From positions 1 through 56,738 of IMG/VR virus record IMGVR_UViG_3300008952_000057: DNA of 56,738 bases. One strand, given 5' to 3'. Under the pieces are notes generated by a model. The model searched no databases. It was given only the letters and a program-made list of their open reading frames with translations, and had not been told where the DNA came from. Origin of the DNA: a virus (taxonomy: Duplodnaviria; Caudoviricetes). How positions within the stretch are numbered: the first letter of the stretch is position 1; the number at the start of each line of letters is the position of its first letter. Of the stretch, positions 1-56,738 are shown piece after piece. The translations under genes were made by a program, and so were the position numbers.

Positions 1-944
1 ATCTTACGAGTATCTGTTTCTTCATAACGTGTATTTTCAGGAACGTTTGTTATTGAATCTTTTTCATTTGTTGTTGTTGTATAACCACTACCTCCTACAT
101 CATCTCCACCTGAATTACCTTGAGCTCCTCCTCCAGAACCACCATCAAAACCTGTACCACTATTAACAATCCAACTACCACCTCCTCCACCACCTAAAGA
201 TGTTATATCTGCAAATACTGAATTACCACCATTTGCTGGTGTAGTCGAAGAACCAGCACCAACACCACCAGCTCCAACGGTTACTGTATATGTGCCACTA
301 GTCATTGCTGTTTTAGTTCCTGTTCTAAATCCTCCAGCTCCACCTCCTCCTGCATATCCCCAATTATCTTTTGAAGCACCACCTCCAGCTACAACAAGAT
401 ATTGAACATCTGCTGTTCCTGATGATATTGTGAAAGAACTTGAACTTGTTGAAGTGTATGTTAGTATAGTGTATGAACCTGTTGTAGTTGAAGTAGCATT
501 TGATGAACTAAAACTTGCTGATGTTAATAATTTTAATATTACAACTCCTGATGCACCGTTTGGATAATTAGTACCACTATTACCACCTCCACCAGCTCCA
601 CCACCATAACTACTTGTTGGTTCTGAACTTGGAGCATTGGTCGTGCCACCGTTTCCACCTCCACCAAGTCCTCCAGTTGATGCACCTGATGCTTCGCCAG
701 CTCCACCTCCACCACCAGCTAAATAATAACTACCACCTGATGATTCACCATGAGTTGAACCTACAATGGGATTTACTTTTCCTATTCCACCATTTTTGTT
801 ACCTGAACCTGTTGCTGTTCCTCCAGCTCCTCCTCCTCCAGCTGATTGTGTTGTTGAAGTAGCATTACCACCAGCATATCCTTGTATTTCTGGGTTTGCC
901 GTAGAACTTCCTTGGATTCTACCACCGTCAAGATATTCTACCAT
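1..944 (-). CDS. Gly-rich tail fibre/receptor-binding protein, 3' end outside window
   Basis: Not in ORF track. Open frame from ATG at 944 (MVEYLDGGRIQGSS...) to position 1, with Gly-rich YLVVAGGG/GGGGAGG motifs. Ends in ITNVPENTRYEETDTRK, a motif shared with the fibres at 55-56.7 kb. Confidence 0.75.
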   Translation of the reverse strand, partial: MVEYLDGGRIQGSSTANPEIQGYAGGNATSTTQSAGGGGAGGTATGSGNKNGGIGKVNPIVGSTHGESSGGSYYLAGGGGGAGEASGASTGGLGGGGNGGTTNAPSSEPTSSYGGGAGGGGNSGTNYPNGASGVVILKLLTSASFSSSNATSTTTGSYTILTYTSTSSSSFTISSGTADVQYLVVAGGGASKDNWGYAGGGGAGGFRTGTKTAMTSGTYTVTVGAGGVGAGSSTTPANGGNSVFADITSLGGGGGGSWIVNSGTGFDGGSGGGAQGNSGGDDVGGSGYTTTTNEKDSITNVPENTRYEETDTRK

Positions 945-956
945 ATACTAGAACAC

Positions 957-3545
957 CTACGCTATCTGCACTTCTGTGTCTGCTGTTCCGTTCTTTTTGA
1001 TTTTGACAAAGACACCTTCATTATTTGTGTCCTCAGCTCCACCAGAGGTTTTTAATGGTCTAATGTAAACTGATCTTGTAGTTCCACTAGCTCCACCACC
1101 TGAATAATCGTAAGCCTGTAATGTGTAATCATGTGTTGATGTTGCTCCACCACCAGCACTTCCCCATTCCAATACATTTGCAGATGACGATAGTTTTAAT
1201 ACTTCACCTGCTGAACCTGTTTCTACTGGCATTTCCAATGTATAACTTGTTGTTACTGCTGATGGTGCTTCAAATCCTACATATTCACCACCACTAGCAT
1301 CTTGTAATCTTAAGTCTCCTTCTGCTGTGATATCTACTTGGGTTGCTGTAACTGCTCCTGCACTGTTTGCTCCTATAGTTGTACCGTCTATTGCTCCTCC
1401 ATCTATATTAACACTGTTTGCTGCTTGTGTAGCTATAGTTCCTAATCCCAATGAACTCCTTGCTGTAGATCCTGACTCTGCTACAAAGTTAGAACCATCT
1501 CCTACAATAAAGTTTCCATCACCAGCAGTTAACCCTGATACGTCAGCTAACTGTGCATCGTAAGCTTGAACATCAGTGCCTATTGCTAGTCCTAACGATG
1601 TTCTTACTGTTGAACCTGATTCATAAGCGAATGCTCCAGATCCAGTTGCTACAATGAATTGTCCATCTGATGCTGGTGCTTCAAGTGTTGCCAAGTCTAC
1701 AAGACCACCTACTTGATTTGCTGTTAATGCTGCAAGTGTGTCTAATTGGGCATCATAAGCTTGAACATGTGTTCCTATAGTTAATCCTAATGAAGTTCTT
1801 ACAGTAGCTCCTGATTCATATGCAAATGCTCCAGCTCCTGTTGCAACTATAAATTGACCGTCACTTGCTGGTGCCTCTAATGTTGCTAAATCAACTAATC
1901 CAGCTACTTGGTTAGCTGTTAAGGCTGCAATACTATCTAATTGTGCATCGTAAGCTTGAACGTCTGTACCTATTACTAAACCTAAGTTTGTTCTTGCTCC
2001 ACCTGCTGTTGATGAACCTGTACCTCCATGTGCTACTGCTACATCTGTTGCTTCCCATGTTCCTGTTGCAATAGTTCCCACACTTGTAAGACTTGAAGAT
2101 ACTATTGTAGAACCTAATGTTGTTCCACCTAATATTTCTGTACCGTTAATTTTGAATACCTTACCACTTGCAATGTCTATGTTTTCTGAAATATCAAAGT
2201 CGCCTGTTGCACTTGTCCATGTGATTGTTTTATCACCATCAGAACCACCTTCAATTAAAATACCACCACCGTTTGCTGTTGAGTTTGATGGACTAGAGAC
2301 TTTTGCAATTTCAATTTGTTTATCTGCTACTTCTAATGTTGTTGAATTAATGGTTGTTGTAGTTCCATTTACTGTTAAATCACCTGTTATTGTTACATCA
2401 TTTGGTAGTCCTACTGTTACAGTTCCACTACTTTCTGCTACTTCTACTTCATTACTTGTTCCACTGAATGTGACTGTTCCACCCAATGCTGTTGCTGTTG
2501 AATTAGAACCATCTGATACTGTTATACTTGAATTCACTAATTTTGAATTTGCGATAGAACCTGCTAACTTATCATTAGAAATTGAACCTGCTAACTTATC
2601 GTTAGAAATTGAACCTGCTAACTTATCGTTAGAAATTGAACCTGCTAACTTATCATTAGAAATAGAACCTGCTAACTTATCGTTAGAAATTGAACCTGCT
2701 AATTCATCGTTTGATACACCTGAATCCTTGATTGTTACTGCTCCACTTGTTACTGAAAAGTTATCAGAACTGAAACTTGCCACACCTTTTGCACTTGTGG
2801 TTGCATTGTCACCATCTATTGTTATTGCTTGATTTGATGCAGTTGTAGTTATACCTGAACCACCTGATATTGTTAATGATTGACTGTCTAAATCAATAGC
2901 ACCTGTACCAGAATCGCCTGCTGTATCTAAGTCCTGTGCTGTTACTTGAGAATCTACATATGCTTTAATTGATTGTTGTGTTGCTAAGTGTGTTGCACTG
3001 TCACTTGACATATTATCTTCGTCTTTAATTGCGTTTGTATCTGTCATGTCAATTGACAAAGTTGCTGCAGATTTTGACAGACCTGTACCAGCTATAACTG
3101 GAGATCCACCATATTCATACCAGTAATTTCCTTTTCTAACTATTATTGTTGGAACTTTCTCATCAAGTGTTTTGTTTGCCTCACCTAGAAGTACTACTTC
3201 ACCAGCGTTTGATGGTGTGCCTGATGTATGTGTTAATGTTATTGTATCACCTGTATCTGCAAATAAGTATAAGAAATCATATTCATTTGTATTTGTATTT
3301 GTTAATTTTGTAATTGTATCTGATGTACTGCTGTTTGCTGCACAAACAACTATACTATCTGTTGGTGTTAATGTACCATCTCCAGCTATTGTTATTGTTG
3401 CATTAGCTGGTGAGAAACCAAGAATACCTTTATTGTCTAGATCTTCATTCCACTCGTTAGTACCTACTTCAGAAGTACCATCATCAACTACAGTTACAAC
3501 TTTAACGTGTCTACCCCAACCTGTGCCTGCTGTTCGTTTAGCCAA
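957..3545 (-). CDS. Long tail fibre protein
   Basis: 862 aa, S/T/G/A-rich, with fibre-type motifs (LATQQSIKAYVD, VAHGGTG...ARTNLGL, IGTDVQAYD) and internal repeats. Lies distal to baseplate genes. Confidence 0.8.
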   Translation of the reverse strand: MAKRTAGTGWGRHVKVVTVVDDGTSEVGTNEWNEDLDNKGILGFSPANATITIAGDGTLTPTDSIVVCAANSSTSDTITKLTNTNTNEYDFLYLFADTGDTITLTHTSGTPSNAGEVVLLGEANKTLDEKVPTIIVRKGNYWYEYGGSPVIAGTGLSKSAATLSIDMTDTNAIKDEDNMSSDSATHLATQQSIKAYVDSQVTAQDLDTAGDSGTGAIDLDSQSLTISGGSGITTTASNQAITIDGDNATTSAKGVASFSSDNFSVTSGAVTIKDSGVSNDELAGSISNDKLAGSISNDKLAGSISNDKLAGSISNDKLAGSISNDKLAGSIANSKLVNSSITVSDGSNSTATALGGTVTFSGTSNEVEVAESSGTVTVGLPNDVTITGDLTVNGTTTTINSTTLEVADKQIEIAKVSSPSNSTANGGGILIEGGSDGDKTITWTSATGDFDISENIDIASGKVFKINGTEILGGTTLGSTIVSSSLTSVGTIATGTWEATDVAVAHGGTGSSTAGGARTNLGLVIGTDVQAYDAQLDSIAALTANQVAGLVDLATLEAPASDGQFIVATGAGAFAYESGATVRTSLGLTIGTHVQAYDAQLDTLAALTANQVGGLVDLATLEAPASDGQFIVATGSGAFAYESGSTVRTSLGLAIGTDVQAYDAQLADVSGLTAGDGNFIVGDGSNFVAESGSTARSSLGLGTIATQAANSVNIDGGAIDGTTIGANSAGAVTATQVDITAEGDLRLQDASGGEYVGFEAPSAVTTSYTLEMPVETGSAGEVLKLSSSANVLEWGSAGGGATSTHDYTLQAYDYSGGGASGTTRSVYIRPLKTSGGAEDTNNEGVFVKIKKNGTADTEVQIA
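1561..1990 (-). repeat. 195-bp (65-aa) repeat, ~2.3 copies, within tail fibre
   Basis: taagcttgaac recurs at 1561, 1756 and 1951. Protein unit is GL.IGT.VQAYDAQL...LVDLATLEAPASDGQFIVATG.GAFAYESG.TVRTSL. Confidence 0.9.
2557..2712 (-). repeat. 27-bp tandem repeat x6 (LAGSISNDK)
   Basis: gaacctgctaa starts at 2557, 2584, 2611, 2638, 2665 and 2692. Confidence 0.95.
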
Positions 3546-3681
3546 GTTTTACCACCACGTTTTCACCCATTTTTATTTTAGCGTTCATACCAGAATCTCT
3601 TTGGTATCTAGTTCCTTGATTAGGTGTTAATATATGATTAATACTGTTTAAAAGTTCAAAAACTTTAGCCATTCCAGCCAT
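3538..3681 (-). CDS. 47-aa hypothetical protein
   Basis: MAGMAKVFELLNSINH...VVVKLG fills the gap between tail genes and overlaps the TTG start of the fibre gene. Confidence 0.6.
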   Translation of the reverse strand: MAGMAKVFELLNSINHILTPNQGTRYQRDSGMNAKIKMGENVVVKLG

Positions 3682-3685
3682 GAGA

Positions 3686-4237
3686 TTATACTCCTGTAAA
3701 TGTATGATTAACGAATATTTTTAGTGTGTCGGATGCTGTTTTGTCGAATGAAGTGATACTATAATGTGTTAATAATTTTGTTCCACTTGCTGGACTTCCT
3801 CCACCTACGTGAATACAACCACCAATTATTCCAGTTGCGTTAAAATGACCAGTTTCCCAACTTGTTCTCCATGTTACGATATCTGCTCCTGAACCTGTGT
3901 TATCACCGTCACCATCACTTACTTTTGGATAACCAGTATCTATAGCTCTTCTTGATGTTGTTACAGGTGTTGTTACATCTCCATAAGTGTCATCTTTTGC
4001 TGGAGTTGCTGAACCTGTTCTGAGTTCCATTCTACCATTAGAACCACCAAAGTCGCTTGTTGGTGTTGTCTCTACAGCTTGTTGTGCGTAATATAAATCG
4101 CCATCATTTGTTACAATATTATGAGTGTGATACCATGTCTTCTTACCAGTCTCGGTGTTCTCTTTAACAATACAAATGTTCAAATCTGGGTTAATCCAAG
4201 TTGATACTGGTGTATCCGATTCTGTTAGAGTTATCAT
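3686..4237 (-). CDS. Tail tip/baseplate structural protein
   Basis: HNIVTNDG...KTASDTLKI motifs are typical of viral tail-associated proteins. Start moved to ATG 4237, 23 nt from a TATA box. Confidence 0.55.
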   Translation of the reverse strand: MITLTESDTPVSTWINPDLNICIVKENTETGKKTWYHTHNIVTNDGDLYYAQQAVETTPTSDFGGSNGRMELRTGSATPAKDDTYGDVTTPVTTSRRAIDTGYPKVSDGDGDNTGSGADIVTWRTSWETGHFNATGIIGGCIHVGGGSPASGTKLLTHYSITSFDKTASDTLKIFVNHTFTGV

Positions 4238-4275
4238 ATATCTCATTCCTGATTGGAGTATATAAAGATTTTTTC

Positions 4276-6591
4276 CTATGTGAGTGTCTTCGTAACACTG
4301 CTTTTTAAACCTGATACCTCTTGACCAAATAATTGCTCCAAGTCCTTGACATCTAAAGCATATTCTCCCACTCGTAAAACAGTTCTATTTTCTGGATAAA
4401 ACCATTCAATACCCATTACTTCAAGCCTATCACTATGATAACCTGATTTAGATACAGTTGTTCCCTGTGGATCTTTTATAATTCTTGTTGTATGATTAAA
4501 ACCTCTTATACCACTACCTAAAAATACACCCATATTTTCTCTTACATGATTAATAAGTGTACCGAATTCTACTCTATATCCTTTTTTAACATTATAAAGA
4601 TTATCTCCAACACTCTTTGCTAAAGAATAAAGATTCTTTCTACTTTTAAACTGTGGTGCTATTACTGTTAAAGTTCTTAAACCACTTTCTGTTATAGATG
4701 CAGTTCTTGAATATTTCTGTGTGTTAGACAGTTCTTCGTATTCATATTCAATTACAAGTGATGATGATGGAGAAGTTCCCATAATTATGGTTTTTGACTC
4801 CATATTAACATAAAACTGAGTTGACGAAGGGGAACTTGCATTTCCACTAGAGTCATATTCTGTTATCTGTTCTAATACAGTACCATCTTTTGTCACAGTA
4901 ACAGAACCAATAGGAGTATATGTTAAAGCTTCAGATGTTCCAAAAGGGCTTGATTTAGTCTCTTTAACTCTATATGCGAACGTAGTTCCAACTGCTATAA
5001 CGTTATTTATTTGTTTCATTTCATCTGCTAAATCTTCCATTATTCTTACACCATTAATACCATGTATGTAATTAGTAAACATAACTAGGTGTTGTTTTGC
5101 TTTTTCTAAAGCTAGTACTTTTGTAGGAAATGCAAAAAATCTAGTATCTTGGTCTTCTATTAAATTACATAATTTGATAAGATTAACTAGTTGACCATTA
5201 GCGACAAATTTTGATATTGTCTTACTCTTTTTATCTGACCCTTCAGGATCAACTATATTGGTGACATCACCACTAGTACCATCACCACTTGATAAATCAC
5301 CGTCAATGTATGTTCTAAACTCTGGATCTGCACTTCTTATTAAATCGTTTACGACACCATATGCAGATGTGCTTGTTAATACATTCTTATTACCTGTTCT
5401 TGTTGATTCTTCCCAAGTTTGTGCTGACTGATACCATATACCCTCTTCTAAATCACCGTTAGATTCTCTCTGTTTTTCAGTGACTTTCATCTGCATCATT
5501 ATCTTTGACGTACCATTTATCACTATTTCTTTCTTATTTGTTTTCTCTTTCTTCCTTACACACACACCGTTTAATTTCATTGTCATAGGTTGTGGTTTTG
5601 ATGTTCTTACTTTTTCACTGTCACGTTCTAATGTTCCACCTGCATATACCCTACATTGACCCATATAACATATTGCATTATTACTTCCGTTATAATCAGC
5701 TCCTATTGTAATATTTCCTGTATTATCTAAACTGGCTGCATAACTCTGTTGTTTTACTTTAATACCATCAACAAAAATCTGTATGTTATCAGAAGAATCT
5801 CTCTTTACTCTTACAAGTGTCCAATCCATTGAAGCACCCAATCCTGTATGAACAGGATCACTAGTTGGATTAGAATAATTAATATCTGTTGTTGTACTAG
5901 CTGTTGTTGCCTGTACTTCTATATGCCCATCATCTGTTATTGTAGGAAGAACATAAAATATTTCTAAACCAGTAGTTCCATCTCTCTTACTAAATAGACA
6001 TTTCTTTGTACCTGATTCAGTACCATCATATCTTCTTAACCAAATATAAATATCAAAATGGTCTCTTAAATTTACTATATTTGAACCACTTTGTTGTGGG
6101 TATACTTTATTTGCTATCCTAATCTTTGAACTAACACTTGATGTTGACCCATCTGCAGCCGTACCAGTAGTTCCATCTAATTTTAACACCCAGCATTCAG
6201 CAAATTTTCTATCTTTCGTTGCTGAACTTGAATAATTTGAGTGCCAATTAAAAGTTGTTGAATTACCTTCATTCTCAAACTCTCCTTGGAATTGTTTGAA
6301 AAAATATCTACTTGCACTTTCATTATCCCATAATTTATAACCTGATTCATCTCTTCCACTCATTTGAAAATTCCAAATACCTTTTAGATATTGTGTATTA
6401 CATACATCTTGTATATATGCAACTTCATCACCTTGTTCTATATCATATTTAGATGGAACTATAACAGTTCCACTATCAACTGCTCTCACTCCCTCTCTTT
6501 TTATTCTTGCCTTGATAACCTGTGCTGGTTTTATTGATGTTACTGTACCAGATGAGTTTTTTTTGGTAACCATTAATTTTACATTACTCAT
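4276..6591 (-). CDS. Baseplate hub/Tal-like protein with inserted LamG (concanavalin-like) domain
   Basis: Two genes downstream of the tape measure. Central WTLVRVKRD...IFVDG...ITIGAD...MGQCRVY is LamG-like. Start likely MSNVKL (ATGA overlap). Confidence 0.6.
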   Translation of the reverse strand: MSNVKLMVTKKNSSGTVTSIKPAQVIKARIKREGVRAVDSGTVIVPSKYDIEQGDEVAYIQDVCNTQYLKGIWNFQMSGRDESGYKLWDNESASRYFFKQFQGEFENEGNSTTFNWHSNYSSSATKDRKFAECWVLKLDGTTGTAADGSTSSVSSKIRIANKVYPQQSGSNIVNLRDHFDIYIWLRRYDGTESGTKKCLFSKRDGTTGLEIFYVLPTITDDGHIEVQATTASTTTDINYSNPTSDPVHTGLGASMDWTLVRVKRDSSDNIQIFVDGIKVKQQSYAASLDNTGNITIGADYNGSNNAICYMGQCRVYAGGTLERDSEKVRTSKPQPMTMKLNGVCVRKKEKTNKKEIVINGTSKIMMQMKVTEKQRESNGDLEEGIWYQSAQTWEESTRTGNKNVLTSTSAYGVVNDLIRSADPEFRTYIDGDLSSGDGTSGDVTNIVDPEGSDKKSKTISKFVANGQLVNLIKLCNLIEDQDTRFFAFPTKVLALEKAKQHLVMFTNYIHGINGVRIMEDLADEMKQINNVIAVGTTFAYRVKETKSSPFGTSEALTYTPIGSVTVTKDGTVLEQITEYDSSGNASSPSSTQFYVNMESKTIIMGTSPSSSLVIEYEYEELSNTQKYSRTASITESGLRTLTVIAPQFKSRKNLYSLAKSVGDNLYNVKKGYRVEFGTLINHVRENMGVFLGSGIRGFNHTTRIIKDPQGTTVSKSGYHSDRLEVMGIEWFYPENRTVLRVGEYALDVKDLEQLFGQEVSGLKSSVTKTLT

Positions 6592-7433
6592 GTTGTTGCA
6601 CTTCCAGCATTTTGCCAATCAGACCATTCACCCTTGAGATAATCAGAACCTTTTGCTGCAACTCTTACACTGTATGTTTTATCAGCAATTATACCATCTG
6701 AAGAACCTAGATTGAAACTCACATTACCAGATATTGAAGAATCAGTCGAATTATACTTTTTCCATGGACTTCTTGAGCCTCTTCCTCCTATGTAGTTAGA
6801 GTATTGTATATAGTAATTAACAATGTTATTTGAACCACCTTTATCTACTGGTAAACTAATGGTTAATGGTATGGTTGTTCCACTAACAGTGCCAATAGAG
6901 AATGATGGTTCACTTGGAATATCTTCATCCAAAGAGGTTATTGTATCTCCTACAAGGAAACTAATTGTACAAACTGCTGTAGCTGGAGCGCTGGAATCTA
7001 TAACTATTGATATATTATTAACAAATCCGTAAAATGTTAAATCATCATCTCCATCTTCACTGTATTTTATCTGTAATTTGTAATGGTCATCTATACTTTT
7101 TCCTTGCATATCTTGTTTTAAAAAATCTATTTGATCTCTCACAGTATAATTTGCATTAGCGACGACATCAGAAGCACCTTGACTATATGTGGTTGGAGAA
7201 CTTGCAGATTCAGGCTTAATTACAAAACTGTATGATATAGCAGTGGTGTTTCCTTCAACCTTGACAAGAATATTTTCCGTATCACTTTCTTCTGGTAATG
7301 GCATAGGCGATATAGGTGTTCTCAAATCTATGTTGAGGTTTGTGAAGTTTCTCATAACAAACGTATGTTGCTCGTTAGTTGTGGCAGCATCTTGTTCTTG
7401 CGTTTCTAATAATGCAAGTCTTACACTAACCAA
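6588..7433 (-). CDS. Distal tail (Dit)-like protein with C-terminal FN3 domain
   Basis: Directly follows the tape measure. C-terminal P.D.GGS..I..Y.IQY...YSVRVAA...GEWS matches the FN3 pattern. Confidence 0.55.
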   Translation of the reverse strand: MVSVRLALLETQEQDAATTNEQHTFVMRNFTNLNIDLRTPISPMPLPEESDTENILVKVEGNTTAISYSFVIKPESASSPTTYSQGASDVVANANYTVRDQIDFLKQDMQGKSIDDHYKLQIKYSEDGDDDLTFYGFVNNISIVIDSSAPATAVCTISFLVGDTITSLDEDIPSEPSFSIGTVSGTTIPLTISLPVDKGGSNNIVNYYIQYSNYIGGRGSRSPWKKYNSTDSSISGNVSFNLGSSDGIIADKTYSVRVAAKGSDYLKGEWSDWQNAGSATT

Positions 7434-9333
7434 GGCTACTAAACGTCCTCTTACCGTTTACCATTTTATCTGTTACGTTATCTATTGCCTCAGTTGTAAT
7501 TGTATCTGCTTGAATTATTATTTGATGATTTGGTGTACTAGATGGAGGAGGTGTACCCATTCCCCAATCACCTGAAAGTATTTGACCTGTTGATGGTATA
7601 CCTCCAATATCCCCCCATCTGTCAACTAATGGGTCTTTTGTTCCTGACATCCATGGATAAATCTCAGATGCTTGTCCATGCATTTGTTTGTTAAATTCAG
7701 TCATTTCTGGTGCGTTTGCTGCATTGAAAATATCATATCCCATCTTACCTGAAGCTAAATCCCATAAGTTAAGTATTGTTGCTGCTTTACTTAAAGCACT
7801 TACTGGCACTGTAAATTTGCTACCTCTTGGTGGTCTATCTAGTTCCTTTAAAGGAGTTTTTACTACATCATCAGATGTTGGTGGTATCTTAGTTTTTGAT
7901 AATGCATCTTGTGTCTCTTGAATTATTTTTATTAAAGGTTGCAATGATTTTGGAATCTGTAATTGTAATTTTGGTAGTTTAGGAATAGAACCTTTAATTC
8001 TTAACGCATTAGATACTCTTCTCCAATAACTAGCTTTTGGAGCTTTCATTGTTAAGGCATTAGAAATCCTACTCCATAAACTCGGTCTAGCCATTTTTGC
8101 CAAATTTGCTACAGCATTCTTACTAAATATTTGTATCTTACCACCTTTCTTTTTAAAATATGCAAATATTCCAGCAGCGACGGCAGCACCTGCTGCTGTC
8201 ATTCCTTCAAAGCTAGTTGCAATGTCAATTACTTTGGTTAAAAAGTTACCTATATCTCCACCTAATTTTCTCATTAATGGCATATATTCCTGATAGAATG
8301 GTATAATGAACTTTCTTAGTAATAATATAAGTATAGGTCTAAATAAGAAACCAAAGAAGTCACCTATAGGTCTCAACACTAACATAACACCAAAGTCTAA
8401 AAGTTTAGCCATTTGTTTTAGCATTGGTGATGAATCTAATGCCTTTCTAAATGCTTTTGTTAGTAATGCGACACCAGCTATTCCTAAACCAGCCATTGCC
8501 ATTCCCCTAGGAGTAGATGCATCTGGTGTAATCCTATCTATTTTTTTTAATATTTTACCAAGTATTGTGTTTTGTGCTGCCATGGCATTTGATAAATTGA
8601 CACCTTCATTGGCTGCAAGACTACTAGCAGTTGCTTGAGCCACTGGATCATGACTCATTCTTGCTTGTTCAATCTTTGCTTTTATTGATGGGTCTATATG
8701 CATTAATTTTAACATATCATCATATTTAGAAAACGTATCAGTTGTTTTTAGAACTTGTTTTATACCTTGAAAAAAACTTCCACCACTACCTAATGTAGAC
8801 AAGAATGATCTATTAAGCATTCTCTGATTTTTTAATTGATCATCCAGTCTAATAAGTTTCGCATGTTCTTGTTGTACTTGCGTATGCCATAGTGTTTTTT
8901 GATATTGTGAATCTGCATCTATTTGTGCAATACGTTCTCTACTGTATTGTCTTGTTGTCTTTCCCTCTTCACTTAAATCCTTACCTTGTTTCATTCCACC
9001 TTTGGCATCAGTCCATATTTTGAAGTATTTTGTAATAATCTGATTGTGATTTTTCATTGTATTATCATTCAATGTTTTAACTTCTTTTAATAGGTCTTCT
9101 AGGTTTTTCTCATCACCCTTACTACTACCTCCAAAGCTTTTAATCTTAGATAAGTCTACTCTTAACTTTGCTAATGTTTTATTCAACTCCCTCATCTGGT
9201 CAGACATTGTTTTTGCTTCCTTTAGAGTATCTCTATTCCATTTCATGTCCATATCTTTGAACAGTTGTTTCAATTTATTCATGGATTTGGAATCAACTTC
9301 CAACTCCATCTTTACTTTATAATTTCTAGCCAT
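7426..9333 (-). CDS. Tail tape measure protein
   Basis: 635 aa, helical, with central hydrophobic segments. Follows the tail tube and chaperone pair. Confidence 0.75.
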   Translation of the reverse strand: MARNYKVKMELEVDSKSMNKLKQLFKDMDMKWNRDTLKEAKTMSDQMRELNKTLAKLRVDLSKIKSFGGSSKGDEKNLEDLLKEVKTLNDNTMKNHNQIITKYFKIWTDAKGGMKQGKDLSEEGKTTRQYSRERIAQIDADSQYQKTLWHTQVQQEHAKLIRLDDQLKNQRMLNRSFLSTLGSGGSFFQGIKQVLKTTDTFSKYDDMLKLMHIDPSIKAKIEQARMSHDPVAQATASSLAANEGVNLSNAMAAQNTILGKILKKIDRITPDASTPRGMAMAGLGIAGVALLTKAFRKALDSSPMLKQMAKLLDFGVMLVLRPIGDFFGFLFRPILILLLRKFIIPFYQEYMPLMRKLGGDIGNFLTKVIDIATSFEGMTAAGAAVAAGIFAYFKKKGGKIQIFSKNAVANLAKMARPSLWSRISNALTMKAPKASYWRRVSNALRIKGSIPKLPKLQLQIPKSLQPLIKIIQETQDALSKTKIPPTSDDVVKTPLKELDRPPRGSKFTVPVSALSKAATILNLWDLASGKMGYDIFNAANAPEMTEFNKQMHGQASEIYPWMSGTKDPLVDRWGDIGGIPSTGQILSGDWGMGTPPPSSTPNHQIIIQADTITTEAIDNVTDKMVNGKRTFSSLG

Positions 9334-9359
9334 ATATAATACACCAAACGATTATAGTA

Positions 9360-9569
9360 TTAAAGTTTTCGAGGATTACGCATACCTGTCAAGCGTGTTT
9401 CTCTTTCATTAAGAGCCTGAACATGTTTATGAACCTTGATTAAACTAGCTAAATATTGAGCAGATTGTCTGTCTACCGTTTCTTTCGCCCAGCCGAACTC
9501 TTTGGCGAAGAAGTAGTAGAACTCTGCTGTATCTCGAAATCCTCGTTTCCTACGAAGCTTACCATCCAC
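9360..9569 (-). CDS. Tail assembly chaperone, -1 frameshift extension (T-like)
   Basis: Overlaps 9473..9868 in the -1 frame, has an EFGW.KETVD motif, and sits just before the tape measure. Confidence 0.7.
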   Translation of the reverse strand: MDGKLRRKRGFRDTAEFYYFFAKEFGWAKETVDRQSAQYLASLIKVHKHVQALNERETRLTGMRNPRKL

Positions 9570-9868
9570 TGCTCCAAATACTTCGATAAAGGGTAGTCTT
9601 TGAGTACCCCTCCAAGCACCTGATTGACAACACTAGATTTTAAATTTCTTAATGCGACAACATCTCCTGTTTTAAACGGAGCCTTTTTTATTGTACTTAA
9701 TAGTACTTTTGTTCTATATTCTGGTAAATTAACTTTGGGTTTTGTTACATCTGTAAGATCAATTGATGAATTAATTATTGACTCCATCTCACCAAAAGTT
9801 AAGTCGTCTTCATATTCTATTATTTCATCTTTACCTTCATATTTTATAGTAAATGATTTTAATACCAC
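9473..9868 (-). CDS. Tail assembly chaperone (G-like)
   Basis: 131 aa between tail tube and tape measure, with a low-complexity S/T/K tail after the putative shift site. Confidence 0.7.
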   Translation of the reverse strand: MVLKSFTIKYEGKDEIIEYEDDLTFGEMESIINSSIDLTDVTKPKVNLPEYRTKVLLSTIKKAPFKTGDVVALRNLKSSVVNQVLGGVLKDYPLSKYLEQWMVSFVGNEDFEIQQSSTTSSPKSSAGRKKR

Positions 9869-9900
9869 AGAAAATGTTTTTTATTCACCAATATAAGTGT

Positions 9901-10899
9901 TTACTCTTCTGTTGTTTGGTTATTCTCGGCTGTGCATATACATGATTTTGCTCTCCATGTAACATCCTCAAATATAGGTTCTACTGGTTCTAATCCAGAT
10001 ATACCTAGGTCTGTTAGAGATATTCCTGTTAATGTTAGTTTTATCTCTTCGTTTGCATCCTTTAGGAATTTAATTTCTAAATATGGTGCTGATGAATCTA
10101 ATGTTTCTGCATATGTACCTGCTGTTCCTTTTGCTATTTGGTCTAGAACAACTTCTAAGTTAGTCTTATCTTGTAATGAGATTTTGAATGAACCAGTAAT
10201 ATCGAATACACGTCTGAAACTGTCAACTGCTTGGTGTGAACCTAATCCGTATAAGAAGTCAGAGTTTTGTGCAAATGTAATGCTCAAGTCTTGTACCTTT
10301 CCTAATGTCACGTTATTTTGTTTGATAGTTGCGTGTGCAAATGTATATGGGAATTCAACTGTTGGTTCAGTTGCAACTGCTACTCCACTTGTAGATGGAG
10401 CATCTTCCTCTGCATATGCAATGTCAGCAGAACAGTCAACTGTTCCACCAATTGATGCGTTAATTGTAAGCGATCTCATCATACATCCTTTTAATGTTCT
10501 CCTAATATCATTTGATGTTGATGGAATGTCTATTCCTATTTCAGTAGTAAATGTTGATACATCTTTTGTCTTTGTTCCTGATTTTTGCCAAGTCCATACA
10601 TTTGGTGAACCTGTTACAACCGATGGTTCTCCATAAAATGCTCTTAATATCCATGGGTTAGCTAATACAAAATCAACACTTAGGCTACCAGTCTGTGTTC
10701 CGTATGCATAGTTAGCTAGTTCTGTCTGATTTAGTTCTGCTAGGTCAATTCTATTATTTCCTATAGTCCATGATGAAACTTTGTCTTGAATACCAAATTT
10801 CTTATTTGGTGTTTGTTGGTTACCAGTGCTATAAAGATTAGCATAAGTCTCTTCCCAAGCATATTTTAGCGTACCATACGAGCCAGTAGTTATTGCCAT
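9901..10899 (-). CDS. Major tail tube protein
   Basis: 332 aa, beta-rich. N-terminal YAWEETY and C-terminal ITGSF motifs, canonical position, own TATA box. Confidence 0.8.
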   Translation of the reverse strand: MAITTGSYGTLKYAWEETYANLYSTGNQQTPNKKFGIQDKVSSWTIGNNRIDLAELNQTELANYAYGTQTGSLSVDFVLANPWILRAFYGEPSVVTGSPNVWTWQKSGTKTKDVSTFTTEIGIDIPSTSNDIRRTLKGCMMRSLTINASIGGTVDCSADIAYAEEDAPSTSGVAVATEPTVEFPYTFAHATIKQNNVTLGKVQDLSITFAQNSDFLYGLGSHQAVDSFRRVFDITGSFKISLQDKTNLEVVLDQIAKGTAGTYAETLDSSAPYLEIKFLKDANEEIKLTLTGISLTDLGISGLEPVEPIFEDVTWRAKSCICTAENNQTTEE

Positions 10900-10936
10900 A
10901 ATAAACCCTTACTGTGTTTAGATATAAAGATTTTGC

Positions 10937-11353
10937 TCATGCCAAGTTATAATGTTGCCTATATTGGCATACAACTACATGTCTGAACATATTCCTATAT
11001 TCATCATTTGCAGACACAGACCTTATGACCTGTAGGTCAACAAATCCTGTTCTTCTCAAATTAGCCTTCAAAATCCTTAAAACTTCATTAACAACCTCTG
11101 ATGTCTTATCCTGTTCTCCATATGACCTAACTTCTACTGATATAGGTAACGTATGTAAAAAATCAGTTCCATATAAACTGAAATAATCAATCTTCTCATT
11201 CTTTGGTATTATCACTATCTTGTCTCTCCTATCATCCACAAATCCTACAGATTTTACCTTCCATACTACTTCAATAACAGGTAATTGACCATATGTCCAA
11301 TTATCCTTCAAAAGTACTTTAAGGTCTTCAACTGCATCATATGTTAGAGACAT
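10937..11353 (-). CDS. Tail terminator/completion protein
   Basis: 138 aa directly upstream of the tail tube. ISVEVRS...EVLRIL pattern. Confidence 0.6.
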   Translation of the reverse strand: MSLTYDAVEDLKVLLKDNWTYGQLPVIEVVWKVKSVGFVDDRRDKIVIIPKNEKIDYFSLYGTDFLHTLPISVEVRSYGEQDKTSEVVNEVLRILKANLRRTGFVDLQVIRSVSANDEYRNMFRHVVVCQYRQHYNLA

Positions 11354-11380
11354 AAATTATTACATTCTTCTTAGTATATA

Positions 11381-11965
11381 TTATTTACCTTCCCATTCTG
11401 TTATTCCGTCTATTCTATGAGAGATAAATTTTAACCAGCATTTACATTCACCATCACCAGTCTCATCATCTATCATATAAGGAGCTATAGACCTGTGAGT
11501 GTCTACTTTAATATCTTCTCTATTTTCTGCACTACTTAAAACATATTCTTTCTGTGTATCGTCCATTTGTGAGAACCATGAATTCAATAAATGTTCATCT
11601 CCATCTCCAGCCCATAGTGTTTCTCCATTTTCAAATTTATCATAAGTTATTTCAACATAACTACCGTATGAATATGCTTTATCAAATTCTATACATATTG
11701 TACATGATCTATTTCCTCCTCCTCCATGATAGTGATTTGCTATTTGGTATTCATATCTACATCTATGAGTGAAAAACTGATTTCCATCATCTACATCTGG
11801 ATCTTCTTCAGCTCCAATTTCCTCAAGCCATTCTTTTATTTCTTCCTCTGATTCTGCTTCAACTTCTATCTCGTTTCCATCTCTGTCACCTTCTACAATA
11901 TCATTAAATACCTCTGTTATTTGGTCTGCTACTTTTTTTATAGCATTTTTAATAAATCCAAACAT
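11381..11965 (-). CDS. Acidic hypothetical protein in neck region
   Basis: 194-aa ORF, E/D-rich, with an amphipathic N-terminus. Confidence 0.5.
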   Translation of the reverse strand: MFGFIKNAIKKVADQITEVFNDIVEGDRDGNEIEVEAESEEEIKEWLEEIGAEEDPDVDDGNQFFTHRCRYEYQIANHYHGGGGNRSCTICIEFDKAYSYGSYVEITYDKFENGETLWAGDGDEHLLNSWFSQMDDTQKEYVLSSAENREDIKVDTHRSIAPYMIDDETGDGECKCWLKFISHRIDGITEWEGK

Positions 11966-12604
11966 TTATGGTATCACAAATACTTCTCTGCGATTTATAA
12001 TACAATGTTCAATGTCTTCCTTCCAAGCAGATATCATTTCAGACCAGCTTAATGTATTACCACCTACAGGTAATCTATCCATTCTTAGACTAGTTGTTAA
12101 TATATCAACTGCTGTCATTTTAATTACTGCATCTTTGATATCATCTGGTATTTCTGTATCACCAGCAAAGTTTTCTCCACCATATCTGTATGTAACTCTG
12201 CATCTGTTTTTTCTTAAAATTGAAAATATAAAACCTCTCAAGTATAATCTACCATACTCATATTCTATATCATACCATTGATTATTACCTAGAATATTTT
12301 CCCAAGATGATGATGCTCCTTGCCAAATCTCTATTTTATCACCAGAACTTGAATCTAATTCATAAATGTTTCTATGTTGTAAAAACAATGGAGTACCCCA
12401 ACCAAATGTATATAGTAAAGGTAAATCATGAACTTCTCTTGTAACTTTTTTTGATCTCCATGCATGACCTATTCTTCTCTCTATTTCTGATTCTTTTCGG
12501 TTGATGATTTTTTCAACCTGTGCTTTATTAGGAGTAGTATTAGAATTAATGGGAACCCTGAGAAAATCAGATACATCCTCAACTGTACAGTAAGTTGTAG
12601 CCAT
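11966..12604 (-). CDS. Head-tail adaptor protein
   Basis: YCTVEDV at the N-terminus and VTYRYG...IPDDIKDAVIKMTA at the C-terminus are typical of gp6/gp15-like adaptors. Confidence 0.8.
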   Translation of the reverse strand: MATTYCTVEDVSDFLRVPINSNTTPNKAQVEKIINRKESEIERRIGHAWRSKKVTREVHDLPLLYTFGWGTPLFLQHRNIYELDSSSGDKIEIWQGASSSWENILGNNQWYDIEYEYGRLYLRGFIFSILRKNRCRVTYRYGGENFAGDTEIPDDIKDAVIKMTAVDILTTSLRMDRLPVGGNTLSWSEMISAWKEDIEHCIINRREVFVIP

Positions 12605-12634
12605 AATAATAGTAATTTAACTTTGTATTTAAAT

Positions 12635-12901
12635 TTACTTAAACACAACTGTCCATTCTGCTGAACCTGTTATATCTGCGTAAATACCATCTTCAAATCT
12701 TCTATTAATATCTTGGTAATTACCCTCTATTTCACCAAAAATAGTGAATTCTGTTGTTCCACTAGCACCACCATTTTTAAGGACACATTTTGCTCCACTT
12801 GAACCTTTTTTACTACAAAAGACAGCTACTACTACACCATGACTACCTTTTATAGTTGTATCAGCATTAAATGATATAACATTGTGGTTTAATTCGACCA
12901 T
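12635..12901 (-). CDS. Small beta-rich virion protein (cement/decoration-like)
   Basis: 88 aa with RFEDGIYADITG motif, downstream of MCP, own TATA box. Confidence 0.5.
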   Translation of the reverse strand: MVELNHNVISFNADTTIKGSHGVVVAVFCSKKGSSGAKCVLKNGGASGTTEFTIFGEIEGNYQDINRRFEDGIYADITGSAEWTVVFK

Positions 12902-12936
12902 ACAATCAGTGATTAAGTATTATATATAAACTTTGT

Positions 12937-12960
12937 GAAAAAAAAAGAAAAAAAAGAAGA
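12937..12960 (-). terminator. Oligo-T terminator
   Basis: A-runs on + (T-runs on -) just after the stop of 12972..13331. Confidence 0.6.
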
Positions 12961-12971
12961 CTTTTTGGACT

Positions 12972-13331
12972 CTAGTAGCCTATGACTAGAAACTCGAATA
13001 TTTTAGATGCACAAGTTGAGCTGGTATTTGTTACTTCAACAAATTTGGCTTCTGCTCCTCCACCTACGTTATATAGTTGGATTTTCTCGTTGTCTTTGTC
13101 ATATCTTACTTCCTGTAAACAAGTTGAATATGTTGGTATTACAGCAACGAGTGTGGAAATTCTGTTCTCTTTGAGGTCAGCCGACACTCCTCCTGTTACA
13201 TAGTTATCACCACTACCGAAGGTAACTTTGATACTATATATTCGCAATTTTGAAACTAATGCTGCGTTGAAAGATAATGTCTTTCTAACATTAGCTGCTG
13301 TCCAATCGGATGTACTGATTGTAATTGCCAT
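12972..13331 (-). CDS. Capsid decoration protein (putative)
   Basis: 119 aa with YVTGG...YD...K.QLY...FLVIGY pattern, adjacent to MCP. Confidence 0.5.
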   Translation of the reverse strand: MAITISTSDWTAANVRKTLSFNAALVSKLRIYSIKVTFGSGDNYVTGGVSADLKENRISTLVAVIPTYSTCLQEVRYDKDNEKIQLYNVGGGAEAKFVEVTNTSSTCASKIFEFLVIGY

Positions 13332-13367
13332 TACAAAATATGTTATCTATTCTTATATAAAGATTGC

Positions 13368-13517
13368 TTATTTGTTACTTTCGTATATGTTAATAAGATT
13401 TTGGATTATTTTTCTCCTATATCTATTATACTCTGTGTCATCTTTTATATTAGATATAATATTATTCCAATCTTTATAGTGTAAATCCCATGTTTTTTTA
13501 TCACTATAAAATTCCAT
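13368..13517 (-). CDS. 49-aa hypothetical protein with own promoter (moron-like)
   Basis: MEFYSDKKTWDLHYKDW...YESNK, very AT-rich. AACATTTAAAT box ~23 nt upstream. Confidence 0.55.
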   Translation of the reverse strand: MEFYSDKKTWDLHYKDWNNIISNIKDDTEYNRYRRKIIQNLINIYESNK

Positions 13518-13551
13518 AAAATGTGATGCAGTCAGCCTTATTTAAATGTTT

Positions 13552-13588
13552 AAAAAAAAAGGGGTTTTATAGATTACAAGATCCCCAC
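13552..13588 (-). terminator. MCP terminator
   Basis: On - strand GGGG...CCCC followed by a long T run, just after the MCP stop. Confidence 0.65.
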
Positions 13589-13597
13589 TTTAGTTGC

Positions 13598-14827
13598 CTA
13601 AAGTTTAATATCTCTAATCTTACCTTGACTCTTGAAGTGACGACAAACAGTTTCACCCATTGTTCTGAAAACGCCTTTCTCAACGAATGCGTTATTAACA
13701 AATGGATAAGCTGGTGAACGTCTTGTAGCTTCGTAATACTCAGTAGGAATTGCGATTTGAATTCCGATTCTTGGATATCCGTAGCCCTCACTGTCACTTG
13801 TGTCAAATGCGAATAGTCTACCAATTTCTGATGAGTCACCAGAGTTTGATGGAGCATCCTTACTTGGAATGAATGGGATTCCATAGATTGAATCTACGTG
13901 AATTCCGACACCTGTGCCTCGGAAGGTTTGAATTCCATTTACGTCAACTTGTACTAATGCTTCACCGTATGGGTTTGGAATACGGACTGAAGGCATGTAT
14001 AAGCCTTGGATTTCGGAATATACTTCGTGAGATCCCAAAAATACATTAGGATCTTTACCTGCTGCGATACGAATCTTTCTAAGGAAAGTTCTTAAGGTAT
14101 CATCGGTCAAAACGCCATTTGTACCAATTGTGCCTGATGCACTCTCAACTGTACAGTCAAAGTCTGTACCACTATCTCTATCAATGGTTGCGTTTGCTGC
14201 CCATGGATCGTAATAGCTTGTGTGTGAGCCACCTAATGCTGTCTCCTCTGCACCACTTGATACAATTCTATCTAGTGATTCAAAGTTGGTGGTACCAGTG
14301 TTGTTACCTGATGATCCTGCTGCTTCGGATTCAACGTCTGCTAAAAGCATTCTATTTAGGAATTCTTTGTGTTGTACAGCCATATACAATCTGAGAGAAC
14401 CAAGTCCTCCCCAAATGTCATCTTTAGAGTGTGTTGCCAACCATTCCATAACTTCAGATGCACTGAAAGGCAACTGAGCAGTTTTTGGACGTACATCAAT
14501 TTCTTGAAGTGTTGGTTTTACTGTCTCTGCGATGGTACCACCTTCTGATGTTCCACCTAATGCAGTGTTACCACTGATGGTGTTCAGAGTTGGCTTAGCT
14601 GTAATGACCCTCCATCCAGATTTATCCCATGGGTATTTTGGCAATATACCGAAGGCATTCGCCTCCAAATTCAATTGCGCCCATGCGTAAGCTCCATAAA
14701 TAGCGTTAAAAACGCCAGTTGTGGATGTTGTTACTGGTGCGTCGGCTTTACGGAGGAGATTACGGTTATATCCGTAATAGAGTGCTTCAAGTTCATCGAT
14801 AGTTTTTATTTGAACCATATCTACCAC
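13598..14827 (-). CDS. Major capsid protein (HK97-like fold)
   Basis: ~406-409 aa following protease and scaffold, with strong codon bias and a downstream terminator. ESLDRIV and YGIPFIPSKD motifs. Likely start ATG 14818. Confidence 0.85.
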   Translation of the reverse strand: MVDMVQIKTIDELEALYYGYNRNLLRKADAPVTTSTTGVFNAIYGAYAWAQLNLEANAFGILPKYPWDKSGWRVITAKPTLNTISGNTALGGTSEGGTIAETVKPTLQEIDVRPKTAQLPFSASEVMEWLATHSKDDIWGGLGSLRLYMAVQHKEFLNRMLLADVESEAAGSSGNNTGTTNFESLDRIVSSGAEETALGGSHTSYYDPWAANATIDRDSGTDFDCTVESASGTIGTNGVLTDDTLRTFLRKIRIAAGKDPNVFLGSHEVYSEIQGLYMPSVRIPNPYGEALVQVDVNGIQTFRGTGVGIHVDSIYGIPFIPSKDAPSNSGDSSEIGRLFAFDTSDSEGYGYPRIGIQIAIPTEYYEATRRSPAYPFVNNAFVEKGVFRTMGETVCRHFKSQGKIRDIKL

Positions 14828-15447
14828 TGTCCGACCTCATCTTGGGTTGGTTTGTAGTATTTACCGTTCAGGATGTTTTGTGCAACTGTACTTAGTCCTT
14901 CAAAACCATTTGATCTAGCATCTTTTAGGATTGGACTAAAGTCTTTTCCAAATTCTGCTTTATCAACGTTCTCTAATGAGTTTGGTCTTGGGGTCTCTGT
15001 TGTAAAGGTATGTTCTGCCTTTTCAACAATTCGAGTTGCTTTACCGATTGGTTTCTCTTGACCTGATAGTTTTGAATCATCGTCAGATGTATCATCACCA
15101 TCATCATCTAATCCACTTTGTTCTCCTTGAGGGTAAGGTTTTTCTGGAGCTTTGGTTTCTGTACCAACGTCTTCTTTGTCAGCAGTTCCTTTTGGTGCTG
15201 CTGGAAGGTCGGTAGGTTGTTCCAATGCTTTAACCCTATCATCAATTACTTGAACTGAGTCGAGTAGTGATTTCTGAGATTCTGCAATTACTTGCAGATT
15301 GTCAGTGATTGTGTCAAAAGTTGACTTGACGGTTTCCTCGAAGTAGGATTTCTCCTTTTCTTCGTGTTTAGAGTCTTTGGTGTCTGCTTCTTCGACTTTT
15401 TTGTCTTCAGAAGCATCTACTTTTGAATCTTTTTCGTTTTCAGCCAT
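14821..15447 (-). CDS. Capsid scaffolding protein
   Basis: 208 aa, acidic, with a coiled-coil segment, directly upstream of MCP. Confidence 0.7.
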   Translation of the reverse strand: MAENEKDSKVDASEDKKVEEADTKDSKHEEKEKSYFEETVKSTFDTITDNLQVIAESQKSLLDSVQVIDDRVKALEQPTDLPAAPKGTADKEDVGTETKAPEKPYPQGEQSGLDDDGDDTSDDDSKLSGQEKPIGKATRIVEKAEHTFTTETPRPNSLENVDKAEFGKDFSPILKDARSNGFEGLSTVAQNILNGKYYKPTQDEVGQW

Positions 15448-15499
15448 GTTATTAATAAAGATTTATAATGTGTGTTTATAAGTATTTCGTTTATATACC

Positions 15500-18229
15500 C
15501 TAATTAGTTTTTGGTTTTCTTTTAACTGATCTAGGCATATATTTGTTTCCACGCATCTGATTATTTAATTTATTGTTGGTTATTTGAGCAGAATTACCAC
15601 TTCCTTGTGCGAAAGTTGAACCATCACCTACGTTATGTCGAATTAAACCTCCAATTGACCCTGTACCTTCTTCTCCCTTCTGTCTTGCATCTCCATTATG
15701 TGGTAAACCTTGTTCTATAGGTACTCCAAACTCCTCGTCATCCTCATCAGATTCGGTTTTCTTTGGTTGAGGTAATCCACTTCCTATCCATGTATCTTGA
15801 CTAGCCTCTTGAGTATACATCCTATGTGCATCTCCCTGTGAGTTTGAATGGTCTCTATTTTTCTTTTTTCCTGTTGTTTCTTGTTTAATACCTAATGGTT
15901 CTAAAAGAAGTCTTTCTAATGTTTTTGGCATTTCATCTATTATCTTATCTCCTGTACTCTGTGGTCTCGCTTTGTCTGTTTTTTCATATGGATGGTCTTT
16001 TGAATATTGTTCTTCTATTTTTCTTTTAATCCTGCTTAATTTATCTTTAATATCTCCCAATGATGATGTTTTATGTTCTAATTTTTTTCTTTTTTTATCT
16101 GCTATTATTTTATCCAAAGCGTCTTCGTCAGGTAGTTTTTTTGCCTCTCTCCTTGAAAGAGTACCCATTCTTTTCTGCCAAGGGTCTTTCTGTCTACTTA
16201 GTTTTCTTGCAGTTTGAAATTCTGCTAGAGTCATACCATCAGGTAACTTACTTTCTGCTAATATAGCACTATTAGCTGAATAACCTTCCCCCCTTGGTTT
16301 AGGTTTAGTTGGGTTCTTCTGGAATGGACTACTTCTTTTTCTCTTGATTATATCATCCAGAGATTTGATTTTCTTTTTTCCTTTCTTTCCACTTAATACT
16401 GATGAAAGTTCCAATGCATCGAATTTTGGTTTTGGTTTTTTATTCCTTGCATTTATTTGGGCTATTAATTTATCTAAATCAGCTTCTGTTGGTAATATCC
16501 TTTTCTCAGACTGATAAGATCTTGGATTTTTCAATCTTTTTTTAGCTCTTTCTGCTTGAACTTCTTTAAGTGTTTTACCTTCATCGGATGCTCTTCCTTC
16601 AGCTCCTACAGGTGAATGCGATGATGGTTTTCTAACAAATTTTAATGCATTATCTATAATTGCTTTCTTCTCTTCATCATATAAAACATCTTTTTTACCT
16701 CTTTTTCTTTTACCCATCTGTGATAATAATTTACCTAATGCGTTAGTCTTCTTCTTTTCTTTTTTAGGTTTATCTTCTTCTGGTTCTTCTACTTTATGTC
16801 CTCTTTTAGGAAGATAAAATTCTGCACCATGTCTACCCTTTTTCGCCTCTTCTTCCTTTTTTCTTTTTTTATCTTCTATTATTTCTTTTAAGGCGTTAAA
16901 GTGAATAGGTTTGTCTATATGTGTTTGATATTTGTTTTCTTTATTTGGGGTTTCTGGACGAGTTTTTTTTTTACTTAGCATCGTTTTTATTTCATCTGCA
17001 ATAAACTGTGATTTCAATTTGTCTGAAGACTTGATTGCATTAGCTTCAGATTCATATAAATCAGACATTCTGGTCTCTTTCTTCTGTCCATGATGTATAT
17101 TCTGTGGTTTATGCTTACCGTCAATAATTAACTGACTTTCTACTTGTTGAATTGTTTTTTTATTTTTCTTTTCAACCTCTTCCTTCTCAGTTGAAACTCT
17201 TGGACTGTCAGGCATTTGTGAAAAGTTAGTTGATGTATCAGTTCCATATGGTGAATCTTTTGTAATACCATGTTCTGATAAAGGTTTATTACAAGTTGGA
17301 CATATCATATTTTGCTCTTCTTTTGATAAGAACATATCAACTGTATTTATGTATTTTTGTGCATCTGATTTTTCTAATTTTTGTTGAATAGCTCCACACC
17401 ATCCTTCTGGATTATCTTTATCTTTGTTATTATTAACACATTGTTGGAAACTACCACTTCCACCTTTACCGTCTGGTATAGGCTTTGTAATGTTTTCTCC
17501 TTTCTCTACACCTTCTGCTTGTTCTTCATCGGCAGTAGGGTTGTTTGCTGCAAGTGATTCATCTTGGTTTCTATGGCTAATAGATTCTTCATCTCTACTT
17601 ACTCCTTTTTCCTGTCCATTTGAACCGTTATTCTTTTCTATAAAACAACCTACACTGTTACATCTAATAACAAGTTTGTCATCTCTCTTCTCAGAGTTTG
17701 TAAAACTTTTTGCAACTTGGTTGTAGTCTGTGATAACTGCTAGTGGCACTGCTGGTTCCTTACAAACAGCTACCTCATAATGTTCTAACTTTGATAATGC
17801 ATATGCTATTGAACCGTCTTTCATTCTCATTGGTTCTCTGTCAGCTTTGGTTGCTCCACCAAATGATAATCCCTTATATTCACCAGTTTTAATTTTACTC
17901 CATATCTCATTATCCAATTCATAGTCCTTATGAATCATTCCAGTGATTTTTATTGCTGGGTATATATCACCATCTGGACTCTCGTAATTAGCTTTTGCAA
18001 AGTTGATACCTTTACCTACTATCCTATTGGAGTGTGTATCACTGATTGGTGCTCCTCTAGCCATCCAAACAGGTAAAACTTTGTATAATTCGTCGACAAT
18101 TGTAACTTCTCCCTGCTTATCCTTGACTTGGACTGTTAAATAGCCCTCAAAGAACCGTTGATCTGAGTCAACTGGTTCCAAGCTCTTAGTAATAAGTTGG
18201 GAGAACTGTAATATTGATTCTTCATCCAT
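15500..18229 (-). CDS. HK97-type prohead protease with ~700-aa low-complexity extension
   Basis: FEGY...DKQGE...H...GLSFGG...EVAVC..PA motifs in the first ~190 aa. Start MDEES is 23 nt from the TATA at 18253-18258. Confidence 0.85.
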   Translation of the reverse strand: MDEESILQFSQLITKSLEPVDSDQRFFEGYLTVQVKDKQGEVTIVDELYKVLPVWMARGAPISDTHSNRIVGKGINFAKANYESPDGDIYPAIKITGMIHKDYELDNEIWSKIKTGEYKGLSFGGATKADREPMRMKDGSIAYALSKLEHYEVAVCKEPAVPLAVITDYNQVAKSFTNSEKRDDKLVIRCNSVGCFIEKNNGSNGQEKGVSRDEESISHRNQDESLAANNPTADEEQAEGVEKGENITKPIPDGKGGSGSFQQCVNNNKDKDNPEGWCGAIQQKLEKSDAQKYINTVDMFLSKEEQNMICPTCNKPLSEHGITKDSPYGTDTSTNFSQMPDSPRVSTEKEEVEKKNKKTIQQVESQLIIDGKHKPQNIHHGQKKETRMSDLYESEANAIKSSDKLKSQFIADEIKTMLSKKKTRPETPNKENKYQTHIDKPIHFNALKEIIEDKKRKKEEEAKKGRHGAEFYLPKRGHKVEEPEEDKPKKEKKKTNALGKLLSQMGKRKRGKKDVLYDEEKKAIIDNALKFVRKPSSHSPVGAEGRASDEGKTLKEVQAERAKKRLKNPRSYQSEKRILPTEADLDKLIAQINARNKKPKPKFDALELSSVLSGKKGKKKIKSLDDIIKRKRSSPFQKNPTKPKPRGEGYSANSAILAESKLPDGMTLAEFQTARKLSRQKDPWQKRMGTLSRREAKKLPDEDALDKIIADKKRKKLEHKTSSLGDIKDKLSRIKRKIEEQYSKDHPYEKTDKARPQSTGDKIIDEMPKTLERLLLEPLGIKQETTGKKKNRDHSNSQGDAHRMYTQEASQDTWIGSGLPQPKKTESDEDDEEFGVPIEQGLPHNGDARQKGEEGTGSIGGLIRHNVGDGSTFAQGSGNSAQITNNKLNNQMRGNKYMPRSVKRKPKTN

Positions 18230-18308
18230 GAATGAGTGTCTACCTATTAATATATAAATATTCATGAAAAAGGGGAAAGGGGTGGGTTATTCGCCCAAAA
18301 TATACCTC

Positions 18309-18569
18309 TTACTCTTTTTTTGCTTTGGAAACAGCGAAGTCTGCTGCGAAACCAGTGGTCAAACCTATTAAGGCTAAACCAACCTCTCCAATGCCTTCAA
18401 CTGCAATAGTTTGTGCTATTGCGACTGCTGCAAATGTAGAGATGATTAAAGCACCTGCGAGTTTCCTTGCCGAGTAAGATTCATCTTCTCTATGTAGGTA
18501 ACCTCTTAGTGTGTTTAACCCTGCACCAACGACTGCTGCGCCAACAGTTATTAATACTGGATCTACCAT
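18309..18569 (-). CDS. Small membrane protein (holin-like)
   Basis: 86 aa with three hydrophobic segments and a basic C-terminus. Confidence 0.5.
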   Translation of the reverse strand: MVDPVLITVGAAVVGAGLNTLRGYLHREDESYSARKLAGALIISTFAAVAIAQTIAVEGIGEVGLALIGLTTGFAADFAVSKAKKE

Positions 18570-18605
18570 GAAAATTTGATTTCAAATACTCTTATAAACT
18601 TTGTG

Positions 18606-18851
18606 TCAATCTTTTATAAGCTTACTGACTAAATCTTCCATGTTTGAGTCAGCTTTGTCATGAATTCTATTAGTTTGTCTATCTAGAGCAGTTGCTAAAA
18701 TAATCATGGCTCTCTGTAACTGCTCCACTTTTTTACAGAGATCACTTTGGGTATTACTCAGTTTTCTGAAAAATGCAAGTAATGTACCTCCTATTCCTAG
18801 GATTAATGCTAGTACTATTTCTGTAAATAGACTATCAAGCATTTCAATCAT
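18606..18851 (-). CDS. Single-TM coiled-coil protein
   Basis: N-terminal TM (IVLALILGIGGTLLAFF) followed by heptads. Confidence 0.55.
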   Translation of the reverse strand: MIEMLDSLFTEIVLALILGIGGTLLAFFRKLSNTQSDLCKKVEQLQRAMIILATALDRQTNRIHDKADSNMEDLVSKLIKD

Positions 18852-18880
18852 ATAAATACGTAGAAATGGATGTATTTAAA

Positions 18881-19102
18881 TTATTCAGCTATTAATGGTT
18901 TCAAACGTTTGTCTGCTATCATTTGTAAAATTATATTCGGATCTCTTACCATAATTTCAACGAATTCATCACTAACAGATGAAGAACCACCAATAAATCT
19001 TCCACACACATAACAAATATAAAATGTTATATAGGGATTGTTTGGGTCATAATACCCATACGTTTTACTTTTACATTCGTCACAATTGTCATTTTCACTC
19101 AT
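18881..19102 (-). CDS. Zinc-ribbon protein
   Basis: CDEC and CYVCG pairs. Confidence 0.6.
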   Translation of the reverse strand: MSENDNCDECKSKTYGYYDPNNPYITFYICYVCGRFIGGSSSVSDEFVEIMVRDPNIILQMIADKRLKPLIAE

Positions 19103-19149
19103 GAAATGAAATGCAAACGCTTATTAATAAGGATTAAGTTCCCATTATA

Positions 19150-19605
19150 ATGGGAATAGCTTTTTACGTTTATGAAAACTTAGATGAGTTTGCAAAATGG
19201 TATAAAGATAAGGTTGAAGAGAAAAGAGAAGTTAATGAATCATGCATACTTGTATCAGATATGTATATCAAACCAAAAGAAGAAAAATTATTAATATCAT
19301 TAAAAAATGAAACGTTGTTCAAAAACCCTGATGTTTCACGTTCTATAGCTTGTTATCAAGATTCTAATATTTTAAACTACATAACTGACGAACATATTCT
19401 TGTGTTATATGATAAAGTTCAATTTGACCCTAAAAAGAATCAATTACAATTTTATCCTAAAAAAATAGGTAAACCAATGTTAATAGTACCAGTAGGGAGA
19501 TATTATGGTGATATTCCAAATAAAAAACAAACAATTGAATGGGCTTTCAAATTCTTTGACTTACACGCAAATAGAGTAAATTTTATTCTAAAAGAGAAAA
19601 AATAA
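19150..19605 (+). CDS. Hypothetical protein, opposite orientation within structural block
   Basis: 151-aa ORF with a TTATTAAT box upstream. Confidence 0.65.
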   Translation: MGIAFYVYENLDEFAKWYKDKVEEKREVNESCILVSDMYIKPKEEKLLISLKNETLFKNPDVSRSIACYQDSNILNYITDEHILVLYDKVQFDPKKNQLQFYPKKIGKPMLIVPVGRYYGDIPNKKQTIEWAFKFFDLHANRVNFILKEKK

Positions 19606-20049
19606 CTATCTTTTATTCTGTGAACCGTCGTTCATTAAAACAGACCAATCTTTTCCTAATTTCTTTTTCATTTTAATCCAGAATGGGTCAGCACCAAACA
19701 TACCACCTTTCTTATTATATGCTTTAGTGACATTTGCTATTTTTCTATGACAACTCCTACAGAACCTTGCATTAATCTCCTCAATGTGAAATTTATGTTC
19801 TCCACAGAAATAACATAATCCATACATTTTATCAGACATTTTTGCCAATAATGGTTCTCTTCCTCGCTTACCAGCACAATCACCACATATTGTAGCTATC
19901 GTGGCTGCAGCAACATCCCTTTTGAAACAGTTTATACATATAGCCTCTTTATAATGGTCTACATGGGTATATTCATCGGCTTGATGATTTTTCCAGAGTT
20001 TTTTGGTAAAATCATTGTCTCCAGAGTTGTTATTTAATGAAGTTGCCAT
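19606..20049 (-). CDS. Multi-CxxC zinc-finger protein
   Basis: CINC, CGDC, CYFC and CRSC. Confidence 0.7.
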   Translation of the reverse strand: MATSLNNNSGDNDFTKKLWKNHQADEYTHVDHYKEAICINCFKRDVAAATIATICGDCAGKRGREPLLAKMSDKMYGLCYFCGEHKFHIEEINARFCRSCHRKIANVTKAYNKKGGMFGADPFWIKMKKKLGKDWSVLMNDGSQNKR

Positions 20050-20342
20050 TACTTACCTGCCAATTTTACTTTCTTCAAAGCATCCTGTAGTATAATGTAT
20101 ATATTGTTACAAGAATAGTGGTTTACACCCTGTTTTCTCGATTCCTTCTTTATCTCTTCTATTGTATCATCAATAGTACTAAAGTTAGGATTATAAACAT
20201 TGGTTATTGTTTTTGGTTCAACTTTATCCTCTACAACTACACGTTTATTTTTTTTAATTGAATCTACTACTTCATCTGCAATTGATTCTAATCTAATTTT
20301 ACCAGCAGTGTCTACAGTATCTTTCTTAATTTTCTTTGCCAT
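20049..20342 (-). CDS. Hypothetical protein
   Basis: 97-aa ORF overlapping the portal end and coupled to the next gene. Confidence 0.6.
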   Translation of the reverse strand: MAKKIKKDTVDTAGKIRLESIADEVVDSIKKNKRVVVEDKVEPKTITNVYNPNFSTIDDTIEEIKKESRKQGVNHYSCNNIYIILQDALKKVKLAGK

Positions 20343-22227
20343 CTTCCCACCTCCTTACTTGCTCAAACTCCTGTTTAACTAAATCTCTTGCCTCTCTTAC
20401 AGTCATACCAGCCTTTCTTAACTTGTCAACGGTTTTTGTTTTCTTCCATCCAAAGTCAACTGCGTGTTGTAATGTTTTCTTTACTACTTCAAAGTTGGCT
20501 GGTGTAATTCCATCAGGATAACTCTTTTTACTCATACTTGTGCCTTTACCACTTGATGGTGAACCTTGTGCAATTCCACCAATGTCTGATGGTCTTCTAT
20601 TCTTTGGTTCTCCTTGCATAGATTGTCTTTCCTCTACTGGTGCTGCAGTTCCTCTTCCTCTACCTGTTTTAGCCATAACATCACCCAATAACATATCTTT
20701 CAATGGTAATACAGGGTCTTTACTAACTTTAAAGTCTCCTGTGTGTGTTCTTGATACTTCAAAGCCCATTCCTTGTAATGCCATCATATTTTCAATCTCC
20801 GTACCTTCAATTTGTAACTGCATTAACTCATCTGTCTCTTCTCCTTGTTTAAGTTTAATATCCCAATCCTCAACACCCAATATTTCAGATAATTTTCTAA
20901 AGAATGACTTTAGTAAAATATCTTGACCCCATTTCACTGCTCTATTTGTAATTGTAACTTGTAAACCTTCTTGTGACCAACCAGAAGGCATTTCACCATA
21001 ATAGAGTGGTAATACACCGTAAATAGCTCCTATAATCTGTCTTAACTCTTGCCTTACTGCTATAAACTCTAATTCTTTTAATGAACCAGTAAAGTCTAAC
21101 CACTGTGCAAGATTTTTACCACCTTTCTCCTGTTCTACAAGTAATGGGTGTATCATGTATGGGTCTTCGGTTGCTTTTTGTTCTAAAGCATCCCATGACT
21201 TTCTAAACGTTTCATAATTACGTGATGCAATAACTAACATACCTCTTGGTGGTCTCATCTTATCAAAGTATTTTCTAACATATTCATCCATGTGTGATAA
21301 GGACATTGCCTTTGACCAAATTGAATAAATTGGTGAGTAACCGTAAATTAGAGCTGGTTTATACTTTCCAGCCTTCCAGACAACCTCTCCGTCACCATAA
21401 ATAACTCTTTTTGGTTGTGGAATACCTAGAGAGTATACAGAGTTAACTTCAAGAACTGCTTTAATAGCTTCAGCTCCACATCTATCACATAATGGTTCTT
21501 GTAATCTTCTATCTCGATGTTCAAAACGTGGGCATACCCAAATTTTATTTCTTTTATCATCAAAACCAATTCTACCATCACTGTCAGCTATCATTGCTAC
21601 TTGTGGTGGGTCTATACGAATAACTTCCTTAATCTCAGTCTTATCATGATCAATTTTACCTGTACTATCGTCAATATAGTAATTTTTCAATAAAAGCATA
21701 TATGCATTATCAGCTATCTCTAAATCTCTCTCTAATTGTCTAGAAACGTCTTCTATGGTTTGGTTGTTACCGTTAATCGGTTTATCGATTAATTTTTGTA
21801 GTACCTTTCGGTTGTGTGGGTCTGGTCTTACAAGTTTGTTACTTCCACACGTATCACACTGCATTAATTGTTTTTTTCCTTCCTCTTTCGCAAGTATCTC
21901 TTCGGCATGACTGTCGTCTGGGGTATCTGTTGATAACGGTTTGTATTCAAACTCTTTTCCACAATCACCACATCTGTATTTAAAACGTTCAACAACTTCA
22001 AATCCATTTTTGAACATTTCTCTGTTAAGTGTTTCTACAGGTATTCTAATGGCATCAATATTATCTGCTAATTCATAAATCATAATTAATGGGAATGGAA
22101 ATATAGGTAACTTAGCACCAGTATCGGTACTCATGTAAGGTTGTGCTATACTAGGTCTTGATGTGGTATTTGTATAACTTTTATTAGTGTTTCTAAATAC
22201 ACTCTTAAATTTATCTATAAATCCCAT
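20326..22227 (-). CDS. Portal protein with zinc-ribbon insertions
   Basis: RDLEIADNAY, IDPPQV, YGYSPI, YF...PRGML and IGAIYGVLP portal motifs. First gene of the head block. Confidence 0.85.
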   Translation of the reverse strand: MGFIDKFKSVFRNTNKSYTNTTSRPSIAQPYMSTDTGAKLPIFPFPLIMIYELADNIDAIRIPVETLNREMFKNGFEVVERFKYRCGDCGKEFEYKPLSTDTPDDSHAEEILAKEEGKKQLMQCDTCGSNKLVRPDPHNRKVLQKLIDKPINGNNQTIEDVSRQLERDLEIADNAYMLLLKNYYIDDSTGKIDHDKTEIKEVIRIDPPQVAMIADSDGRIGFDDKRNKIWVCPRFEHRDRRLQEPLCDRCGAEAIKAVLEVNSVYSLGIPQPKRVIYGDGEVVWKAGKYKPALIYGYSPIYSIWSKAMSLSHMDEYVRKYFDKMRPPRGMLVIASRNYETFRKSWDALEQKATEDPYMIHPLLVEQEKGGKNLAQWLDFTGSLKELEFIAVRQELRQIIGAIYGVLPLYYGEMPSGWSQEGLQVTITNRAVKWGQDILLKSFFRKLSEILGVEDWDIKLKQGEETDELMQLQIEGTEIENMMALQGMGFEVSRTHTGDFKVSKDPVLPLKDMLLGDVMAKTGRGRGTAAPVEERQSMQGEPKNRRPSDIGGIAQGSPSSGKGTSMSKKSYPDGITPANFEVVKKTLQHAVDFGWKKTKTVDKLRKAGMTVREARDLVKQEFEQVRRWEDGKEN

Positions 22228-22271
22228 ATAAACGTGTTATTACTCTCACTTATAAACTTTGTCAGATTTTG

Positions 22272-22445
22272 TCAGTTTTTGTATTGTTTTTCACCATGAA
22301 CTTTACAAAATGGGTTTCTCGAACCATTCATTCTTGCACAGTCACAACTAGACGACTTTGTGTGGGTATGTTCCTTATCTCCACCTACATGAGAATGTTT
22401 GGTACCATCTTCGTGTTTATGTTCAACTTTTTCATCTTTAGCCAT
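22272..22445 (-). CDS. 57-aa His/Cys-rich metal-binding micro-protein
   Basis: MAKDEKVEHKHEDGTKHSHVGGDKEHTH...CDC...CKVH. TATA box 23 nt upstream of ATG 22445. Confidence 0.7.
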   Translation of the reverse strand: MAKDEKVEHKHEDGTKHSHVGGDKEHTHTKSSSCDCARMNGSRNPFCKVHGEKQYKN

Positions 22446-22480
22446 AATAAATAAATTACCTTTACTTATATAAAGATTAA

Positions 22481-22543
22481 CCCTAGTAGTGTGAGTTTGC
22501 ATACCTGTAGTAAAGGAGGACTGGTTTAACGAGCCAGCTAGGG
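22481..22543 (+). ncRNA. Candidate tRNA-like small structured RNA
   Basis: CCCTAG/CTAGGG closing stem, TA linker, GTGT/ATAC arm and CTGGT-TTAACGA-GCCAG arm. G-U pairs favour the + strand. Confidence 0.4.
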
Positions 22544-22576
22544 CAACTTTATAACCGTTCTATTTAGTATAAAAAT

Positions 22577-22753
22577 ATGGTAGAGTTAGAACCAGAAGAC
22601 TTTAGTGCGTTACTACGTTGGTTTGAAAAAGCATGGGGTAATAAACGACCAGAGGAAATCCCACTTACAGATAGACGTACCTTTTGGAAACTCACGTTCC
22701 TGTGCGAAGACCGTCTTCATGAACTTCGTGACGAAATCGATAAAGACGAATAG
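22577..22753 (+). CDS. 58-aa hypothetical protein
   Basis: MVELEPEDFSALLRWFEKAWG..., with TTTATA at 22548-22553 upstream and a hairpin terminator downstream. Confidence 0.7.
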   Translation: MVELEPEDFSALLRWFEKAWGNKRPEEIPLTDRRTFWKLTFLCEDRLHELRDEIDKDE

Positions 22754-22778
22754 TCGTGCCGAAGGCACGAGTTTTTTT
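22754..22778 (+). terminator. Hairpin plus oligo-T terminator
   Basis: TCGTGCC-GAA-GGCACGA followed by GTTTTTTT. Confidence 0.75.
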
Positions 22779-22819
22779 GGTTGAGGTAGATTTATAAACG
22801 TTGACTTCGTAAACGTTTC

Positions 22820-22945
22820 GTGGAAAAAGTTGTCGGAACCAAATGGAAATACAAATGTTACAAATGTAGCCTGATGTTTGAATCATCATCAGATGCCAAA
22901 ATGCATACGTTTATATCTGGACATCACCCAACCAAGTTAGGATGA
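22820..22945 (+). CDS. 41-aa C2H2 zinc-finger micro-protein
   Basis: GTG start. YKCYKCSLMFESSSDAKMHTFISGH. TTTATAAA at 22791. Confidence 0.65.
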   Translation: MEKVVGTKWKYKCYKCSLMFESSSDAKMHTFISGHHPTKLG

Positions 22946-23130
22946 AATCAGGATTATTATTACTTGGATTAATATTCATGGCAACAGGGTTTTTATTGCC
23001 TGTAGGAATTGCTCTAATTCTAATATGGCTATACACAGATGTCAAGAAAGACTATCTTGTAACCAAAGATGAAAAGGAATATAAGGAGCAAACACATATG
23101 AATTATGAGGAGATGCAGAAATGGAGATAA
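22942..23130 (+). CDS. Small membrane protein
   Basis: Hydrophobic N-terminal 30 aa, ATGA-coupled. Confidence 0.6.
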   Translation: MKSGLLLLGLIFMATGFLLPVGIALILIWLYTDVKKDYLVTKDEKEYKEQTHMNYEEMQKWR

Positions 23131-23249
23131 AATGCGTAACATGTTGGAGAACCTTTGAAAAGGCTGACATTTGTAAATATAATGGAAAGAATACCTGTAC
23201 CAAGTGTGCAGCCAAATTCTTAAAGTATGCGTTTGGGAGGGAGAAATGA
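23121..23249 (+). CDS. 42-aa zinc-finger micro-protein
   Basis: MEIKCVTC...CTKC, overlapping both neighbours. Confidence 0.6.
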   Translation: MEIKCVTCWRTFEKADICKYNGKNTCTKCAAKFLKYAFGREK

Positions 23250-23476
23250 AACTGTGTGAGATGTGCGACAGTCAAGTTCATGTGAGATTATTACAACTTA
23301 TGAAAAATGGTCAACTATTACATGTGTGTGAGTCATGCATACCAAGTATGTTTAACACAGGTTTTAGGCTTTTGGACTATCCCAATGGTAATATAATACC
23401 ATGGTCTATGGAAGAGAATTGGGATTGGGTTGTTAAGGTTAAAGAAGGAAGGAGACATGGCAGCAGATCCAATTAG
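23246..23476 (+). CDS. Zinc-finger protein
   Basis: MKLCEMCD...HVCESC. ATGA overlap with GGGAG upstream. Confidence 0.6.
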   Translation: MKLCEMCDSQVHVRLLQLMKNGQLLHVCESCIPSMFNTGFRLLDYPNGNIIPWSMEENWDWVVKVKEGRRHGSRSN

Positions 23477-23618
23477 TGACCTTCTCAATCTTCTAAAGGA
23501 GAAGTGGCTTCCTGATGAACAGAAGAAGATGATAGAATCTATGATTATACAGTTAATAGAGGAGATGCACGATAATATGGTAAAAGGTGAAAAGAGGGGA
23601 GACTTACCGTGGCGATAA
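23457..23618 (+). CDS. Hypothetical protein
   Basis: MAADPISDLL..., with GGAG SD upstream. Confidence 0.55.
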   Translation: MAADPISDLLNLLKEKWLPDEQKKMIESMIIQLIEEMHDNMVKGEKRGDLPWR

Positions 23619-23788
23619 CCAATAAGGACGTGGAGAATATTATGTGTGTTGCCTGTAATGAGTTAATCAAGGATCACTCTAAGAGAGGGTTAGGTAGGTG
23701 TCTGTTCCGTATTCAAGGTACTATGGTTTCAAATGGTCTCTCCCCTTACAAAGCCCATACTGAAGATAGGATTGAGGATCAGAAATGA
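23609..23788 (+). CDS. 59-aa zinc-binding micro-protein
   Basis: GTG start. CVAC...H...C. Confidence 0.55.
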   Translation: MAITNKDVENIMCVACNELIKDHSKRGLGRCLFRIQGTMVSNGLSPYKAHTEDRIEDQK

Positions 23789-23928
23789 CGAAACGAAAAG
23801 ATGGTACTAAGAAGTATGGTAATACTGGTATATCATACCGTGTGTTGAGTGAGGCTAGTGGTTGTTCCGAATATAAGATAATGGCTTATGTAAGGTTATT
23901 AGAACCTATAGTGGATGATTTGAAATGA
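23785..23928 (+). CDS. 47-aa hypothetical protein
   Basis: MTKRKDGTKKYG..., ATGA-coupled on both sides. Confidence 0.5.
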   Translation: MTKRKDGTKKYGNTGISYRVLSEASGCSEYKIMAYVRLLEPIVDDLK

Positions 23929-24062
23929 CGTGTTATGCCAATAAACGGTTAAAGTCCAAAAGAGACTTTGAGATGTATCAGATGTTTGGATGTCCTTACT
24001 GTGAGAATAATTTATATTGTCCTCCACCTGATAATATAAAAGATGAAAAAGATAAATGCTAA
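23925..24062 (+). CDS. 45-aa Cys-rich micro-protein
   Basis: MTCYAN...GCPYC...YCPPP, ATGA-coupled. Confidence 0.5.
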   Translation: MTCYANKRLKSKRDFEMYQMFGCPYCENNLYCPPPDNIKDEKDKC

Positions 24063-24201
24063 TGAGATTAAAGAATTTAAAAAACGTATTCATCAATTAC
24101 AAAGTTTAATACCTCACTTTACTATATCTGGAAATTTTAAGGTTGAGATAAAGACCTTACAGAAACAAGTTGAGAAACTATCAAAATGGATGAATTTCTA
24201 A
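24043..24201 (+). CDS. 52-aa hypothetical protein
   Basis: MKKINANEIKEF..., last gene of the + cluster. Confidence 0.45.
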   Translation: MKKINANEIKEFKKRIHQLQSLIPHFTISGNFKVEIKTLQKQVEKLSKWMNF

Positions 24202-24369
24202 TTTATACCTTGCCACCGATTTGTATGTATATAAATGTTTAAAAATAGGATTTTCTCTCTACGCACCAGCGGAGTACCGTAAAGTACCGTACTTTCGTGG
24301 AATTGTTTTAAAATTTGAAAAAAATAAAAAAAAGAGAAGATTGTTTGAGTTTCGTAAATCGACGACGAT

Positions 24370-24741
24370 TTATTCAGCTACAAACATCGTACCGATACGT
24401 GAACATTGCCAGTCGTCTTTAGTTGCTTTTCGTAAGAATGCGACTAATTGCTCTCGGTCTATCACGTCGGTCTCTGGGTGTTTTGAATTGAGTTGTTTTC
24501 TCTCAATGATACCTTCGTCTCTCATGAATTCCACGATGGACTCAAGATTCTTGGCATCGACTTTAATCGATTTACCTTTCGATTTTGTGGTCGATGTCTG
24601 AAGGTTCAAAACTTCACCTTTCAAGTTATTCAAATCTGCGATAATGTTTGAATCGTGTGATTCTACATCGCTTGATAGATTCTCTAACTTTTTGGCGATT
24701 GTCTTAACATCTGTCATTAATCGATTATCGATCTTCATCAT
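24370..24741 (-). CDS. Hypothetical coiled-coil protein next to the CG-rich island
   Basis: 123-aa ORF with noticeably CG-containing codons and a T-rich terminator downstream. Confidence 0.6.
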   Translation of the reverse strand: MMKIDNRLMTDVKTIAKKLENLSSDVESHDSNIIADLNNLKGEVLNLQTSTTKSKGKSIKVDAKNLESIVEFMRDEGIIERKQLNSKHPETDVIDREQLVAFLRKATKDDWQCSRIGTMFVAE

Positions 24742-24809
24742 ATATATATCATGGTATTGTCTGATTTGTCATGACTGGCACGACAGATTGGACATTGTGT
24801 TATATCCCT

Positions 24810-25325
24810 ATATCGACTCGTCGTCGTGTATTAATGGTGAATCTGTACACGTCGATCGTCGTAAAAAAAATAATTTTTTGTACACGTCGATCGATCGTCG
24901 AACGAATAAAAAAATAAAAAATAAACGTCGATCGTAGAACGATCGTAGTCGATCGATAGTACGACGATACCCTATATAAACGTTCGTCTATCGTTCGATA
25001 GAACGTCGTGTGGCACCTACACCATTCGATCGTCGTCGATATCGTTCGATACTACTCGATAGTCGTTCGATAGACTACTACGTATACTGTTCGTTATGCT
25101 ATTACTATTACTATACGATTCGTATATTGATGGTATAAGGAACTAATACTATACACGTCGACCGTAGTTGTATCTACGATAAATCGATAGACTTATATTA
25201 CGCCTACGTCGTCACGTATTTCGATAGTATACTACGAATCAAAACACTCGAATCTATGCCAATTACTCTAACGAATAACTACTACTACTACTATTACTAT
25301 GTCTATTACTATTATTATTATATGA
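24810..25325. repeat. CG/CGATCG-rich non-coding repeat island (candidate origin or genome-end region)
   Basis: Seven CGATCG sites, TGTACACGTCGATCG x2, TCGTTCGATA x3, A-tracts and an (ACT/ATT)n tract. Lies at the strand-divergence point. Confidence 0.75.
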
Positions 25326-25349
25326 TATGTATACCGTAACTAATAGGAG

Positions 25350-25367
25350 AACACCAACATTTATATT
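25350..25367 (+). promoter_or_regulatory. Early-type BRE/TATA promoter, copy 1
   Basis: AACACCAACATTTATATT, 21 nt before ATG 25389. Confidence 0.75.
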
Positions 25368-25388
25368 ACCACCTCACATAGACCCACC

Positions 25389-25703
25389 ATGGCAAAAACC
25401 AAGAATCCGAAATGGTCTTACAGAGTTAGTACTATAGCTAGAGGGATGTTTGAGGTACTTCTAGACGGTACTAAGAGTGGTAAATGTACTATTAGTATAG
25501 TCATGCCACAAAGAGACTGGTTCGTAAGAGTTAGAGGATTGACCACCTCTGATTATGCGATACTAAGGGCAACCAGACTCTTAAGATATGATAGAAACAC
25601 TAAAACGTTTACTATTAGTGACCCACTAGTGATAGGAAAGCTAGCTAGAATGGGTGTGAAACCAACACTAATACGTACTAATGTGCCTCAACTAGTTGAA
25701 TAA
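25389..25703 (+). CDS. Hypothetical basic protein (first gene of + block)
   Basis: 104-aa ORF behind the promoter. Confidence 0.7.
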   Translation: MAKTKNPKWSYRVSTIARGMFEVLLDGTKSGKCTISIVMPQRDWFVRVRGLTTSDYAILRATRLLRYDRNTKTFTISDPLVIGKLARMGVKPTLIRTNVPQLVE

Positions 25704-25718
25704 ACTAGGAGGAAACAC

Positions 25719-26405
25719 ATGAAAAACAAGAAACGTGTGAAGAGTGACTTTGTAGGAGAACCTACCTCAACCCTAGAGGATATACGTAAAGAGGTCTCTA
25801 GTTCTACGAAGTATAGACAAGTGAAGGAGGCACGAGAACTAGCTCGTAAGTTAATGGGAATCCCAGACTTACACAGCATAAAGTTTGTGACCAAGAATAA
25901 GACTCGACTACTACGTCTTTATAGACTAGAGAGTAGAGTACATAAGTTCTTAGAATCAGTGTTAGTATCTGATTACTCCCAGCAAATAGTCTATGCTCGT
26001 AAGGAAGAGTTGCTCAAAATCAACAAGGAGATACGAGCATTCAATGAGTATCGTGTACGAAACCCACTACTATCTATGGGTCTTCCTGAACTGGAAGAGA
26101 TAGACATGGAAAAGATTCAAGAGATAGACTTCTTGTATCTAGTAGACGAGAACAACAAATGGTCTCTTGCCTCATCTCTTAAGGAAGAGATTCAAGAGTT
26201 TAAATCCAGACTCGTAGAGAATTTGTCAATCTCTACACATAGTATAGGGTGTGGATTCGGTGACTGTACCAAAGGAGTAAAGAGAATCATTACTCGTGAG
26301 GATAAAGAGTACGATAAAATGCTCGAAGTAGATAAGACAAACCACTGGTATTGTAAGAGGTGCAAGTTTGGTTGGGTTAACTACGAGGAGGGTATCTCTT
26401 GTTAG
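25719..26405 (+). CDS. Hypothetical protein with C-terminal zinc ribbon
   Basis: GGAGG SD. C....C and WYCKRC motifs. Confidence 0.7.
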   Translation: MKNKKRVKSDFVGEPTSTLEDIRKEVSSSTKYRQVKEARELARKLMGIPDLHSIKFVTKNKTRLLRLYRLESRVHKFLESVLVSDYSQQIVYARKEELLKINKEIRAFNEYRVRNPLLSMGLPELEEIDMEKIQEIDFLYLVDENNKWSLASSLKEEIQEFKSRLVENLSISTHSIGCGFGDCTKGVKRIITREDKEYDKMLEVDKTNHWYCKRCKFGWVNYEEGISC

Positions 26406-26409
26406 AATT

Positions 26410-26439
26410 GGAGGGTGGAAACACCTTCCTTCCTTTTTT
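26410..26439 (+). terminator. GAAA-tetraloop hairpin plus oligo-T terminator
   Basis: GGAGGGTG-GAAA-CACCTTCC then TTCCTTTTTT. Confidence 0.75.
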
Positions 26440-26574
26440 GATTAACGTACTAATCCCTGTAGCTACAGTAGTAGGCAGAAAGGATGAATGCATACAATGT
26501 ATCACGTTCCTTAAAGGAGAATGGTGGTAGTCTATAGATTAGGTTAATATACTATAATATCTACACGATATACT

Positions 26575-26988
26575 ATGACAGAACAATTCAGAGGTGTCGA
26601 AGACATCGTAGAATCTGGAATGATATTTGCATACACAGATTTACTACGTGACTTGTGGCAAATGCAAGGTAACACTGATAAGGAAGAGTTCGACCAGTTC
26701 CTAAAGCATGTGTTAGTTAAGACGCACAAAGAAATCAATGTTAGTATTAAATATGTTAAGGAATTACTACACGTAATGGACATAGATAATGTAATGATGA
26801 TGAAGAAGAACATCTTAGGTATGGTAGCATTGAAGTACCCAGATTTTATCGAGAAACTCATAGACATTGAGGCAATGGATAAGATACTACCCAAACTATC
26901 ACCAGCGAAAGAGGCACAGATGAGGAGACTTGCTCAACAAATGACTGACGAGTTAGTAAGAAAGACACGATGGGAGGATGAAGAGTGA
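26575..26988 (+). CDS. Hypothetical protein
   Basis: 137-aa helical ORF. Confidence 0.65.
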   Translation: MTEQFRGVEDIVESGMIFAYTDLLRDLWQMQGNTDKEEFDQFLKHVLVKTHKEINVSIKYVKELLHVMDIDNVMMMKKNILGMVALKYPDFIEKLIDIEAMDKILPKLSPAKEAQMRRLAQQMTDELVRKTRWEDEE

Positions 26989-27131
26989 TGAACAAGTGTT
27001 ATAAATGTCACGAGACATACACAGAAAGACCAGCACAATCTAGAGAGGATGGTTCACCAATCTGTCCTCGTTGTGGAGAGTACGAAGCTTTCATGATATA
27101 CTGTAAGACCCACCACTACGACGGTAGTTAA
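26988..27131 (+). CDS. 47-aa zinc-finger micro-protein
   Basis: MNKCYKC...PAQSREDGSPICPRCG. Confidence 0.65.
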   Translation: MNKCYKCHETYTERPAQSREDGSPICPRCGEYEAFMIYCKTHHYDGS

Positions 27132-27133
27132 CA

Positions 27134-27430
27134 ATGCCCTGTTCATTCTGTGGTAGTAAGTTTAGATACCTTGGCACTACTACTGTTGTAGCTGAGTTAT
27201 CAACACCACTACGTATCAATATCTTTTATTGTGACAAATGCCAAAACATTATAGCTTTCGATGCTAATGTGAAGAAGAAACCTACAGTAAAGAAGGTAGA
27301 TAAGATGCCGAAATATGTAGAGCCAAAGCTTGTACTTACACCTGAAGAAGTAGAGATACGTAAGAAACATAAGATGACCGACAAACAACTCGAAGAATAC
27401 ATTAAAGAATGTAAGGTAGATAAGAGTTAG
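27134..27430 (+). CDS. Zinc-ribbon protein
   Basis: CSFCGS...FYCDKC. Confidence 0.65.
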   Translation: MPCSFCGSKFRYLGTTTVVAELSTPLRINIFYCDKCQNIIAFDANVKKKPTVKKVDKMPKYVEPKLVLTPEEVEIRKKHKMTDKQLEEYIKECKVDKS

Positions 27431-27446
27431 ATGTAATATCTAATAC

Positions 27447-27464
27447 AACACCAACATTTATATT
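27447..27464 (+). promoter_or_regulatory. Early-type BRE/TATA promoter, copy 2
   Basis: Identical 18-mer to 25350-25367, 23 nt before ATG 27488. Confidence 0.75.
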
Positions 27465-27568
27465 GGGCAACCTATATAATTCTGGGCATGGCAAAAACAA
27501 TTGCACATACAAATGATACGAGAGGAGTGGTGGCTTACTGAATAGTATAACCTAACTAATTATATTCG

Positions 27569-28693
27569 GTGAGTAAAATGAACCGAGAAGATATTAAAGA
27601 ACAACTAACTAACAAGGCACGAGACCTTGCACAAAACTCTGTTACTAAGAAGAATTACGTAGAGATTGTAAGAAACGATGAGTTCCTAGACTTACTAGAT
27701 AAACTTATGAAACAATCACCTAACGTAGTAAAGAAGGCAACCAAACCAACAATGGCAAAGTACCAACCTGTCGAAGAACTAACTACTAAGATACCTTTCG
27801 CTCCTATTGCGTTTGACCAATACGAACCTGTTAGATTAGGTGAGTACGTTGAGACCAAGAGTGAGTTGCAAGATATATTAGACATTGCACAGAACAAAGA
27901 GATACCTAACATTCTAATCGAGGCTGGAAAAGGTACAGGTAAAACAACTCTTGCTTATGAACTAGCTACTCTATTGAAAGAAACTTATGGTAAATGTAAT
28001 ATCATATCAATCTCATGTAGTAGTGGTTTAAGAGAGGGAGACCTACGAGGTAGATACCAACTAAGTGTTGATGAGAATGGTAAAGAGATATCAATCTTCG
28101 TTGCTGGTATTTTAATAGAGGCAATTCAATCTGCATTAAGAGATGGTGTTGCAGTACTATATCTAGATGAGTTGAATGCATTAGAACCAGAACTACAGAA
28201 GATGTTGAACTCATTACTTGATGCACGTAGATGTTTGTCAGCTAATGGTCATATGTTTAGAGTAGGAGATGCAAGACTAATTGTTGTGGCAACACAAAAC
28301 CCATCTACTTATTCAGGTGTCCAAGAATTGAACGAGGATTTGAGAAGTAGATTTGTTGGAGACATCTGGGATTACCCATCACAAGAACATCTAGAACAGA
28401 TTGTTGATTGGACTGGAGTACCAGACGATGCTAAACAAGGAATCACGCAACTAGCAACAGACACATACAACTATAGAACCAAGGGTGACGTAGAGTATGT
28501 CTTGACAGTGAGAGACCTCAAAGACTTCTGTGAAGTGTACCGTATATTTAATGACCCAAAACAAAATGCAGATGCATTAACTGTGTTGCGTAAGACATTA
28601 GATAAGACAGTACTAATCAGGTACAGTGATTCAACAGAACGTGAACTCATACAACAATCAATCAACGACACGTTTGATTGGTCAGAGAACTAG
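27569..28693 (+). CDS. MoxR/CbbQ/NirQ-type (CobS-like) AAA+ ATPase
   Basis: Walker A AGKGTGKT, Walker B LYLDELN, ATQNP..Y.G..ELN.DLRSRF. Confidence 0.9.
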   Translation: MSKMNREDIKEQLTNKARDLAQNSVTKKNYVEIVRNDEFLDLLDKLMKQSPNVVKKATKPTMAKYQPVEELTTKIPFAPIAFDQYEPVRLGEYVETKSELQDILDIAQNKEIPNILIEAGKGTGKTTLAYELATLLKETYGKCNIISISCSSGLREGDLRGRYQLSVDENGKEISIFVAGILIEAIQSALRDGVAVLYLDELNALEPELQKMLNSLLDARRCLSANGHMFRVGDARLIVVATQNPSTYSGVQELNEDLRSRFVGDIWDYPSQEHLEQIVDWTGVPDDAKQGITQLATDTYNYRTKGDVEYVLTVRDLKDFCEVYRIFNDPKQNADALTVLRKTLDKTVLIRYSDSTERELIQQSINDTFDWSEN

Positions 28694-28706
28694 GAGGTAC
28701 TAAGAA

Positions 28707-30932
28707 ATGAAATGGATATACAATATATCTAAAGGAGAATGGGAGGAGGCAACACCTAATCCCTTCTTCGTTCCTTTTTCTGAATACTTCACAGACAAAG
28801 ATTACTACGAGAAGAGAAAACATATTGTTGAGAAGATAACTGGTAAGAAGATAGCAATCACATATACTAGAGAACCAAATTCTATACATAACAATGGTCA
28901 AGGAGAGTTTGCAACTGAGAAGGCTAAGATTGAATACGTTATCAATCTAACTGACCCACCTCTTAAAGAAGTTGATATGAAATCAGCTTACTACCACGAG
29001 CAAGGACATGCATTGTGGGAGAGTTTTGTATCTAATGGTATGACAATCTGTAGAGACTATGGTAATAGTTACGTAGTAAAGAGATGGAAAGAGTTAGGTA
29101 TGTTAGCTGTCGTTGATGGTAAAGAACAGATAGTATTCAAGGACAAGAAAGGTAGAGAGATTTTGCCTGACCCAATACTATTCGAGAGGTTCAATAGATT
29201 ACTTGAATCACATAAAGGATTTGCACGTAGTACATACATGACAGTCTTTAATGTGTTAGAAGACCAGAGGATTGAATCATTAACTAGCAGAGTATGGTTG
29301 TCAACTAAGGGAATGTTTAAAGAGTTAAGGCAGAACCTTGCCTCTACTTGTCAAACATTTGAATCACCAGTTGATAAACTACTTGCAGTTAGATTCACTC
29401 ATCCATCAATGTTTGACGTAGAACATGTGTACCATGATGCAATAAAGAATGTAGAATACACAGATAAGTTTGGAGCAATCATTGAGGTTCACAAACTACG
29501 TAAAGACATTGACGAGTGGATTGAAAAACAACTGAAAGAAAACATGAAGAAAGTAATGGACAACTATAATGCAATAGCCAATGGTGGATTTGGAAAGAAC
29601 GAACAAGAGGAATTGCAAAAACTAAAACAAGAGATAAAACAAGCACCAGACAAAGCAGTCGTAGAGGTGGAGTCAAGGATTAATAAGTTCAAAGCAATAG
29701 AGAAACTTCAAGGTATGGACAAGAAACAAATGGAACAGGCAAAGAAACGTGAGCAACAACTAACTAGAAGTGTGAACAAGATGAAGAGAGAAATGTCTAC
29801 CACCAATAAAGAATGGGAGACCAAAAGAAAAAGAGTGGAAGAATTAGAGAGGAAAGAAACAGAACATGGAAGTGCAAGAGAAAGAATAAGATCAGAACTA
29901 AATGGTTCAGCTAACACTATGATTGAGAAAGGTAATAGTGAATTTGCTAAGAATCCAACTGGTAATCATGAGGCTTGTTCACATGAGAATAAAGCAGAAC
30001 TGGAAGAGGTAATGGAAAAACTAAAAGCTGGTGGACTAACTAATGAGAAGAGCAAGGCAACAGCACGTAGAGAGATAAGCAACATACTATCAAAACTACA
30101 AGAACTAGAAGAACCAGAGAAACCAGCACATATCCTAGTAGATAGTAATTACCAGAACAGAGAAGTGGGTGAGATAACCGACCTTAATGCAACAGCTACA
30201 AGATATCTAAAGAAAACATTCGACAAGATTGTTGCAAGTAGAGTTACAAAAGTAACAGAGAATGGCATGGAAGTAGATACTGAATCATACATAGCAAGAA
30301 AACAACGAGGTTATGGTGAGTTTATGATAGGTGAAGAACCTCAACGTGGTCTCAAAGTAATAGTATCTATAGATGGTTCAGGTTCTATGAGATATGATGA
30401 CCGTATAAATATCTGTAGAAGAATGATTGCAACAATGTTCAAATCAATAGAAGGATTACCACACGTACAATTGATAGCAAATGTATGGTCAGCAGGTAGA
30501 GATGGAGATGTATGTATAACACCTATCAGAAAACTATCCGAGTGTAGACATATTGGTATAGACAGTCACTACGTATACACACCAACACATGAAGCACTAA
30601 GATATGCAAGACAAGAGATAACAAACAGTGGTAATGGTAAGAAACTATTCATCATGTTAACTGATGGACATCCACAATACTTTGACCCTGTTAGTAGGGC
30701 TGCAATAGATGATAAAATCCTAGTGAGAATGGCAAGAAAAGAGTTTACCAAACTGAATAGATTATGCAAGAACTCATTTGCATTAGGTATATCAACTTCT
30801 GGTCTAGGACGAAGACAATTGACAGAAGTATTCAAGAAGAACATAGTATATGTCAAAAACGCACAACAAGCTGAAGGTATAGTGTTGAAGAAATTCAGAC
30901 AACAAGTAATAGATACAATGAAGAGAAGATAG
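28707..30932 (+). CDS. vWA-domain protein with N-terminal HEXXH domain (CobT/NorD-like AAA+ partner)
   Basis: HEQGH and FNVLEDQRIE at the N-terminus, a central coiled coil, then MIDAS DGSGS...T...TDG. Confidence 0.85.
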   Translation: MKWIYNISKGEWEEATPNPFFVPFSEYFTDKDYYEKRKHIVEKITGKKIAITYTREPNSIHNNGQGEFATEKAKIEYVINLTDPPLKEVDMKSAYYHEQGHALWESFVSNGMTICRDYGNSYVVKRWKELGMLAVVDGKEQIVFKDKKGREILPDPILFERFNRLLESHKGFARSTYMTVFNVLEDQRIESLTSRVWLSTKGMFKELRQNLASTCQTFESPVDKLLAVRFTHPSMFDVEHVYHDAIKNVEYTDKFGAIIEVHKLRKDIDEWIEKQLKENMKKVMDNYNAIANGGFGKNEQEELQKLKQEIKQAPDKAVVEVESRINKFKAIEKLQGMDKKQMEQAKKREQQLTRSVNKMKREMSTTNKEWETKRKRVEELERKETEHGSARERIRSELNGSANTMIEKGNSEFAKNPTGNHEACSHENKAELEEVMEKLKAGGLTNEKSKATARREISNILSKLQELEEPEKPAHILVDSNYQNREVGEITDLNATATRYLKKTFDKIVASRVTKVTENGMEVDTESYIARKQRGYGEFMIGEEPQRGLKVIVSIDGSGSMRYDDRINICRRMIATMFKSIEGLPHVQLIANVWSAGRDGDVCITPIRKLSECRHIGIDSHYVYTPTHEALRYARQEITNSGNGKKLFIMLTDGHPQYFDPVSRAAIDDKILVRMARKEFTKLNRLCKNSFALGISTSGLGRRQLTEVFKKNIVYVKNAQQAEGIVLKKFRQQVIDTMKRR

Positions 30933-30934
30933 AC

Positions 30935-31666
30935 ATGAATAATTATTATCGTGATCTGTTTAAAACATTGAAACTACAACAAGGAGAGGTTCACTCTATG
31001 AATGTAGGTGGAGAAAGAATAGTGAAACCATATGCAACACGAGTAGCTGGTGTAAGACTATCAGGTACATGGTTGTTAGAGAACATGAAGTTAGATAGAA
31101 AGTCTAGTAAAGACTGTGAGTGTTGTGGTCACAAGCATTTGAAATACCAGTACTTCATCAACAATGAGTTAGGTGAACGACTACTGGTTGGTTCTGAATG
31201 TGTTGTCAAGATATGTGATGACCAAGAGGTTGAACGTATAATGACAGGTGTTGAATCATTAAAGAATTCAATAGATAGAAAATTCAGAGAGACATTGTTG
31301 AAAGACCAACTACGTGATTGGTTGGAAACAAACAATCTTGTGTTGTTGGAAATCAACGAGGAGTATAAGAAAGAGTTTGAGGCACAACATGGTAGTGAGT
31401 TAGGTTACTACCAAACTGACAGACTAGCAAGATTCTGGAGAAGTATGACAGCACAACTACGATACACATCGGCAGCAACTATACGTACGAAGATAAACAC
31501 TCAACTCAAGTGGTTAGGTTGTGATGTAGTGAAATGCCCAACAGCTAGACTATCCAAAGAACATAAGGAAGAGTTAGAACAGTTGAAAGAAGATGGTATT
31601 CAACAGTTCATCATGAGTAACTACACAGGTATGGAGAAGAAGAGAAGTGAACAGAACACTTCTTAA
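30935..31666 (+). CDS. Zinc-finger-containing hypothetical protein
   Basis: CECCGH...VGSECV. Confidence 0.7.
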   Translation: MNNYYRDLFKTLKLQQGEVHSMNVGGERIVKPYATRVAGVRLSGTWLLENMKLDRKSSKDCECCGHKHLKYQYFINNELGERLLVGSECVVKICDDQEVERIMTGVESLKNSIDRKFRETLLKDQLRDWLETNNLVLLEINEEYKKEFEAQHGSELGYYQTDRLARFWRSMTAQLRYTSAATIRTKINTQLKWLGCDVVKCPTARLSKEHKEELEQLKEDGIQQFIMSNYTGMEKKRSEQNTS

Positions 31667-31883
31667 CTCCCCTTCTTTTTGTATCGTGTGTGGTAAACCA
31701 CCAGACGAATACAAACTAATCAAGCATCACGTATCGTATTACCCAGAGATTATAGCTCATGTCCACTACGAATGTCATAAAAAAATCCATGACTCTACGT
31801 GGTCACCGTTCATCCAATACAAACGTGGTGAATCCAAAAAGTTCTACGACGAGAAGGGAGACAACAAACCTCTTGTCGAGTAA
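31647..31883 (+). CDS. Small HNH-like protein
   Basis: CIVCG...HHVSY...ECHKKIH. Confidence 0.6.
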   Translation: MNRTLLNSPSFCIVCGKPPDEYKLIKHHVSYYPEIIAHVHYECHKKIHDSTWSPFIQYKRGESKKFYDEKGDNKPLVE

Positions 31884-31936
31884 TTCCTCTCTTAATTGTA
31901 CACCAATTAAAAGACCAAAAAAGACATCTACTCCAA

Positions 31937-32622
31937 TGACGTACGAGCTAGCTCAAAAATTAACTGGAGGTTTAACCACTACGACGAAGATGCCATGTAA
32001 ATCATATAGTATTCCTTCTTCTATGTGTCTTATAGGTGGTCAATTAAGAAAAGTAAAAGGTTCTGTTTGTGAGCATTGTTATACGTATAGATATAGAAGA
32101 TTTCCAAATGTTATAGAAAAACAACAGGAACGTATAGCAACACTAATCCAGCCACGATGGGTAGAAGCAATGGCATATCTAATAAAAAGTGAGAGTAATA
32201 GATTTTTTAGATGGCATGATTCTGGAGATTTACAAGGTATTTGGCATTTGAAAAAGATAGTAGAAGTAGCAAGACTAACACCAGAAGTAAACCACTGGTT
32301 GCCTACATTAGAGGTACAAATTGTTGAAGATTATCTAAAAAGAGGTCATGAAATACCTTTTAATTTATGTATTAGATTTTCAGCACCAATGGTAAGAAAT
32401 ATCATTCATGTTCAACATCCATTAGGAAGTGTGAAGTTAAGAAAAATGAGATGTACTGGTAGTGCTGTTCTTAAGATGTCTAAGAAACAAAAAGAAATTG
32501 TAAAACTGGATTACCTAGATAGGTCAAACATTTGTCCTGCATTCAAAAATGATGGTAAATGTGGTGATTGTAGAAAATGTTGGGATAACAACGAGGAGAT
32601 GATTCATTATGTCTACCATTAA
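31937..32622 (+). CDS. GP88-like Cys-rich (radical-SAM-like) protein
   Basis: KMPCKSYSIP...C..G...GSVCEHCY, FFRWHDSGD, HWLPT and CPA...CGDCRKCW. Start probably MTYELA. Confidence 0.75.
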
Positions 32623-32968
32623 AATGAACGAAATGGAATATAGACTGGCGTATATCAGTTGGTATTGTAAGTGTAATTATTCATTAGGAATACCATTAGC
32701 ATTATACGACGTATATGAATGTAAATTGAGATGGTTGTCTAGATTACCAAAACATTTGAGAACAGAAGGTTATAGAATAGACGTAGAGTTTAAGAATGCA
32801 AATGATAAAGAGTGTCGTAGATTTATAAACATATCAAGAATAACAGGGGGAGCTACAACGGTACTGAAAATATATAAGAAAATGCCTAAAAATACACCCA
32901 CTCCACGAAAGTATATAATACCTAAAAAATATGATAAGGAGTGTAAGGGGATAAACTATAATCTATAA
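32609..32968 (+). CDS. Hypothetical protein
   Basis: 119-aa ORF in operon. Confidence 0.5.
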   Translation: MSTIKMNEMEYRLAYISWYCKCNYSLGIPLALYDVYECKLRWLSRLPKHLRTEGYRIDVEFKNANDKECRRFINISRITGGATTVLKIYKKMPKNTPTPRKYIIPKKYDKECKGINYNL

Positions 32969-32972
32969 AGAC

Positions 32973-33185
32973 ATGAATTTACAAGAAAGATATAATGAAA
33001 TGAAGAGAGAACAACACACAATATGTAATGCAGTTGGATGTAATAAATTAGTAGAGCATAAATTAAAATGTCTTATAACTTACCCTAATAAAAAAGAGGG
33101 TATACATACTGTATATTTATGCCATTCATGTTTTCTAAACCAGAAGCTAATTGATTATAAAAAAGAGGAGGTAGATAAACAATGA
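32973..33185 (+). CDS. Zinc-finger micro-protein
   Basis: CNAVGC...LCHSC. Confidence 0.6.
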   Translation: MNLQERYNEMKREQHTICNAVGCNKLVEHKLKCLITYPNKKEGIHTVYLCHSCFLNQKLIDYKKEEVDKQ

Positions 33186-33817
33186 CCAAATGGAGAAACC
33201 AGTTTGGTGCTGGTGACACTAACGACCCACAAAAAAGTGTATGGGGAAAGAAACTATTAGGTGGTGTAGCTGGTCTAAAATTCACAGCAAAACAAATAGT
33301 AGATGAGTTTCCTAGAGGATGGACAACATACGTAGAACCTTTCGCTGGAATGGCAAGAACCTGTAAGGAAATGGGTTTTGATATGTGTACCTTTTCTACT
33401 AATACTATTGTGTTGAATGATTTGTCACCACACTCTAACGAGTACTGTAAGAAGGTATTTCCTATTGCAATAGTAGAGAATATGTCATTTGAAGATACAA
33501 TTAACAAATATGATAGTGATAAGACATTCTTCTTTATTGACCCACCTTGGAGACATAATATATACACATACAATGACTTCTTTAGGATGGATAGAAAGGT
33601 ATATGATTACTACGAGAAGTTGTTAGAGATGACCGAGACAATGAAGGGTGATTGGATGATTACTTCCAATGCTGATGAGCATGAGTGTAGAAAAATACTG
33701 ACCAAAAGTAAATGGAATACAAAATTGATTAGTAGTGGTGGTAAACACATATTTGGTAAACCAGCCAAAACACTATTGTGCAGTAATATATTTGGATTGA
33801 AGGAGAAATCGAAATGA
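33182..33817 (+). CDS. DNA adenine methyltransferase (D12/Dam-like class)
   Basis: YVEPFAG (SAM-binding motif I), VLNDL, FFFIDPPW (catalytic motif IV). Confidence 0.85.
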   Translation: MTKWRNQFGAGDTNDPQKSVWGKKLLGGVAGLKFTAKQIVDEFPRGWTTYVEPFAGMARTCKEMGFDMCTFSTNTIVLNDLSPHSNEYCKKVFPIAIVENMSFEDTINKYDSDKTFFFIDPPWRHNIYTYNDFFRMDRKVYDYYEKLLEMTETMKGDWMITSNADEHECRKILTKSKWNTKLISSGGKHIFGKPAKTLLCSNIFGLKEKSK

Positions 33818-34023
33818 GTCATGGATATTCACGTCTTTCAGGTAAAGAAATAATCATGGGTAAGTCATATCCAACACACGTAACTATACCACTTGATGAA
33901 TATAGTGAACTAACTAAGATGTTGATAAAACTATGGAAAAAATCAAGACCTAAACTTGAATATGAAATAGGTGAAATCATAGATAAGGTGCAGGATTTAG
34001 CATATAAGGAGGAATCGAAATGA
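33814..34023 (+). CDS. Hypothetical protein
   Basis: 69 aa, bounded by junction repeats. Confidence 0.65.
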   Translation: MSHGYSRLSGKEIIMGKSYPTHVTIPLDEYSELTKMLIKLWKKSRPKLEYEIGEIIDKVQDLAYKEESK

Positions 34024-34127
34024 AAGGAATTCATATTATGTCTGATGGGTTAGATACAGATGGTGTTCTGTTTTGTGTGTCTTGTGGCAAATCACAAGAA
34101 GATATAGATGAGGAGGAATCGAAATGA
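34020..34127 (+). CDS. 35-aa micro-protein
   Basis: MKGIHIM...FCVSCGK...EEESK, bounded by junction repeats. Confidence 0.6.
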   Translation: MKGIHIMSDGLDTDGVLFCVSCGKSQEDIDEEESK

Positions 34128-34249
34128 AAATTGATATAGAAATACCGAAAGGATTTGAAGCTGAAATCAGATTGTATTGTTCTACTTGTCAAGAAGAAGT
34201 AGTAGGAGATGATTATAAGATACATAAATGTGAGGAGAAATTGAAATGA
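34124..34249 (+). CDS. 41-aa zinc-binding micro-protein
   Basis: YCSTC...HKC, bounded by junction repeats. Confidence 0.6.
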   Translation: MKIDIEIPKGFEAEIRLYCSTCQEEVVGDDYKIHKCEEKLK

Positions 34250-34353
34250 GAGGTAAAATTCAAATCTGCCTTAGATGTGGTGAATCGAAGAAATTATGTA
34301 AGTGTGACCCAAACATAAGGTTAATGCAAGTTATACTCGAACAGGTGAATTAA
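34246..34353 (+). CDS. 35-aa zinc-binding micro-protein
   Basis: ICLRCG...LCKC. Confidence 0.6.
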   Translation: MRGKIQICLRCGESKKLCKCDPNIRLMQVILEQVN

Positions 34354-34354
34354 A

Positions 34355-34591
34355 TTGATTAAACAAGTACATGATGCAATCAAGAACCTAGCAGATTCAG
34401 AGGGAATGACAATAGATGAGTATCTCTATGCTATACAAGGTGGTGGTTTTCCATGCGATTGTAAGGAGAGAACCCCTGCATTGAAAGATGTTATAACGTA
34501 TGATGATGACCATTACTGTGTGAAATGTGGTAATTATTACCACCCAGCTATGGCAGACCCACGTTTTGTGAAAAAGGTGTTAAACAAATGA
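34355..34591 (+). CDS. Zinc-ribbon protein
   Basis: CDC...YCVKCG. Confidence 0.6.
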   Translation: MIKQVHDAIKNLADSEGMTIDEYLYAIQGGGFPCDCKERTPALKDVITYDDDHYCVKCGNYYHPAMADPRFVKKVLNK

Positions 34592-34704
34592 CTGAATGTG
34601 AACATGAGTGGGTAGATAACTTACCTGTTCGTAATAATTCACAGGATGGTAATGCTGGACAACACTGTAAACATTGCTATAAAGAGAGAGGTTATTCAGT
34701 ATGA
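34588..34704 (+). CDS. 38-aa zinc-binding micro-protein
   Basis: CEHEW...CKHC, ATGA-coupled on both sides. Confidence 0.6.
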   Translation: MTECEHEWVDNLPVRNNSQDGNAGQHCKHCYKERGYSV

Positions 34705-34898
34705 AAGTTCTGATTAGATGTAAATTATGTGATTGGGAAACAAACAATTCAAATCATATGGGTATTGGACATCATGAAACATCACACAAAGATGAATTAA
34801 ATGAACTATTAGGTACAGGTTATGGAATAGAGAATATATGGATGCGACTAACCTTTAACCCTAATACTAATCAGGCAAATTGGGAGAGTTTTCAATGA
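34701..34898 (+). CDS. C2H2-type micro-protein, paralog A
   Basis: CKLCDWETNNSN..GI.HHETSH. Confidence 0.65.
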   Translation: MKVLIRCKLCDWETNNSNHMGIGHHETSHKDELNELLGTGYGIENIWMRLTFNPNTNQANWESFQ

Positions 34899-35044
34899 AA
34901 GTTATGTGTAATTTATGTGGATGGGAAACAAACAATTCAAATCTTGAGGGTATTGAAAGACATGAAAGGTGGCATGAGCCACATGTAAAACGTGCTAGTG
35001 ATAACGTTATATTAGGTAAGGTAGTGTGGGAATTATGCCAGTGA
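34895..35044 (+). CDS. C2H2-type micro-protein, paralog B
   Basis: CNLCGWETNNSN..GIERHERWH. Confidence 0.65.
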   Translation: MKVMCNLCGWETNNSNLEGIERHERWHEPHVKRASDNVILGKVVWELCQ

Positions 35045-35805
35045 ATGGTGGATTATTAAACGAGCCATGGGTATTAGAATTTAGCAGAGAGTTAGAACAA
35101 GATGAGTTTAAATCAACTCTTGGTGACTCGTGTACCCAACAACAAGGTGCTGGAAAATTAAGACCTCTTGTAGGTATTATGGTCGGAGAAACAAACAAAA
35201 TTAGTTTCTATAGAGGCAGAAGATTTACTAGTGGTGATGTGTTTGTTAGTCATGAATTTACTCCTCCATTAACAAGCTACGGTGTTTCAAATGCTCCTGT
35301 TAGAAGTAATCTGTTTAATGAGATGTGTAATATTTTATCTGCACAAGCTAGACAAGTAGCTGGTACTGTTATATCATACGATATAAGATTTCCATTAGTA
35401 CCATATGTGACATGTCCATCTGTTGATGTTACAGGTGAAAATCCTGAAGAGACATACTTTCCAGTCTCAATAAATGACGTAAGAAAATATTGGAGTCAAG
35501 CATTATCGAATCATAAATCACAAGAACATAGAAGTTACTACATACAGTTTGAAAAAAATGAGATAAAAGAACATGGTAGATGTGCTGTGACTATATGTAG
35601 GAATTGTTTAGACTACGTGTCATGTATGATTCATTTACAGGTTGCAGAAAAATTAGTAGCAAGAAAACATGAACCTTTTAGTGAAAACCCTAAACGAAGT
35701 AGAGCAATAGCAAATGAATTTGGATATGGAACTTTTAGTGGAACACCACGTCAGTTTAAAGGTGCTACTGATTCCGACTATAGATTCCCATCAAAGAATA
35801 AGTAA
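35026..35805 (+). CDS. Hypothetical protein
   Basis: 259-aa ORF with no recognised family. Confidence 0.65.
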   Translation: MGIMPVNGGLLNEPWVLEFSRELEQDEFKSTLGDSCTQQQGAGKLRPLVGIMVGETNKISFYRGRRFTSGDVFVSHEFTPPLTSYGVSNAPVRSNLFNEMCNILSAQARQVAGTVISYDIRFPLVPYVTCPSVDVTGENPEETYFPVSINDVRKYWSQALSNHKSQEHRSYYIQFEKNEIKEHGRCAVTICRNCLDYVSCMIHLQVAEKLVARKHEPFSENPKRSRAIANEFGYGTFSGTPRQFKGATDSDYRFPSKNK

Positions 35806-35837
35806 GACTTATATTACGTAGTGTTTTGAAAAATCGT

Positions 35838-36068
35838 ATGACACTGACAGATAGAGAAAGATTTATCTTACATACAATGAAATTAATGGCTTCTAGGGGA
35901 TTTCTCGATAATCTTAACGAAGCTCATGGTGTAATGGAAGTATTTGTTAACACATTAATCCAAGGTAGATGTAGAAAACTCGAACAAGATGACGTAGATA
36001 TTCTTTTTAAGGATGTAGAGGAGGAACTTCTACTTTCTAAAGAATTTTATCGTGAGAATAACATTTAA
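35838..36068 (+). CDS. Hypothetical protein
   Basis: MTLTDRERFIL..., with a CTTATATT box upstream. Confidence 0.6.
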   Translation: MTLTDRERFILHTMKLMASRGFLDNLNEAHGVMEVFVNTLIQGRCRKLEQDDVDILFKDVEEELLLSKEFYRENNI

Positions 36069-36092
36069 ATTACGGAAAAAATATTTTTTTTT

Positions 36093-36218
36093 ATGTGCCA
36101 CATATGTTTAAAAGATACAGGTGAAGAGAAAGAATTTGATAAACTTTCTTTATGTGAGGAGTGTTTTATTAGAGTGAATGAACTGATGGAGAATGAAAAA
36201 AATGAAACTAAAGAATGA
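36093..36218 (+). CDS. 41-aa zinc-finger micro-protein
   Basis: MCHIC...LCEEC. Confidence 0.5.
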   Translation: MCHICLKDTGEEKEFDKLSLCEECFIRVNELMENEKNETKE

Positions 36219-36609
36219 AGAGAATTGTTTAAACTGTAACAGAGAAATGATGCCACCACTGAAAGGATGTGGTAAGAAATTCTGTAACAGAACATGTATG
36301 GATGAGTATAGAAAAAAGACTGGTTATTGGGTTAAACTAAATAGACAGAGGCATCCATTAGTAATTAAAAAATGTAAGTTATGTGGTGAATCATTCAAAC
36401 CAAACACATTGATTAGAAGATATTGTAGTGTTGAATGTAGAAATATATATAATCATAGGCTGGATAAAAAATTAAAGACAGTCCGAGTACCATTAAAAGT
36501 GTGGTTACAATATAAGAAAGGTGTAGAAAAAAGAACTCAAAAAGTTATTGAGAAACTAAAGAAAGATGATTATGAACTTCCTAAGATATACTCGTATTTA
36601 GGTAAGTGA
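36193..36609 (+). CDS. Tandem treble-clef-type zinc-finger protein
   Basis: CLNC...FCNRTC and CKLCG...YCSVEC. Confidence 0.7.
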   Translation: MKKMKLKNEENCLNCNREMMPPLKGCGKKFCNRTCMDEYRKKTGYWVKLNRQRHPLVIKKCKLCGESFKPNTLIRRYCSVECRNIYNHRLDKKLKTVRVPLKVWLQYKKGVEKRTQKVIEKLKKDDYELPKIYSYLGK

Positions 36610-36610
36610 G

Positions 36611-36766
36611 ATGAAAGATAAAAAACTTCCTTGGTCTGACCATGTAGATGTAAATGTAAACATACCATGTAAATTATGTAGAAAACAATCAATAAGTGCT
36701 AGTGGTTGTAAATATTGTTCTTTATGTTATAAGGAGTTACTCTCTATTAAGATTCTAGGTAAGTGA
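36611..36766 (+). CDS. 51-aa Cys-rich micro-protein
   Basis: CKLC...CKYCSLC. Confidence 0.5.
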   Translation: MKDKKLPWSDHVDVNVNIPCKLCRKQSISASGCKYCSLCYKELLSIKILGK

Positions 36767-37003
36767 ATGCTCTGCCCATTGCATACAAAATATTAAACGT
36801 TCTTCCATATCTTCATCCATGTTCTCATTTTCATTGGATTCATCTAAACAGTAGTGGATAACCTCATGTGATATTGTCTTAAAGATATCCTCAATTGACT
36901 CATGGTTGGTTAAGAATATAAGGCACCTTCCAGTCTCAGAATAATAGATTCCTCTATTATCATCATCATACCCATTTACCCTTAAATCCATTTTGAGAGG
37001 CAT
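36755..37003 (-). CDS. Minimal HEXXH zincin-like protein
   Basis: TISHEVIH plus downstream EE. Confidence 0.65.
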   Translation of the reverse strand: MPLKMDLRVNGYDDDNRGIYYSETGRCLIFLTNHESIEDIFKTISHEVIHYCLDESNENENMDEDMEERLIFCMQWAEHSLT

Positions 37004-37051
37004 AGCTAATTTTCGTTGGATTTATAACTAAATAAGATTTACTGTTATAGT

Positions 37052-37321
37052 ATGAGGGTGTTAGGTAGGTTCCTAGATTGGTATGAGAGGCATATGACAA
37101 AGAGCCTTTTAGCCTCTGCCATCATATTATACCTCCAAATACCACATACAATAACTGCAGCCGAATGCTTTTTTGGAGACCATAACCATACCTATTTATT
37201 CGGTAAAAATATAGTGTTGGATTTCTTGTTATATGGTATTGACCTACTCGAATTGATACCTATTATAAGTATAACTTTATTAATAACAGCAAGGGTCAGG
37301 AAGTATGTCAGAAGAGCCTGA
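37052..37321 (+). CDS. Small membrane protein
   Basis: Two hydrophobic segments, with a TATA box upstream. Confidence 0.6.
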   Translation: MRVLGRFLDWYERHMTKSLLASAIILYLQIPHTITAAECFFGDHNHTYLFGKNIVLDFLLYGIDLLELIPIISITLLITARVRKYVRRA

Positions 37322-37535
37322 AGTAAAAGAGCCTAGGTGGAGTATAATCAATAAAGTCTATGACGAGTTAGATAAAGTGTTAACTGAAGCCATTACTAAA
37401 GATGAATTAATCTTCCTTGAAATTCGGATTATTATGATGATGTTGAAGGAAAAAATTGACGAGAATAAATTACAAGCATTTCTCATGTATCTAAAAGATG
37501 AGTCAGTTACAGAAACGTCTAATATCTACAAATAA
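37305..37535 (+). CDS. Hypothetical protein
   Basis: 76-aa helical ORF. Confidence 0.55.
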   Translation: MSEEPEVKEPRWSIINKVYDELDKVLTEAITKDELIFLEIRIIMMMLKEKIDENKLQAFLMYLKDESVTETSNIYK

Positions 37536-37558
37536 TCTGTACACTAAAAATTTTAATT

Positions 37559-37966
37559 TTAAATGTTTTTTTCAAGAGAAAGAACACTCTTTATTTCCGA
37601 AAATGAGTCTTCATTTTTCATATTTTTAAACAAAATAGGACATTCGTCCTTCCATAAGTCAATTACAATACAATTATTCCATTCTAACGTCTTTTTTTGC
37701 ACTAAGTCACGCTGTTGCGTATGAAAACCTTTATGATGGTCGTCTTGAACCCTAAATACTATTGTTCTATTGTTTTGTGATATAACTATGTCTAATGTCT
37801 CTTTTTCTTGTCTTTCTGATACTGTATCTAGCCATTCAGGTTCTAATAGTGATGTAAATTTTACCTGTGTAGAGTATTCTGCCTCTTCACCAAAAATATC
37901 TCGAAGTATTTCTAATGCTACCTCTTCTCCATCTCCTATGAACTCACCTTTTTCATTTACTTTCAT
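37559..37966 (-). CDS. Vsr/DUF559-like PD-(D/E)XK endonuclease
   Basis: GE..A..IL, TLDIVI...IVFRVQDDHH, Q.RD...K...L....VIDLW. Confidence 0.65.
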   Translation of the reverse strand: MKVNEKGEFIGDGEEVALEILRDIFGEEAEYSTQVKFTSLLEPEWLDTVSERQEKETLDIVISQNNRTIVFRVQDDHHKGFHTQQRDLVQKKTLEWNNCIVIDLWKDECPILFKNMKNEDSFSEIKSVLSLEKNI

Positions 37967-38300
37967 ATTTTCTCACTCTTACCTCCCATTTTTTACCCTT
38001 ACCCTTTACGTTGATTATTAACACTATTAAATCCTTTCTGTCTATAAGCCAATCTTTTATTTCTTTTTCAGATGCCCATGCATTAGTTTTTATTTGTAAA
38101 AATACGACTACACCCTCATCATTGAAACAGATGCCATCAAAAAGATTCCATAAATCCAATGCTCGATACCATTCACCCCTAGTATATACTAAATCATGTC
38201 TTCTACCATGTGCTTTTAACCAGATATCATCATAATCATTTTCTAATAACCATAGAACAGCTTTCCTATTTGAAAATCGCATCCTTTGTCTAGGGTTCAT
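37953..38300 (-). CDS. Archaeal-type Holliday junction resolvase (Hjc-like)
   Basis: FDGICF...VVFLQIKT, ~115 aa, next to RadA. Confidence 0.65.
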   Translation of the reverse strand: MNPRQRMRFSNRKAVLWLLENDYDDIWLKAHGRRHDLVYTRGEWYRALDLWNLFDGICFNDEGVVVFLQIKTNAWASEKEIKDWLIDRKDLIVLIINVKGKGKKWEVRVRKYESK

Positions 38301-38430
38301 AATTAAATTGGCAAGGCATCAATGCTGGTACAAGACAACCATGTCATGTTTTCGAGTCTAGTGTTATCACAAACCTTATAATATGAATCTAGCCTTACCA
38401 TAAAGATTAAAAATACAACGTTAATATAAA

Positions 38431-39513
38431 CTATTCTATGTCTTCAATACCTTTTGCTGTTAAAGCAAACTCAGCATCAATCTGTGCGTGTTCAGGTGAA
38501 TCTACCATTCTAGCTATCCTTTTTTTACCTGATTTCTTAAAGTATACTCTATATGTTGATGCATGTCCTACTACATTACCACCTATAGGTTTTATAGGAT
38601 CACCAAACATGATAGCAGGGTCACTTTGTACTTGGTTGGTAAATAATACTGTGCAATTAAAGTAAAATGATATGTTTTTCAGGTGTGTCATTAATCGTGC
38701 AATTTGATTTTGTCTTTCTGATAAGGTACCCCTGCCTAAATACTCCTCTCTGAATTGACCTATAGCACCATCTAATATTATAATTCTAGGTTTTACCTTC
38801 TGTATACTGTCTGATAGAGCATTAATAGTACCCATTAGTTGTTCTGTGTTTGGTGTATAAATATATGAAATTCTCTCAAGGAACTTAGTTGCCTCAGACT
38901 TATCTTCAATGTAACCTCTAGCCATAAGTATTTCTATTACTCTTCTTGGTCTAAAAGTATCTTCACAGTCAATCCATATTACATTTTGTTCATCATGAAT
39001 AGCTTCAACTGTTAGTGAGTTACAGAACTGTGTTTTTCCTGAACCGAAAGCACCATATACTTCATAGGTACATTCAGGTATAAGACCACCACCAAATAGA
39101 TTATCTACCTCTACAGATGTTTTTGTTCCTAGTTTAGGTAGGTTTTCTTGATACTTTAACAGTTCTATGGTTGTCATATCAGACCTTCTAATTAAATTAT
39201 TATTTTCAAGTATTTTTTGAGATTCAAACACCCATTGTATTGCTTTTGATTTTGCAACCCCTGTTATTTCTTCTACTTCTTTTGCTCCTCTTATACATAT
39301 ATCATATAAAGAATTAACACCAAATGAAGTTAATTTCTTCTCAGTCTGAGCTCCAACACCTTCTAATTGTGTAACACTTAAATCTAATTCAGGTACTTCT
39401 GTTTGCCTCTCTGGATTTTGTGAAAAATCATTATCTGCATCACCTATTTTTGCTGCTTCAAAATCTGGATCAACTTCTACTTCTGACACATCCTTCTTTT
39501 TCTTCACTGCCAT
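38431..39513 (-). CDS. radA: DNA repair/recombination protein RadA
   Basis: N-terminal HhH (LEGVGA), GAFGSGKTQ, IDCEDTFRP and KPIGGNVVGHASTYR. Confidence 0.95.
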   Translation of the reverse strand: MAVKKKKDVSEVEVDPDFEAAKIGDADNDFSQNPERQTEVPELDLSVTQLEGVGAQTEKKLTSFGVNSLYDICIRGAKEVEEITGVAKSKAIQWVFESQKILENNNLIRRSDMTTIELLKYQENLPKLGTKTSVEVDNLFGGGLIPECTYEVYGAFGSGKTQFCNSLTVEAIHDEQNVIWIDCEDTFRPRRVIEILMARGYIEDKSEATKFLERISYIYTPNTEQLMGTINALSDSIQKVKPRIIILDGAIGQFREEYLGRGTLSERQNQIARLMTHLKNISFYFNCTVLFTNQVQSDPAIMFGDPIKPIGGNVVGHASTYRVYFKKSGKKRIARMVDSPEHAQIDAEFALTAKGIEDIE

Positions 39514-39519
39514 ATAAAT

Positions 39520-41511
39520 CTATCCTTTAGTTTTTGTGTACCAATTTCCATCGACTTTTTTGATAATACAATTCTGTTCCCATCTAGCAAATATTTTTCT
39601 TGCATCTTCTTCAGACATGTTATCTTCCATCTCCATAAGTTTGTAAAAATGTGATTCTTTAACTCGTCCATTCTCATTTTCTAATGATTTCCATACCCTA
39701 TAAGCTTTCTGTTCTTTAGATTCTGACTTGGTAGCACCTGTAAGTTTACTTTGATCAAATTTCTTTGAGGTATCTAAATTAATATCAAAATTAGCATACA
39801 TTTCTTTTATAATATTCTCAACTGCTAGCACATCTTCAATTAATACTTCATCTCTAAAAAACATCTTTGCGTGGGCTGTGCTTAATCTAACTATTGCCTC
39901 TAACTGTCTAGTTCCTATAGCAATTGAATCACTATTCTTTGACATTCCTCTCATTGTTTCATACATATGTAAAATTTTATTCTTTGTGACATCAATCATC
40001 TTTGGATTTAATTTTCTAATATGATTTATGTAAGCAGTGAGTTGTTCTTTAGTCATATAACAGGAGGTGGTTTTGTCTGGGTTAATATATGATGTGAGTA
40101 TATGTTCTGCTTTCTTATTATCAGTGAACTGTTCTATCTCATCCTTGATTAACCATATCAAATCAAATCTTGACAGTAATGGGGTTGGCATATTTATGTT
40201 GGTTGCTAAAGATTCATCAGGATCATACTTACCAAACTTTGGATTGGCTGCTGCGAGTATTGTGGTTTTTGCCTCAAGTGTTATCCTAAACCCTGCCTTT
40301 GCTATACTACATTGTTGTTGTTCCATCACTTCGTTAAGTCCTGATTGATCTTGTTCTTTCATATGCCCTGCCTCATCTATAAAACAAAATCCTTTATTAC
40401 ATTGTGGACAGGCTCCAGCTTTGGCATATAATTTACCGTTATCTTCTTTGACTATACCTATTGTTAATCCTACAGTAGAACTACCTTTACCTGATACATA
40501 CATTGAACGTGGTGTAACCTTCTCTGCAAATTTAAGTATCTCTGACTTTGCAACTGATGGATCTCCAACAAGAAGTATGTGACTATCCCCTCTTCTTAAA
40601 CTGTTTCCACCTTTTGCCAATTGTAAAATGATTGACTCTTTAATAATATTCATACCGTATATGTGTGGAGCAAAACTACTAACTAAATCCTTTTTGAATT
40701 GTTCTGCATCTTTACTATCCTCTTTAAACTTTTTCAAATCATCTTCAGATAATTCTAATTCTTTTGACTCATCTAAATCTTCAGATGCGATAACATCTAT
40801 GATTAAATTATGTATGTTTTCTTTAAGGTCAAAGACCGAACGATAAATACCTGTGATTCTTTTTCGCTGACCTATAAATATCTCACGAATCATATCACCT
40901 GTAACAACACCTTCTAATGTGACTGGAGAACTGTGAAGTGAAGTGTCCATTGGTTCTCCTAATAATACCGTCATGATATTTTCAGTTTTAACTGTCTCCC
41001 TATCTACTTCTAATTTATGTCTCTTACAAGATGAATTAGTACAAATCATAATAGGAATTTTCTTATCAATATCACATTTAGAATCAAAATCATTACCACA
41101 TAAAGGACAACGTAAAGTACAGGTTTTTATATAAGATTTTGGTGACTCGGATGCTATTACTTCACAATCAAATGTAACCATGGCACCCTCATGATCTGTT
41201 GCATTTAGATCATGCATTAATAATATATGTTCATCTGTTAACTTAACCTGAAGTTTTCTAAACGTGTGTTTTACATCAAATTTTGCACCATATTTCTCCT
41301 CTAAAATAATAAGAATACATTGTTTAACATTATCAATAAATTCTCTTGTTTCTTTAAAGTCACAATAAATATCAATGAAGGGTTTTTTAGCTATGTTAAC
41401 TGATAAACTACCGTTAGGTCTTAGACTATCAATCATATTAGTCCACATTGGTTTACGAAATTCTTCTAATAATCTATCACGTAAAGCAGACTGTGTATAC
41501 ATATGACTCAT
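39520..41511 (-). CDS. mcm: MCM replicative helicase
   Basis: Zn finger CPLC...C....C, GDPSVAKS, IDE, MEQQ, AAANPKFG, LLSRFD and TRQLEAIVRL. Confidence 0.95.
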   Translation of the reverse strand: MSHMYTQSALRDRLLEEFRKPMWTNMIDSLRPNGSLSVNIAKKPFIDIYCDFKETREFIDNVKQCILIILEEKYGAKFDVKHTFRKLQVKLTDEHILLMHDLNATDHEGAMVTFDCEVIASESPKSYIKTCTLRCPLCGNDFDSKCDIDKKIPIMICTNSSCKRHKLEVDRETVKTENIMTVLLGEPMDTSLHSSPVTLEGVVTGDMIREIFIGQRKRITGIYRSVFDLKENIHNLIIDVIASEDLDESKELELSEDDLKKFKEDSKDAEQFKKDLVSSFAPHIYGMNIIKESIILQLAKGGNSLRRGDSHILLVGDPSVAKSEILKFAEKVTPRSMYVSGKGSSTVGLTIGIVKEDNGKLYAKAGACPQCNKGFCFIDEAGHMKEQDQSGLNEVMEQQQCSIAKAGFRITLEAKTTILAAANPKFGKYDPDESLATNINMPTPLLSRFDLIWLIKDEIEQFTDNKKAEHILTSYINPDKTTSCYMTKEQLTAYINHIRKLNPKMIDVTKNKILHMYETMRGMSKNSDSIAIGTRQLEAIVRLSTAHAKMFFRDEVLIEDVLAVENIIKEMYANFDINLDTSKKFDQSKLTGATKSESKEQKAYRVWKSLENENGRVKESHFYKLMEMEDNMSEEDARKIFARWEQNCIIKKVDGNWYTKTKG

Positions 41512-41792
41512 AAGAATTTACTCACCCTCATGTTTAATAAATTCCCAATCTGTTGATAATGTTTCTGTGCATCGATAAGTTCTTGTCCTTCTAACTTATT
41601 AATCTTTTTACTAATCTCATCAATCGTATCAAAAAGAGAATTTGTATCTGGTTCCAGTTTCTTTTTATTTTTTAGAAAAAAACTTGATGCTATAATTAGT
41701 GATGTACTTAATGGTTTTCCTGTTTCATTCTTTAATCTTTTTAGAACTTTTTCTCCATTAAAATCACATGATATACATTTTACTATTGGCAT
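41508..41792 (-). CDS. Hypothetical protein, possibly RHH-like regulator
   Basis: 94 aa, coupled to mcm, with a strand-helix-helix-like N-terminus. Confidence 0.5.
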   Translation of the reverse strand: MPIVKCISCDFNGEKVLKRLKNETGKPLSTSLIIASSFFLKNKKKLEPDTNSLFDTIDEISKKINKLEGQELIDAQKHYQQIGNLLNMRVSKFL

Positions 41793-41871
41793 ACAAGTGT
41801 GTTGTAGTTTTGTAATATAAATCTAACTAATATTATTTAATTATATATATATATAAATATAATATATTTTA

Positions 41872-42009
41872 TCAGCTATGTTCTGATTTAAACCAAGTTA
41901 CTATTCCTTTATTCTCTAGTTGTTCGGACATTCTGGTTGCTTTTGTTACTGGTAATAAAGTCTTCAAAGTCTTTCCATCTTCCTTTTTCCAACAGAGATA
42001 AATGAACAT
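41872..42009 (-). CDS. Hypothetical micro-protein
   Basis: MFIYLCWKKEDGK..., the likely true start within track ORF 41872..42120. Confidence 0.45.
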   Translation of the reverse strand: MFIYLCWKKEDGKTLKTLLPVTKATRMSEQLENKGIVTWFKSEHS

Positions 42010-42067
42010 AGAGTTTGTTTTGTGGAAGGGTAATTTAAAGATAACTGAATATAATTGGAAATATATT

Positions 42068-42334
42068 TTATTTAATCCTTGTAAATATATGTGCCATGGT
42101 ACTACCGTTTTTTGTTTCAACCTTACCGTTTCTCATATCAAGTATGCCTTCTTCCGTCAACTCTATTAATATATCCTTAACTCTTCTCGGATGTTTATCT
42201 AAAGATTTTGCAACCAATGAACAAACTGTTGGTTTACCTACAGGTAGGTGTTCTAAGATTAACTCTCTGGTGGTCTTAGACTCCCAGATATCTGAGTCTT
42301 TATCTGTTAGTGTTAGTATTATTTTCTTTTTCAT
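42068..42334 (-). CDS. Winged helix-turn-helix protein
   Basis: ILEHL...S.VAKSL..H...V..IL.EL.EEGIL. Confidence 0.65.
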   Translation of the reverse strand: MKKKIILTLTDKDSDIWESKTTRELILEHLPVGKPTVCSLVAKSLDKHPRRVKDILIELTEEGILDMRNGKVETKNGSTMAHIFTRIK

Positions 42335-42406
42335 AACCCTTCAACCTATATTTAGACCACTTTTTATAACCTTCAACCCCAAATGAATATGACCTATAAC
42401 TTGGCA

Positions 42407-43252
42407 TTATATATGTCTCACCAATGGTTTTAATTCTAATTCTGTAATATGTTTTTGAATTATTACTTCACCGTTTGGTTCTATAATGAATTCCACAGCT
42501 CCTATATCAGGAGTTGTTCCAGCTACACCACCTCTAAACAAATGAGCATCAGGAAATTTCCATGCTGGTGTTGTGCAACCATGTGTATTTGTAAACTCTA
42601 CATGAACAAAATAGTGAACGTGACTTCTTACTATAACATCTGACTTGTGTAATTTATTATTCTCAAATACCATACCAGCCATCTCTCTCGCCAATGCTGT
42701 GGTTCTATAGGCAGCCCATTTATTGAACCCTACATGATGAGTAAAGTTAAAGATTTTACCGTAAGCTTCCACAAAAGCATAGTAATCAGTATATCCATTA
42801 CCACCATATGCTTTATATTTTAAAGCTCCCATTCTACTTGCAATTATTTCTTCAATATTTGTTCCATCTAACTGAACGTGATATCCTGAACCTCTTGTAA
42901 ATAGAATATTATCATATCTGTGAACTTTCATTAATTTCATAAAGTCTTCTGCTTGATCCCATAAATTTGTAGTCCATGACTGTTGCCCAGACCCTTTTCT
43001 ATTGGCTCCATCAACAGGCTCACCATTTATAACTATTAAATCTGTTTTCTTTTTTGATAATGAATCTGGTATAGATTCCCATATTGACCAAAGTGTTTTC
43101 TGTAATTTGTTTGGTTTGTATGTGGTATTCTGATCAACTATTTCAGGATCAGGTGAACAAACTGCTGTTGTAGCACCACCATGAACATCTGCTATATTCA
43201 CAATTGTTTTTGAGGAACCTTGTCTACCACTTAACTTTAAACTTGATGTCAT
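42407..43252 (-). CDS. Calcineurin-like metallophosphoesterase
   Basis: ADVHGG, NGEPVDG, RGSGYH, THH and RSHVH. Confidence 0.8.
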   Translation of the reverse strand: MTSSLKLSGRQGSSKTIVNIADVHGGATTAVCSPDPEIVDQNTTYKPNKLQKTLWSIWESIPDSLSKKKTDLIVINGEPVDGANRKGSGQQSWTTNLWDQAEDFMKLMKVHRYDNILFTRGSGYHVQLDGTNIEEIIASRMGALKYKAYGGNGYTDYYAFVEAYGKIFNFTHHVGFNKWAAYRTTALAREMAGMVFENNKLHKSDVIVRSHVHYFVHVEFTNTHGCTTPAWKFPDAHLFRGGVAGTTPDIGAVEFIIEPNGEVIIQKHITELELKPLVRHI

Positions 43253-43265
43253 ATCAAATCATTTG

Positions 43266-43529
43266 TCATCCATCATATAAACGTTGTTGTTTATTTACTT
43301 CTTTTGGTTCTGCATTTCTTTTCTTTTTCATTGCACGTTTATGAGCTTCAAATCTTGCTCTATCTTCTGGTGAATCAGTCAGGTGATGTATACATGGATT
43401 GTTTAGTAAATAAAATGATTGACAATCATCACAAAACAATTTTTTATTTTTCATTTTATTCATGGATTTATCAAGACCTTCGTTTTTTTTTCTCCACTTT
43501 CCATTAGGAAGTTTTTCCCAATCAATCAT
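43266..43529 (-). CDS. Zinc-binding hypothetical protein
   Basis: MIDWEKLPNG...FCDDC...PCIHH. Confidence 0.55.
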   Translation of the reverse strand: MIDWEKLPNGKWRKKNEGLDKSMNKMKNKKLFCDDCQSFYLLNNPCIHHLTDSPEDRARFEAHKRAMKKKRNAEPKEVNKQQRLYDG

Positions 43530-43620
43530 TACATTTACACTTTGCTTTTGGTACCAACCCACGAGTTCCTTCTATCCATTCTACATCTACCTCTGACTGG
43601 CATTTTTTACAATTCTTCAT
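43522..43620 (-). CDS. 32-aa Cys-rich micro-protein
   Basis: MKNCKKC...KCKC. Confidence 0.5.
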   Translation of the reverse strand: MKNCKKCQSEVDVEWIEGTRGLVPKAKCKCND

Positions 43621-43656
43621 GTTTGTATATAGACATTCTTTACAATATAAGCGTTT

Positions 43657-44514
43657 CTAATAACACCCATTTGATTCAAGACCTCCTCTAATAAAGAGAC
43701 AGTGGTCAGGTAACCATACTGGATTTGGTTTACTAAAACCATCCATACCATAGATTTGTGATAACATAAATTTATCAGAGATAGTAACTTCAAAGACCTG
43801 ATCCGTTTTGAATGGGTCTAACGATGGTGTCATAGCTGAACGTAAATGTTCAAATCCTTTAGCTTCTGGAAACTCACCAGCTTCATAATGTCTTAATCCT
43901 AACCCATGACCGAACTCATGAAGGACTATATTATAGACTGCATTAAGAGGTAACTCTTTCTTTGCTAGAGTAAGTGTGAATTCAGTAAGACCTGTCTCTG
44001 GGTTTTTCTTTGCATCTTCTAAATTTAATACTATATTATTATGTTGTGTATGATGTAAGAAAACTGTTATGTAAAAAAACTTATGGGAACTTTTTCTAAA
44101 ATCAACACCTGCATGACCAAGTGCTTGACTATCATTATCTGTATTCTCATATTCATATGTTAAGAAAACAGTACAATGTCTATAATCATCAGGGGTTTTA
44201 TTCTCATGTTCTTCAAAAGGAACTGTGCTATGAATTCTCATCGACCAATCACCTTCAGGTGCAAATTCAGTCATTGCTATTTGCCAATCTAATAATGCTT
44301 TCCAAGACTGATATTGAACATTAGTCCAATAGATATAATCCACCCTACTTGTATCAGGTTCAAATAAACACACATGTGGATTTGTATTATGTCTAACTCC
44401 AAGGGTCTCATACTTATCACCATTTTGTGGATATTGACCAAATGCTGTTACTAAAGATACTGTTGATAATGAAGATACTAACAATACTATAGATACTAAT
44501 CTTAATATGTTCAT
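43657..44514 (-). CDS. Secreted metzincin (matrixin/M10-like) metalloprotease
   Basis: Signal peptide, HEFGHGLGLRH and Met-turn SAMTP. Confidence 0.85.
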   Translation of the reverse strand: MNILRLVSIVLLVSSLSTVSLVTAFGQYPQNGDKYETLGVRHNTNPHVCLFEPDTSRVDYIYWTNVQYQSWKALLDWQIAMTEFAPEGDWSMRIHSTVPFEEHENKTPDDYRHCTVFLTYEYENTDNDSQALGHAGVDFRKSSHKFFYITVFLHHTQHNNIVLNLEDAKKNPETGLTEFTLTLAKKELPLNAVYNIVLHEFGHGLGLRHYEAGEFPEAKGFEHLRSAMTPSLDPFKTDQVFEVTISDKFMLSQIYGMDGFSKPNPVWLPDHCLFIRGGLESNGCY

Positions 44515-44536
44515 GTTTAATCTTATCTTTTTATCT

Positions 44537-44550
44537 TATAAAGATTTATA
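44537..44550. promoter_or_regulatory. Back-to-back TATA boxes (bidirectional promoter)
   Basis: TATAAAGATTTATA: 22 nt to ATG 44514 (-) and 23 nt to ATG 44574 (+). Confidence 0.7.
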
Positions 44551-44573
44551 TTGAGGTGTTAAAAACCATCTAT

Positions 44574-44969
44574 ATGGGTACAACTATAAAGGCAAAGTTT
44601 GTAGGTAATTGTAAAATATGTGGTGCTGATTGGGCTATAGGCGAATCAATTTTTTATCAGAAATTACCTAAAGCAATATGTAGTGAAAAGGAATGTTTTG
44701 ATGAACAGGGTGGTAAATTAGATACAAGAAACTCATATCAAAAGAAGAGTGAAGAGACAATTGTAGCAAAAATACCAGAGATAGTTGCATCCGATAGTAT
44801 AAAAGAGATAGGTGAGCATCACCAAATGTTTTTTGTAACTGCTAATGCTCTAGCTAAATCATATTATCCTGAACAGGATGTTAACTCACATGTGTTTGGA
44901 CAGATACGTTCTAAAATTTTAGATCAATTAATTGCATTATCACATCTTATGAGGGTACAAGATGAGTAA
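44574..44969 (+). CDS. Hypothetical protein with N-terminal zinc finger
   Basis: IKAKF.G.CKICG...GE.I.Y...C...C. Confidence 0.65.
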   Translation: MGTTIKAKFVGNCKICGADWAIGESIFYQKLPKAICSEKECFDEQGGKLDTRNSYQKKSEETIVAKIPEIVASDSIKEIGEHHQMFFVTANALAKSYYPEQDVNSHVFGQIRSKILDQLIALSHLMRVQDE

Positions 44970-45126
44970 AAAGAAACAAGATAAAAAACCAGAGTTAACT
45001 TTCGATGAGTTACTAAAAAAGTATAAGGAATTAGTTGCACTTCATAACAAAGTTCTAGACATGGTAGAAAAATCTTCTTTGGAAATAGTTTTATTCTGTA
45101 AAAAGAATCAAATCAATCTCCAATAA
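44962..45126 (+). CDS. 54-aa hypothetical protein
   Basis: MSKKKQDKKPELTFDELL... Confidence 0.55.
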   Translation: MSKKKQDKKPELTFDELLKKYKELVALHNKVLDMVEKSSLEIVLFCKKNQINLQ

Positions 45127-45157
45127 CATTTATATTAGTAGATATTAACACACTTGT

Positions 45158-45808
45158 ATGAAAACAATAACTATTATTGGTCTTCTTCTATTAGCACCAT
45201 TAATTGGGTTTGCATATGCAGAAGAATTCACAGTAGAGTTAAGCATAGAGGATGGTTTTACACCACAATATCTTAATGCAACACATGGCGACAAAGTGAC
45301 ATTCATTATTAGAGATGGTGAAGCACATGATGTTTCTAATCCATGGTATGGTGGGCATAACTTCTTGAACCATGATAACCCATCAATCACACATACATTT
45401 GATACTTGTAATACATACAAGTTTGATTCAACATTCTACATTGATGATATATTCACACTTGATGTTGTCAACTGTCCAGTTCCAGAACCAGTTGTTACAA
45501 TACCACAGAATGCAACTGTTACACCACCAACGGTATTAATAGAAACCGACCCACATGAAAACGGATTCACTGGTTGGAAGAATGAGGGAACTGAAATGGT
45601 AGCATATAAAGATGGAATAAGAGTTGCATCGTATGAAATATTTGGTGCTAATACACAAACACCTGAACCAAGAGGTAATCCATTTGATTCTGTTACCGAT
45701 GAGATAGAAGATACAGTAGAAGATACAACAGAGACAGCCATCCTCCACCTTAGAATAGAGATAATGAAACTTCTCAAAGGTATATTGGAATTACTCATAA
45801 GAGTATAA
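45158..45808 (+). CDS. Secreted cupredoxin-fold protein with degenerate copper site
   Basis: Signal peptide, F.P..L....GDKVTF...D.EAHDV...THTF....TY.F, then a P/T-rich linker. AACATTTATATT promoter at 45125. Confidence 0.7.
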   Translation: MKTITIIGLLLLAPLIGFAYAEEFTVELSIEDGFTPQYLNATHGDKVTFIIRDGEAHDVSNPWYGGHNFLNHDNPSITHTFDTCNTYKFDSTFYIDDIFTLDVVNCPVPEPVVTIPQNATVTPPTVLIETDPHENGFTGWKNEGTEMVAYKDGIRVASYEIFGANTQTPEPRGNPFDSVTDEIEDTVEDTTETAILHLRIEIMKLLKGILELLIRV

Positions 45809-45856
45809 CCTTCCCTTTTTCTTAACATTTATATGTGAGATAATCTTTCCACAATC

Positions 45857-46204
45857 ATGGTAAATGTATCAGAAGTACTAGATATTGAAAGTAACTTTTC
45901 AGATAGTAAGAACTTATCTTCTGTACCAAAAGGAACTTTACTTCATGTTTTGTCAATGAAGACAAAAGATGTTGAAAGTGTAGGAGCACCTATTGCTGAA
46001 CTTCATTGTAAAGAGGGTGACTTTCATACATATGGTAAAGTTGTAGTTGGTCAAGTTGGTTCTGAACATTGGCAGTTCGCATTAGAGAAATGTCTTGAAA
46101 AGGATGCTTCCGATGGTATGAATGCTTGGGTTACATCCAAAACTGCTACAGGGTCAGGCAAAGAAATGGTTGCCCTTAGCATGTGGGAGGTTCCTAAGCC
46201 ATAA
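45857..46204 (+). CDS. Hypothetical beta-rich protein (possible OB-fold/SSB)
   Basis: 115 aa with its own AACATTTATAT promoter and oligo-T terminator. The fold is a guess. Confidence 0.45.
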   Translation: MVNVSEVLDIESNFSDSKNLSSVPKGTLLHVLSMKTKDVESVGAPIAELHCKEGDFHTYGKVVVGQVGSEHWQFALEKCLEKDASDGMNAWVTSKTATGSGKEMVALSMWEVPKP

Positions 46205-46218
46205 CCCTTTTTTTTATC

Positions 46219-46341
46219 ATGGCTTCTAAAGAAAAATGTGAGAGATGTGGATTTAAAATGAAAGAATTAACAATGTGTCATTTAATATGTGAGAATTGTG
46301 GAGCTCATATGGATTGCTCAGATAAAGGAAGTGTTTGGTAA
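46219..46341 (+). CDS. 40-aa CPxCG-like zinc-finger micro-protein
   Basis: CERCG...CHLICENCG...DCSD. Confidence 0.7.
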   Translation: MASKEKCERCGFKMKELTMCHLICENCGAHMDCSDKGSVW

Positions 46342-46580
46342 TGAACATATGTAAGAATATTTGCGATAATTTACCTACCAAATCATTCACAATGGGATTC
46401 TCCCTTATGGGTGATGGGTGGAAAAAATGTAGAACTTGTTGTATTTCACTTAAGGTTACTGGATTTACATGTCCATGTTGTAAAAGAAAACTATCAACCA
46501 GAGTTAGACAAAGAAAGAATAGAAGTGATAGAGCAAAGAAAGAAACAACATTAAAAGAGATGATAAGAAATGCAAATTAA
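46341..46580 (+). CDS. Zinc-finger protein
   Basis: CKNIC...CRTC...CPCCKRKLSTR. Confidence 0.7.
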   Translation: MNICKNICDNLPTKSFTMGFSLMGDGWKKCRTCCISLKVTGFTCPCCKRKLSTRVRQRKNRSDRAKKETTLKEMIRNAN

Positions 46581-47118
46581 ATTTGAGAACACTTGTAATA
46601 TAGATAAATCTCTCTATGAGAAATTGATACTTGGTTACATATACGATCATTATCATTATAAGGATTATAAAAAATATCAAGTCCAAGATAAATGGACTAT
46701 AACAATTAAGAGAGTGCAAGATTTTGATAGAGGGTTTTATTCATCATCAGGTAAGACTGATGATTTAGATTATTCTATACCTCATGGTGTCACAGGTCAA
46801 GGAACTGTCATATGTTATATAACTGATAGTGATAACCCTCTTATTCTCTTACAAAATATGACTGTAATATGTCATGAATTAGCACATATGATATTAATGA
46901 TATACTATCCAGACAAGTTAACACTACAAAGATATGATGATTTCTATGGTAAGACTGGAACCCAGAGAAAGTTCTTTAGTTCTGAAGTACATGATAGATT
47001 AGCAGAAGGAAAAGTTAGAACCCTAAGCAGAAGGTTAGGTTGGAGAAAGACTATCAGGTATGTCGGTGTTGATATAACTGACATAACAAACAGTAGAAAT
47101 GAAGACAAAGGATTCTAG
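46570..47118 (+). CDS. HEXXH zincin-like protein
   Basis: VICHELAH. Confidence 0.65.
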   Translation: MQIKFENTCNIDKSLYEKLILGYIYDHYHYKDYKKYQVQDKWTITIKRVQDFDRGFYSSSGKTDDLDYSIPHGVTGQGTVICYITDSDNPLILLQNMTVICHELAHMILMIYYPDKLTLQRYDDFYGKTGTQRKFFSSEVHDRLAEGKVRTLSRRLGWRKTIRYVGVDITDITNSRNEDKGF

Positions 47119-47152
47119 AATGATTTATATATAAGAGTTAAGTGATGACAAT

Positions 47153-47401
47153 ATGGCTAGGAGAAGAATAATTAACGCAAAGAACACCACAATAGCAGTT
47201 GATTGGAATGATAAAGAAAGATTTAGGAGACATGCAGAGTATGTTAAAAAAACAAAGTCAGGTCAACGTTCAGAAAGTGATTTAGTTTTATTTAAAAAGA
47301 TGGTTGATTTCTATGAAGAACATCATAAGTTACCAGAGAACGCTGAGCCAAAAACAACATACCCAACTAAGGTTTCTCAAGAACATGACCAGCAAGATTA
47401 A
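47153..47401 (+). CDS. RHH-like DNA-binding protein (putative)
   Basis: TTIAV....KERF pattern, with a TTTATATA box upstream. Confidence 0.5.
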   Translation: MARRRIINAKNTTIAVDWNDKERFRRHAEYVKKTKSGQRSESDLVLFKKMVDFYEEHHKLPENAEPKTTYPTKVSQEHDQQD

Positions 47402-47723
47402 AATCTCTGCTGACCCATTTTAATTTTATTCTATCACTCATTTTTTTCATACATTTTTCATATAATGGTATGAGATGTTCTGTTGTTATTCTCCAATCAC
47501 CGTTAATTTGGTTAACAACGAGTTTAGAATCACTGTATATTGTTATAAAATTATCCCTATGCTTGTTGTTTACGTATTGTAACGCATACTCTAACGCAAG
47601 ATATTCTAATTCATTATTAGTTAATTCACCATGTCTATGTTTCACATATGTGACACCATTTGTTTTATCTACTAAACATATTCTTGAACCTCTTGTTCCC
47701 CCATCTATGTAGATCTTTATCAC
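47367..47723 (-). CDS. Ribonuclease H, type I (archaeal-like)
   Basis: IYIDGG, TNNELEYLAL, YSDSKLVVNQING.W and WVSRDFNLA. Confidence 0.9.
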   Translation of the reverse strand: MIKIYIDGGTRGSRICLVDKTNGVTYVKHRHGELTNNELEYLALEYALQYVNNKHRDNFITIYSDSKLVVNQINGDWRITTEHLIPLYEKCMKKMSDRIKLKWVSRDFNLAGHVLEKP

Positions 47724-47857
47724 AATTCTTCTTCTTTTCGTTCTCTATTAAACTTTTTTCTACAGTCATCTGAGCAGTAGATTTTCTGCCTTCCTTTATA
47801 ACGCCATGGTAGTGTAGCCTCACAGACTATACATTTTTTTGGCTCATCTTTCCTCAT
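47720..47857 (-). CDS. 45-aa zinc-finger micro-protein
   Basis: CIVC...KIYCSDDC. Confidence 0.65.
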   Translation of the reverse strand: MRKDEPKKCIVCEATLPWRYKGRQKIYCSDDCRKKFNRERKEEEL

Positions 47858-47889
47858 TAAAATCTATTTATATACTTGGTATTTAAAGG

Positions 47890-49500
47890 TTATTCTTTTC
47901 CAAGAGATGGTTTATACTCATCTAGTATTTTTTTATGGTTTTCTTGACCTAGGTTTTGCCATGATAATCCATGATGTCTAATATCCACACCAGCTCCCAA
48001 TAAAATTTGATGTTGCTCTTTAGGTGATTTACTATCATACCATTTTGCATCTTTAGTTACGTCTTCTTTTTGAACATACTTTATTCCCCATGTGTTAACA
48101 TTTGCTGATGGAACACCTTTTGTTATTGTTTTTGTTGAAGGTTTTATTGCATCATGTTGGAATTCATTTTCTGCATCACTATCTTTTTCATGTGTTTGAC
48201 CTTCATAATCTTCCTCTGCATCAAAGTCTATGTTTGTGTTAACACCAGCATTTGGGTTTCTTCCAGCGTTACCATAGTTTCCATCTTCTACTGAGGATTT
48301 GTCTTGTAACTCATGGTTTTCTGGAGTTACTGTCTTATCTTCATCTTCGTGTTCTTTACCCATTCTTAGAATATTCTGTAATTCTTTAGGAAGTTCTTCC
48401 CATGTCTTTGATAAGAATCTTGGTGATGGAGCATGTGCTTTTTCCAATGCCTCGGTTCTTTCTTCAAGTGACATTTCATTCCATGTTTTATTTAACACTA
48501 TATCTTTAACGTAGAAAGTATCATTAATATGAATATCAATAAAGTCTCCTGATTCTTTAAAAACTGTTACATATGAATTACCCATCTTGGCGACTACTCC
48601 TCTACCTTCTTCACCGTTCTGGTAGTAATGGATTTCATCTCCAATCTTTGTATTTTTTATTTTATTCATATCTGAATTTCTGATTTTTCCTATATAAGTT
48701 TCACTATCATAGACAGCATTGTGAACTTCTACGTTTTCTACTCTAGAATCTCCAGACCCATAACCGTCTTTATATATAAAGGTTTCTCCTTTCTTTTCTG
48801 GAGTATAGTAAGGTACTGACGTGGTTTTTGGTCTAATTTTTGGTTTAGTAAATTTAGGTGATCCCTGTGTAGGTGGTATAACTCTTGCACTTTCACCTGA
48901 ATTTGCTGATAAGTCAGTTGCTGCTGCAACGTTTTGTACTTTTTTTCCACCACCACCTCCTGTAGGTCGTACATAATTACCTGAAACTTCTTCTCTTTCT
49001 CCTACATTTGTTACTGCTTGTGTTCCACCAGTGACTTGGTGATTTTGTAAAGCATGTCCTCTAGCTGACTGGAAACTTTGACCTGTTCCTCTTCCTGTAT
49101 TTGAACCTCTTCTTCCACCTAGTATAGAACCTACTGCTGGTACTTTTTTCGATCCTCTAAAACCTGTACCTAATACATTCTGTGCTTCATTCCTACCTCT
49201 ACTTGGGTTTACCTCTACAGTACTACCAGTATTAAGTTTTCCAGTTGGATTTCCTGTAGAACCTTGCCGTCTTCCCATCATAGGTGGAGCGCTTCCAATT
49301 TTATTAACAATCTCACTAATCACATCTAACTTTTCATGTCCAAATGATCTATATAAATGAGCAACTGTAGTTGCCTCTTGTAAAATCTTCTTACCTTCAG
49401 GTGTTAATTTTGGTACTTTTTTCTCTTCTGGTTTCTTTATTTCATCCTCTATTTCATGTACCTCTTCTTCTATATCCATTGGTTCTGAGACTGATGCCAT
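47890..49500 (-). CDS. Large low-complexity protein, possibly internal head protein
   Basis: 536 aa with a G/R-rich N-half, an SH3-like segment and repeated W..LS.EE-like helices. Downstream of the terminase. Confidence 0.55.
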   Translation of the reverse strand: MASVSEPMDIEEEVHEIEDEIKKPEEKKVPKLTPEGKKILQEATTVAHLYRSFGHEKLDVISEIVNKIGSAPPMMGRRQGSTGNPTGKLNTGSTVEVNPSRGRNEAQNVLGTGFRGSKKVPAVGSILGGRRGSNTGRGTGQSFQSARGHALQNHQVTGGTQAVTNVGEREEVSGNYVRPTGGGGGKKVQNVAAATDLSANSGESARVIPPTQGSPKFTKPKIRPKTTSVPYYTPEKKGETFIYKDGYGSGDSRVENVEVHNAVYDSETYIGKIRNSDMNKIKNTKIGDEIHYYQNGEEGRGVVAKMGNSYVTVFKESGDFIDIHINDTFYVKDIVLNKTWNEMSLEERTEALEKAHAPSPRFLSKTWEELPKELQNILRMGKEHEDEDKTVTPENHELQDKSSVEDGNYGNAGRNPNAGVNTNIDFDAEEDYEGQTHEKDSDAENEFQHDAIKPSTKTITKGVPSANVNTWGIKYVQKEDVTKDAKWYDSKSPKEQHQILLGAGVDIRHHGLSWQNLGQENHKKILDEYKPSLGKE

Positions 49501-49530
49501 AGTTTCCTTATTAGATATATATATTTAAAG

Positions 49531-50913
49531 TTAACCGAACAATGCCTTCTTTAATCCTTTTCCTACCTCTAAAACATGCCAATCATTGCCCTTATATGCA
49601 GCCCTACAAGCTAAAACTAGGCTATCAGGATAGTCATCATGTTCATCTGACTTTATCTTCATAATCCCACTTTCCGTATACTCACGTCTTAGGTATGATA
49701 ATTGATATACCATTTTATTAATATTCTTTAGTTTAATTCTATGGTTCTCAAATAACAGTCTAAGATTCTTATACATCTCTGCCTTCTCCTGTAATGTGAA
49801 CATAACACCTCTACAAGGCATTCCCCTCTGCCTACATAAATCTAACAAACCTCCACCTAAACCAGTTTCATCTATAAAGATAGTTTCAACACCATACTTT
49901 TGTGTTAATTCACCTACTCTACCAGCAACATCAACCACATTAGATTGTGATTCTGCCTCAACTTCTTCAACAAAACATATATCATTTTCGTCCAATGATG
50001 TCACAGTATATACTGTTTCATCTCTACCTGATCTTGCAACATCCACACCAAGATAATATCGTAATCTTCCTTTTGGATTTTGGTTAGTTAATGCTTCCAT
50101 GATTAATGAGTTAGGTATTAATGCATCACCAATGTCTAGGAACTCACCTTCAACTTCTTGAACATATTCTTCTCGTGTTAACTTTTTAATCTCTTCTATA
50201 AATATAGGATCTTTTTGTACAAGTGGGTTATCAGTTGATTTAACATGAAATTCTGTCCACATACCATCAGGGTTTTTTGGTCTTGAGTCTTGACATGCTT
50301 CATAGAAATAACCATTCTTACTAAACGGAGTGGAGGTTAACCAAACTCTAGCTGATGTAGCCATACCAGAAGGTAAGAATGCTCTAAGTATATCAGTCTT
50401 AATAAAAGAACATTCGTCAGCAATAATAACGTGTGGTGAATAACCTCTAAGTCCTACACCACTTTCACCTGTTGCTCTAGTAATGATTTTAGTCTGACCA
50501 GTGTTATCCAAAAATCTAACCCATAATTCTGTTTGTGTGTTTCTTGTTACATATCCCTCAAGTAATTCATTCTTCATAACAAGGTCACGTATTCTTCCAA
50601 ACATGATACTTGCTTGGTTTTGGGTAGGTGCTGCGATTACAATAATACATTCATCTTTAACTGTCTCTAACATTAAAGGAGCAAAAAAAGCAAAATGAAT
50701 AGCTTTCACTGCTGTACTCATGGTTTTACCTACCTGTCTTCCAGACCTATAAACAATAAATCTATCTTTACAGTTTACATAATTTACATTATAATCAAAT
50801 AATTCATGGTCAAGAAAAACCTTACTGAATAATGATGCGTTACCAGCACAATCTGTCACAGTTTGTATGAAATTCTGCCTCTCCTCTAATACTTCTTTTG
50901 ATGGTCTAGCCAT
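49531..50913 (-). CDS. Terminase large subunit
   Basis: RSGRQVGKT, IIADEC, TSTP, LGVDVARSGRDETV, IDETGLG and HDDYPDSL. Start MARPS (TAATG overlap). Confidence 0.95.
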   Translation of the reverse strand: MARPSKEVLEERQNFIQTVTDCAGNASLFSKVFLDHELFDYNVNYVNCKDRFIVYRSGRQVGKTMSTAVKAIHFAFFAPLMLETVKDECIIVIAAPTQNQASIMFGRIRDLVMKNELLEGYVTRNTQTELWVRFLDNTGQTKIITRATGESGVGLRGYSPHVIIADECSFIKTDILRAFLPSGMATSARVWLTSTPFSKNGYFYEACQDSRPKNPDGMWTEFHVKSTDNPLVQKDPIFIEEIKKLTREEYVQEVEGEFLDIGDALIPNSLIMEALTNQNPKGRLRYYLGVDVARSGRDETVYTVTSLDENDICFVEEVEAESQSNVVDVAGRVGELTQKYGVETIFIDETGLGGGLLDLCRQRGMPCRGVMFTLQEKAEMYKNLRLLFENHRIKLKNINKMVYQLSYLRREYTESGIMKIKSDEHDDYPDSLVLACRAAYKGNDWHVLEVGKGLKKALFG

Positions 50914-51011
50914 TAATATTTCCACCTATCATGGCAATGACATTTACAATCTCCTTCTTTTTCATCATTACAACAATCACACCACACACAACATTTCTCT
51001 CTTTTCACCAT
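50913..51011 (-). CDS. 32-aa metallothionein-like micro-protein
   Basis: MVKREKCCVWCDCCNDEKEGDCKCHCHDRWKY, TAATG-coupled on both sides. Confidence 0.65.
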   Translation of the reverse strand: MVKREKCCVWCDCCNDEKEGDCKCHCHDRWKY

Positions 51012-51127
51012 TAGGCTGTCCTCGTATGTTTTGTTTTAATATGATTAACAACTTCTTGAGAGTTTTTAAATCCTTTCTTACCACACCAAATACAATGTCT
51101 TATTTGAATCTCGTCTTTATATATCAA
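51011..51127 (-). CDS. 38-aa C2H2 zinc-finger micro-protein
   Basis: TTG start. CIWCGKKGFKNSQEVVNHIKTKH. Confidence 0.65.
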   Translation of the reverse strand: MIYKDEIQIRHCIWCGKKGFKNSQEVVNHIKTKHTRTA

Positions 51128-51636
51128 TCTGACTTTCTCGCTTTTATTTGTTTGAAGATACTTTCTATGTCACCCTGTTTATTTAGTTTAGTTTCTTCGG
51201 TTAATACTATCTTGCTATTCAATTCATTGATTGATTTAACTATATTTAGTAGGGTGTTTATCTCAGATTTGGTGTTTCTATCAGGTATATTACCATCCAT
51301 CTTAGACTCTGTTAACGCCATCAATACATTCTCAAAGGATAATTTTGCTATCATATCTAACATGGCTTTAACATCATCAGGTTTTCTAGTATCTAAGTCA
51401 TTGATGAATTTAACAAAATCTTCTCTTATAGCACAAATAGCTCCAGCTTCGTATTTTGGACATTTACCATTTCCACCGTCATCTATTGACCTATAAATAC
51501 ATTGGTCACATAATGCTGGTAAGTTAGCAGTTTTCATATGCTTTGCAGAGTTGAATGGTGATATTGTTTTTCTTCCATCGATAACAACTTTACCTCCTCC
51601 TCCTATAGGCTTTATTTTAAATAGGTCTTCTGCCAT
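51124..51636 (-). CDS. Cys-containing helical protein, candidate terminase small subunit
   Basis: First gene of the terminase operon (TATA 23 nt upstream). CDQC...C...C followed by long helices. Confidence 0.45.
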   Translation of the reverse strand: MAEDLFKIKPIGGGGKVVIDGRKTISPFNSAKHMKTANLPALCDQCIYRSIDDGGNGKCPKYEAGAICAIREDFVKFINDLDTRKPDDVKAMLDMIAKLSFENVLMALTESKMDGNIPDRNTKSEINTLLNIVKSINELNSKIVLTEETKLNKQGDIESIFKQIKARKSD

Positions 51637-51653
51637 ATTTGTTTTAATAATTG

Positions 51654-52421
51654 TTAACTTATAAAGTTATCTTCATAACAGTTCATTGCTTTACATAAAG
51701 GCATGAATAAAACTGCAATTGGTAGCTTTAACAAGGAATAATATTCATTTTCTATAACTTTAGATTTATTTACATTTATTTTCTCTATATTATCCTTATA
51801 CATCTCTAACGCATGGTTTAACATTGGTTTCATTGTCTTACCTTTATCTCCAAAGAACATTGAGTATGTTGAATTTGCATTCCATATCTCTGTCTTCTTT
51901 GAAACTGCAGCCGAAATCCATGCACTCGTATCAATACTTTCAAAGATTCTATTACTAATGAATTTACCTTTAGCTAACCCATGGTATTTCACATGTCTAG
52001 GTAGTTTTCTTATCTGATCATCAGTCTCGTCCTTACCATGTATTTCACCTAATGCTATATAATCTCCCTTTGATGGTATTATTCTTCCTATATGTTGTAA
52101 ATAATTTTGTTGCAAGACAGGTATTGTCCAATCAATACCATCCTTTCTCTCCTTCTCATAATATGATAGTGTTTTCTCCAAGTCATATCTAACATCATAC
52201 TGTGTTGCATAATCATAGAGTTTTCTTTTCTCTCTTAGAAACTTATGATAACCATCAGCTTCTGTGTTTGTTCCAGCAACAACAAATACAGATTCAAAGT
52301 CTTTTCGGAATTTATCTATATTAGCATATGAATGCCTATATGAGAGCATGACATTTTTTACACCACATGAGATTAATGCATCTCTAGTTGCTTTATTATT
52401 TGCGTTAAAATATATCTTCAT
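51654..52421 (-). CDS. DpdA/TGT-fold (7-deazaguanine transglycosylase-like) protein
   Basis: Ordered motifs MKIYF, MLSY, QYDV, IPVLQ, YIALG, YHGLA and FESIDTSAW. Confidence 0.7.
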   Translation of the reverse strand: MKIYFNANNKATRDALISCGVKNVMLSYRHSYANIDKFRKDFESVFVVAGTNTEADGYHKFLREKRKLYDYATQYDVRYDLEKTLSYYEKERKDGIDWTIPVLQQNYLQHIGRIIPSKGDYIALGEIHGKDETDDQIRKLPRHVKYHGLAKGKFISNRIFESIDTSAWISAAVSKKTEIWNANSTYSMFFGDKGKTMKPMLNHALEMYKDNIEKINVNKSKVIENEYYSLLKLPIAVLFMPLCKAMNCYEDNFIS

Positions 52422-52651
52422 CTAAGGTCATCTTCACTGATGACCCATCTTAATCCACGTATAAATCCCCTTCTTTCATCATCAGTCATTTCTAAGAATC
52501 TTTTAGGAACTTGAAATTCATCTGGATCTGGGTTTTCATGAAGTAATTCTTCTTTCTGATAAAGTAACATATTTCTTATAGAACCCTCATCAATCAATTT
52601 TATCACTATCCTCCCCAAAACACTTTGTAGCAAACTTACAGAATCCATCAC
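52418..52651 (-). CDS. Hypothetical protein
   Basis: ORF coupled to both neighbours. True start is probably near 52597. Confidence 0.55.
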   Translation of the reverse strand: MMDSVSLLQSVLGRIVIKLIDEGSIRNMLLYQKEELLHENPDPDEFQVPKRFLEMTDDERRGFIRGLRWVISEDDLR

Positions 52652-53351
52652 ACAAAAAACATTTTGTTCTTTCTGGTAATGTTCTATCTGTTAATGATTC
52701 TTTTATTATTTTTGATTTTATGACCATATCTTGTAAAGTCTCTTCTATTGGTTGTAGTTTAAATGATAGTACTACTGGTTTATCTCTTTTCTCCTTTGAG
52801 ATAGTGTTTGATACATATATAACAGCACCATATTTTGCATCTATACCATAGCATTTTTTAAGTAAAACTCTATATCTGTTAATCTGTAGAACATGAGATT
52901 CACTAGGTTGTGATCTTGCTTTACTAAAGTAATCTATTGAACCTGTAGTTTTTTTATCTGTAATAACCCACTCAGTACCTACCTTAACTAAATCATCTAT
53001 ACTACCATATATTATGTCTAAATGTTTTGGGTCGTTTTCAGGTAGATTTTTTGCATCTTTATATGATATTGGTTCATCTGTTACATAATTATATCCTAGA
53101 AACATTTCATGATGTTTCTCATCTGCAACCATTGAAGCATTATGAATAGCCTGACCAATGTAAAGACTCTTAATATCCTCTGTATCTGTTCCTGTGTTTG
53201 GAGTTAATTTACTATACATGACATTTCTTAGACATGGTTTGATAAGGTCTGACACATGTATAACACCTAATCTCTCTGTTTTCATTGCCTCAAGTTGAGC
53301 CTTTCTAAAGTCAAAATATACTTTATTACTAATATCCTCTAATTTTATCAA
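52590..53351 (-). CDS. Cas4-like PD-(D/E)XK exonuclease
   Basis: PCLR, GQAIH, GSIDD, ITDKKT, Q...Y and C-terminal C..C...C......C (Fe-S staple pattern). Confidence 0.85.
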   Translation of the reverse strand: MIKLEDISNKVYFDFRKAQLEAMKTERLGVIHVSDLIKPCLRNVMYSKLTPNTGTDTEDIKSLYIGQAIHNASMVADEKHHEMFLGYNYVTDEPISYKDAKNLPENDPKHLDIIYGSIDDLVKVGTEWVITDKKTTGSIDYFSKARSQPSESHVLQINRYRVLLKKCYGIDAKYGAVIYVSNTISKEKRDKPVVLSFKLQPIEETLQDMVIKSKIIKESLTDRTLPERTKCFLCDGFCKFATKCFGEDSDKID

Positions 53352-53386
53352 TACAAATGATGTAAAAATAGGTAATATAAACGTAC

Positions 53387-53509
53387 CTAATATGTTCCTA
53401 TACTGTTACAGTTACAATCTTTTACTTTGCAACCATGATTATCAGCATGTTCTTTCTGTGAATGCCCACACTCTTTACATGAATTTGCATTTATCACTAT
53501 ATCTGCCAT
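53387..53509 (-). CDS. 40-aa Cys/His-rich micro-protein
   Basis: CKECGHSQKEH...GCKVKDCNC, TAATG-coupled. Confidence 0.65.
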   Translation of the reverse strand: MADIVINANSCKECGHSQKEHADNHGCKVKDCNCNSIGTY

Positions 53510-53862
53510 TAGTAACTCTCCTCTATTATGAAATTAAAAGTTTTTGATTGTTCTGTCATTACATTGGATGAACTCTTTATCTCTACTTCGCCTTCCCAAT
53601 TACCAGCGTTTGTAACTGCTGTATCGGTAGCTGACAAAGTATATGCTATTTCACCACTTGATCTATCAGAGAATGTACATGCACCATTTATGATTAATGT
53701 ACCATCAGGTTTCCAAACTTTCCAAGTTGCACTTCCATATAATGATGTGTCAGTTAATGCTTTTGCGTTTCCATCTGCATCTAAAATATTGATATATATT
53801 GTTGCTCGTGACCCTGCTTTCACTCTATATTCAATTGCTCTTCCTATCATATTTTGACTCAT
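53509..53862 (-). CDS. BppU-like baseplate upper/adaptor protein
   Basis: KPDGT...GEIAYTLSATDT...G.WEGEVEI. Confidence 0.7.
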   Translation of the reverse strand: MSQNMIGRAIEYRVKAGSRATIYINILDADGNAKALTDTSLYGSATWKVWKPDGTLIINGACTFSDRSSGEIAYTLSATDTAVTNAGNWEGEVEIKSSSNVMTEQSKTFNFIIEESY

Positions 53863-55112
53863 CGACTAGCACCTTTAGTTGATTTTCGTCTGTTAAATAG
53901 TTTTGCTCCTCTAACTCTGTTGTATAGGCGTGAACTCTTAACCCTGTTAAATCCTCGTGTACTTCTTGTTGGTGAGATTGTATGAATCCTCTTCTTAAAG
54001 AATGACTCTACAATATTAACAGTTTCATTCACACGAATAATCCAACTTCTTTGTTTGGCTAATGCCTCTGCGATGTTTAATGTTTCTGCTATTGCTCTTA
54101 TTCTTAATCTGAATATGTAAGGAACTTCTGCCAAATTCATGGTTTCAGCTATACGTCTGATTAAAGTTCTCTGTTTTGCCAGTGTTTCTGACACATTAAC
54201 CACAGCGTTTTCAAATCTTGACATTTCTCTTGGACTTCCTGTTGTCTCACTCATACTAATGTTATCATTTCCAAATCTATTATAACCGAATGCCTTATGT
54301 GTAGCTGTTGCAATGTTTACTACGGCATTTTCAAATCTTATTATTAGACTCAATCTTGGAACTACTTCAGATATGTTCATAATCTCCATAGGTGCTGTTC
54401 TTGCAAATCCCATAGCCCTTACTATTCCTTTTCGTACTAAAGTTTGGAACACATTATCTTGGAATGCAGAATTTTGGAAGGCACTCACTGGTTCCAATAA
54501 TTGCATTACTTCATTTATAGCTCTTATTATTCCTTTTAATCTGCCATCAAAGTCAATAATATGCATGTCCTCATTTGCAAATCTAAATCTTGCTCTTAGT
54601 CTTGTAGGAAGATCAGTGACATTCAATGTTTCACCAATTAAAAAGAATCTATCCCTATATGATAACGTACCTGTGATGTTTTGAATCCTTAATGTCTCAT
54701 TAATAAATTTATTAAAACCTAATACTTTATTATGAGCATTGTCAGAATCACTATCAGTTATATTGAAAATTTCTACAATAGATTTTACAGCACCCAATGC
54801 TCTAATAATACCCTTTTTGGCTTCCTGTTGGAATACATTATCTTGGAATGCAGAGTCTTGGAAGGCACTTACAGGTTCTAACACTTGTTGTAGCTCATTG
54901 GAATGTCTAACCAATTCCATTACTTTAACATAACCATCTACATCATCTGCTGGTCTATGCTGAAATACATTTGTTTGAAAAACACTTCTTTGGAATAGGT
55001 TTCTTCTTTGTAATATATTCTCATCTTCATCTACTACAACTGTTCTTATTCCACCCTGAAATACTCCAGCTCCCTGAAATACAGTTTGCTGAAATGTGTT
55101 TTGATATGACAT
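53859..55112 (-). CDS. Repeat-rich putative virion protein
   Basis: FQ...FQ..VFQ repeats, ~20-aa R..NET.NI.E repeats and an Arg-rich C-terminus. Confidence 0.6.
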   Translation of the reverse strand: MSYQNTFQQTVFQGAGVFQGGIRTVVVDEDENILQRRNLFQRSVFQTNVFQHRPADDVDGYVKVMELVRHSNELQQVLEPVSAFQDSAFQDNVFQQEAKKGIIRALGAVKSIVEIFNITDSDSDNAHNKVLGFNKFINETLRIQNITGTLSYRDRFFLIGETLNVTDLPTRLRARFRFANEDMHIIDFDGRLKGIIRAINEVMQLLEPVSAFQNSAFQDNVFQTLVRKGIVRAMGFARTAPMEIMNISEVVPRLSLIIRFENAVVNIATATHKAFGYNRFGNDNISMSETTGSPREMSRFENAVVNVSETLAKQRTLIRRIAETMNLAEVPYIFRLRIRAIAETLNIAEALAKQRSWIIRVNETVNIVESFFKKRIHTISPTRSTRGFNRVKSSRLYNRVRGAKLFNRRKSTKGASR

Positions 55113-55113
55113 G

Positions 55114-55971
55114 TTATACTATCTCTGTCCATGCTGAACCTGACCAAATGTAATGTTTTCCAGTGTCAGTTTCCTCAAAGATTGAGTTGGCTTGCAGGTT
55201 TGGATCTGCCTTGTAAATTGTAGATATTTCGCTGGTTGTTAATAACCTATCCCATAATGATACCTCATCAAGTAAACCATGAGCAAATTTATCAGCTGCG
55301 TTTCCTCTACACATGGCTTTTAATGAATATTCAGTATCACCAGTCGATCCAGTTGTTGCTCTGTTACCTGTTCCCTGTGCAGTTCCGTTAACATAAACAG
55401 TATAATTTGCAGAACTTAATGAATAATCACATGTTACTGTAATCATATACCACGTTCCTGTTGATAATGTCTGATTATATGCCAAGTTACCATTATGCAT
55501 CCATCCACTTCCAGACTTTAACGCCAATCCTAGCGAAGTAGTAGATTGATACATGTTAATACCTTTTGTCTCTGTGCTGTCCATATTGCTAAAATATCTA
55601 TCTTCAGATGTGAATGATGTATGATTAACCCAAAAATTAATTGTCCAATCTCCTGTGCCATGTATAAAATTCCATTGTGATGTTGATGATCCTAATTCTC
55701 CATAATCATCAGATCCGTCAAACGATAACGCATTTCCTACCTTTCCTGTCTGCGAATATGTTGCACCTGATATGGTAATGTCTGCTGCACTTCCCAAACC
55801 GTCGCCTGTTGTCTGCTGGTTTGTTATGTTTCCAGACGATTCGTTGAAGTTGTAATACGCCTTTAGATTTGATGTTGAAACGCCTGTATTTGACAGTGCC
55901 TTTGTTGGAGAAAGTGCCGTCCTCTCTGCACTCGTTCCAACAATGCGTTTACTTGCTTTGTAATCTGTCAT
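55114..55971 (-). CDS. LamG-domain receptor-binding/fibre protein
   Basis: LKAYYNFNE...ALSFDGSDDY...WYMITVT...VYVNG...LDEVSLWDRLLT. Start likely MTDYK (ATGA overlap). Confidence 0.8.
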   Translation of the reverse strand: MTDYKASKRIVGTSAERTALSPTKALSNTGVSTSNLKAYYNFNESSGNITNQQTTGDGLGSAADITISGATYSQTGKVGNALSFDGSDDYGELGSSTSQWNFIHGTGDWTINFWVNHTSFTSEDRYFSNMDSTETKGINMYQSTTSLGLALKSGSGWMHNGNLAYNQTLSTGTWYMITVTCDYSLSSANYTVYVNGTAQGTGNRATTGSTGDTEYSLKAMCRGNAADKFAHGLLDEVSLWDRLLTTSEISTIYKADPNLQANSIFEETDTGKHYIWSGSAWTEIV

Positions 55972-56738
55972 TCTAACCACGTACTCCTTCCGTTTTGGAA
56001 TTTTAAGTCATTAATATATCCTACAAGTGAACCACTAACTGAATAACTATTATCATTAACTATTACAAAGTAACGTAAATTTTGAATGGTTGATGGTATA
56101 GTATATTCTTCATCTTCAACAAGCGTACCACTATGAGAACCACTTCTAATTTTTATCCTATATTTTGTTTCTGATAATCTAGTTAATTCATAGTAATGGG
56201 TTTGACTGTTTGTAAGTGCTGTTGATAATTCACTTTGACTACCTGAATTATAATCTGCACCATCGCCATAGGAAGGGTGTATGTCTCGTTCTGCCGAATT
56301 TGATGATATTTGGTGATGAAAACCAATTTTATCGACACTTGAAGACCAACTTCCAATTCCACTAGATAATCCAAAGAACGCCATCTTATGTGATGATCCA
56401 CCACCAGTAATAGTATCAGTTGTTAGTTTAAATCTAAGAACCCACTTTGAATTTGAAATTTCACCTTCACCGAAATCGTATGATGATATATCATTTGTAC
56501 TGTGCCTTCTAATATCATAATCCAATCTCGTATTAGTAGTATCGACACCAATTAATGATGTACTATCAACAAAATTATCTGAACTGAAATTAATATCTAG
56601 TTGTGCAATTCCATCTAATTTCCAATCCGTACCATCATACCACCAGTAAGAAGGCGTATCATCTGTTTGTTGGAAGATAGAATTTGTCCTTACACCTGTT
56701 AATCCATCCAAGTCACTTGTTGCTGAAAAGTCGTTTTT
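55968..56738 (-). CDS. Fibre/receptor-binding protein, 5' end outside window
   Basis: Frame stays open to 56738 (KNDFSATSDLDGLTGVRTNSIFQQTD...), followed by a lectin-like beta domain. Confidence 0.7.
   Translation of the reverse strand, partial: KNDFSATSDLDGLTGVRTNSIFQQTDDTPSYWWYDGTDWKLDGIAQLDINFSSDNFVDSTSLIGVDTTNTRLDYDIRRHSTNDISSYDFGEGEISNSKWVLRFKLTTDTITGGGSSHKMAFFGLSSGIGSWSSSVDKIGFHHQISSNSAERDIHPSYGDGADYNSGSQSELSTALTNSQTHYYELTRLSETKYRIKIRSGSHSGTLVEDEEYTIPSTIQNLRYFVIVNDNSYSVSGSLVGYINDLKFQNGRSTWLE

Follow-up and report, generated by a model that had tools for sequence, protein, structure and literature searches.

A palindrome-dense intergenic island with lineage-specific motifs as a candidate early-control and replication-origin region in a marine archaeal tailed virus

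Marine ammonia-oxidising archaea have abundant but uncultured tailed viruses, for which, as far as searched, the literature defines no cis-acting element, be it an origin, a switch or a packaging site. One such virus carries, between two genes reading away from each other, a non-coding stretch crowded with CG-containing palindromes in a genome where CG is scarce. What does this locus do, and is its composition the property that matters? The window analysed here, that is, the whole stretch of 56.7 kb (56,738 bases), comes from a tailed virus that is ~91% complete and whose host belongs to the marine Nitrososphaeria. The virus encodes its own MCM helicase (39520–41511) and RadA, a D12-class adenine methyltransferase (33182–33817), TerL (49531–50925) and a TerS candidate (51124–51636), the last two lying ~24 kb from the locus; no tRNA was found in the window. 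At the DNA level, blastn found nothing similar to positions 24000–26500 among 50,697 phage records. The word content of 21000–29000 was present in two runs of another study at 0.97 and 0.91 of the sampled words, which argues against a gross chimera of this 8-kb stretch. A bacterial promoter and terminator scan was set aside as uninformative for an archaeal virus.

A first-pass annotation had described CG as scarce genome-wide and dense at 24810–25325, and the counts bear this out: the window holds 769 CG dinucleotides (observed/expected, o/e, 0.45), and these positions hold 55 (o/e 3.29). CG peaks in the two 500-base windows that begin at 24751 and 24801, with 55 each, well above background (mean 6.75, sd 5.9, median 5). 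GC and GG are as rare there as had been stated (four each, o/e 0.24 and 0.29). The stretch was rightly called non-coding and CG-rich, but its limits were drawn too narrowly, as it takes up the whole intergenic region (Table 1) and the CG enrichment reaches further left, through the o123 gene (21 CG, o/e 1.54; six TCGA vs 1.2 expected) and into 24202–24369 (CG o/e 2.33). The intergenic region contains 57 CG (o/e 2.69), seven GATC (3.3-fold), nine ACGT (4.2-fold) and 18 TCGA vs 2.1 expected (8.4-fold), with a TA o/e of 1.44 and zero CTAG. Outside the island, TCGA occurs 56 times vs 176 expected.

The motifs themselves are confined to this locus. All seven CGATCG copies of the window (24853, 24888, 24892, 24929, 24940, 24950 and 25027) lie inside the island, in a stretch of 175 bases, and outside 24202–25388 there are none, vs 5.2 expected from base composition. 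Both window copies of the 15-mer TGTACACGTCGATCG (24844 and 24879) and all three of TCGTTCGATA (24991, 25042 and 25063) are found here as well, and the positions first reported for these three motifs were all correct. Six of the seven TCGATAG copies are inside the island, the 12-mer TATCGTTCGATA occurs there twice at a non-tandem spacing, and the repeat families include the six-copy D1 and the three-copy D4. The repeated-6-mer score of 24742–25388 is the window maximum; the sole comparable repeat window (2301) falls inside an ORF (957–3545) matching tail-fibre families. As in an iteron origin, at least three repeated sites are gathered at one locus and are unique in the replicon.

Periodic arrangement was seen only locally. 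CG-to-CG distances in this virus peak at 3, 4, 7 and 11 bases, a CG-position periodogram of eight islands never exceeded the shuffled 95% level at periods of 3–25 bases, and spacings of 10–11 bases were found as local runs only. The phased A-tracts that had been proposed are therefore upheld in part: two A/T blocks do alternate with CGTCGATCG boxes, but there are only two and the periodogram is null. The single-stranded fold of 24816–25080 was no better than that of shuffled sequences (z −1.34; 19 of 200 shuffles as good). Rfam gave nothing inside the island and a sub-threshold C/D-box match at 24140–24218 (25 bits vs a gathering score of 47).

Table 1 Features of the island and its flanking genes, in window positions.
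Feature	Position	Strand	Remarks
o123	24370–24741	−	123 aa; candidate lineage-specific island-binding protein
Island	24742–25388		647 bases; entire intergenic region, from o123 (leftward) to o104 (rightward)
TATA-like box CCCTATAT (+ strand letters)	24799–24815	−	putative o123 promoter
First TGTACACGTCGATCG box	24844–24858	+	GTACAC at 24845–24850
A/T-only block 1	24863–24879		17 bases, A8 T AA T6
Second TGTACACGTCGATCG box	24879–24893	+	GTACAC at 24880–24885; 35 bases after the first
A/T-only block 2	24905–24925		21 bases; repeat family D5
CGATCG cluster	24926–24969		24929, 24940 and 24950, 11 and 10 bases apart; families D1, D4
Promoter-like box AACGTTTATATAG, leftward, internal	24972–24984	−	three mismatches to the virus promoter word; putative function
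TATCG-TT-CGATA near-palindromes	24989–25075		exact 12-mers at 24989 and 25040; third TCGTTCGATA at 25063; families D12, I6
Promoter-like box TAGACTTATATTA, rightward, internal	25188–25200	+	three-mismatch match; putative function
(ACT/ATT)n tract	25273–25320	+	families D2, D3
AACATTTATATTA, putative o104 BRE/TATA promoter	25356–25368	+	ends 20 bases before the ATG
o104	25389–25703	+	conserved 104-aa protein, transcribed rightward
o228	25719–26405	+	early protein, ARKLMG-PDL motif

The flanking genes diverge from the island, as first described (Table 1). A CCC(C)TATATA box similar to the one on the o123 side lies beside the left-hand gene in the related viruses L084, L002 and L018. Three CGTCGATCG boxes alternate with the two A/T blocks at spacings of 35 and 41 bases, and among the near-palindromes TCGA recurs at 25026, 25036, 25046, 25056 and 25067, 10–11 bases apart. 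The (ACT/ATT)n tract that had been noticed is present, and comparable TAC/TAT tracts occupy the same island side in L002, L082, L084 and L089. The short distance between AACATTTATATTA and the start codon suggests a leaderless or near-leaderless o104 mRNA. Exact copies of AACATTTATATTA occur only here and at 45125, upstream of the ORF at 45158, and matches with up to three mismatches (97 vs 89.8 expected) are not above chance. Upstream of their o104 homologues, L002, L082 and L089 have a conserved ACATTTATA, and L084 has CATTTATAA in its place. An internal AGGTATATATAG box is found in L002, L082, L018, L010, L038 and L070, and shorter variants of it in L084 and L089.

Comparison with related viruses separated the conserved from the variable parts of the island. 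Eleven syntenic islands of five motif types adjoin o104-like or o228-like early genes, 2.5–4.5 kb upstream of the portal gene. Instead of CGATCG, the islands of L002, L082 and L089 hold CTAG, ACTAGT and TAGCTA (island CG o/e 0.35–0.65), that of L084 holds CGTCG and GTCGAC, those of L047/G001 and L026 hold ACGCGT with (TATTA)n, and those of L018/G006, L010, L013 and L038 are built of (TATA)n. Self-complementary units are used in every island. The first-pass expectation of an equivalent island in relatives thus holds for its position and not for its composition: relatives carry other self-complementary motifs, so neither CG nor GATC is a conserved property. The CG-poor islands at the same place in relatives led us to reject a foreign origin of the CG-enriched DNA. 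No island was found in G002, which is 100% complete, or in G007:C10, although MCM or the portal gene is present in these two, so not every member of the group has one.

What the islands share is an oriented GTACAC pair, AT-only tracts, TATA-like boxes and the TAC/TAT tract. GTACAC occurs at least twice on the strand leading toward o104/o228 in 10 of the 11 islands and once in the eleventh, with an expectation of 0.07–0.17 per strand. The pair is spaced 32–35 bases apart in the window virus, L018, L010 and L013. Directly after the GTACAC boxes come A/T-only tracts, 17 and 21 bases long in the window virus; tracts of ~80–100 bases, read off the sequence, follow each GTACAC box, twice each, in L047 and L026, and L018/L086 have long (TA)n-rich runs with few G/C interruptions in place of such tracts. 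Complete islands are ~550 to ~840 bases long, and the island is the sole non-coding repeat hub in the window virus, G001 and G006. In the 60-kb G001, six of seven ACGCGT sites lie inside its island. In L084 a 3-base period in CG spacing persists up to 44 bases. The island of L070 is smaller and bears three CGCCTTATATAGTTCA-type promoter-like boxes in tandem, each adjoining a GATC palindrome. The contigs of at least three relatives (L010, L013 and L038) end inside or just past the island.

Scans for further islands, which may omit records of the window's own genome, gave none from the single o104 sequence; alignment scans found two loci with o104, one with a CobS-like protein and six with o228. 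For MCM, a single-sequence scan found nothing, and an alignment scan gave matches. The GTACACGTCGATCG pattern occurred in at least 119 stretches, and these were taken as chance matches because each of the 80 matches listed has one copy; the double-box pattern had no match in metagenome contigs.

The left-hand gene, o123, a monocistronic unit convergent with small plus-strand ORFs, is the candidate for a protein reading these palindromes. Its product matched no Pfam or PHROG family and no recognisable initiator or DNA-binding family. The AF2 model (mean pLDDT 74.8) comprises a long N-terminal helix (residues 6–49), a basic disordered linker (low confidence at 50–57) and a small alpha/beta C-terminal domain (63–123). 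Foldseek returned no match at E ≤0.001, the best (E 0.22) being weakly winged-helix-like; with the C-terminal domain, VIA gave weak winged-helix-like matches (Z 2.6–3.4), and the wide VIA search with o123 was dominated by the long helix. AspA and TubR were among the weak, non-significant fold matches. A symmetric homodimer was predicted through residues 65–122 (ipSAE 0.48 vs 0.00 for the best control); of 30 solved homo-pairs, 20 score this high, as does one of 23 single chains. Contacts are ≥75% concordant across runs, with a partner pLDDT of ≥70. Such a symmetric dimer fits palindromic sites, and ATCGAT/TCGA sites run on into the 5′ end of the o123 gene.

The o123 family falls into three subfamilies, each matching an island motif type. 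Identity is 41% between two CTAG-type viruses and 20–25% between CTAG-type and the CGTCG-type virus, while o104 is equally diverged among L002, L082 and L084 (65–66% identity). This co-variation was observed in five viruses, and genetic linkage alone could account for it. Homologues of o123 are few, with eight matches in 1.84 billion representatives, and a scan with an alignment of the window virus's subfamily, which may omit records of the window's own genome, found no further example in viral or metagenome contigs. The left-hand gene of the (TATA)n clade is not homologous to o123 (hhalign probability 0.2) and the L047 clade has no o123-type left-hand gene, so that the o123 part of the model set out below would apply to one clade only.

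On the right-hand side, o104 is 50–53% identical to its homologues in L002, L082 and L084 and to P0002. It gave no family match, a word-indexed homology search found two homologues, and the AF2 model (pLDDT 54.9) was too low for use; its gene contains six CTAG vs 1.1 expected. Homologues of o228 were found in L018, L084, L002, L047, L026, L070 and L082, and this gene co-occurs with the island: G001 and G006, which have an island, carry it, and it was not found in G002, which has none. None of o123, o104 and o228 matched a Cdc6 or AAA+ family.

Taken together, it is likely that the island is, in general terms, a single-copy, lineage-specific protein-loading array. As the specific function we favour a cis-acting region for early control and replication origin, in which a lineage-specific protein would load onto lineage-specific palindromes, and we put the probability of this reading at roughly 40%. 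Three kinds of elements would be combined: universal ones present in all island types (the oriented GTACAC pair, easily melted A/T-only tracts and TATA-like boxes), dense arrays of one short palindrome nearly absent elsewhere in the genome, here CGATCG, CGTCGATCG and TATCG-TT-CGATA, and, in this clade, the adjacent gene for o123, a predicted symmetric dimer whose subfamily follows the island motif. Dimeric o123 may bind the palindrome arrays cooperatively, some of the sites being 10–11 bases apart, and would thereby set how active the diverging early promoters are. With the help of a GTACAC-recognising factor, it could open the neighbouring A/T tract, allowing the viral MCM to load. The iteron-and-unwinding origin put forward in the first-pass annotation is thereby retained as the leading reading, the comparative data backing a cis-acting element of repeats and AT tracts at the divergence point.

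No Orc1/Cdc6 family member was found above threshold among the 31 window proteins scanned; with the virus's own MCM and RadA, this makes a virus-specific origin recogniser plausible. A below-cut-off ORC-CDC6-like match (E 0.0074) belongs to a CobS-like ATPase 2.2 kb from the island. In the host genus, the region upstream of cdc6 carries initiator boxes, with CACGCCTAGACTGGAAATAAAGGGGT as the ORB-like repeat, and about eight copies of the palindrome GTTAAC, which offers a parallel only. Several observations count against an origin. The window has no match to the host-type ORB, either as CTGGAAA.{2,8}GGGG or in a looser form. The tandem boxes and GATC palindromes of L070 look more like operators. 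In addition, o123 belongs to no initiator family and its winged-helix likeness is weak, the island is not universal and its single-stranded fold is unremarkable. GC skew does switch near 22–25 kb, but it tracks gene strand across the whole window, and it was rejected as an origin marker because it follows gene orientation throughout.

The main rival is a purely transcriptional early switch of the immunity type, in which the palindromes are operators of a lineage-specific repressor or activator (o123 or another early protein) that overlap bidirectional BRE/TATA promoters and have no replication role; through motif switching, regulatory specificity would differ between viruses that circulate together, in the manner of heteroimmune lambdoid phages. 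The promoter-like boxes at both edges and the two inside (Table 1) are consistent with it, as are the conserved internal AGGTATATATAG box, the CGCCTTATATAGTTCA-type boxes with GATC palindromes in L070, the sites in the 5′ end of o123, which autoregulation predicts, and the co-variation of the predicted dimer o123 with the island motif. We consider this reading possible, if somewhat less likely than an origin. About 25 TCGA-containing sites in 450 bases, and A/T-only tracts of ~80–100 bases in relatives, far exceed what a switch needs, and promoter logic does not readily explain a conserved, oriented GTACAC pair with an A/T tract behind it. The motif is also found at no other promoter of the genome, so there is no regulon. 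A more neutral explanation, a hypervariable spacer shaped by slippage and template switching, would leave only the promoters and GTACAC boxes functional, with palindromic filler drifting by concerted expansion of whichever 3–4-base unit seeds it. It draws on the CG spacing peaks of the window virus, the 3-base period in L084, the microsatellite-like runs of (TCGA)n, (TAGC)n, (TATTA)n, (TATA)n and (ACT)n, the contig breaks in or near the islands of L010, L013 and L038 and the variable island length. It appears improbable, however, in view of units that are always self-complementary rather than arbitrary, longer words (TGTACACGTCGATCG and TATCGTTCGATA) that recur non-tandemly, a motif that spills into o123 coding sequence and a motif type that follows the o123 subfamily.

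A packaging-initiation site or physical terminus, at which the packaging machinery would act on the palindromes and cut nearby as at P1 pac, is quite improbable. Seven CGATCG within 175 bases and a viral D12-class methyltransferase do recall P1 pac, the non-coding position with genes reading away on both sides resembles many phage genome ends, and all six larger records examined are classed as linear. The terminase genes are, however, distant from the island, and the TerS candidate is 56–75% identical across viruses with differing island motifs and 70% identical in the island-less G002. The near-complete contigs of the window virus, G001 and G006 assemble through the island, and the window virus and G002 are circularly permuted relative to one another, the breaks falling within tail-fibre-like genes. 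Furthermore, the methyltransferase was not found in G001, G006 or G002, the three near-complete relatives searched, which leaves this record as its sole bearer among the near-complete genomes compared, and GATC is scarce in or missing from the other island motifs. The same two facts argue against the earlier suggestions of a GATC-methylation switch, a decoy or a zone linked to the viral methyltransferase or a DpdA-like modification, which are not supported as a general explanation. A restriction-modification device in the wider sense, serving as decoy or methylation-sensing timer for host restriction or the viral enzyme, seems very improbable, even though the genome has no CCGG, CGCG or GGCC (~49–50 expected each) and four GCGC vs 50, and GATC is concentrated in the island (o/e 0.38 outside it). 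The island itself is free of CCGG, CGCG, GGCC and GCGC, and the TCGA depletion outside it is about what CG depletion alone predicts. Nor do the genomes of relatives avoid the motifs of their own islands (CTAG 66 vs 28 expected in L002; TCGA 39 vs 42 and ACGT 64 vs 42 in L084), and (TATA)n islands have no restriction-type motif at all. As a separate matter, CCGG and GGCC are wholly absent from ~250 kb of these viruses, and loci of the host genus contain both; this absence is clearly a footprint of host restriction.

In a bolder reading, the island and its neighbouring gene might form an exchangeable specificity cassette that sorts co-circulating marine viruses of ammonia-oxidising archaea into "compatibility groups". 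Each group would have its own rare palindrome (CGATCG, CTAG, GTCGAC, ACGCGT or TATA) and a matching dimeric reader, and a shared core of GTACAC plus A/T would fire the origin or early promoters. We regard this proposal as rather unlikely. If true, it would give open-ocean archaeal tailed viruses their first described iteron- or immunity-like specificity system, and its sites would belong to the same class of short palindromes that restriction pressure otherwise keeps out of these genomes. The available parts of the full-text literature, including PMC8651126 and bioRxiv 10.1101/2025.08.23.671958, describe no such islands, and an earlier mention in work on marine thaumarchaeal viruses is possible. 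The island offers a concrete, alignable candidate element with a universal GTACAC and A/T core and a lineage-specific array. Should the pairing of motif and protein hold, it would provide a molecular marker of compatibility or competition groups among ocean viruses and a case in which binding specificity evolved as one repeated palindrome was replaced by another throughout the array. Its small candidate partner protein o123 is expressible and testable in vitro without a culture system.

Several known systems combine clustered repeats with a dedicated binding protein or modification. P1 pac has seven GATC-containing hexamers, and Dam methylation controls its cleavage; the island shares with it the seven GATC-containing hexamers in <200 bases and, in this record only, an encoded D12-class methyltransferase. 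It differs in lying far from the terminase genes and in having relatives whose islands lack GATC and whose genomes lack the methyltransferase. In partition centromere and operator arrays, such as R1 parC with ParR, the pSM19035 omega heptads and the pNOB8 AspA site, short repeats, partly 10–11 bases apart in our island as well, lie upstream of a gene for a small protein (here a predicted dimer), and specificity varies among replicons. Unlike partition systems, the island has no adjacent NTPase gene, ParA, ParM and TubZ families were not found among the scanned proteins, and we know of no need for partition in a tailed marine virus. Archaeal chromosomal origins are similarly non-coding, placed at a divergence point and equipped with A/T-rich tracts (17 and 21 bases here) flanked by repeated boxes, and the cdc6-upstream region of the host genus also has a dense cluster of one short palindrome, there GTTAAC beside ORB-like repeats; in contrast to these origins, the window has no ORB element and no adjacent orc1/cdc6, and the palindrome varies by lineage.

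The heteroimmune lambdoid immunity region exchanges repressor, operators and cro as a cassette, with 3 + 3 operators in ~80 bases. The island resembles it in that a small putative regulator gene diverges from an early gene across palindromes and, in the five viruses compared, covaries with the sites while the flanks remain similar. It departs from it in its dozens of sites over 550–840 bases, its long A/T-only tracts and its GTACAC boxes, and no sign of lysogeny was seen in what was examined of the virus group. Iteron origins of plasmids and lambda-type phages carry direct iterons of 17–22 bases that are bound by a cognate initiator. Unlike these, the island repeats are mostly self-complementary 4–12-mers at very high density, o123 has no Rep- or initiator-like domain, a universal GTACAC box is shared across specificities, and the origin role is here a proposed one. 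In geminiviruses, iterons pair with Rep specificity determinants, as reported for begomoviruses (PMC2974675). Like iteron origins, the island is a single locus at which short repeats are clustered beside an A/T-rich tract at a point of transcription divergence, and its repeats differ between close relatives, apparently changing together with the adjacent small protein gene in the five viruses compared.

The island fills the whole intergenic region between the genes for o123, a 123-aa protein, and o104, a 104-aa early protein. CG is depleted in the window (observed/expected ratio 0.45), as it is in eight loci of the host genus (0.37–0.73), and the stretch that the first-pass annotation had described as packed with CG contains 55 copies (ratio 3.29), the window median being 5 per 500 bases. 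The coordinates in that annotation all proved correct on recount, as did its contrast between a CG-poor genome and a CG-packed island. Its bounds enclose a real enrichment, but this extends further left, through o123 to about 24200; its "phased A-tracts" correspond to two A/T-only blocks of 17 and 21 bases, for which "phased" is an overstatement. All seven CGATCG, both TGTACACGTCGATCG and all three TCGTTCGATA copies of the window, and six of its seven TCGATAG copies, lie in the island, which is the only non-coding repeat hub in this genome, as are the corresponding islands in the related contigs G001 and G006.

Coordinates and anatomy of the island and of other features (island elements in order from o123 to o104; coordinates are those of the window unless a locus is named)
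Feature	Coordinates	Strand	Description
Portal protein gene	20326-22227	-	
Ten-ORF chain	22577-24201	+	
C/D-box snoRNA match	24140-24218	-	sub-threshold
o123	24370-24741	-	left-hand flanking gene
Island	24742-25388		complete intergenic region
CG-packed stretch	24810-25325		
Element 1			CCCTATAT box beside o123
Element 2			pair of TGTACACGTCGATCG boxes at a distance of 35 bases, with an A/T-only block (17 or 21 bases) after each
Element 3			CGATCG cluster, spacing 10-11 bases
Element 4			promoter-like box, leftward
Element 5			three TATCG-TT-CGATA near-palindromes inside a run of five TCGA sites, spacing 10-11 bases
Element 6			promoter-like box, rightward
Element 7			(ACT/ATT)n tract
Element 8			word AACATTTATATTA, ending 20 bases upstream of the o104 start codon
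o104	25389-25703	+	right-hand flanking gene
CTAG cluster	25401-25900		o104 and start of o228
D12-class methyltransferase gene	33182-33817	+	
Compared ends of the window	3-944, 55968-56738		
Shorter island variant	L070:6950-7550		
Stretch left of the L047 island	L047:6650-7160		
Host cdc6-upstream region	L137:2880-3380		same region in L138-L140

Directly right of the TCGA-rich island, the window has its densest CTAG cluster (10 per 500 bases versus a mean of 1.2), and CTAG was enriched 2–6-fold in the homologues of o104 and of the 228-aa early protein o228 in all five viruses checked, CG-type ones included. In the convergent gap left of o123, also CG-enriched, a C/D-box snoRNA family of Rfam scored 25 bits, below its gathering score of 47 (E 0.14), a match that is probably due to chance. 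Most of the ten short ORFs (41–62 aa) in the chain that diverges from the portal operon and converges on o123 overlap or closely abut; several have CxxC pairs, some have homologues in relatives (o90p, 47–56% identical), and GC skew is positive there.

The 56,738-base record, a single IMG/VR virus entry classed as linear and about 91% complete, encodes an HK97-type major head protein, tail proteins, a large terminase subunit and a portal protein whose closest named relatives are the portals of the haloarchaeal tailed viruses HVTV-1 and HCTV-1/5 (about 23% identity). It further encodes an MCM helicase, a RadA/Rad51 recombinase and, together with a VWA protein, an AAA_5 ATPase of the CobS-like kind. 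When its MCM was aligned with four viral homologues and searched against one-genome-per-species contigs, 30 loci matched, 27 of them with Nitrososphaeria-lineage names, two named "Thermoproteota archaeon" and one "bacterium". The top match was a 44-kb contig in a Candidatus Nitrosopelagicus MAG (G007:C10; L096/L126/L128), a related virus (portal 74% and MCM 44% identical) that was either binned along with the MAG or integrated. Based on these host names and this top match, the window belongs to a tailed virus of marine ammonia-oxidising archaea, probably within the groups that Lopez-Perez et al. 2019 and Ahlgren et al. 2019 reportedly described from metagenomes. It is collinear with the near-complete contigs G001, G002 and G006; the major head proteins of the four are 89–94% identical, and the early region (24–37 kb) is mostly unshared.

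Portal relatives in IMG/VR numbered 364, and the best 80 loci were retained. L002 (portal 80% identical), the closest of these 80 to have sufficient flanking sequence, shows the window's gene order: its 728-base island stands between an o123-like gene and a homologue of o104. An island thus stands at the syntenic position, where the first-pass annotation had proposed looking for one of similar composition, but its composition differs: it is saturated with CTAG, TAGCTA and ACTAGT (29 CTAG versus 2.4 expected) and its CG ratio is 0.35. Enlarging the set by searches with o104, o228 and CobS-like queries gave eleven islands of five motif types: CGATCG/TCGATAG (the window), CGTCG/GTCGAC/ACGT (L084), CTAG-based (L002, L082 and L089), ACGCGT/CGCGCG with two (TATTA)n tracts of about 80–100 bases each (L047, equal to G001, and L026), and (TATA/TACATA)n with GGCTGG boxes (L018, equal to L086/G006, and L010, L013 and L038). 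In the 60-kb G001, six of the seven ACGCGT sites lie within the island, mirroring the confinement of CGATCG in the window. Since the syntenic islands are filled with other motifs, CG richness, GATC and TCGA are a local motif of the window's lineage and not a conserved property.

The island is also not universal in the group. G002, which is 100% complete, has none, and in the G007:C10 virus the 7 kb upstream of the portal gene contain no repeat island. The shorter variant in L070 has no GTACAC pair and carries three AGGCACGAA repeats with GATCG, followed by three tandem CGCCTTATATAGTTCA-type promoter-like boxes that each adjoin a GATC-containing palindrome; L070-type GATCGC/CGATCA words occur at the contig ends of L028, L032 and L035. 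Left of the L047 island, about 500 bases without an ORF of at least 60 aa contain a GGTTCAAATCC word resembling a tRNA T-arm, and ARAGORN found no tRNA in this stretch.

The islands share their position: each immediately precedes o104-like or o228-like early genes and lies upstream of the portal gene, at a distance of 2.5–4.5 kb. GTACAC forms an oriented pair in 10 of the 11 islands and is present once in the eleventh (0.07–0.17 expected per strand), always on the strand that is read in the direction of the early genes; the boxes are 32–35 bases apart in four islands. Across the whole window, that strand has no close same-strand pair other than the island's; one further pair lies on the opposite strand, within a coding region. 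G001 and G006 have no second such pair on either strand. Likewise conserved are A/T-only tracts that immediately follow the GTACAC boxes, a TAC/TAT-rich tract adjoining the right-hand promoter, and TATA-like boxes, among them an internal AGGTATATATAG box common to several clades. The TA ratio was high (1.44–1.80) in the five islands computed, and the filler is always self-complementary. G001 and G006, which bear an island, also carry an o228-like gene; none was found in the island-less G002.

No Pfam or PHROG family matched o123, and a search of 1.84 billion cluster representatives gave eight matches at E ≤ 0.001, six of them small full-length homologues. The proteins fall into three subfamilies (the window, P0005 and P0007; L084 and P0006; L002, L082, L089, P0003, P0004 and P0008), and subfamily coincides with island motif in all five members whose islands are known. 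The o104 proteins of L002, L082 and L084 are 65–66% identical to one another; o123 identity is 41% between two CTAG-type viruses and 20–25% between CTAG-type and CGTCG-type viruses. In the AF2 model of o123 (mean pLDDT 74.8), a basic linker of low confidence joins an N-terminal helix of 44 residues to an alpha/beta domain at the C terminus. Fold matches to this domain are weak and mostly winged-helix (ORC2 C-terminal domain, TubR, SSV1 F-93, MarR/ArsR, RTP and AspA; Foldseek E ≥ 0.2, VIA Z 2.6–3.4), and this likeness is treated as no more than a lead. The protein is predicted to dimerise symmetrically via residues 65–122 (ipSAE 0.48 versus 0.00 for the best control), a mark that 20 of 30 solved homo-pairs and 1 of 23 single chains attained in a calibration that holds only roughly because a custom alignment was the input; at least 75% of contacts recur between runs, with partner pLDDT at least 70. 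In the (TATA)n clade and L070 the left-hand gene encodes a different small protein (for that of L018, no homology to o123 was detected; hhalign probability 0.2), and the L047 clade has no left-hand gene of the o123 kind. Since this gene differs or is absent elsewhere, the o123 model applies to one clade only.

We propose, with a probability of about 0.7, that the island serves as the platform on which a dimeric, lineage-specific DNA-binding protein docks, because the motif is palindromic and confined to one locus per genome, is replaced as a set between close relatives, and is associated with an adjacent, fast-evolving predicted dimer. Its purpose may be that of a replication origin combined with early control, a reading we favour tentatively, at somewhat below even odds. 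Unwinding elements classically show a conserved box with an A/T-only tract after it. This reading is favoured because that layout occurs twice per island, because the virus carries its own MCM, with no Orc1/Cdc6 among the window's proteins scanned, and because site density and tract length exceed the needs of a transcriptional switch. Against an origin, some relatives are island-less, the L070 variant looks operator-like, and the host-type origin box CACGCCTAGACTGGAAATAAAGGGGT, present in 2–3 copies upstream of cdc6 in four host-genus genomes, has no counterpart anywhere in the window. That host region, presumed to be the host oriC, includes some 300 bases in which GTTAAC palindromes recur about eight times, almost without variation among the four genomes; since they adjoin the CACGCCTAGACTGGAAATAAAGGGGT copies, a palindrome cluster beside initiator boxes is a host feature too. 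GC skew, a check named in the first-pass annotation, follows gene strand and so gives no independent signal on an origin.

The main rival, a purely transcriptional, immunity-type switch, draws on the same operator-like variant and leaves the excess of sites and tract length unaccounted for; we consider it rather unlikely, and it and the origin are not mutually exclusive. Slippage-driven neutral filler would account for the 3–4-base periodicities and the length variation, but leaves unexplained the constant self-complementarity, the recurrence of longer defined words and the tracking of o123 by the motif, and is improbable. A packaging site or terminus, as the first-pass annotation had also suggested, is highly improbable: the terminase genes are distant from the island, and conserved, and the window and G002 are circular permutations (genes at the ends of either are contiguous in the other), with breaks within lectin- or tail-fibre-like genes.

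A restriction or methylation device, akin to the GATC-methylation-sensitive switch or decoy of the annotation, fits the window alone and is hardly credible. The sole methyltransferase seen, a D12-class N6-adenine DNA enzyme (match limited to residues 90–176, the C-terminal part of the Pfam model), is present in the one lineage whose island is rich in GATC and has no homologue in G001, G006 or G002. Palindromes were tabulated in 14 viral sequences (the window, L047, L066, L077, L051, L005, L078, L070, L026, L018, L086, L084, L002 and L128; about 250 kb with some overlap). The window has no CCGG, CGCG or GGCC (about 49–50 expected each) and four GCGC. Neither CCGG nor GGCC occurs in any of the 14, and both are near expectation in the four 6-kb host-genus loci (L137–L140); CGCG and GCGC are near zero except in the L047/L026 clade, where alone they are normal, and GATC, AGCT, ACGT and GTAC are depleted, each in different lineages. 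This pattern of losses and depletions is a strong footprint of restriction avoidance that differs by lineage. The island palindromes belong to the very class of short palindromes policed in these genomes but are not consistently the avoided ones, CTAG being over-represented in L002 and TCGA and ACGT not depleted in L084.

No island of this kind in archaeal tailed viruses is described in the main texts searched, the two founding marine thaumarchaeal virus papers not among them. The known arrangement to which we liken the island is an origin or switch at which a repeat array is paired with its cognate binding protein. Compared with such arrays, the island is unusual in that its palindrome is switched wholesale between close relatives, and in the universal core of GTACAC plus A/T that the islands share.

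What the first reader, a model, noticed from the sequence alone, without database searches (positions are those of the whole stretch)
51654..52421. Stand-alone DpdA/TGT-fold protein missing the DSG aspartate, with no preQ0 synthesis genes
Seen: motif order matches phage DpdA-like proteins (LSY, xDV, IPV, YIALG, HG, SxDxSxW), but the expected FxDSG reads FVVAG. Established: in TGT enzymes the DSGG aspartate acts as acid/base and a later aspartate is the nucleophile. DpdA inserts 7-deazaguanines into DNA, and archaea make preQ0 for archaeosine. No folE/queD/queE/queC is visible in the window. Inference: the putative nucleophile (SIDTSAW) is kept, so this may be a variant enzyme using host preQ0 or another base, a guanine glycosylase, or a non-catalytic reader. 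Its position between a Cas4-like nuclease and the terminase operon hints at modification-linked DNA selection for packaging or degradation.
Basis: partly seen in the sequence, partly recalled or inferred. Interest (0 to 1): 0.75.

Follow-up and report, generated by a model that had tools for sequence, protein, structure and literature searches.

The report
DpdA-like enzyme missing catalytic aspartate
An archaeal tailed virus keeps a relative of the enzyme that swaps 7-deazaguanine bases into viral DNA, but this copy has lost a key catalytic residue and the virus lacks the genes that make the base, so the protein has probably taken on another DNA-related job next to the packaging genes.

Summary
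ORF 51654-52421 (-) encodes a 255-aa protein with a TGT/DpdA TIM-barrel fold. The AF2 model has pLDDT 95.4, and its VIA-align Z is 15.9 to archaeal TGT and 15.6 to DpdA 7UI4. The protein belongs to the phage DpdA1 lineage (phrog_887). The general acid/base Asp of the DSG motif is absent in 0 of 178 clade members (V/T/M at that position). The stacking aromatic four residues later and an 8-9-residue loop are missing too. The aligned base-binding Asp, His and nucleophile Asp are kept in 175-177 of 178.

The record (about 91% complete) has no FolE, QueD, QueE or QueC, and neither do 80 related loci. A sister virus (L168, TerL 45% identical) has the same Cas4...DpdA-Cys protein-TerL order. It carries QueD, QueE and FolE, and its DpdA has a canonical DSG. 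So this clade lost the pathway and the catalytic Asp, probably once. The gene remains under purifying selection (median dN/dS about 0.1).

The protein is not truly stand-alone. The next gene (170 aa, four invariant Cys) matches the C-terminal module of long-form phage DpdAs and occupies the small-terminase position.

Most likely it is a repurposed, non-transglycosylating DNA-binding partner in the packaging module. Residual enzymatic activity is not excluded.

The parts
51654..52421 (-). DpdA-like TGT-fold protein, 255 aa. It lacks the DSG general acid/base Asp (V48-A49-G50). It keeps D76, H147-G148 and D164.
   Evidence: ORF. AF2 model pLDDT 95.4, pTM 0.91, with a (beta/alpha)8-type strand/helix alternation. 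All 50 Foldseek PDB rows shown are tRNA-guanine transglycosylases, best E 2.2e-5. VIA-align Z 15.9 to 1iq8_A and Z 15.6 to 7ui4. hhalign results. Residue tallies.
51124..51636 (-). 170-aa Cys-rich/helical partner protein (CxxC...KCP...C, then a DGNIPD helix region). It is homologous to the C-terminal module of long-form phage DpdAs and is a candidate small terminase.
   Evidence: phrog_887 columns 372-475 of 509, E 3.6e-8; phrog_6902 'terminase small subunit', E 0.075. tblastn to the C-terminus of GiJojo gp181 and to Bacteroides phage BS162P1 gene 88. Invariant C43, C46, C59, C68. Present in 79 of 80 related loci, directly upstream of TerL. ESM Atlas feature leads to Terminase_4 clusters.
49531..50925 (-). 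Large terminase subunit (TerL).
   Evidence: Pfam Terminase_6N E 3.1e-12 and Terminase_6C E 2.1e-8. phrog_2 E 1.1e-47.
52418..52651 (-). 77-aa ORF between Cas4 and the DpdA-like gene. Its stop overlaps the DpdA-like start by 4 nt. Function unknown.
   Evidence: ORF. No Pfam or PHROG hit. tblastn match in 38 of 80 related loci.
52590..53351 (-). Cas4-like PD-(D/E)XK nuclease, first gene of the tight Cas4-orf77-DpdA-like-Cys170 block.
   Evidence: phrog_1706 E 1.7e-14. Pfam Cas_Cas4 E 4.1e-4, below the curated cut-off. Present in 76 of 80 related loci.

Best explanation
The gene encodes a degenerate member of the phage DpdA1 lineage of DNA guanine transglycosylases (a TGT-fold TIM barrel).

The ancestor of this archaeal-virus group carried a 7-deazaguanine cassette (QueD, QueE, FolE and extra genes), followed by a canonical DSG-type DpdA, a Cys4/helical protein and TerL. 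The clade holding the window lost three things: the cassette, the general acid/base Asp of the DSG motif, and the base-stacking aromatic four residues later together with its 8-9-residue loop.

Shown: the fold, the homology, the residue losses, the loss of the pathway, the conserved gene order and purifying selection.

Inferred: the protein no longer exchanges guanine for a 7-deazaguanine. It survives as a non-catalytic (or only weakly catalytic) DNA-binding, perhaps base-flipping, subunit. It would work with the adjacent Cys4/helical protein, which sits at the small-terminase position, to recognise or handle viral DNA at packaging. The retained pocket residues (D76, H147, D164) would then serve binding rather than turnover.
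For: Fold:
- AF2 pLDDT 95.4.
- All 50 Foldseek PDB rows shown are TGTs.
- VIA-align Z 15.9, rmsd 3.0 A over 226 residues, to P. horikoshii arcTGT. Z 15.6, rmsd 3.4 A over 239 residues, to DpdA 7UI4.

Lineage:
- 14 of 28 A2 members hit phrog_887, best E 2e-27. CAjan DpdA hits it at 8.2e-96.
- hhalign probability 98% to CAjan DpdA and 91.2% to a TGT profile.

Catalytic erosion:
- 0 of 178 sequences have Asp at position 48 or 49.
- DSG-type relatives have F, H or Y at D+4 in 15 of 16 rows, and the window clade has the following loop deleted.
- In S. Montevideo DpdA, Asp95 is the general acid/base, Phe99 stacks on the base, and D95A abolishes guanine exchange (PMC10164549, passages read).

Pathway loss:
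- No preQ0-pathway Pfam hit in the record.
- 0 of 80 related loci have FolE, QueD, QueE or QueC by tblastn.
- By contrast FolE is found in 61 of 80 DSG-type IMG/VR loci and 51 of 80 metagenome loci.
- Sister virus L168 (TerL 45% identical, E 6e-155) has the order Cas4-QueD-QueE-FolE-...-DpdA(IFVDSGAH)-138 aa-Cys protein-TerL.

Single derived clade: all D-less rows except one long branch form one group of 34 (SH-aLRT 89), above a basal DSG grade.

Still functional: 81 of 81 ORFs are intact, and median dN/dS is 0.098 over 257 pairs.

Partner link:
- The Cys170 protein matches the C-terminal module of phrog_887.
- That module is fused to the barrel in GiJojo gp181.
- It is an adjacent separate gene in Bacteroides phage BS162P1.
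- It is fused to an HNH domain after DpdA in L134.
- It lies immediately upstream of TerL in related loci.
- No other TerS candidate turned up among 16 window ORFs scanned in PHROGs.

Precedents:
- Mycobacterium phage Orion encodes only a DpdA and its DNA has no 7-deazaguanine (PMC6884629, passages).
- Eukaryotic QTRT2 is a TGT paralog without the active-site Asp that acts as an accessory subunit (PMC5699537, passage).
Against: - The aligned base-recognition Asp (D76, 175 of 176 residues), His (H147, 177 of 178) and nucleophile Asp (D164, 175 of 178) are nearly invariant. This would also fit a working active site.
- E126, at the C-terminal end of strand 121-124, is E in 174 and D in 4 of 178. 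It could stand in as an acid/base. I could not inspect coordinates to test this.
- The position beside TerL is inherited from catalytic ancestors, so it is not independent evidence for a packaging role.
- The Cys170 protein has no significant match to any small-terminase family: phrog_6902 E 0.075, and only language-model leads.
- In GiJojo the fused form lies about 75 kb from the annotated terminase.
- No binding between the two proteins was tested, and no DNA binding was tested.
Confidence: 0.45

Rival explanations
1. It is still an active DNA transglycosylase. It inserts host-made preQ0 (or another base) into viral DNA. Another residue (for example E126), or the partner protein, supplies the acid/base function.
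For: - D76, H147 and D164 are kept in 175-177 of 178 sequences, and E126 is E or D in 178 of 178.
- Strong purifying selection.
- These residues lie at or just after the C-terminal ends of barrel strands in the model.
- Salmonella phage 7-11, which encodes only a DpdA, carries about 50 dADG per 10^6 nt (PMC6884629, passages).
- The singleton DpdA of halovirus HRTV-29 was proposed to use host preQ0 (PMC8651126, passage).
Against: - D95A abolishes exchange in S. Montevideo DpdA (PMC10164549).
- The stacking aromatic at D+4 and its loop are also gone.
- Loss of the Asp coincides with loss of the virus's own synthesis cassette.
- In wider D-less relatives position 126 is K or R in 10 of 16 rows, not an acid.
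- Some D-less lineages also lose D164 (N in P0126 and P0146; other residues in 5 more rows).
- The host and its preQ0 pathway were not identified here.
Confidence: 0.25
2. It has become a hydrolytic DNA glycosylase or covalent DNA-trapping enzyme. It uses the retained nucleophile Asp to remove guanine or a modified guanine, for example from host or competitor DNA.
For: - The nucleophile Asp and pocket residues are retained.
- It sits in a tight operon with a Cas4-like nuclease: the genes overlap or lie 17 nt apart.
- The first half-reaction of TGTs, base release with a covalent intermediate, needs the nucleophile (PMC5699537, PMC10164549, passages).
Against: - In DpdA, Asp95 is proposed to activate the leaving guanine, and D95A lost all exchange activity (PMC10164549).
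- No glycosylase activity of any TGT-fold protein turned up in the passages I read.
Confidence: 0.1
3. It is a QTRT2-like accessory subunit. It pairs with a catalytic TGT-fold enzyme, such as the host's archaeosine TGT, to redirect or block it.
For: - Precedent: eukaryotic TGT is a heterodimer of catalytic QTRT1 and QTRT2, and QTRT2 lacks the active-site Asp (PMC5699537, passage).
- The fold is as close to arcTGT (Z 15.9) as to DpdA (Z 15.6).
Against: - TGT dimerisation runs through the zinc subdomain (PMC5699537), which the 255-aa protein lacks.
- Its conserved neighbour is a viral Cys4 protein, not a TGT.
- No host genome was identified.
Confidence: 0.07
4. It is a decaying relic of the lost modification pathway and has no function.
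For: The catalytic Asp and the cassette are both lost.
Against: - 81 of 81 ORFs are intact at 253-260 aa. Median dN/dS is 0.098, maximum 0.29.
- 51 invariant columns among 28 sequences that share 52-74% identity with the window.
Confidence: 0.02

Closest known systems
Phage DpdA1 (Escherichia phage CAjan gp35, phage 9g DpdA; PHROG 887)
   Same: Same TIM-barrel family and same order of motifs. hhalign probability 98%, E 2e-13. D-less relatives P0130 and P0145 hit phrog_887 directly. The aligned base-binding Asp, His-Gly and SxDxSxW nucleophile motif are kept.
   Different: The window protein has no DSG Asp, no aromatic at D+4, and a deleted loop. Its virus has no FolE, QueD, QueE or QueC. CAjan DpdA sits in a full preQ0 cluster, and deleting it removes dPreQ0 from the phage DNA (PMC6884629).
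Salmonella Montevideo DpdA (PDB 7UI4) and tRNA-guanine transglycosylases (1IQ8, 1P0E)
   Same: Same fold over residues 1-250: Z 15.6 to 15.9, rmsd 3.0-3.4 A, 226-239 residues aligned. Counterparts of Asp130, His181 and Asp256 are present by profile alignment.
   Different: 10-13% sequence identity. No counterpart of Asp95 or Phe99. No zinc subdomain in the 255-aa chain. No DpdB/ParB-like partner was seen. Bacterial DpdA is 413 residues.
Singleton DpdA genes of phages (Mycobacterium phage Orion and cluster B1; Salmonella phage 7-11; halovirus HRTV-29)
   Same: A DpdA homolog without virus-encoded preQ0 synthesis. Orion DNA is unmodified (PMC6884629; PMC9584339; PMC8651126, passages read).
   Different: In the passages I read, those papers do not report loss of the catalytic Asp. 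I did not check their sequences. The window clade is an archaeal-virus lineage with a split Cys4 partner.
Long-form DpdA of actinophages (Streptomyces phage GiJojo gp181, 501 aa)
   Same: Barrel plus Cys4/helical module: one chain there, two adjacent genes here. Also catalytically eroded.
   Different: GiJojo keeps DSG but has Ala at the nucleophile position (ESVASTSW). It is fused, and it lies far from the annotated terminase.
QTRT2, the non-catalytic subunit of eukaryotic TGT
   Same: A TGT-fold paralog that lost an active-site Asp yet is retained as a functional partner (PMC5699537).
   Different: It acts on tRNA as a heterodimer with a catalytic paralog. No catalytic paralog is encoded in this virus.

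Membership tests
TGT/DpdA superfamily | [quoted passage not shown] | tested here: met
   AF2 model pLDDT 95.4, pTM 0.91. All 50 Foldseek rows shown are TGTs. Z 15.9 to 1iq8_A and Z 15.6 to 7ui4 over model residues 1-250. hhalign to a TGT profile gives probability 91.2%, E 1e-6.
TGT/DpdA superfamily (active enzymes) | General acid/base Asp in the DSG(G) motif (Zm TGT D102, SmDpdA D95) | tested here: not met
   V48-A49-G50 aligns with D-S-G. 0 of 178 clade members have Asp at position 48 or 49.
TGT/DpdA superfamily (active enzymes) | Nucleophile Asp (Zm TGT D280, SmDpdA D256) | tested here: met
   D164 in ESIDTSAW aligns with the D of YSCDSSSW in CAjan and of DTFDSASY in TGTs. It is D in 175 of 178 and N in 3. 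The equivalence rests on profile alignment, not on superposed coordinates.
TGT/DpdA superfamily (active enzymes) | Base-recognition Asp (Zm D156, SmDpdA D130) and the aromatic that stacks on the base (SmDpdA F99, at D+4) | tested here: inconclusive
   D76 aligns with TFHD of TGTs and is kept in 175 of 176 residues. The D+4 aromatic/His is present in 15 of 16 DSG-type rows but is absent here, with the loop deleted.
TGT/DpdA superfamily | Structural zinc site in a C-terminal subdomain | tested here: inconclusive
   The 255-aa chain has no Cys cluster. The adjacent 170-aa protein has four invariant Cys. Whether it replaces the zinc subdomain is unknown. Its structure job was not finished when the session ended.
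Phage DpdA1 (phrog_887) | Sequence membership in the family profile | tested here: inconclusive
   The window protein itself gives no PHROG hit at E<=0.01. 14 of 28 relatives do, including the D-less P0130 (5.3e-5) and P0145 (1.5e-3). The profile link to CAjan DpdA has probability 98%.
Functional DpdA DNA-modification system | Co-occurrence with 7-deazaguanine synthesis genes (FolE, QueD, QueE, QueC) in the virus or a host supply | tested here: not met
   No hit in the record. 0 of 80 related loci. Host supply was not testable: the host was not identified.
DpdA4 (PF20314, DUF6610; archaeal-virus DpdA) | Match to PF20314 | tested here: not met
   No Pfam hit at E<=1 for the protein. No PF20314 hit in the six-frame search of the record. 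There is only a language-model lead of 0.91 (one search does not apply; the lead is).
Small terminase subunit (for the 170-aa partner) | Gene directly upstream of TerL, plus sequence or fold match to a TerS family | tested here: inconclusive
   Position: present in 79 of 80 loci, abutting TerL in many. Sequence: phrog_6902 E 0.075 only; the PDB profile search found nothing; Atlas feature leads to Terminase_4 scored 0.90 and 0.86. The fold was not obtained.

The most novel reading that the evidence does not exclude
A transglycosylase-fold barrel has been turned into the DNA-recognition part of a two-piece small terminase. In the ancestors, DpdA was physically coupled to the Cys4/helical packaging protein, so viral DNA received 7-deazaguanine as it was selected for packaging. 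After the modification pathway was lost, the barrel was kept as a base-flipping reader that helps the terminase pick viral DNA. This would explain why barrel and Cys4 module recur together (fused, split, or with HNH) in archaeal viruses, actinophages and Bacteroides phages, and why one or the other catalytic Asp is repeatedly eroded.
Probability: 0.3. Interest if true: 0.8.

Novelty: new variant of a known kind. Interest (0 to 1): 0.6.

Why it matters
DpdA is currently treated as a signature for 7-deazaguanine in viral DNA (PMC10516641). Here a large, abundant clade of marine archaeal-virus DpdA homologs has lost a residue whose mutation kills the bacterial enzyme. The clade comprises 169 clusters at 90% identity and 124 IMG/VR stretches. 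It also lacks the synthesis genes, yet it is strongly conserved. Annotating these proteins as DNA-modifying enzymes would therefore probably be wrong.

The natural pair of L168-type (DSG, with cassette) and window-type (no Asp, no cassette) proteins in one virus lineage gives a clean comparison. It can be used to ask what a TGT-fold protein does once catalysis is gone. It can also be used to ask whether 7-deazaguanine insertion is mechanistically tied to genome packaging.

Tried and rejected
- The protein alone against Pfam, PHROGs and PDB sequences gave nothing useful. The best PDB hit was BRO1 at E 4.5e-4, which fell to 0.45 with the profile, so it was chance.
- tblastn of the protein against 50,697 phage records: no match.
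- hhalign of A7 against a single E. coli Tgt sequence was not significant (probability 1.9%). The only local alignment was at the DSG motif. A1 alone against the TGT profile gave 0.1%.
- P0148, P0130 and P0153 were not found in viral contigs. The gene contexts of the intermediate D-less and NSG lineages are therefore unknown.
- No relative of the protein or of the viral MCM exists in the GTDB species genomes.
- The viral RadA matched only one small archaeal MAG (38% identity), whose order has 0.4-1 Mb genomes. That does not identify the host. The only host hint is one source label, 'Candidatus Nitrosotenuis sp.', on a 1,055-bp contig (P0084).
- A search for longer, fused forms of the 170-aa protein gave one uninformative hit. 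A profile search found 424 proteins, none of them named.
- The Cys170 profile against PDB sequences gave nothing.
- No convincing repeats (possible pac sites) in 50800-52700.
- Complex prediction for the 255-aa plus 170-aa pair never ran because the queue was full at every attempt. The Cys170 structure job was not finished. Both questions stay open.
- Earlier notes of this scan held nothing for this genome or sequence.
- Literature: searches, with passages read in PMC6392294, PMC9584339, PMC8651126, PMC6884629, PMC10516641, PMC10164549 and PMC5699537. In what I read, no paper describes a DpdA clade without the DSG Asp or a DpdA-small-terminase module.
- Supplementary tables of PMC6884629 and PMC10516641 list all DpdA homologs but were closed. 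They may include relatives.
Full report
WHAT IS THERE

The ORF at 51654..52421 on the minus strand encodes 255 residues.

On its own the protein matches nothing in Pfam, PHROGs or the PDB sequence set. It also matches no deposited phage genome by tblastn.

The window is the whole of a 56,738-base virus record that CheckV rates 91% complete. The record carries the following genes:
- MCM helicase
- a RadA/Rad51-type recombinase
- TerL
- portal protein
- tail tube protein
- a Cas4-like nuclease

It is therefore an archaeal tailed virus. One homolog carries the source label 'Candidatus Nitrosotenuis sp.' (P0084). I could not confirm the host.

FAMILY AND FOLD

The word-indexed search found 169 clusters with E <= 0.001. 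The 120 listed are 208-266 residues long and have no Pfam domain.

The exhaustive phmmer search of 1.84 billion representatives found 56 proteins. I aligned the 27 near-full-length ones with the window protein (A2).
- 14 of these 28 sequences hit phrog_887 'queuine tRNA-ribosyltransferase', best E 2e-27. Ten hit phrog_7068.
- phrog_887 is the family of Escherichia phage CAjan DpdA, which hits it at E 8.2e-96.
- Deleting CAjan dpdA abolishes dPreQ0 in the phage DNA (PMC6884629, passages read).

Profile comparisons tie the window family to known enzymes:
- Family profile A3 against CAjan DpdA: probability 98%, E 2e-13.
- The wider profile A7 against six archaeal TGT catalytic domains (PF01702, E <= 5.2e-65) plus E. 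coli Tgt: probability 91.2%, E 1e-6 over 179 columns.

An AlphaFold2 model built on A3 is very confident, with mean pLDDT 95.4 and pTM 0.91. It shows alternating strands and helices.
- Foldseek against the PDB returns only tRNA-guanine transglycosylases in the 50 rows shown. The best E is 2.2e-5 and query TM is 0.48-0.56.
- VIA-align gives Z 15.9 to P. horikoshii archaeosine TGT (rmsd 3.0 A, 226 residues).
- It gives Z 15.6 to the DNA preQ0 insertase DpdA 7UI4 (rmsd 3.4 A, 239 residues), spanning model residues 1-250.
- An ESM Atlas look-up pointed the same way, as a lead only.

The fold is TGT-like.

THE MISSING ASPARTATE

Every alignment puts V48-A49-G50 opposite D-S-G:
- FLDSG in CAjan
- FVDSG in the L168 DpdA (BLASTP E 2e-32)
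- MMDSGAYQ in TGTs

Among 178 unique sequences of the window clade (201 collected):
- position 48 is V 172, T 5, M 1
- position 49 is A 135, P 33, S 10
- G50 is invariant

No Asp or Glu occurs at position 48 or 49.

DSG-type relatives continue with A-[F/H/Y] at D+4 in 15 of 16 rows, followed by a loop of about eight to nine residues that the window clade lacks. In S. Montevideo DpdA, Asp95 is the general acid/base and Phe99 (D+4) stacks on the base. The D95A mutant has no guanine-exchange activity (PMC10164549, passages read).

Other aligned active-site residues are kept:
- D76, opposite TFHD of TGTs: 175 of 176 residues
- H147: 177 of 178
- D164, opposite the nucleophile Asp: 175 of 178, with N in the other 3

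In the model these residues sit in or just after strands 71-73, 145-148 and 160-165. V48 ends strand 44-48.

E126 follows strand 121-124. It is E in 174 and D in 4 of 178 sequences. At this column DSG-type relatives mostly have Gly (9 of 16), and other D-less relatives have K or R (10 of 16). I could not read model coordinates. It is excluded in sequence alignment.

EVOLUTIONARY CONTEXT

In 80 IMG/VR loci of the window clade the gene order is conserved: Cas4 - (orf77) - DpdA-like - 170-aa Cys protein - TerL. The counts are Cys protein 79, TerL 78, Cas4 76 and orf77 38 of 80. None of the 80 has FolE, QueD, QueE or QueC by tblastn with the CAjan and Hilltopfarm proteins.

DSG-type DpdA loci behave differently. 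FolE is found in 61, QueE in 54 and QueC in 53 of 80 IMG/VR loci. FolE is found in 51 of 80 metagenome loci.

The nearest DSG-bearing relatives belong to the same virus lineage.
- L168 has TerL 45% identical to the window's (E 6e-155) and Cas4 at E 1e-42. Its gene order is given below.
- L166 has DpdA(DSG) - Cys protein - TerL.
- L167 has QueE, FolE and a DSG DpdA.

Gene order in L168:
1. Cas4
2. QueD (PTPS, E 1.1e-9)
3. QueE-like radical SAM protein
4. FolE (E 8.7e-30)
5. a 124-aa ORF
6. a glycosyltransferase-like protein
7. a cupin
8. DpdA with IFVDSGAHTA, YKYHGFAKG and YSIDSSSW
9. a 138-aa ORF
10. the Cys protein
11. TerL

I built a maximum-likelihood tree of 51 rows, rooted on four known phage DpdAs (IQ-TREE quick search). 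DSG rows form a basal grade. All D-less rows except the long branch P0173 fall in one group of 34 (SH-aLRT 89). At least two changes of state are needed.

The clade is not decaying. All 81 ORFs are intact at 253-260 residues. Median dN/dS over 257 pairs with 0.05 < dS < 1.5 is 0.098, and the maximum is 0.29.

THE PARTNER GENE

The next gene downstream is 51124..51636 (-), 170 aa, starting 17 nt after the DpdA-like stop.
- It hits the C-terminal columns 372-475 of the 509-column phrog_887 profile (E 3.6e-8).
- It hits the C-terminus of Streptomyces phage GiJojo gp181, a 501-aa 'dpdA-like tRNA-guanine transglycosylase' that covers the whole profile.
- In Bacteroides phage BS162P1 the barrel (gene 87) and this module (gene 88) are adjacent genes.
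- In L134 the module is fused to an HNH domain directly after a DSG DpdA.
- The family has four invariant cysteines and a conserved DGxxxD-helix region.

So the protein is one half of a recurrent two-part unit. It is not a stand-alone enzyme.

The partner sits where a small terminase would sit, abutting TerL in many loci. I found no other TerS candidate among 16 window ORFs scanned in PHROGs.

Direct evidence that the partner is a TerS is weak:
- phrog_6902 scores only E 0.075.
- The Atlas feature leads to Terminase_4 clusters score 0.90 and 0.86.
- The PDB profile search found nothing.
- In GiJojo the fused gene lies far from the annotated terminase, and no small terminase is annotated there.

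GiJojo's barrel keeps DSG but has Ala at the nucleophile position. That is a second, independent erosion within this unit.

MOST LIKELY MECHANISM

Shown: this is a TGT-fold DpdA1-lineage protein that has lost the acid/base Asp, the stacking aromatic and the virus's own deazaguanine pathway, and it is conserved beside a Cys4 protein and TerL.

Inferred, at about 45%: it no longer performs base exchange. It persists as a DNA-binding, possibly base-flipping, partner of the Cys4/helical protein in the packaging module.

Rivals:
- Still an active transglycosylase on host-made bases, using another acid/base such as E126 (about 25%).
- A hydrolytic glycosylase or DNA-trapping enzyme (about 10%).
- A QTRT2-like accessory subunit for a host TGT (about 7%).
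- A functionless relic (about 2%, contradicted).

Precedents, from passages read:
- Mycobacterium phage Orion has a singleton DpdA and unmodified DNA. Salmonella phage 7-11 has only traces of dADG (PMC6884629).
- Cluster B1 mycobacteriophages encode only DpdA (PMC9584339).
- QTRT2 is a retained TGT paralog without the active Asp (PMC5699537).

COMPARISON AND NOVELTY

It works like, and descends from, phage DpdA1. It fails two defining features of an active DpdA system: the DSG Asp and the link to 7-deazaguanine synthesis. It is not DpdA4 (no PF20314 match).

Earlier unchecked AI notes of this scan report DpdA-like barrels joined to TerS-like modules in other viruses. They agree with what I found here but are not independent evidence.

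In the searches and passages I read I found no paper describing a DpdA clade without the DSG Asp or a DpdA-terminase module.

I rate it a new variant of a known kind, interest 0.6.

LEFT OPEN

- Binding of the two proteins. The complex job never ran because the queue was full.
- The fold of the 170-aa protein.
- The three-dimensional position of E126.
- The host and its preQ0 supply.
- The gene contexts of the intermediate D-less lineages.

Noticed in passing
L168:3130-6999 (metagenome contig, sister virus): The deazaguanine cassette has QueD, QueE and FolE, but tblastn found no QueC in the 14.8-kb locus. It also holds a glycosyltransferase-like protein (330 aa) and a cupin (99 aa) just upstream of DpdA. 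This hints at a CDG-level or sugar-decorated 7-deazaguanine in an archaeal virus.
   Followed up: partly
L134:7881-8951 (IMG/VR contig): A 356-aa protein joins an N-terminal HNH endonuclease motif to the Cys4/helical module. It lies directly after a DSG-type DpdA and before head and tail genes.
   Followed up: partly
L001:2936-4441 (Streptomyces phage GiJojo gp181): This long-form 'dpdA-like' protein keeps DSG but has Ala at the aligned nucleophile position (ESVASTSW). It may also be catalytically inactive. The record annotates no small terminase next to its terminase gene (gp61).
   Followed up: partly
window 27569-30932 (+): An adjacent AAA_5 (MoxR-like) ATPase (E 1.6e-17) and a 741-aa protein with a VWA domain (E 1e-5). 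This is a MoxR-VWA pair inside the virus.
   Followed up: no
window 33182-33817 (+): A 211-aa ORF matches only the C-terminal part (columns 153-242 of 253) of D12-class N6-adenine DNA methyltransferases. It may be a short or split methyltransferase, a different route to DNA protection.
   Followed up: no
window 15500-18265 (-): A 921-aa ORF has a weak prohead-protease (Peptidase_S78) match at residues 111-179. It may be a protease-capsid fusion.
   Followed up: no
window 31759-32622 (+) and 47367-47723 (-): A GP88-family protein (PF17338, E 2.9e-21) and a 118-aa RNase H-like protein (phrog_531, E 1.5e-12).
   Followed up: no
window 53859-56738 and 3-6618 (-): Several large ORFs with LamG/concanavalin-like signatures (Laminin_G_3 in 4276-6618). 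Their positions at both ends of the window suggest a tail-fibre module that runs across the record's ends.
   Followed up: no
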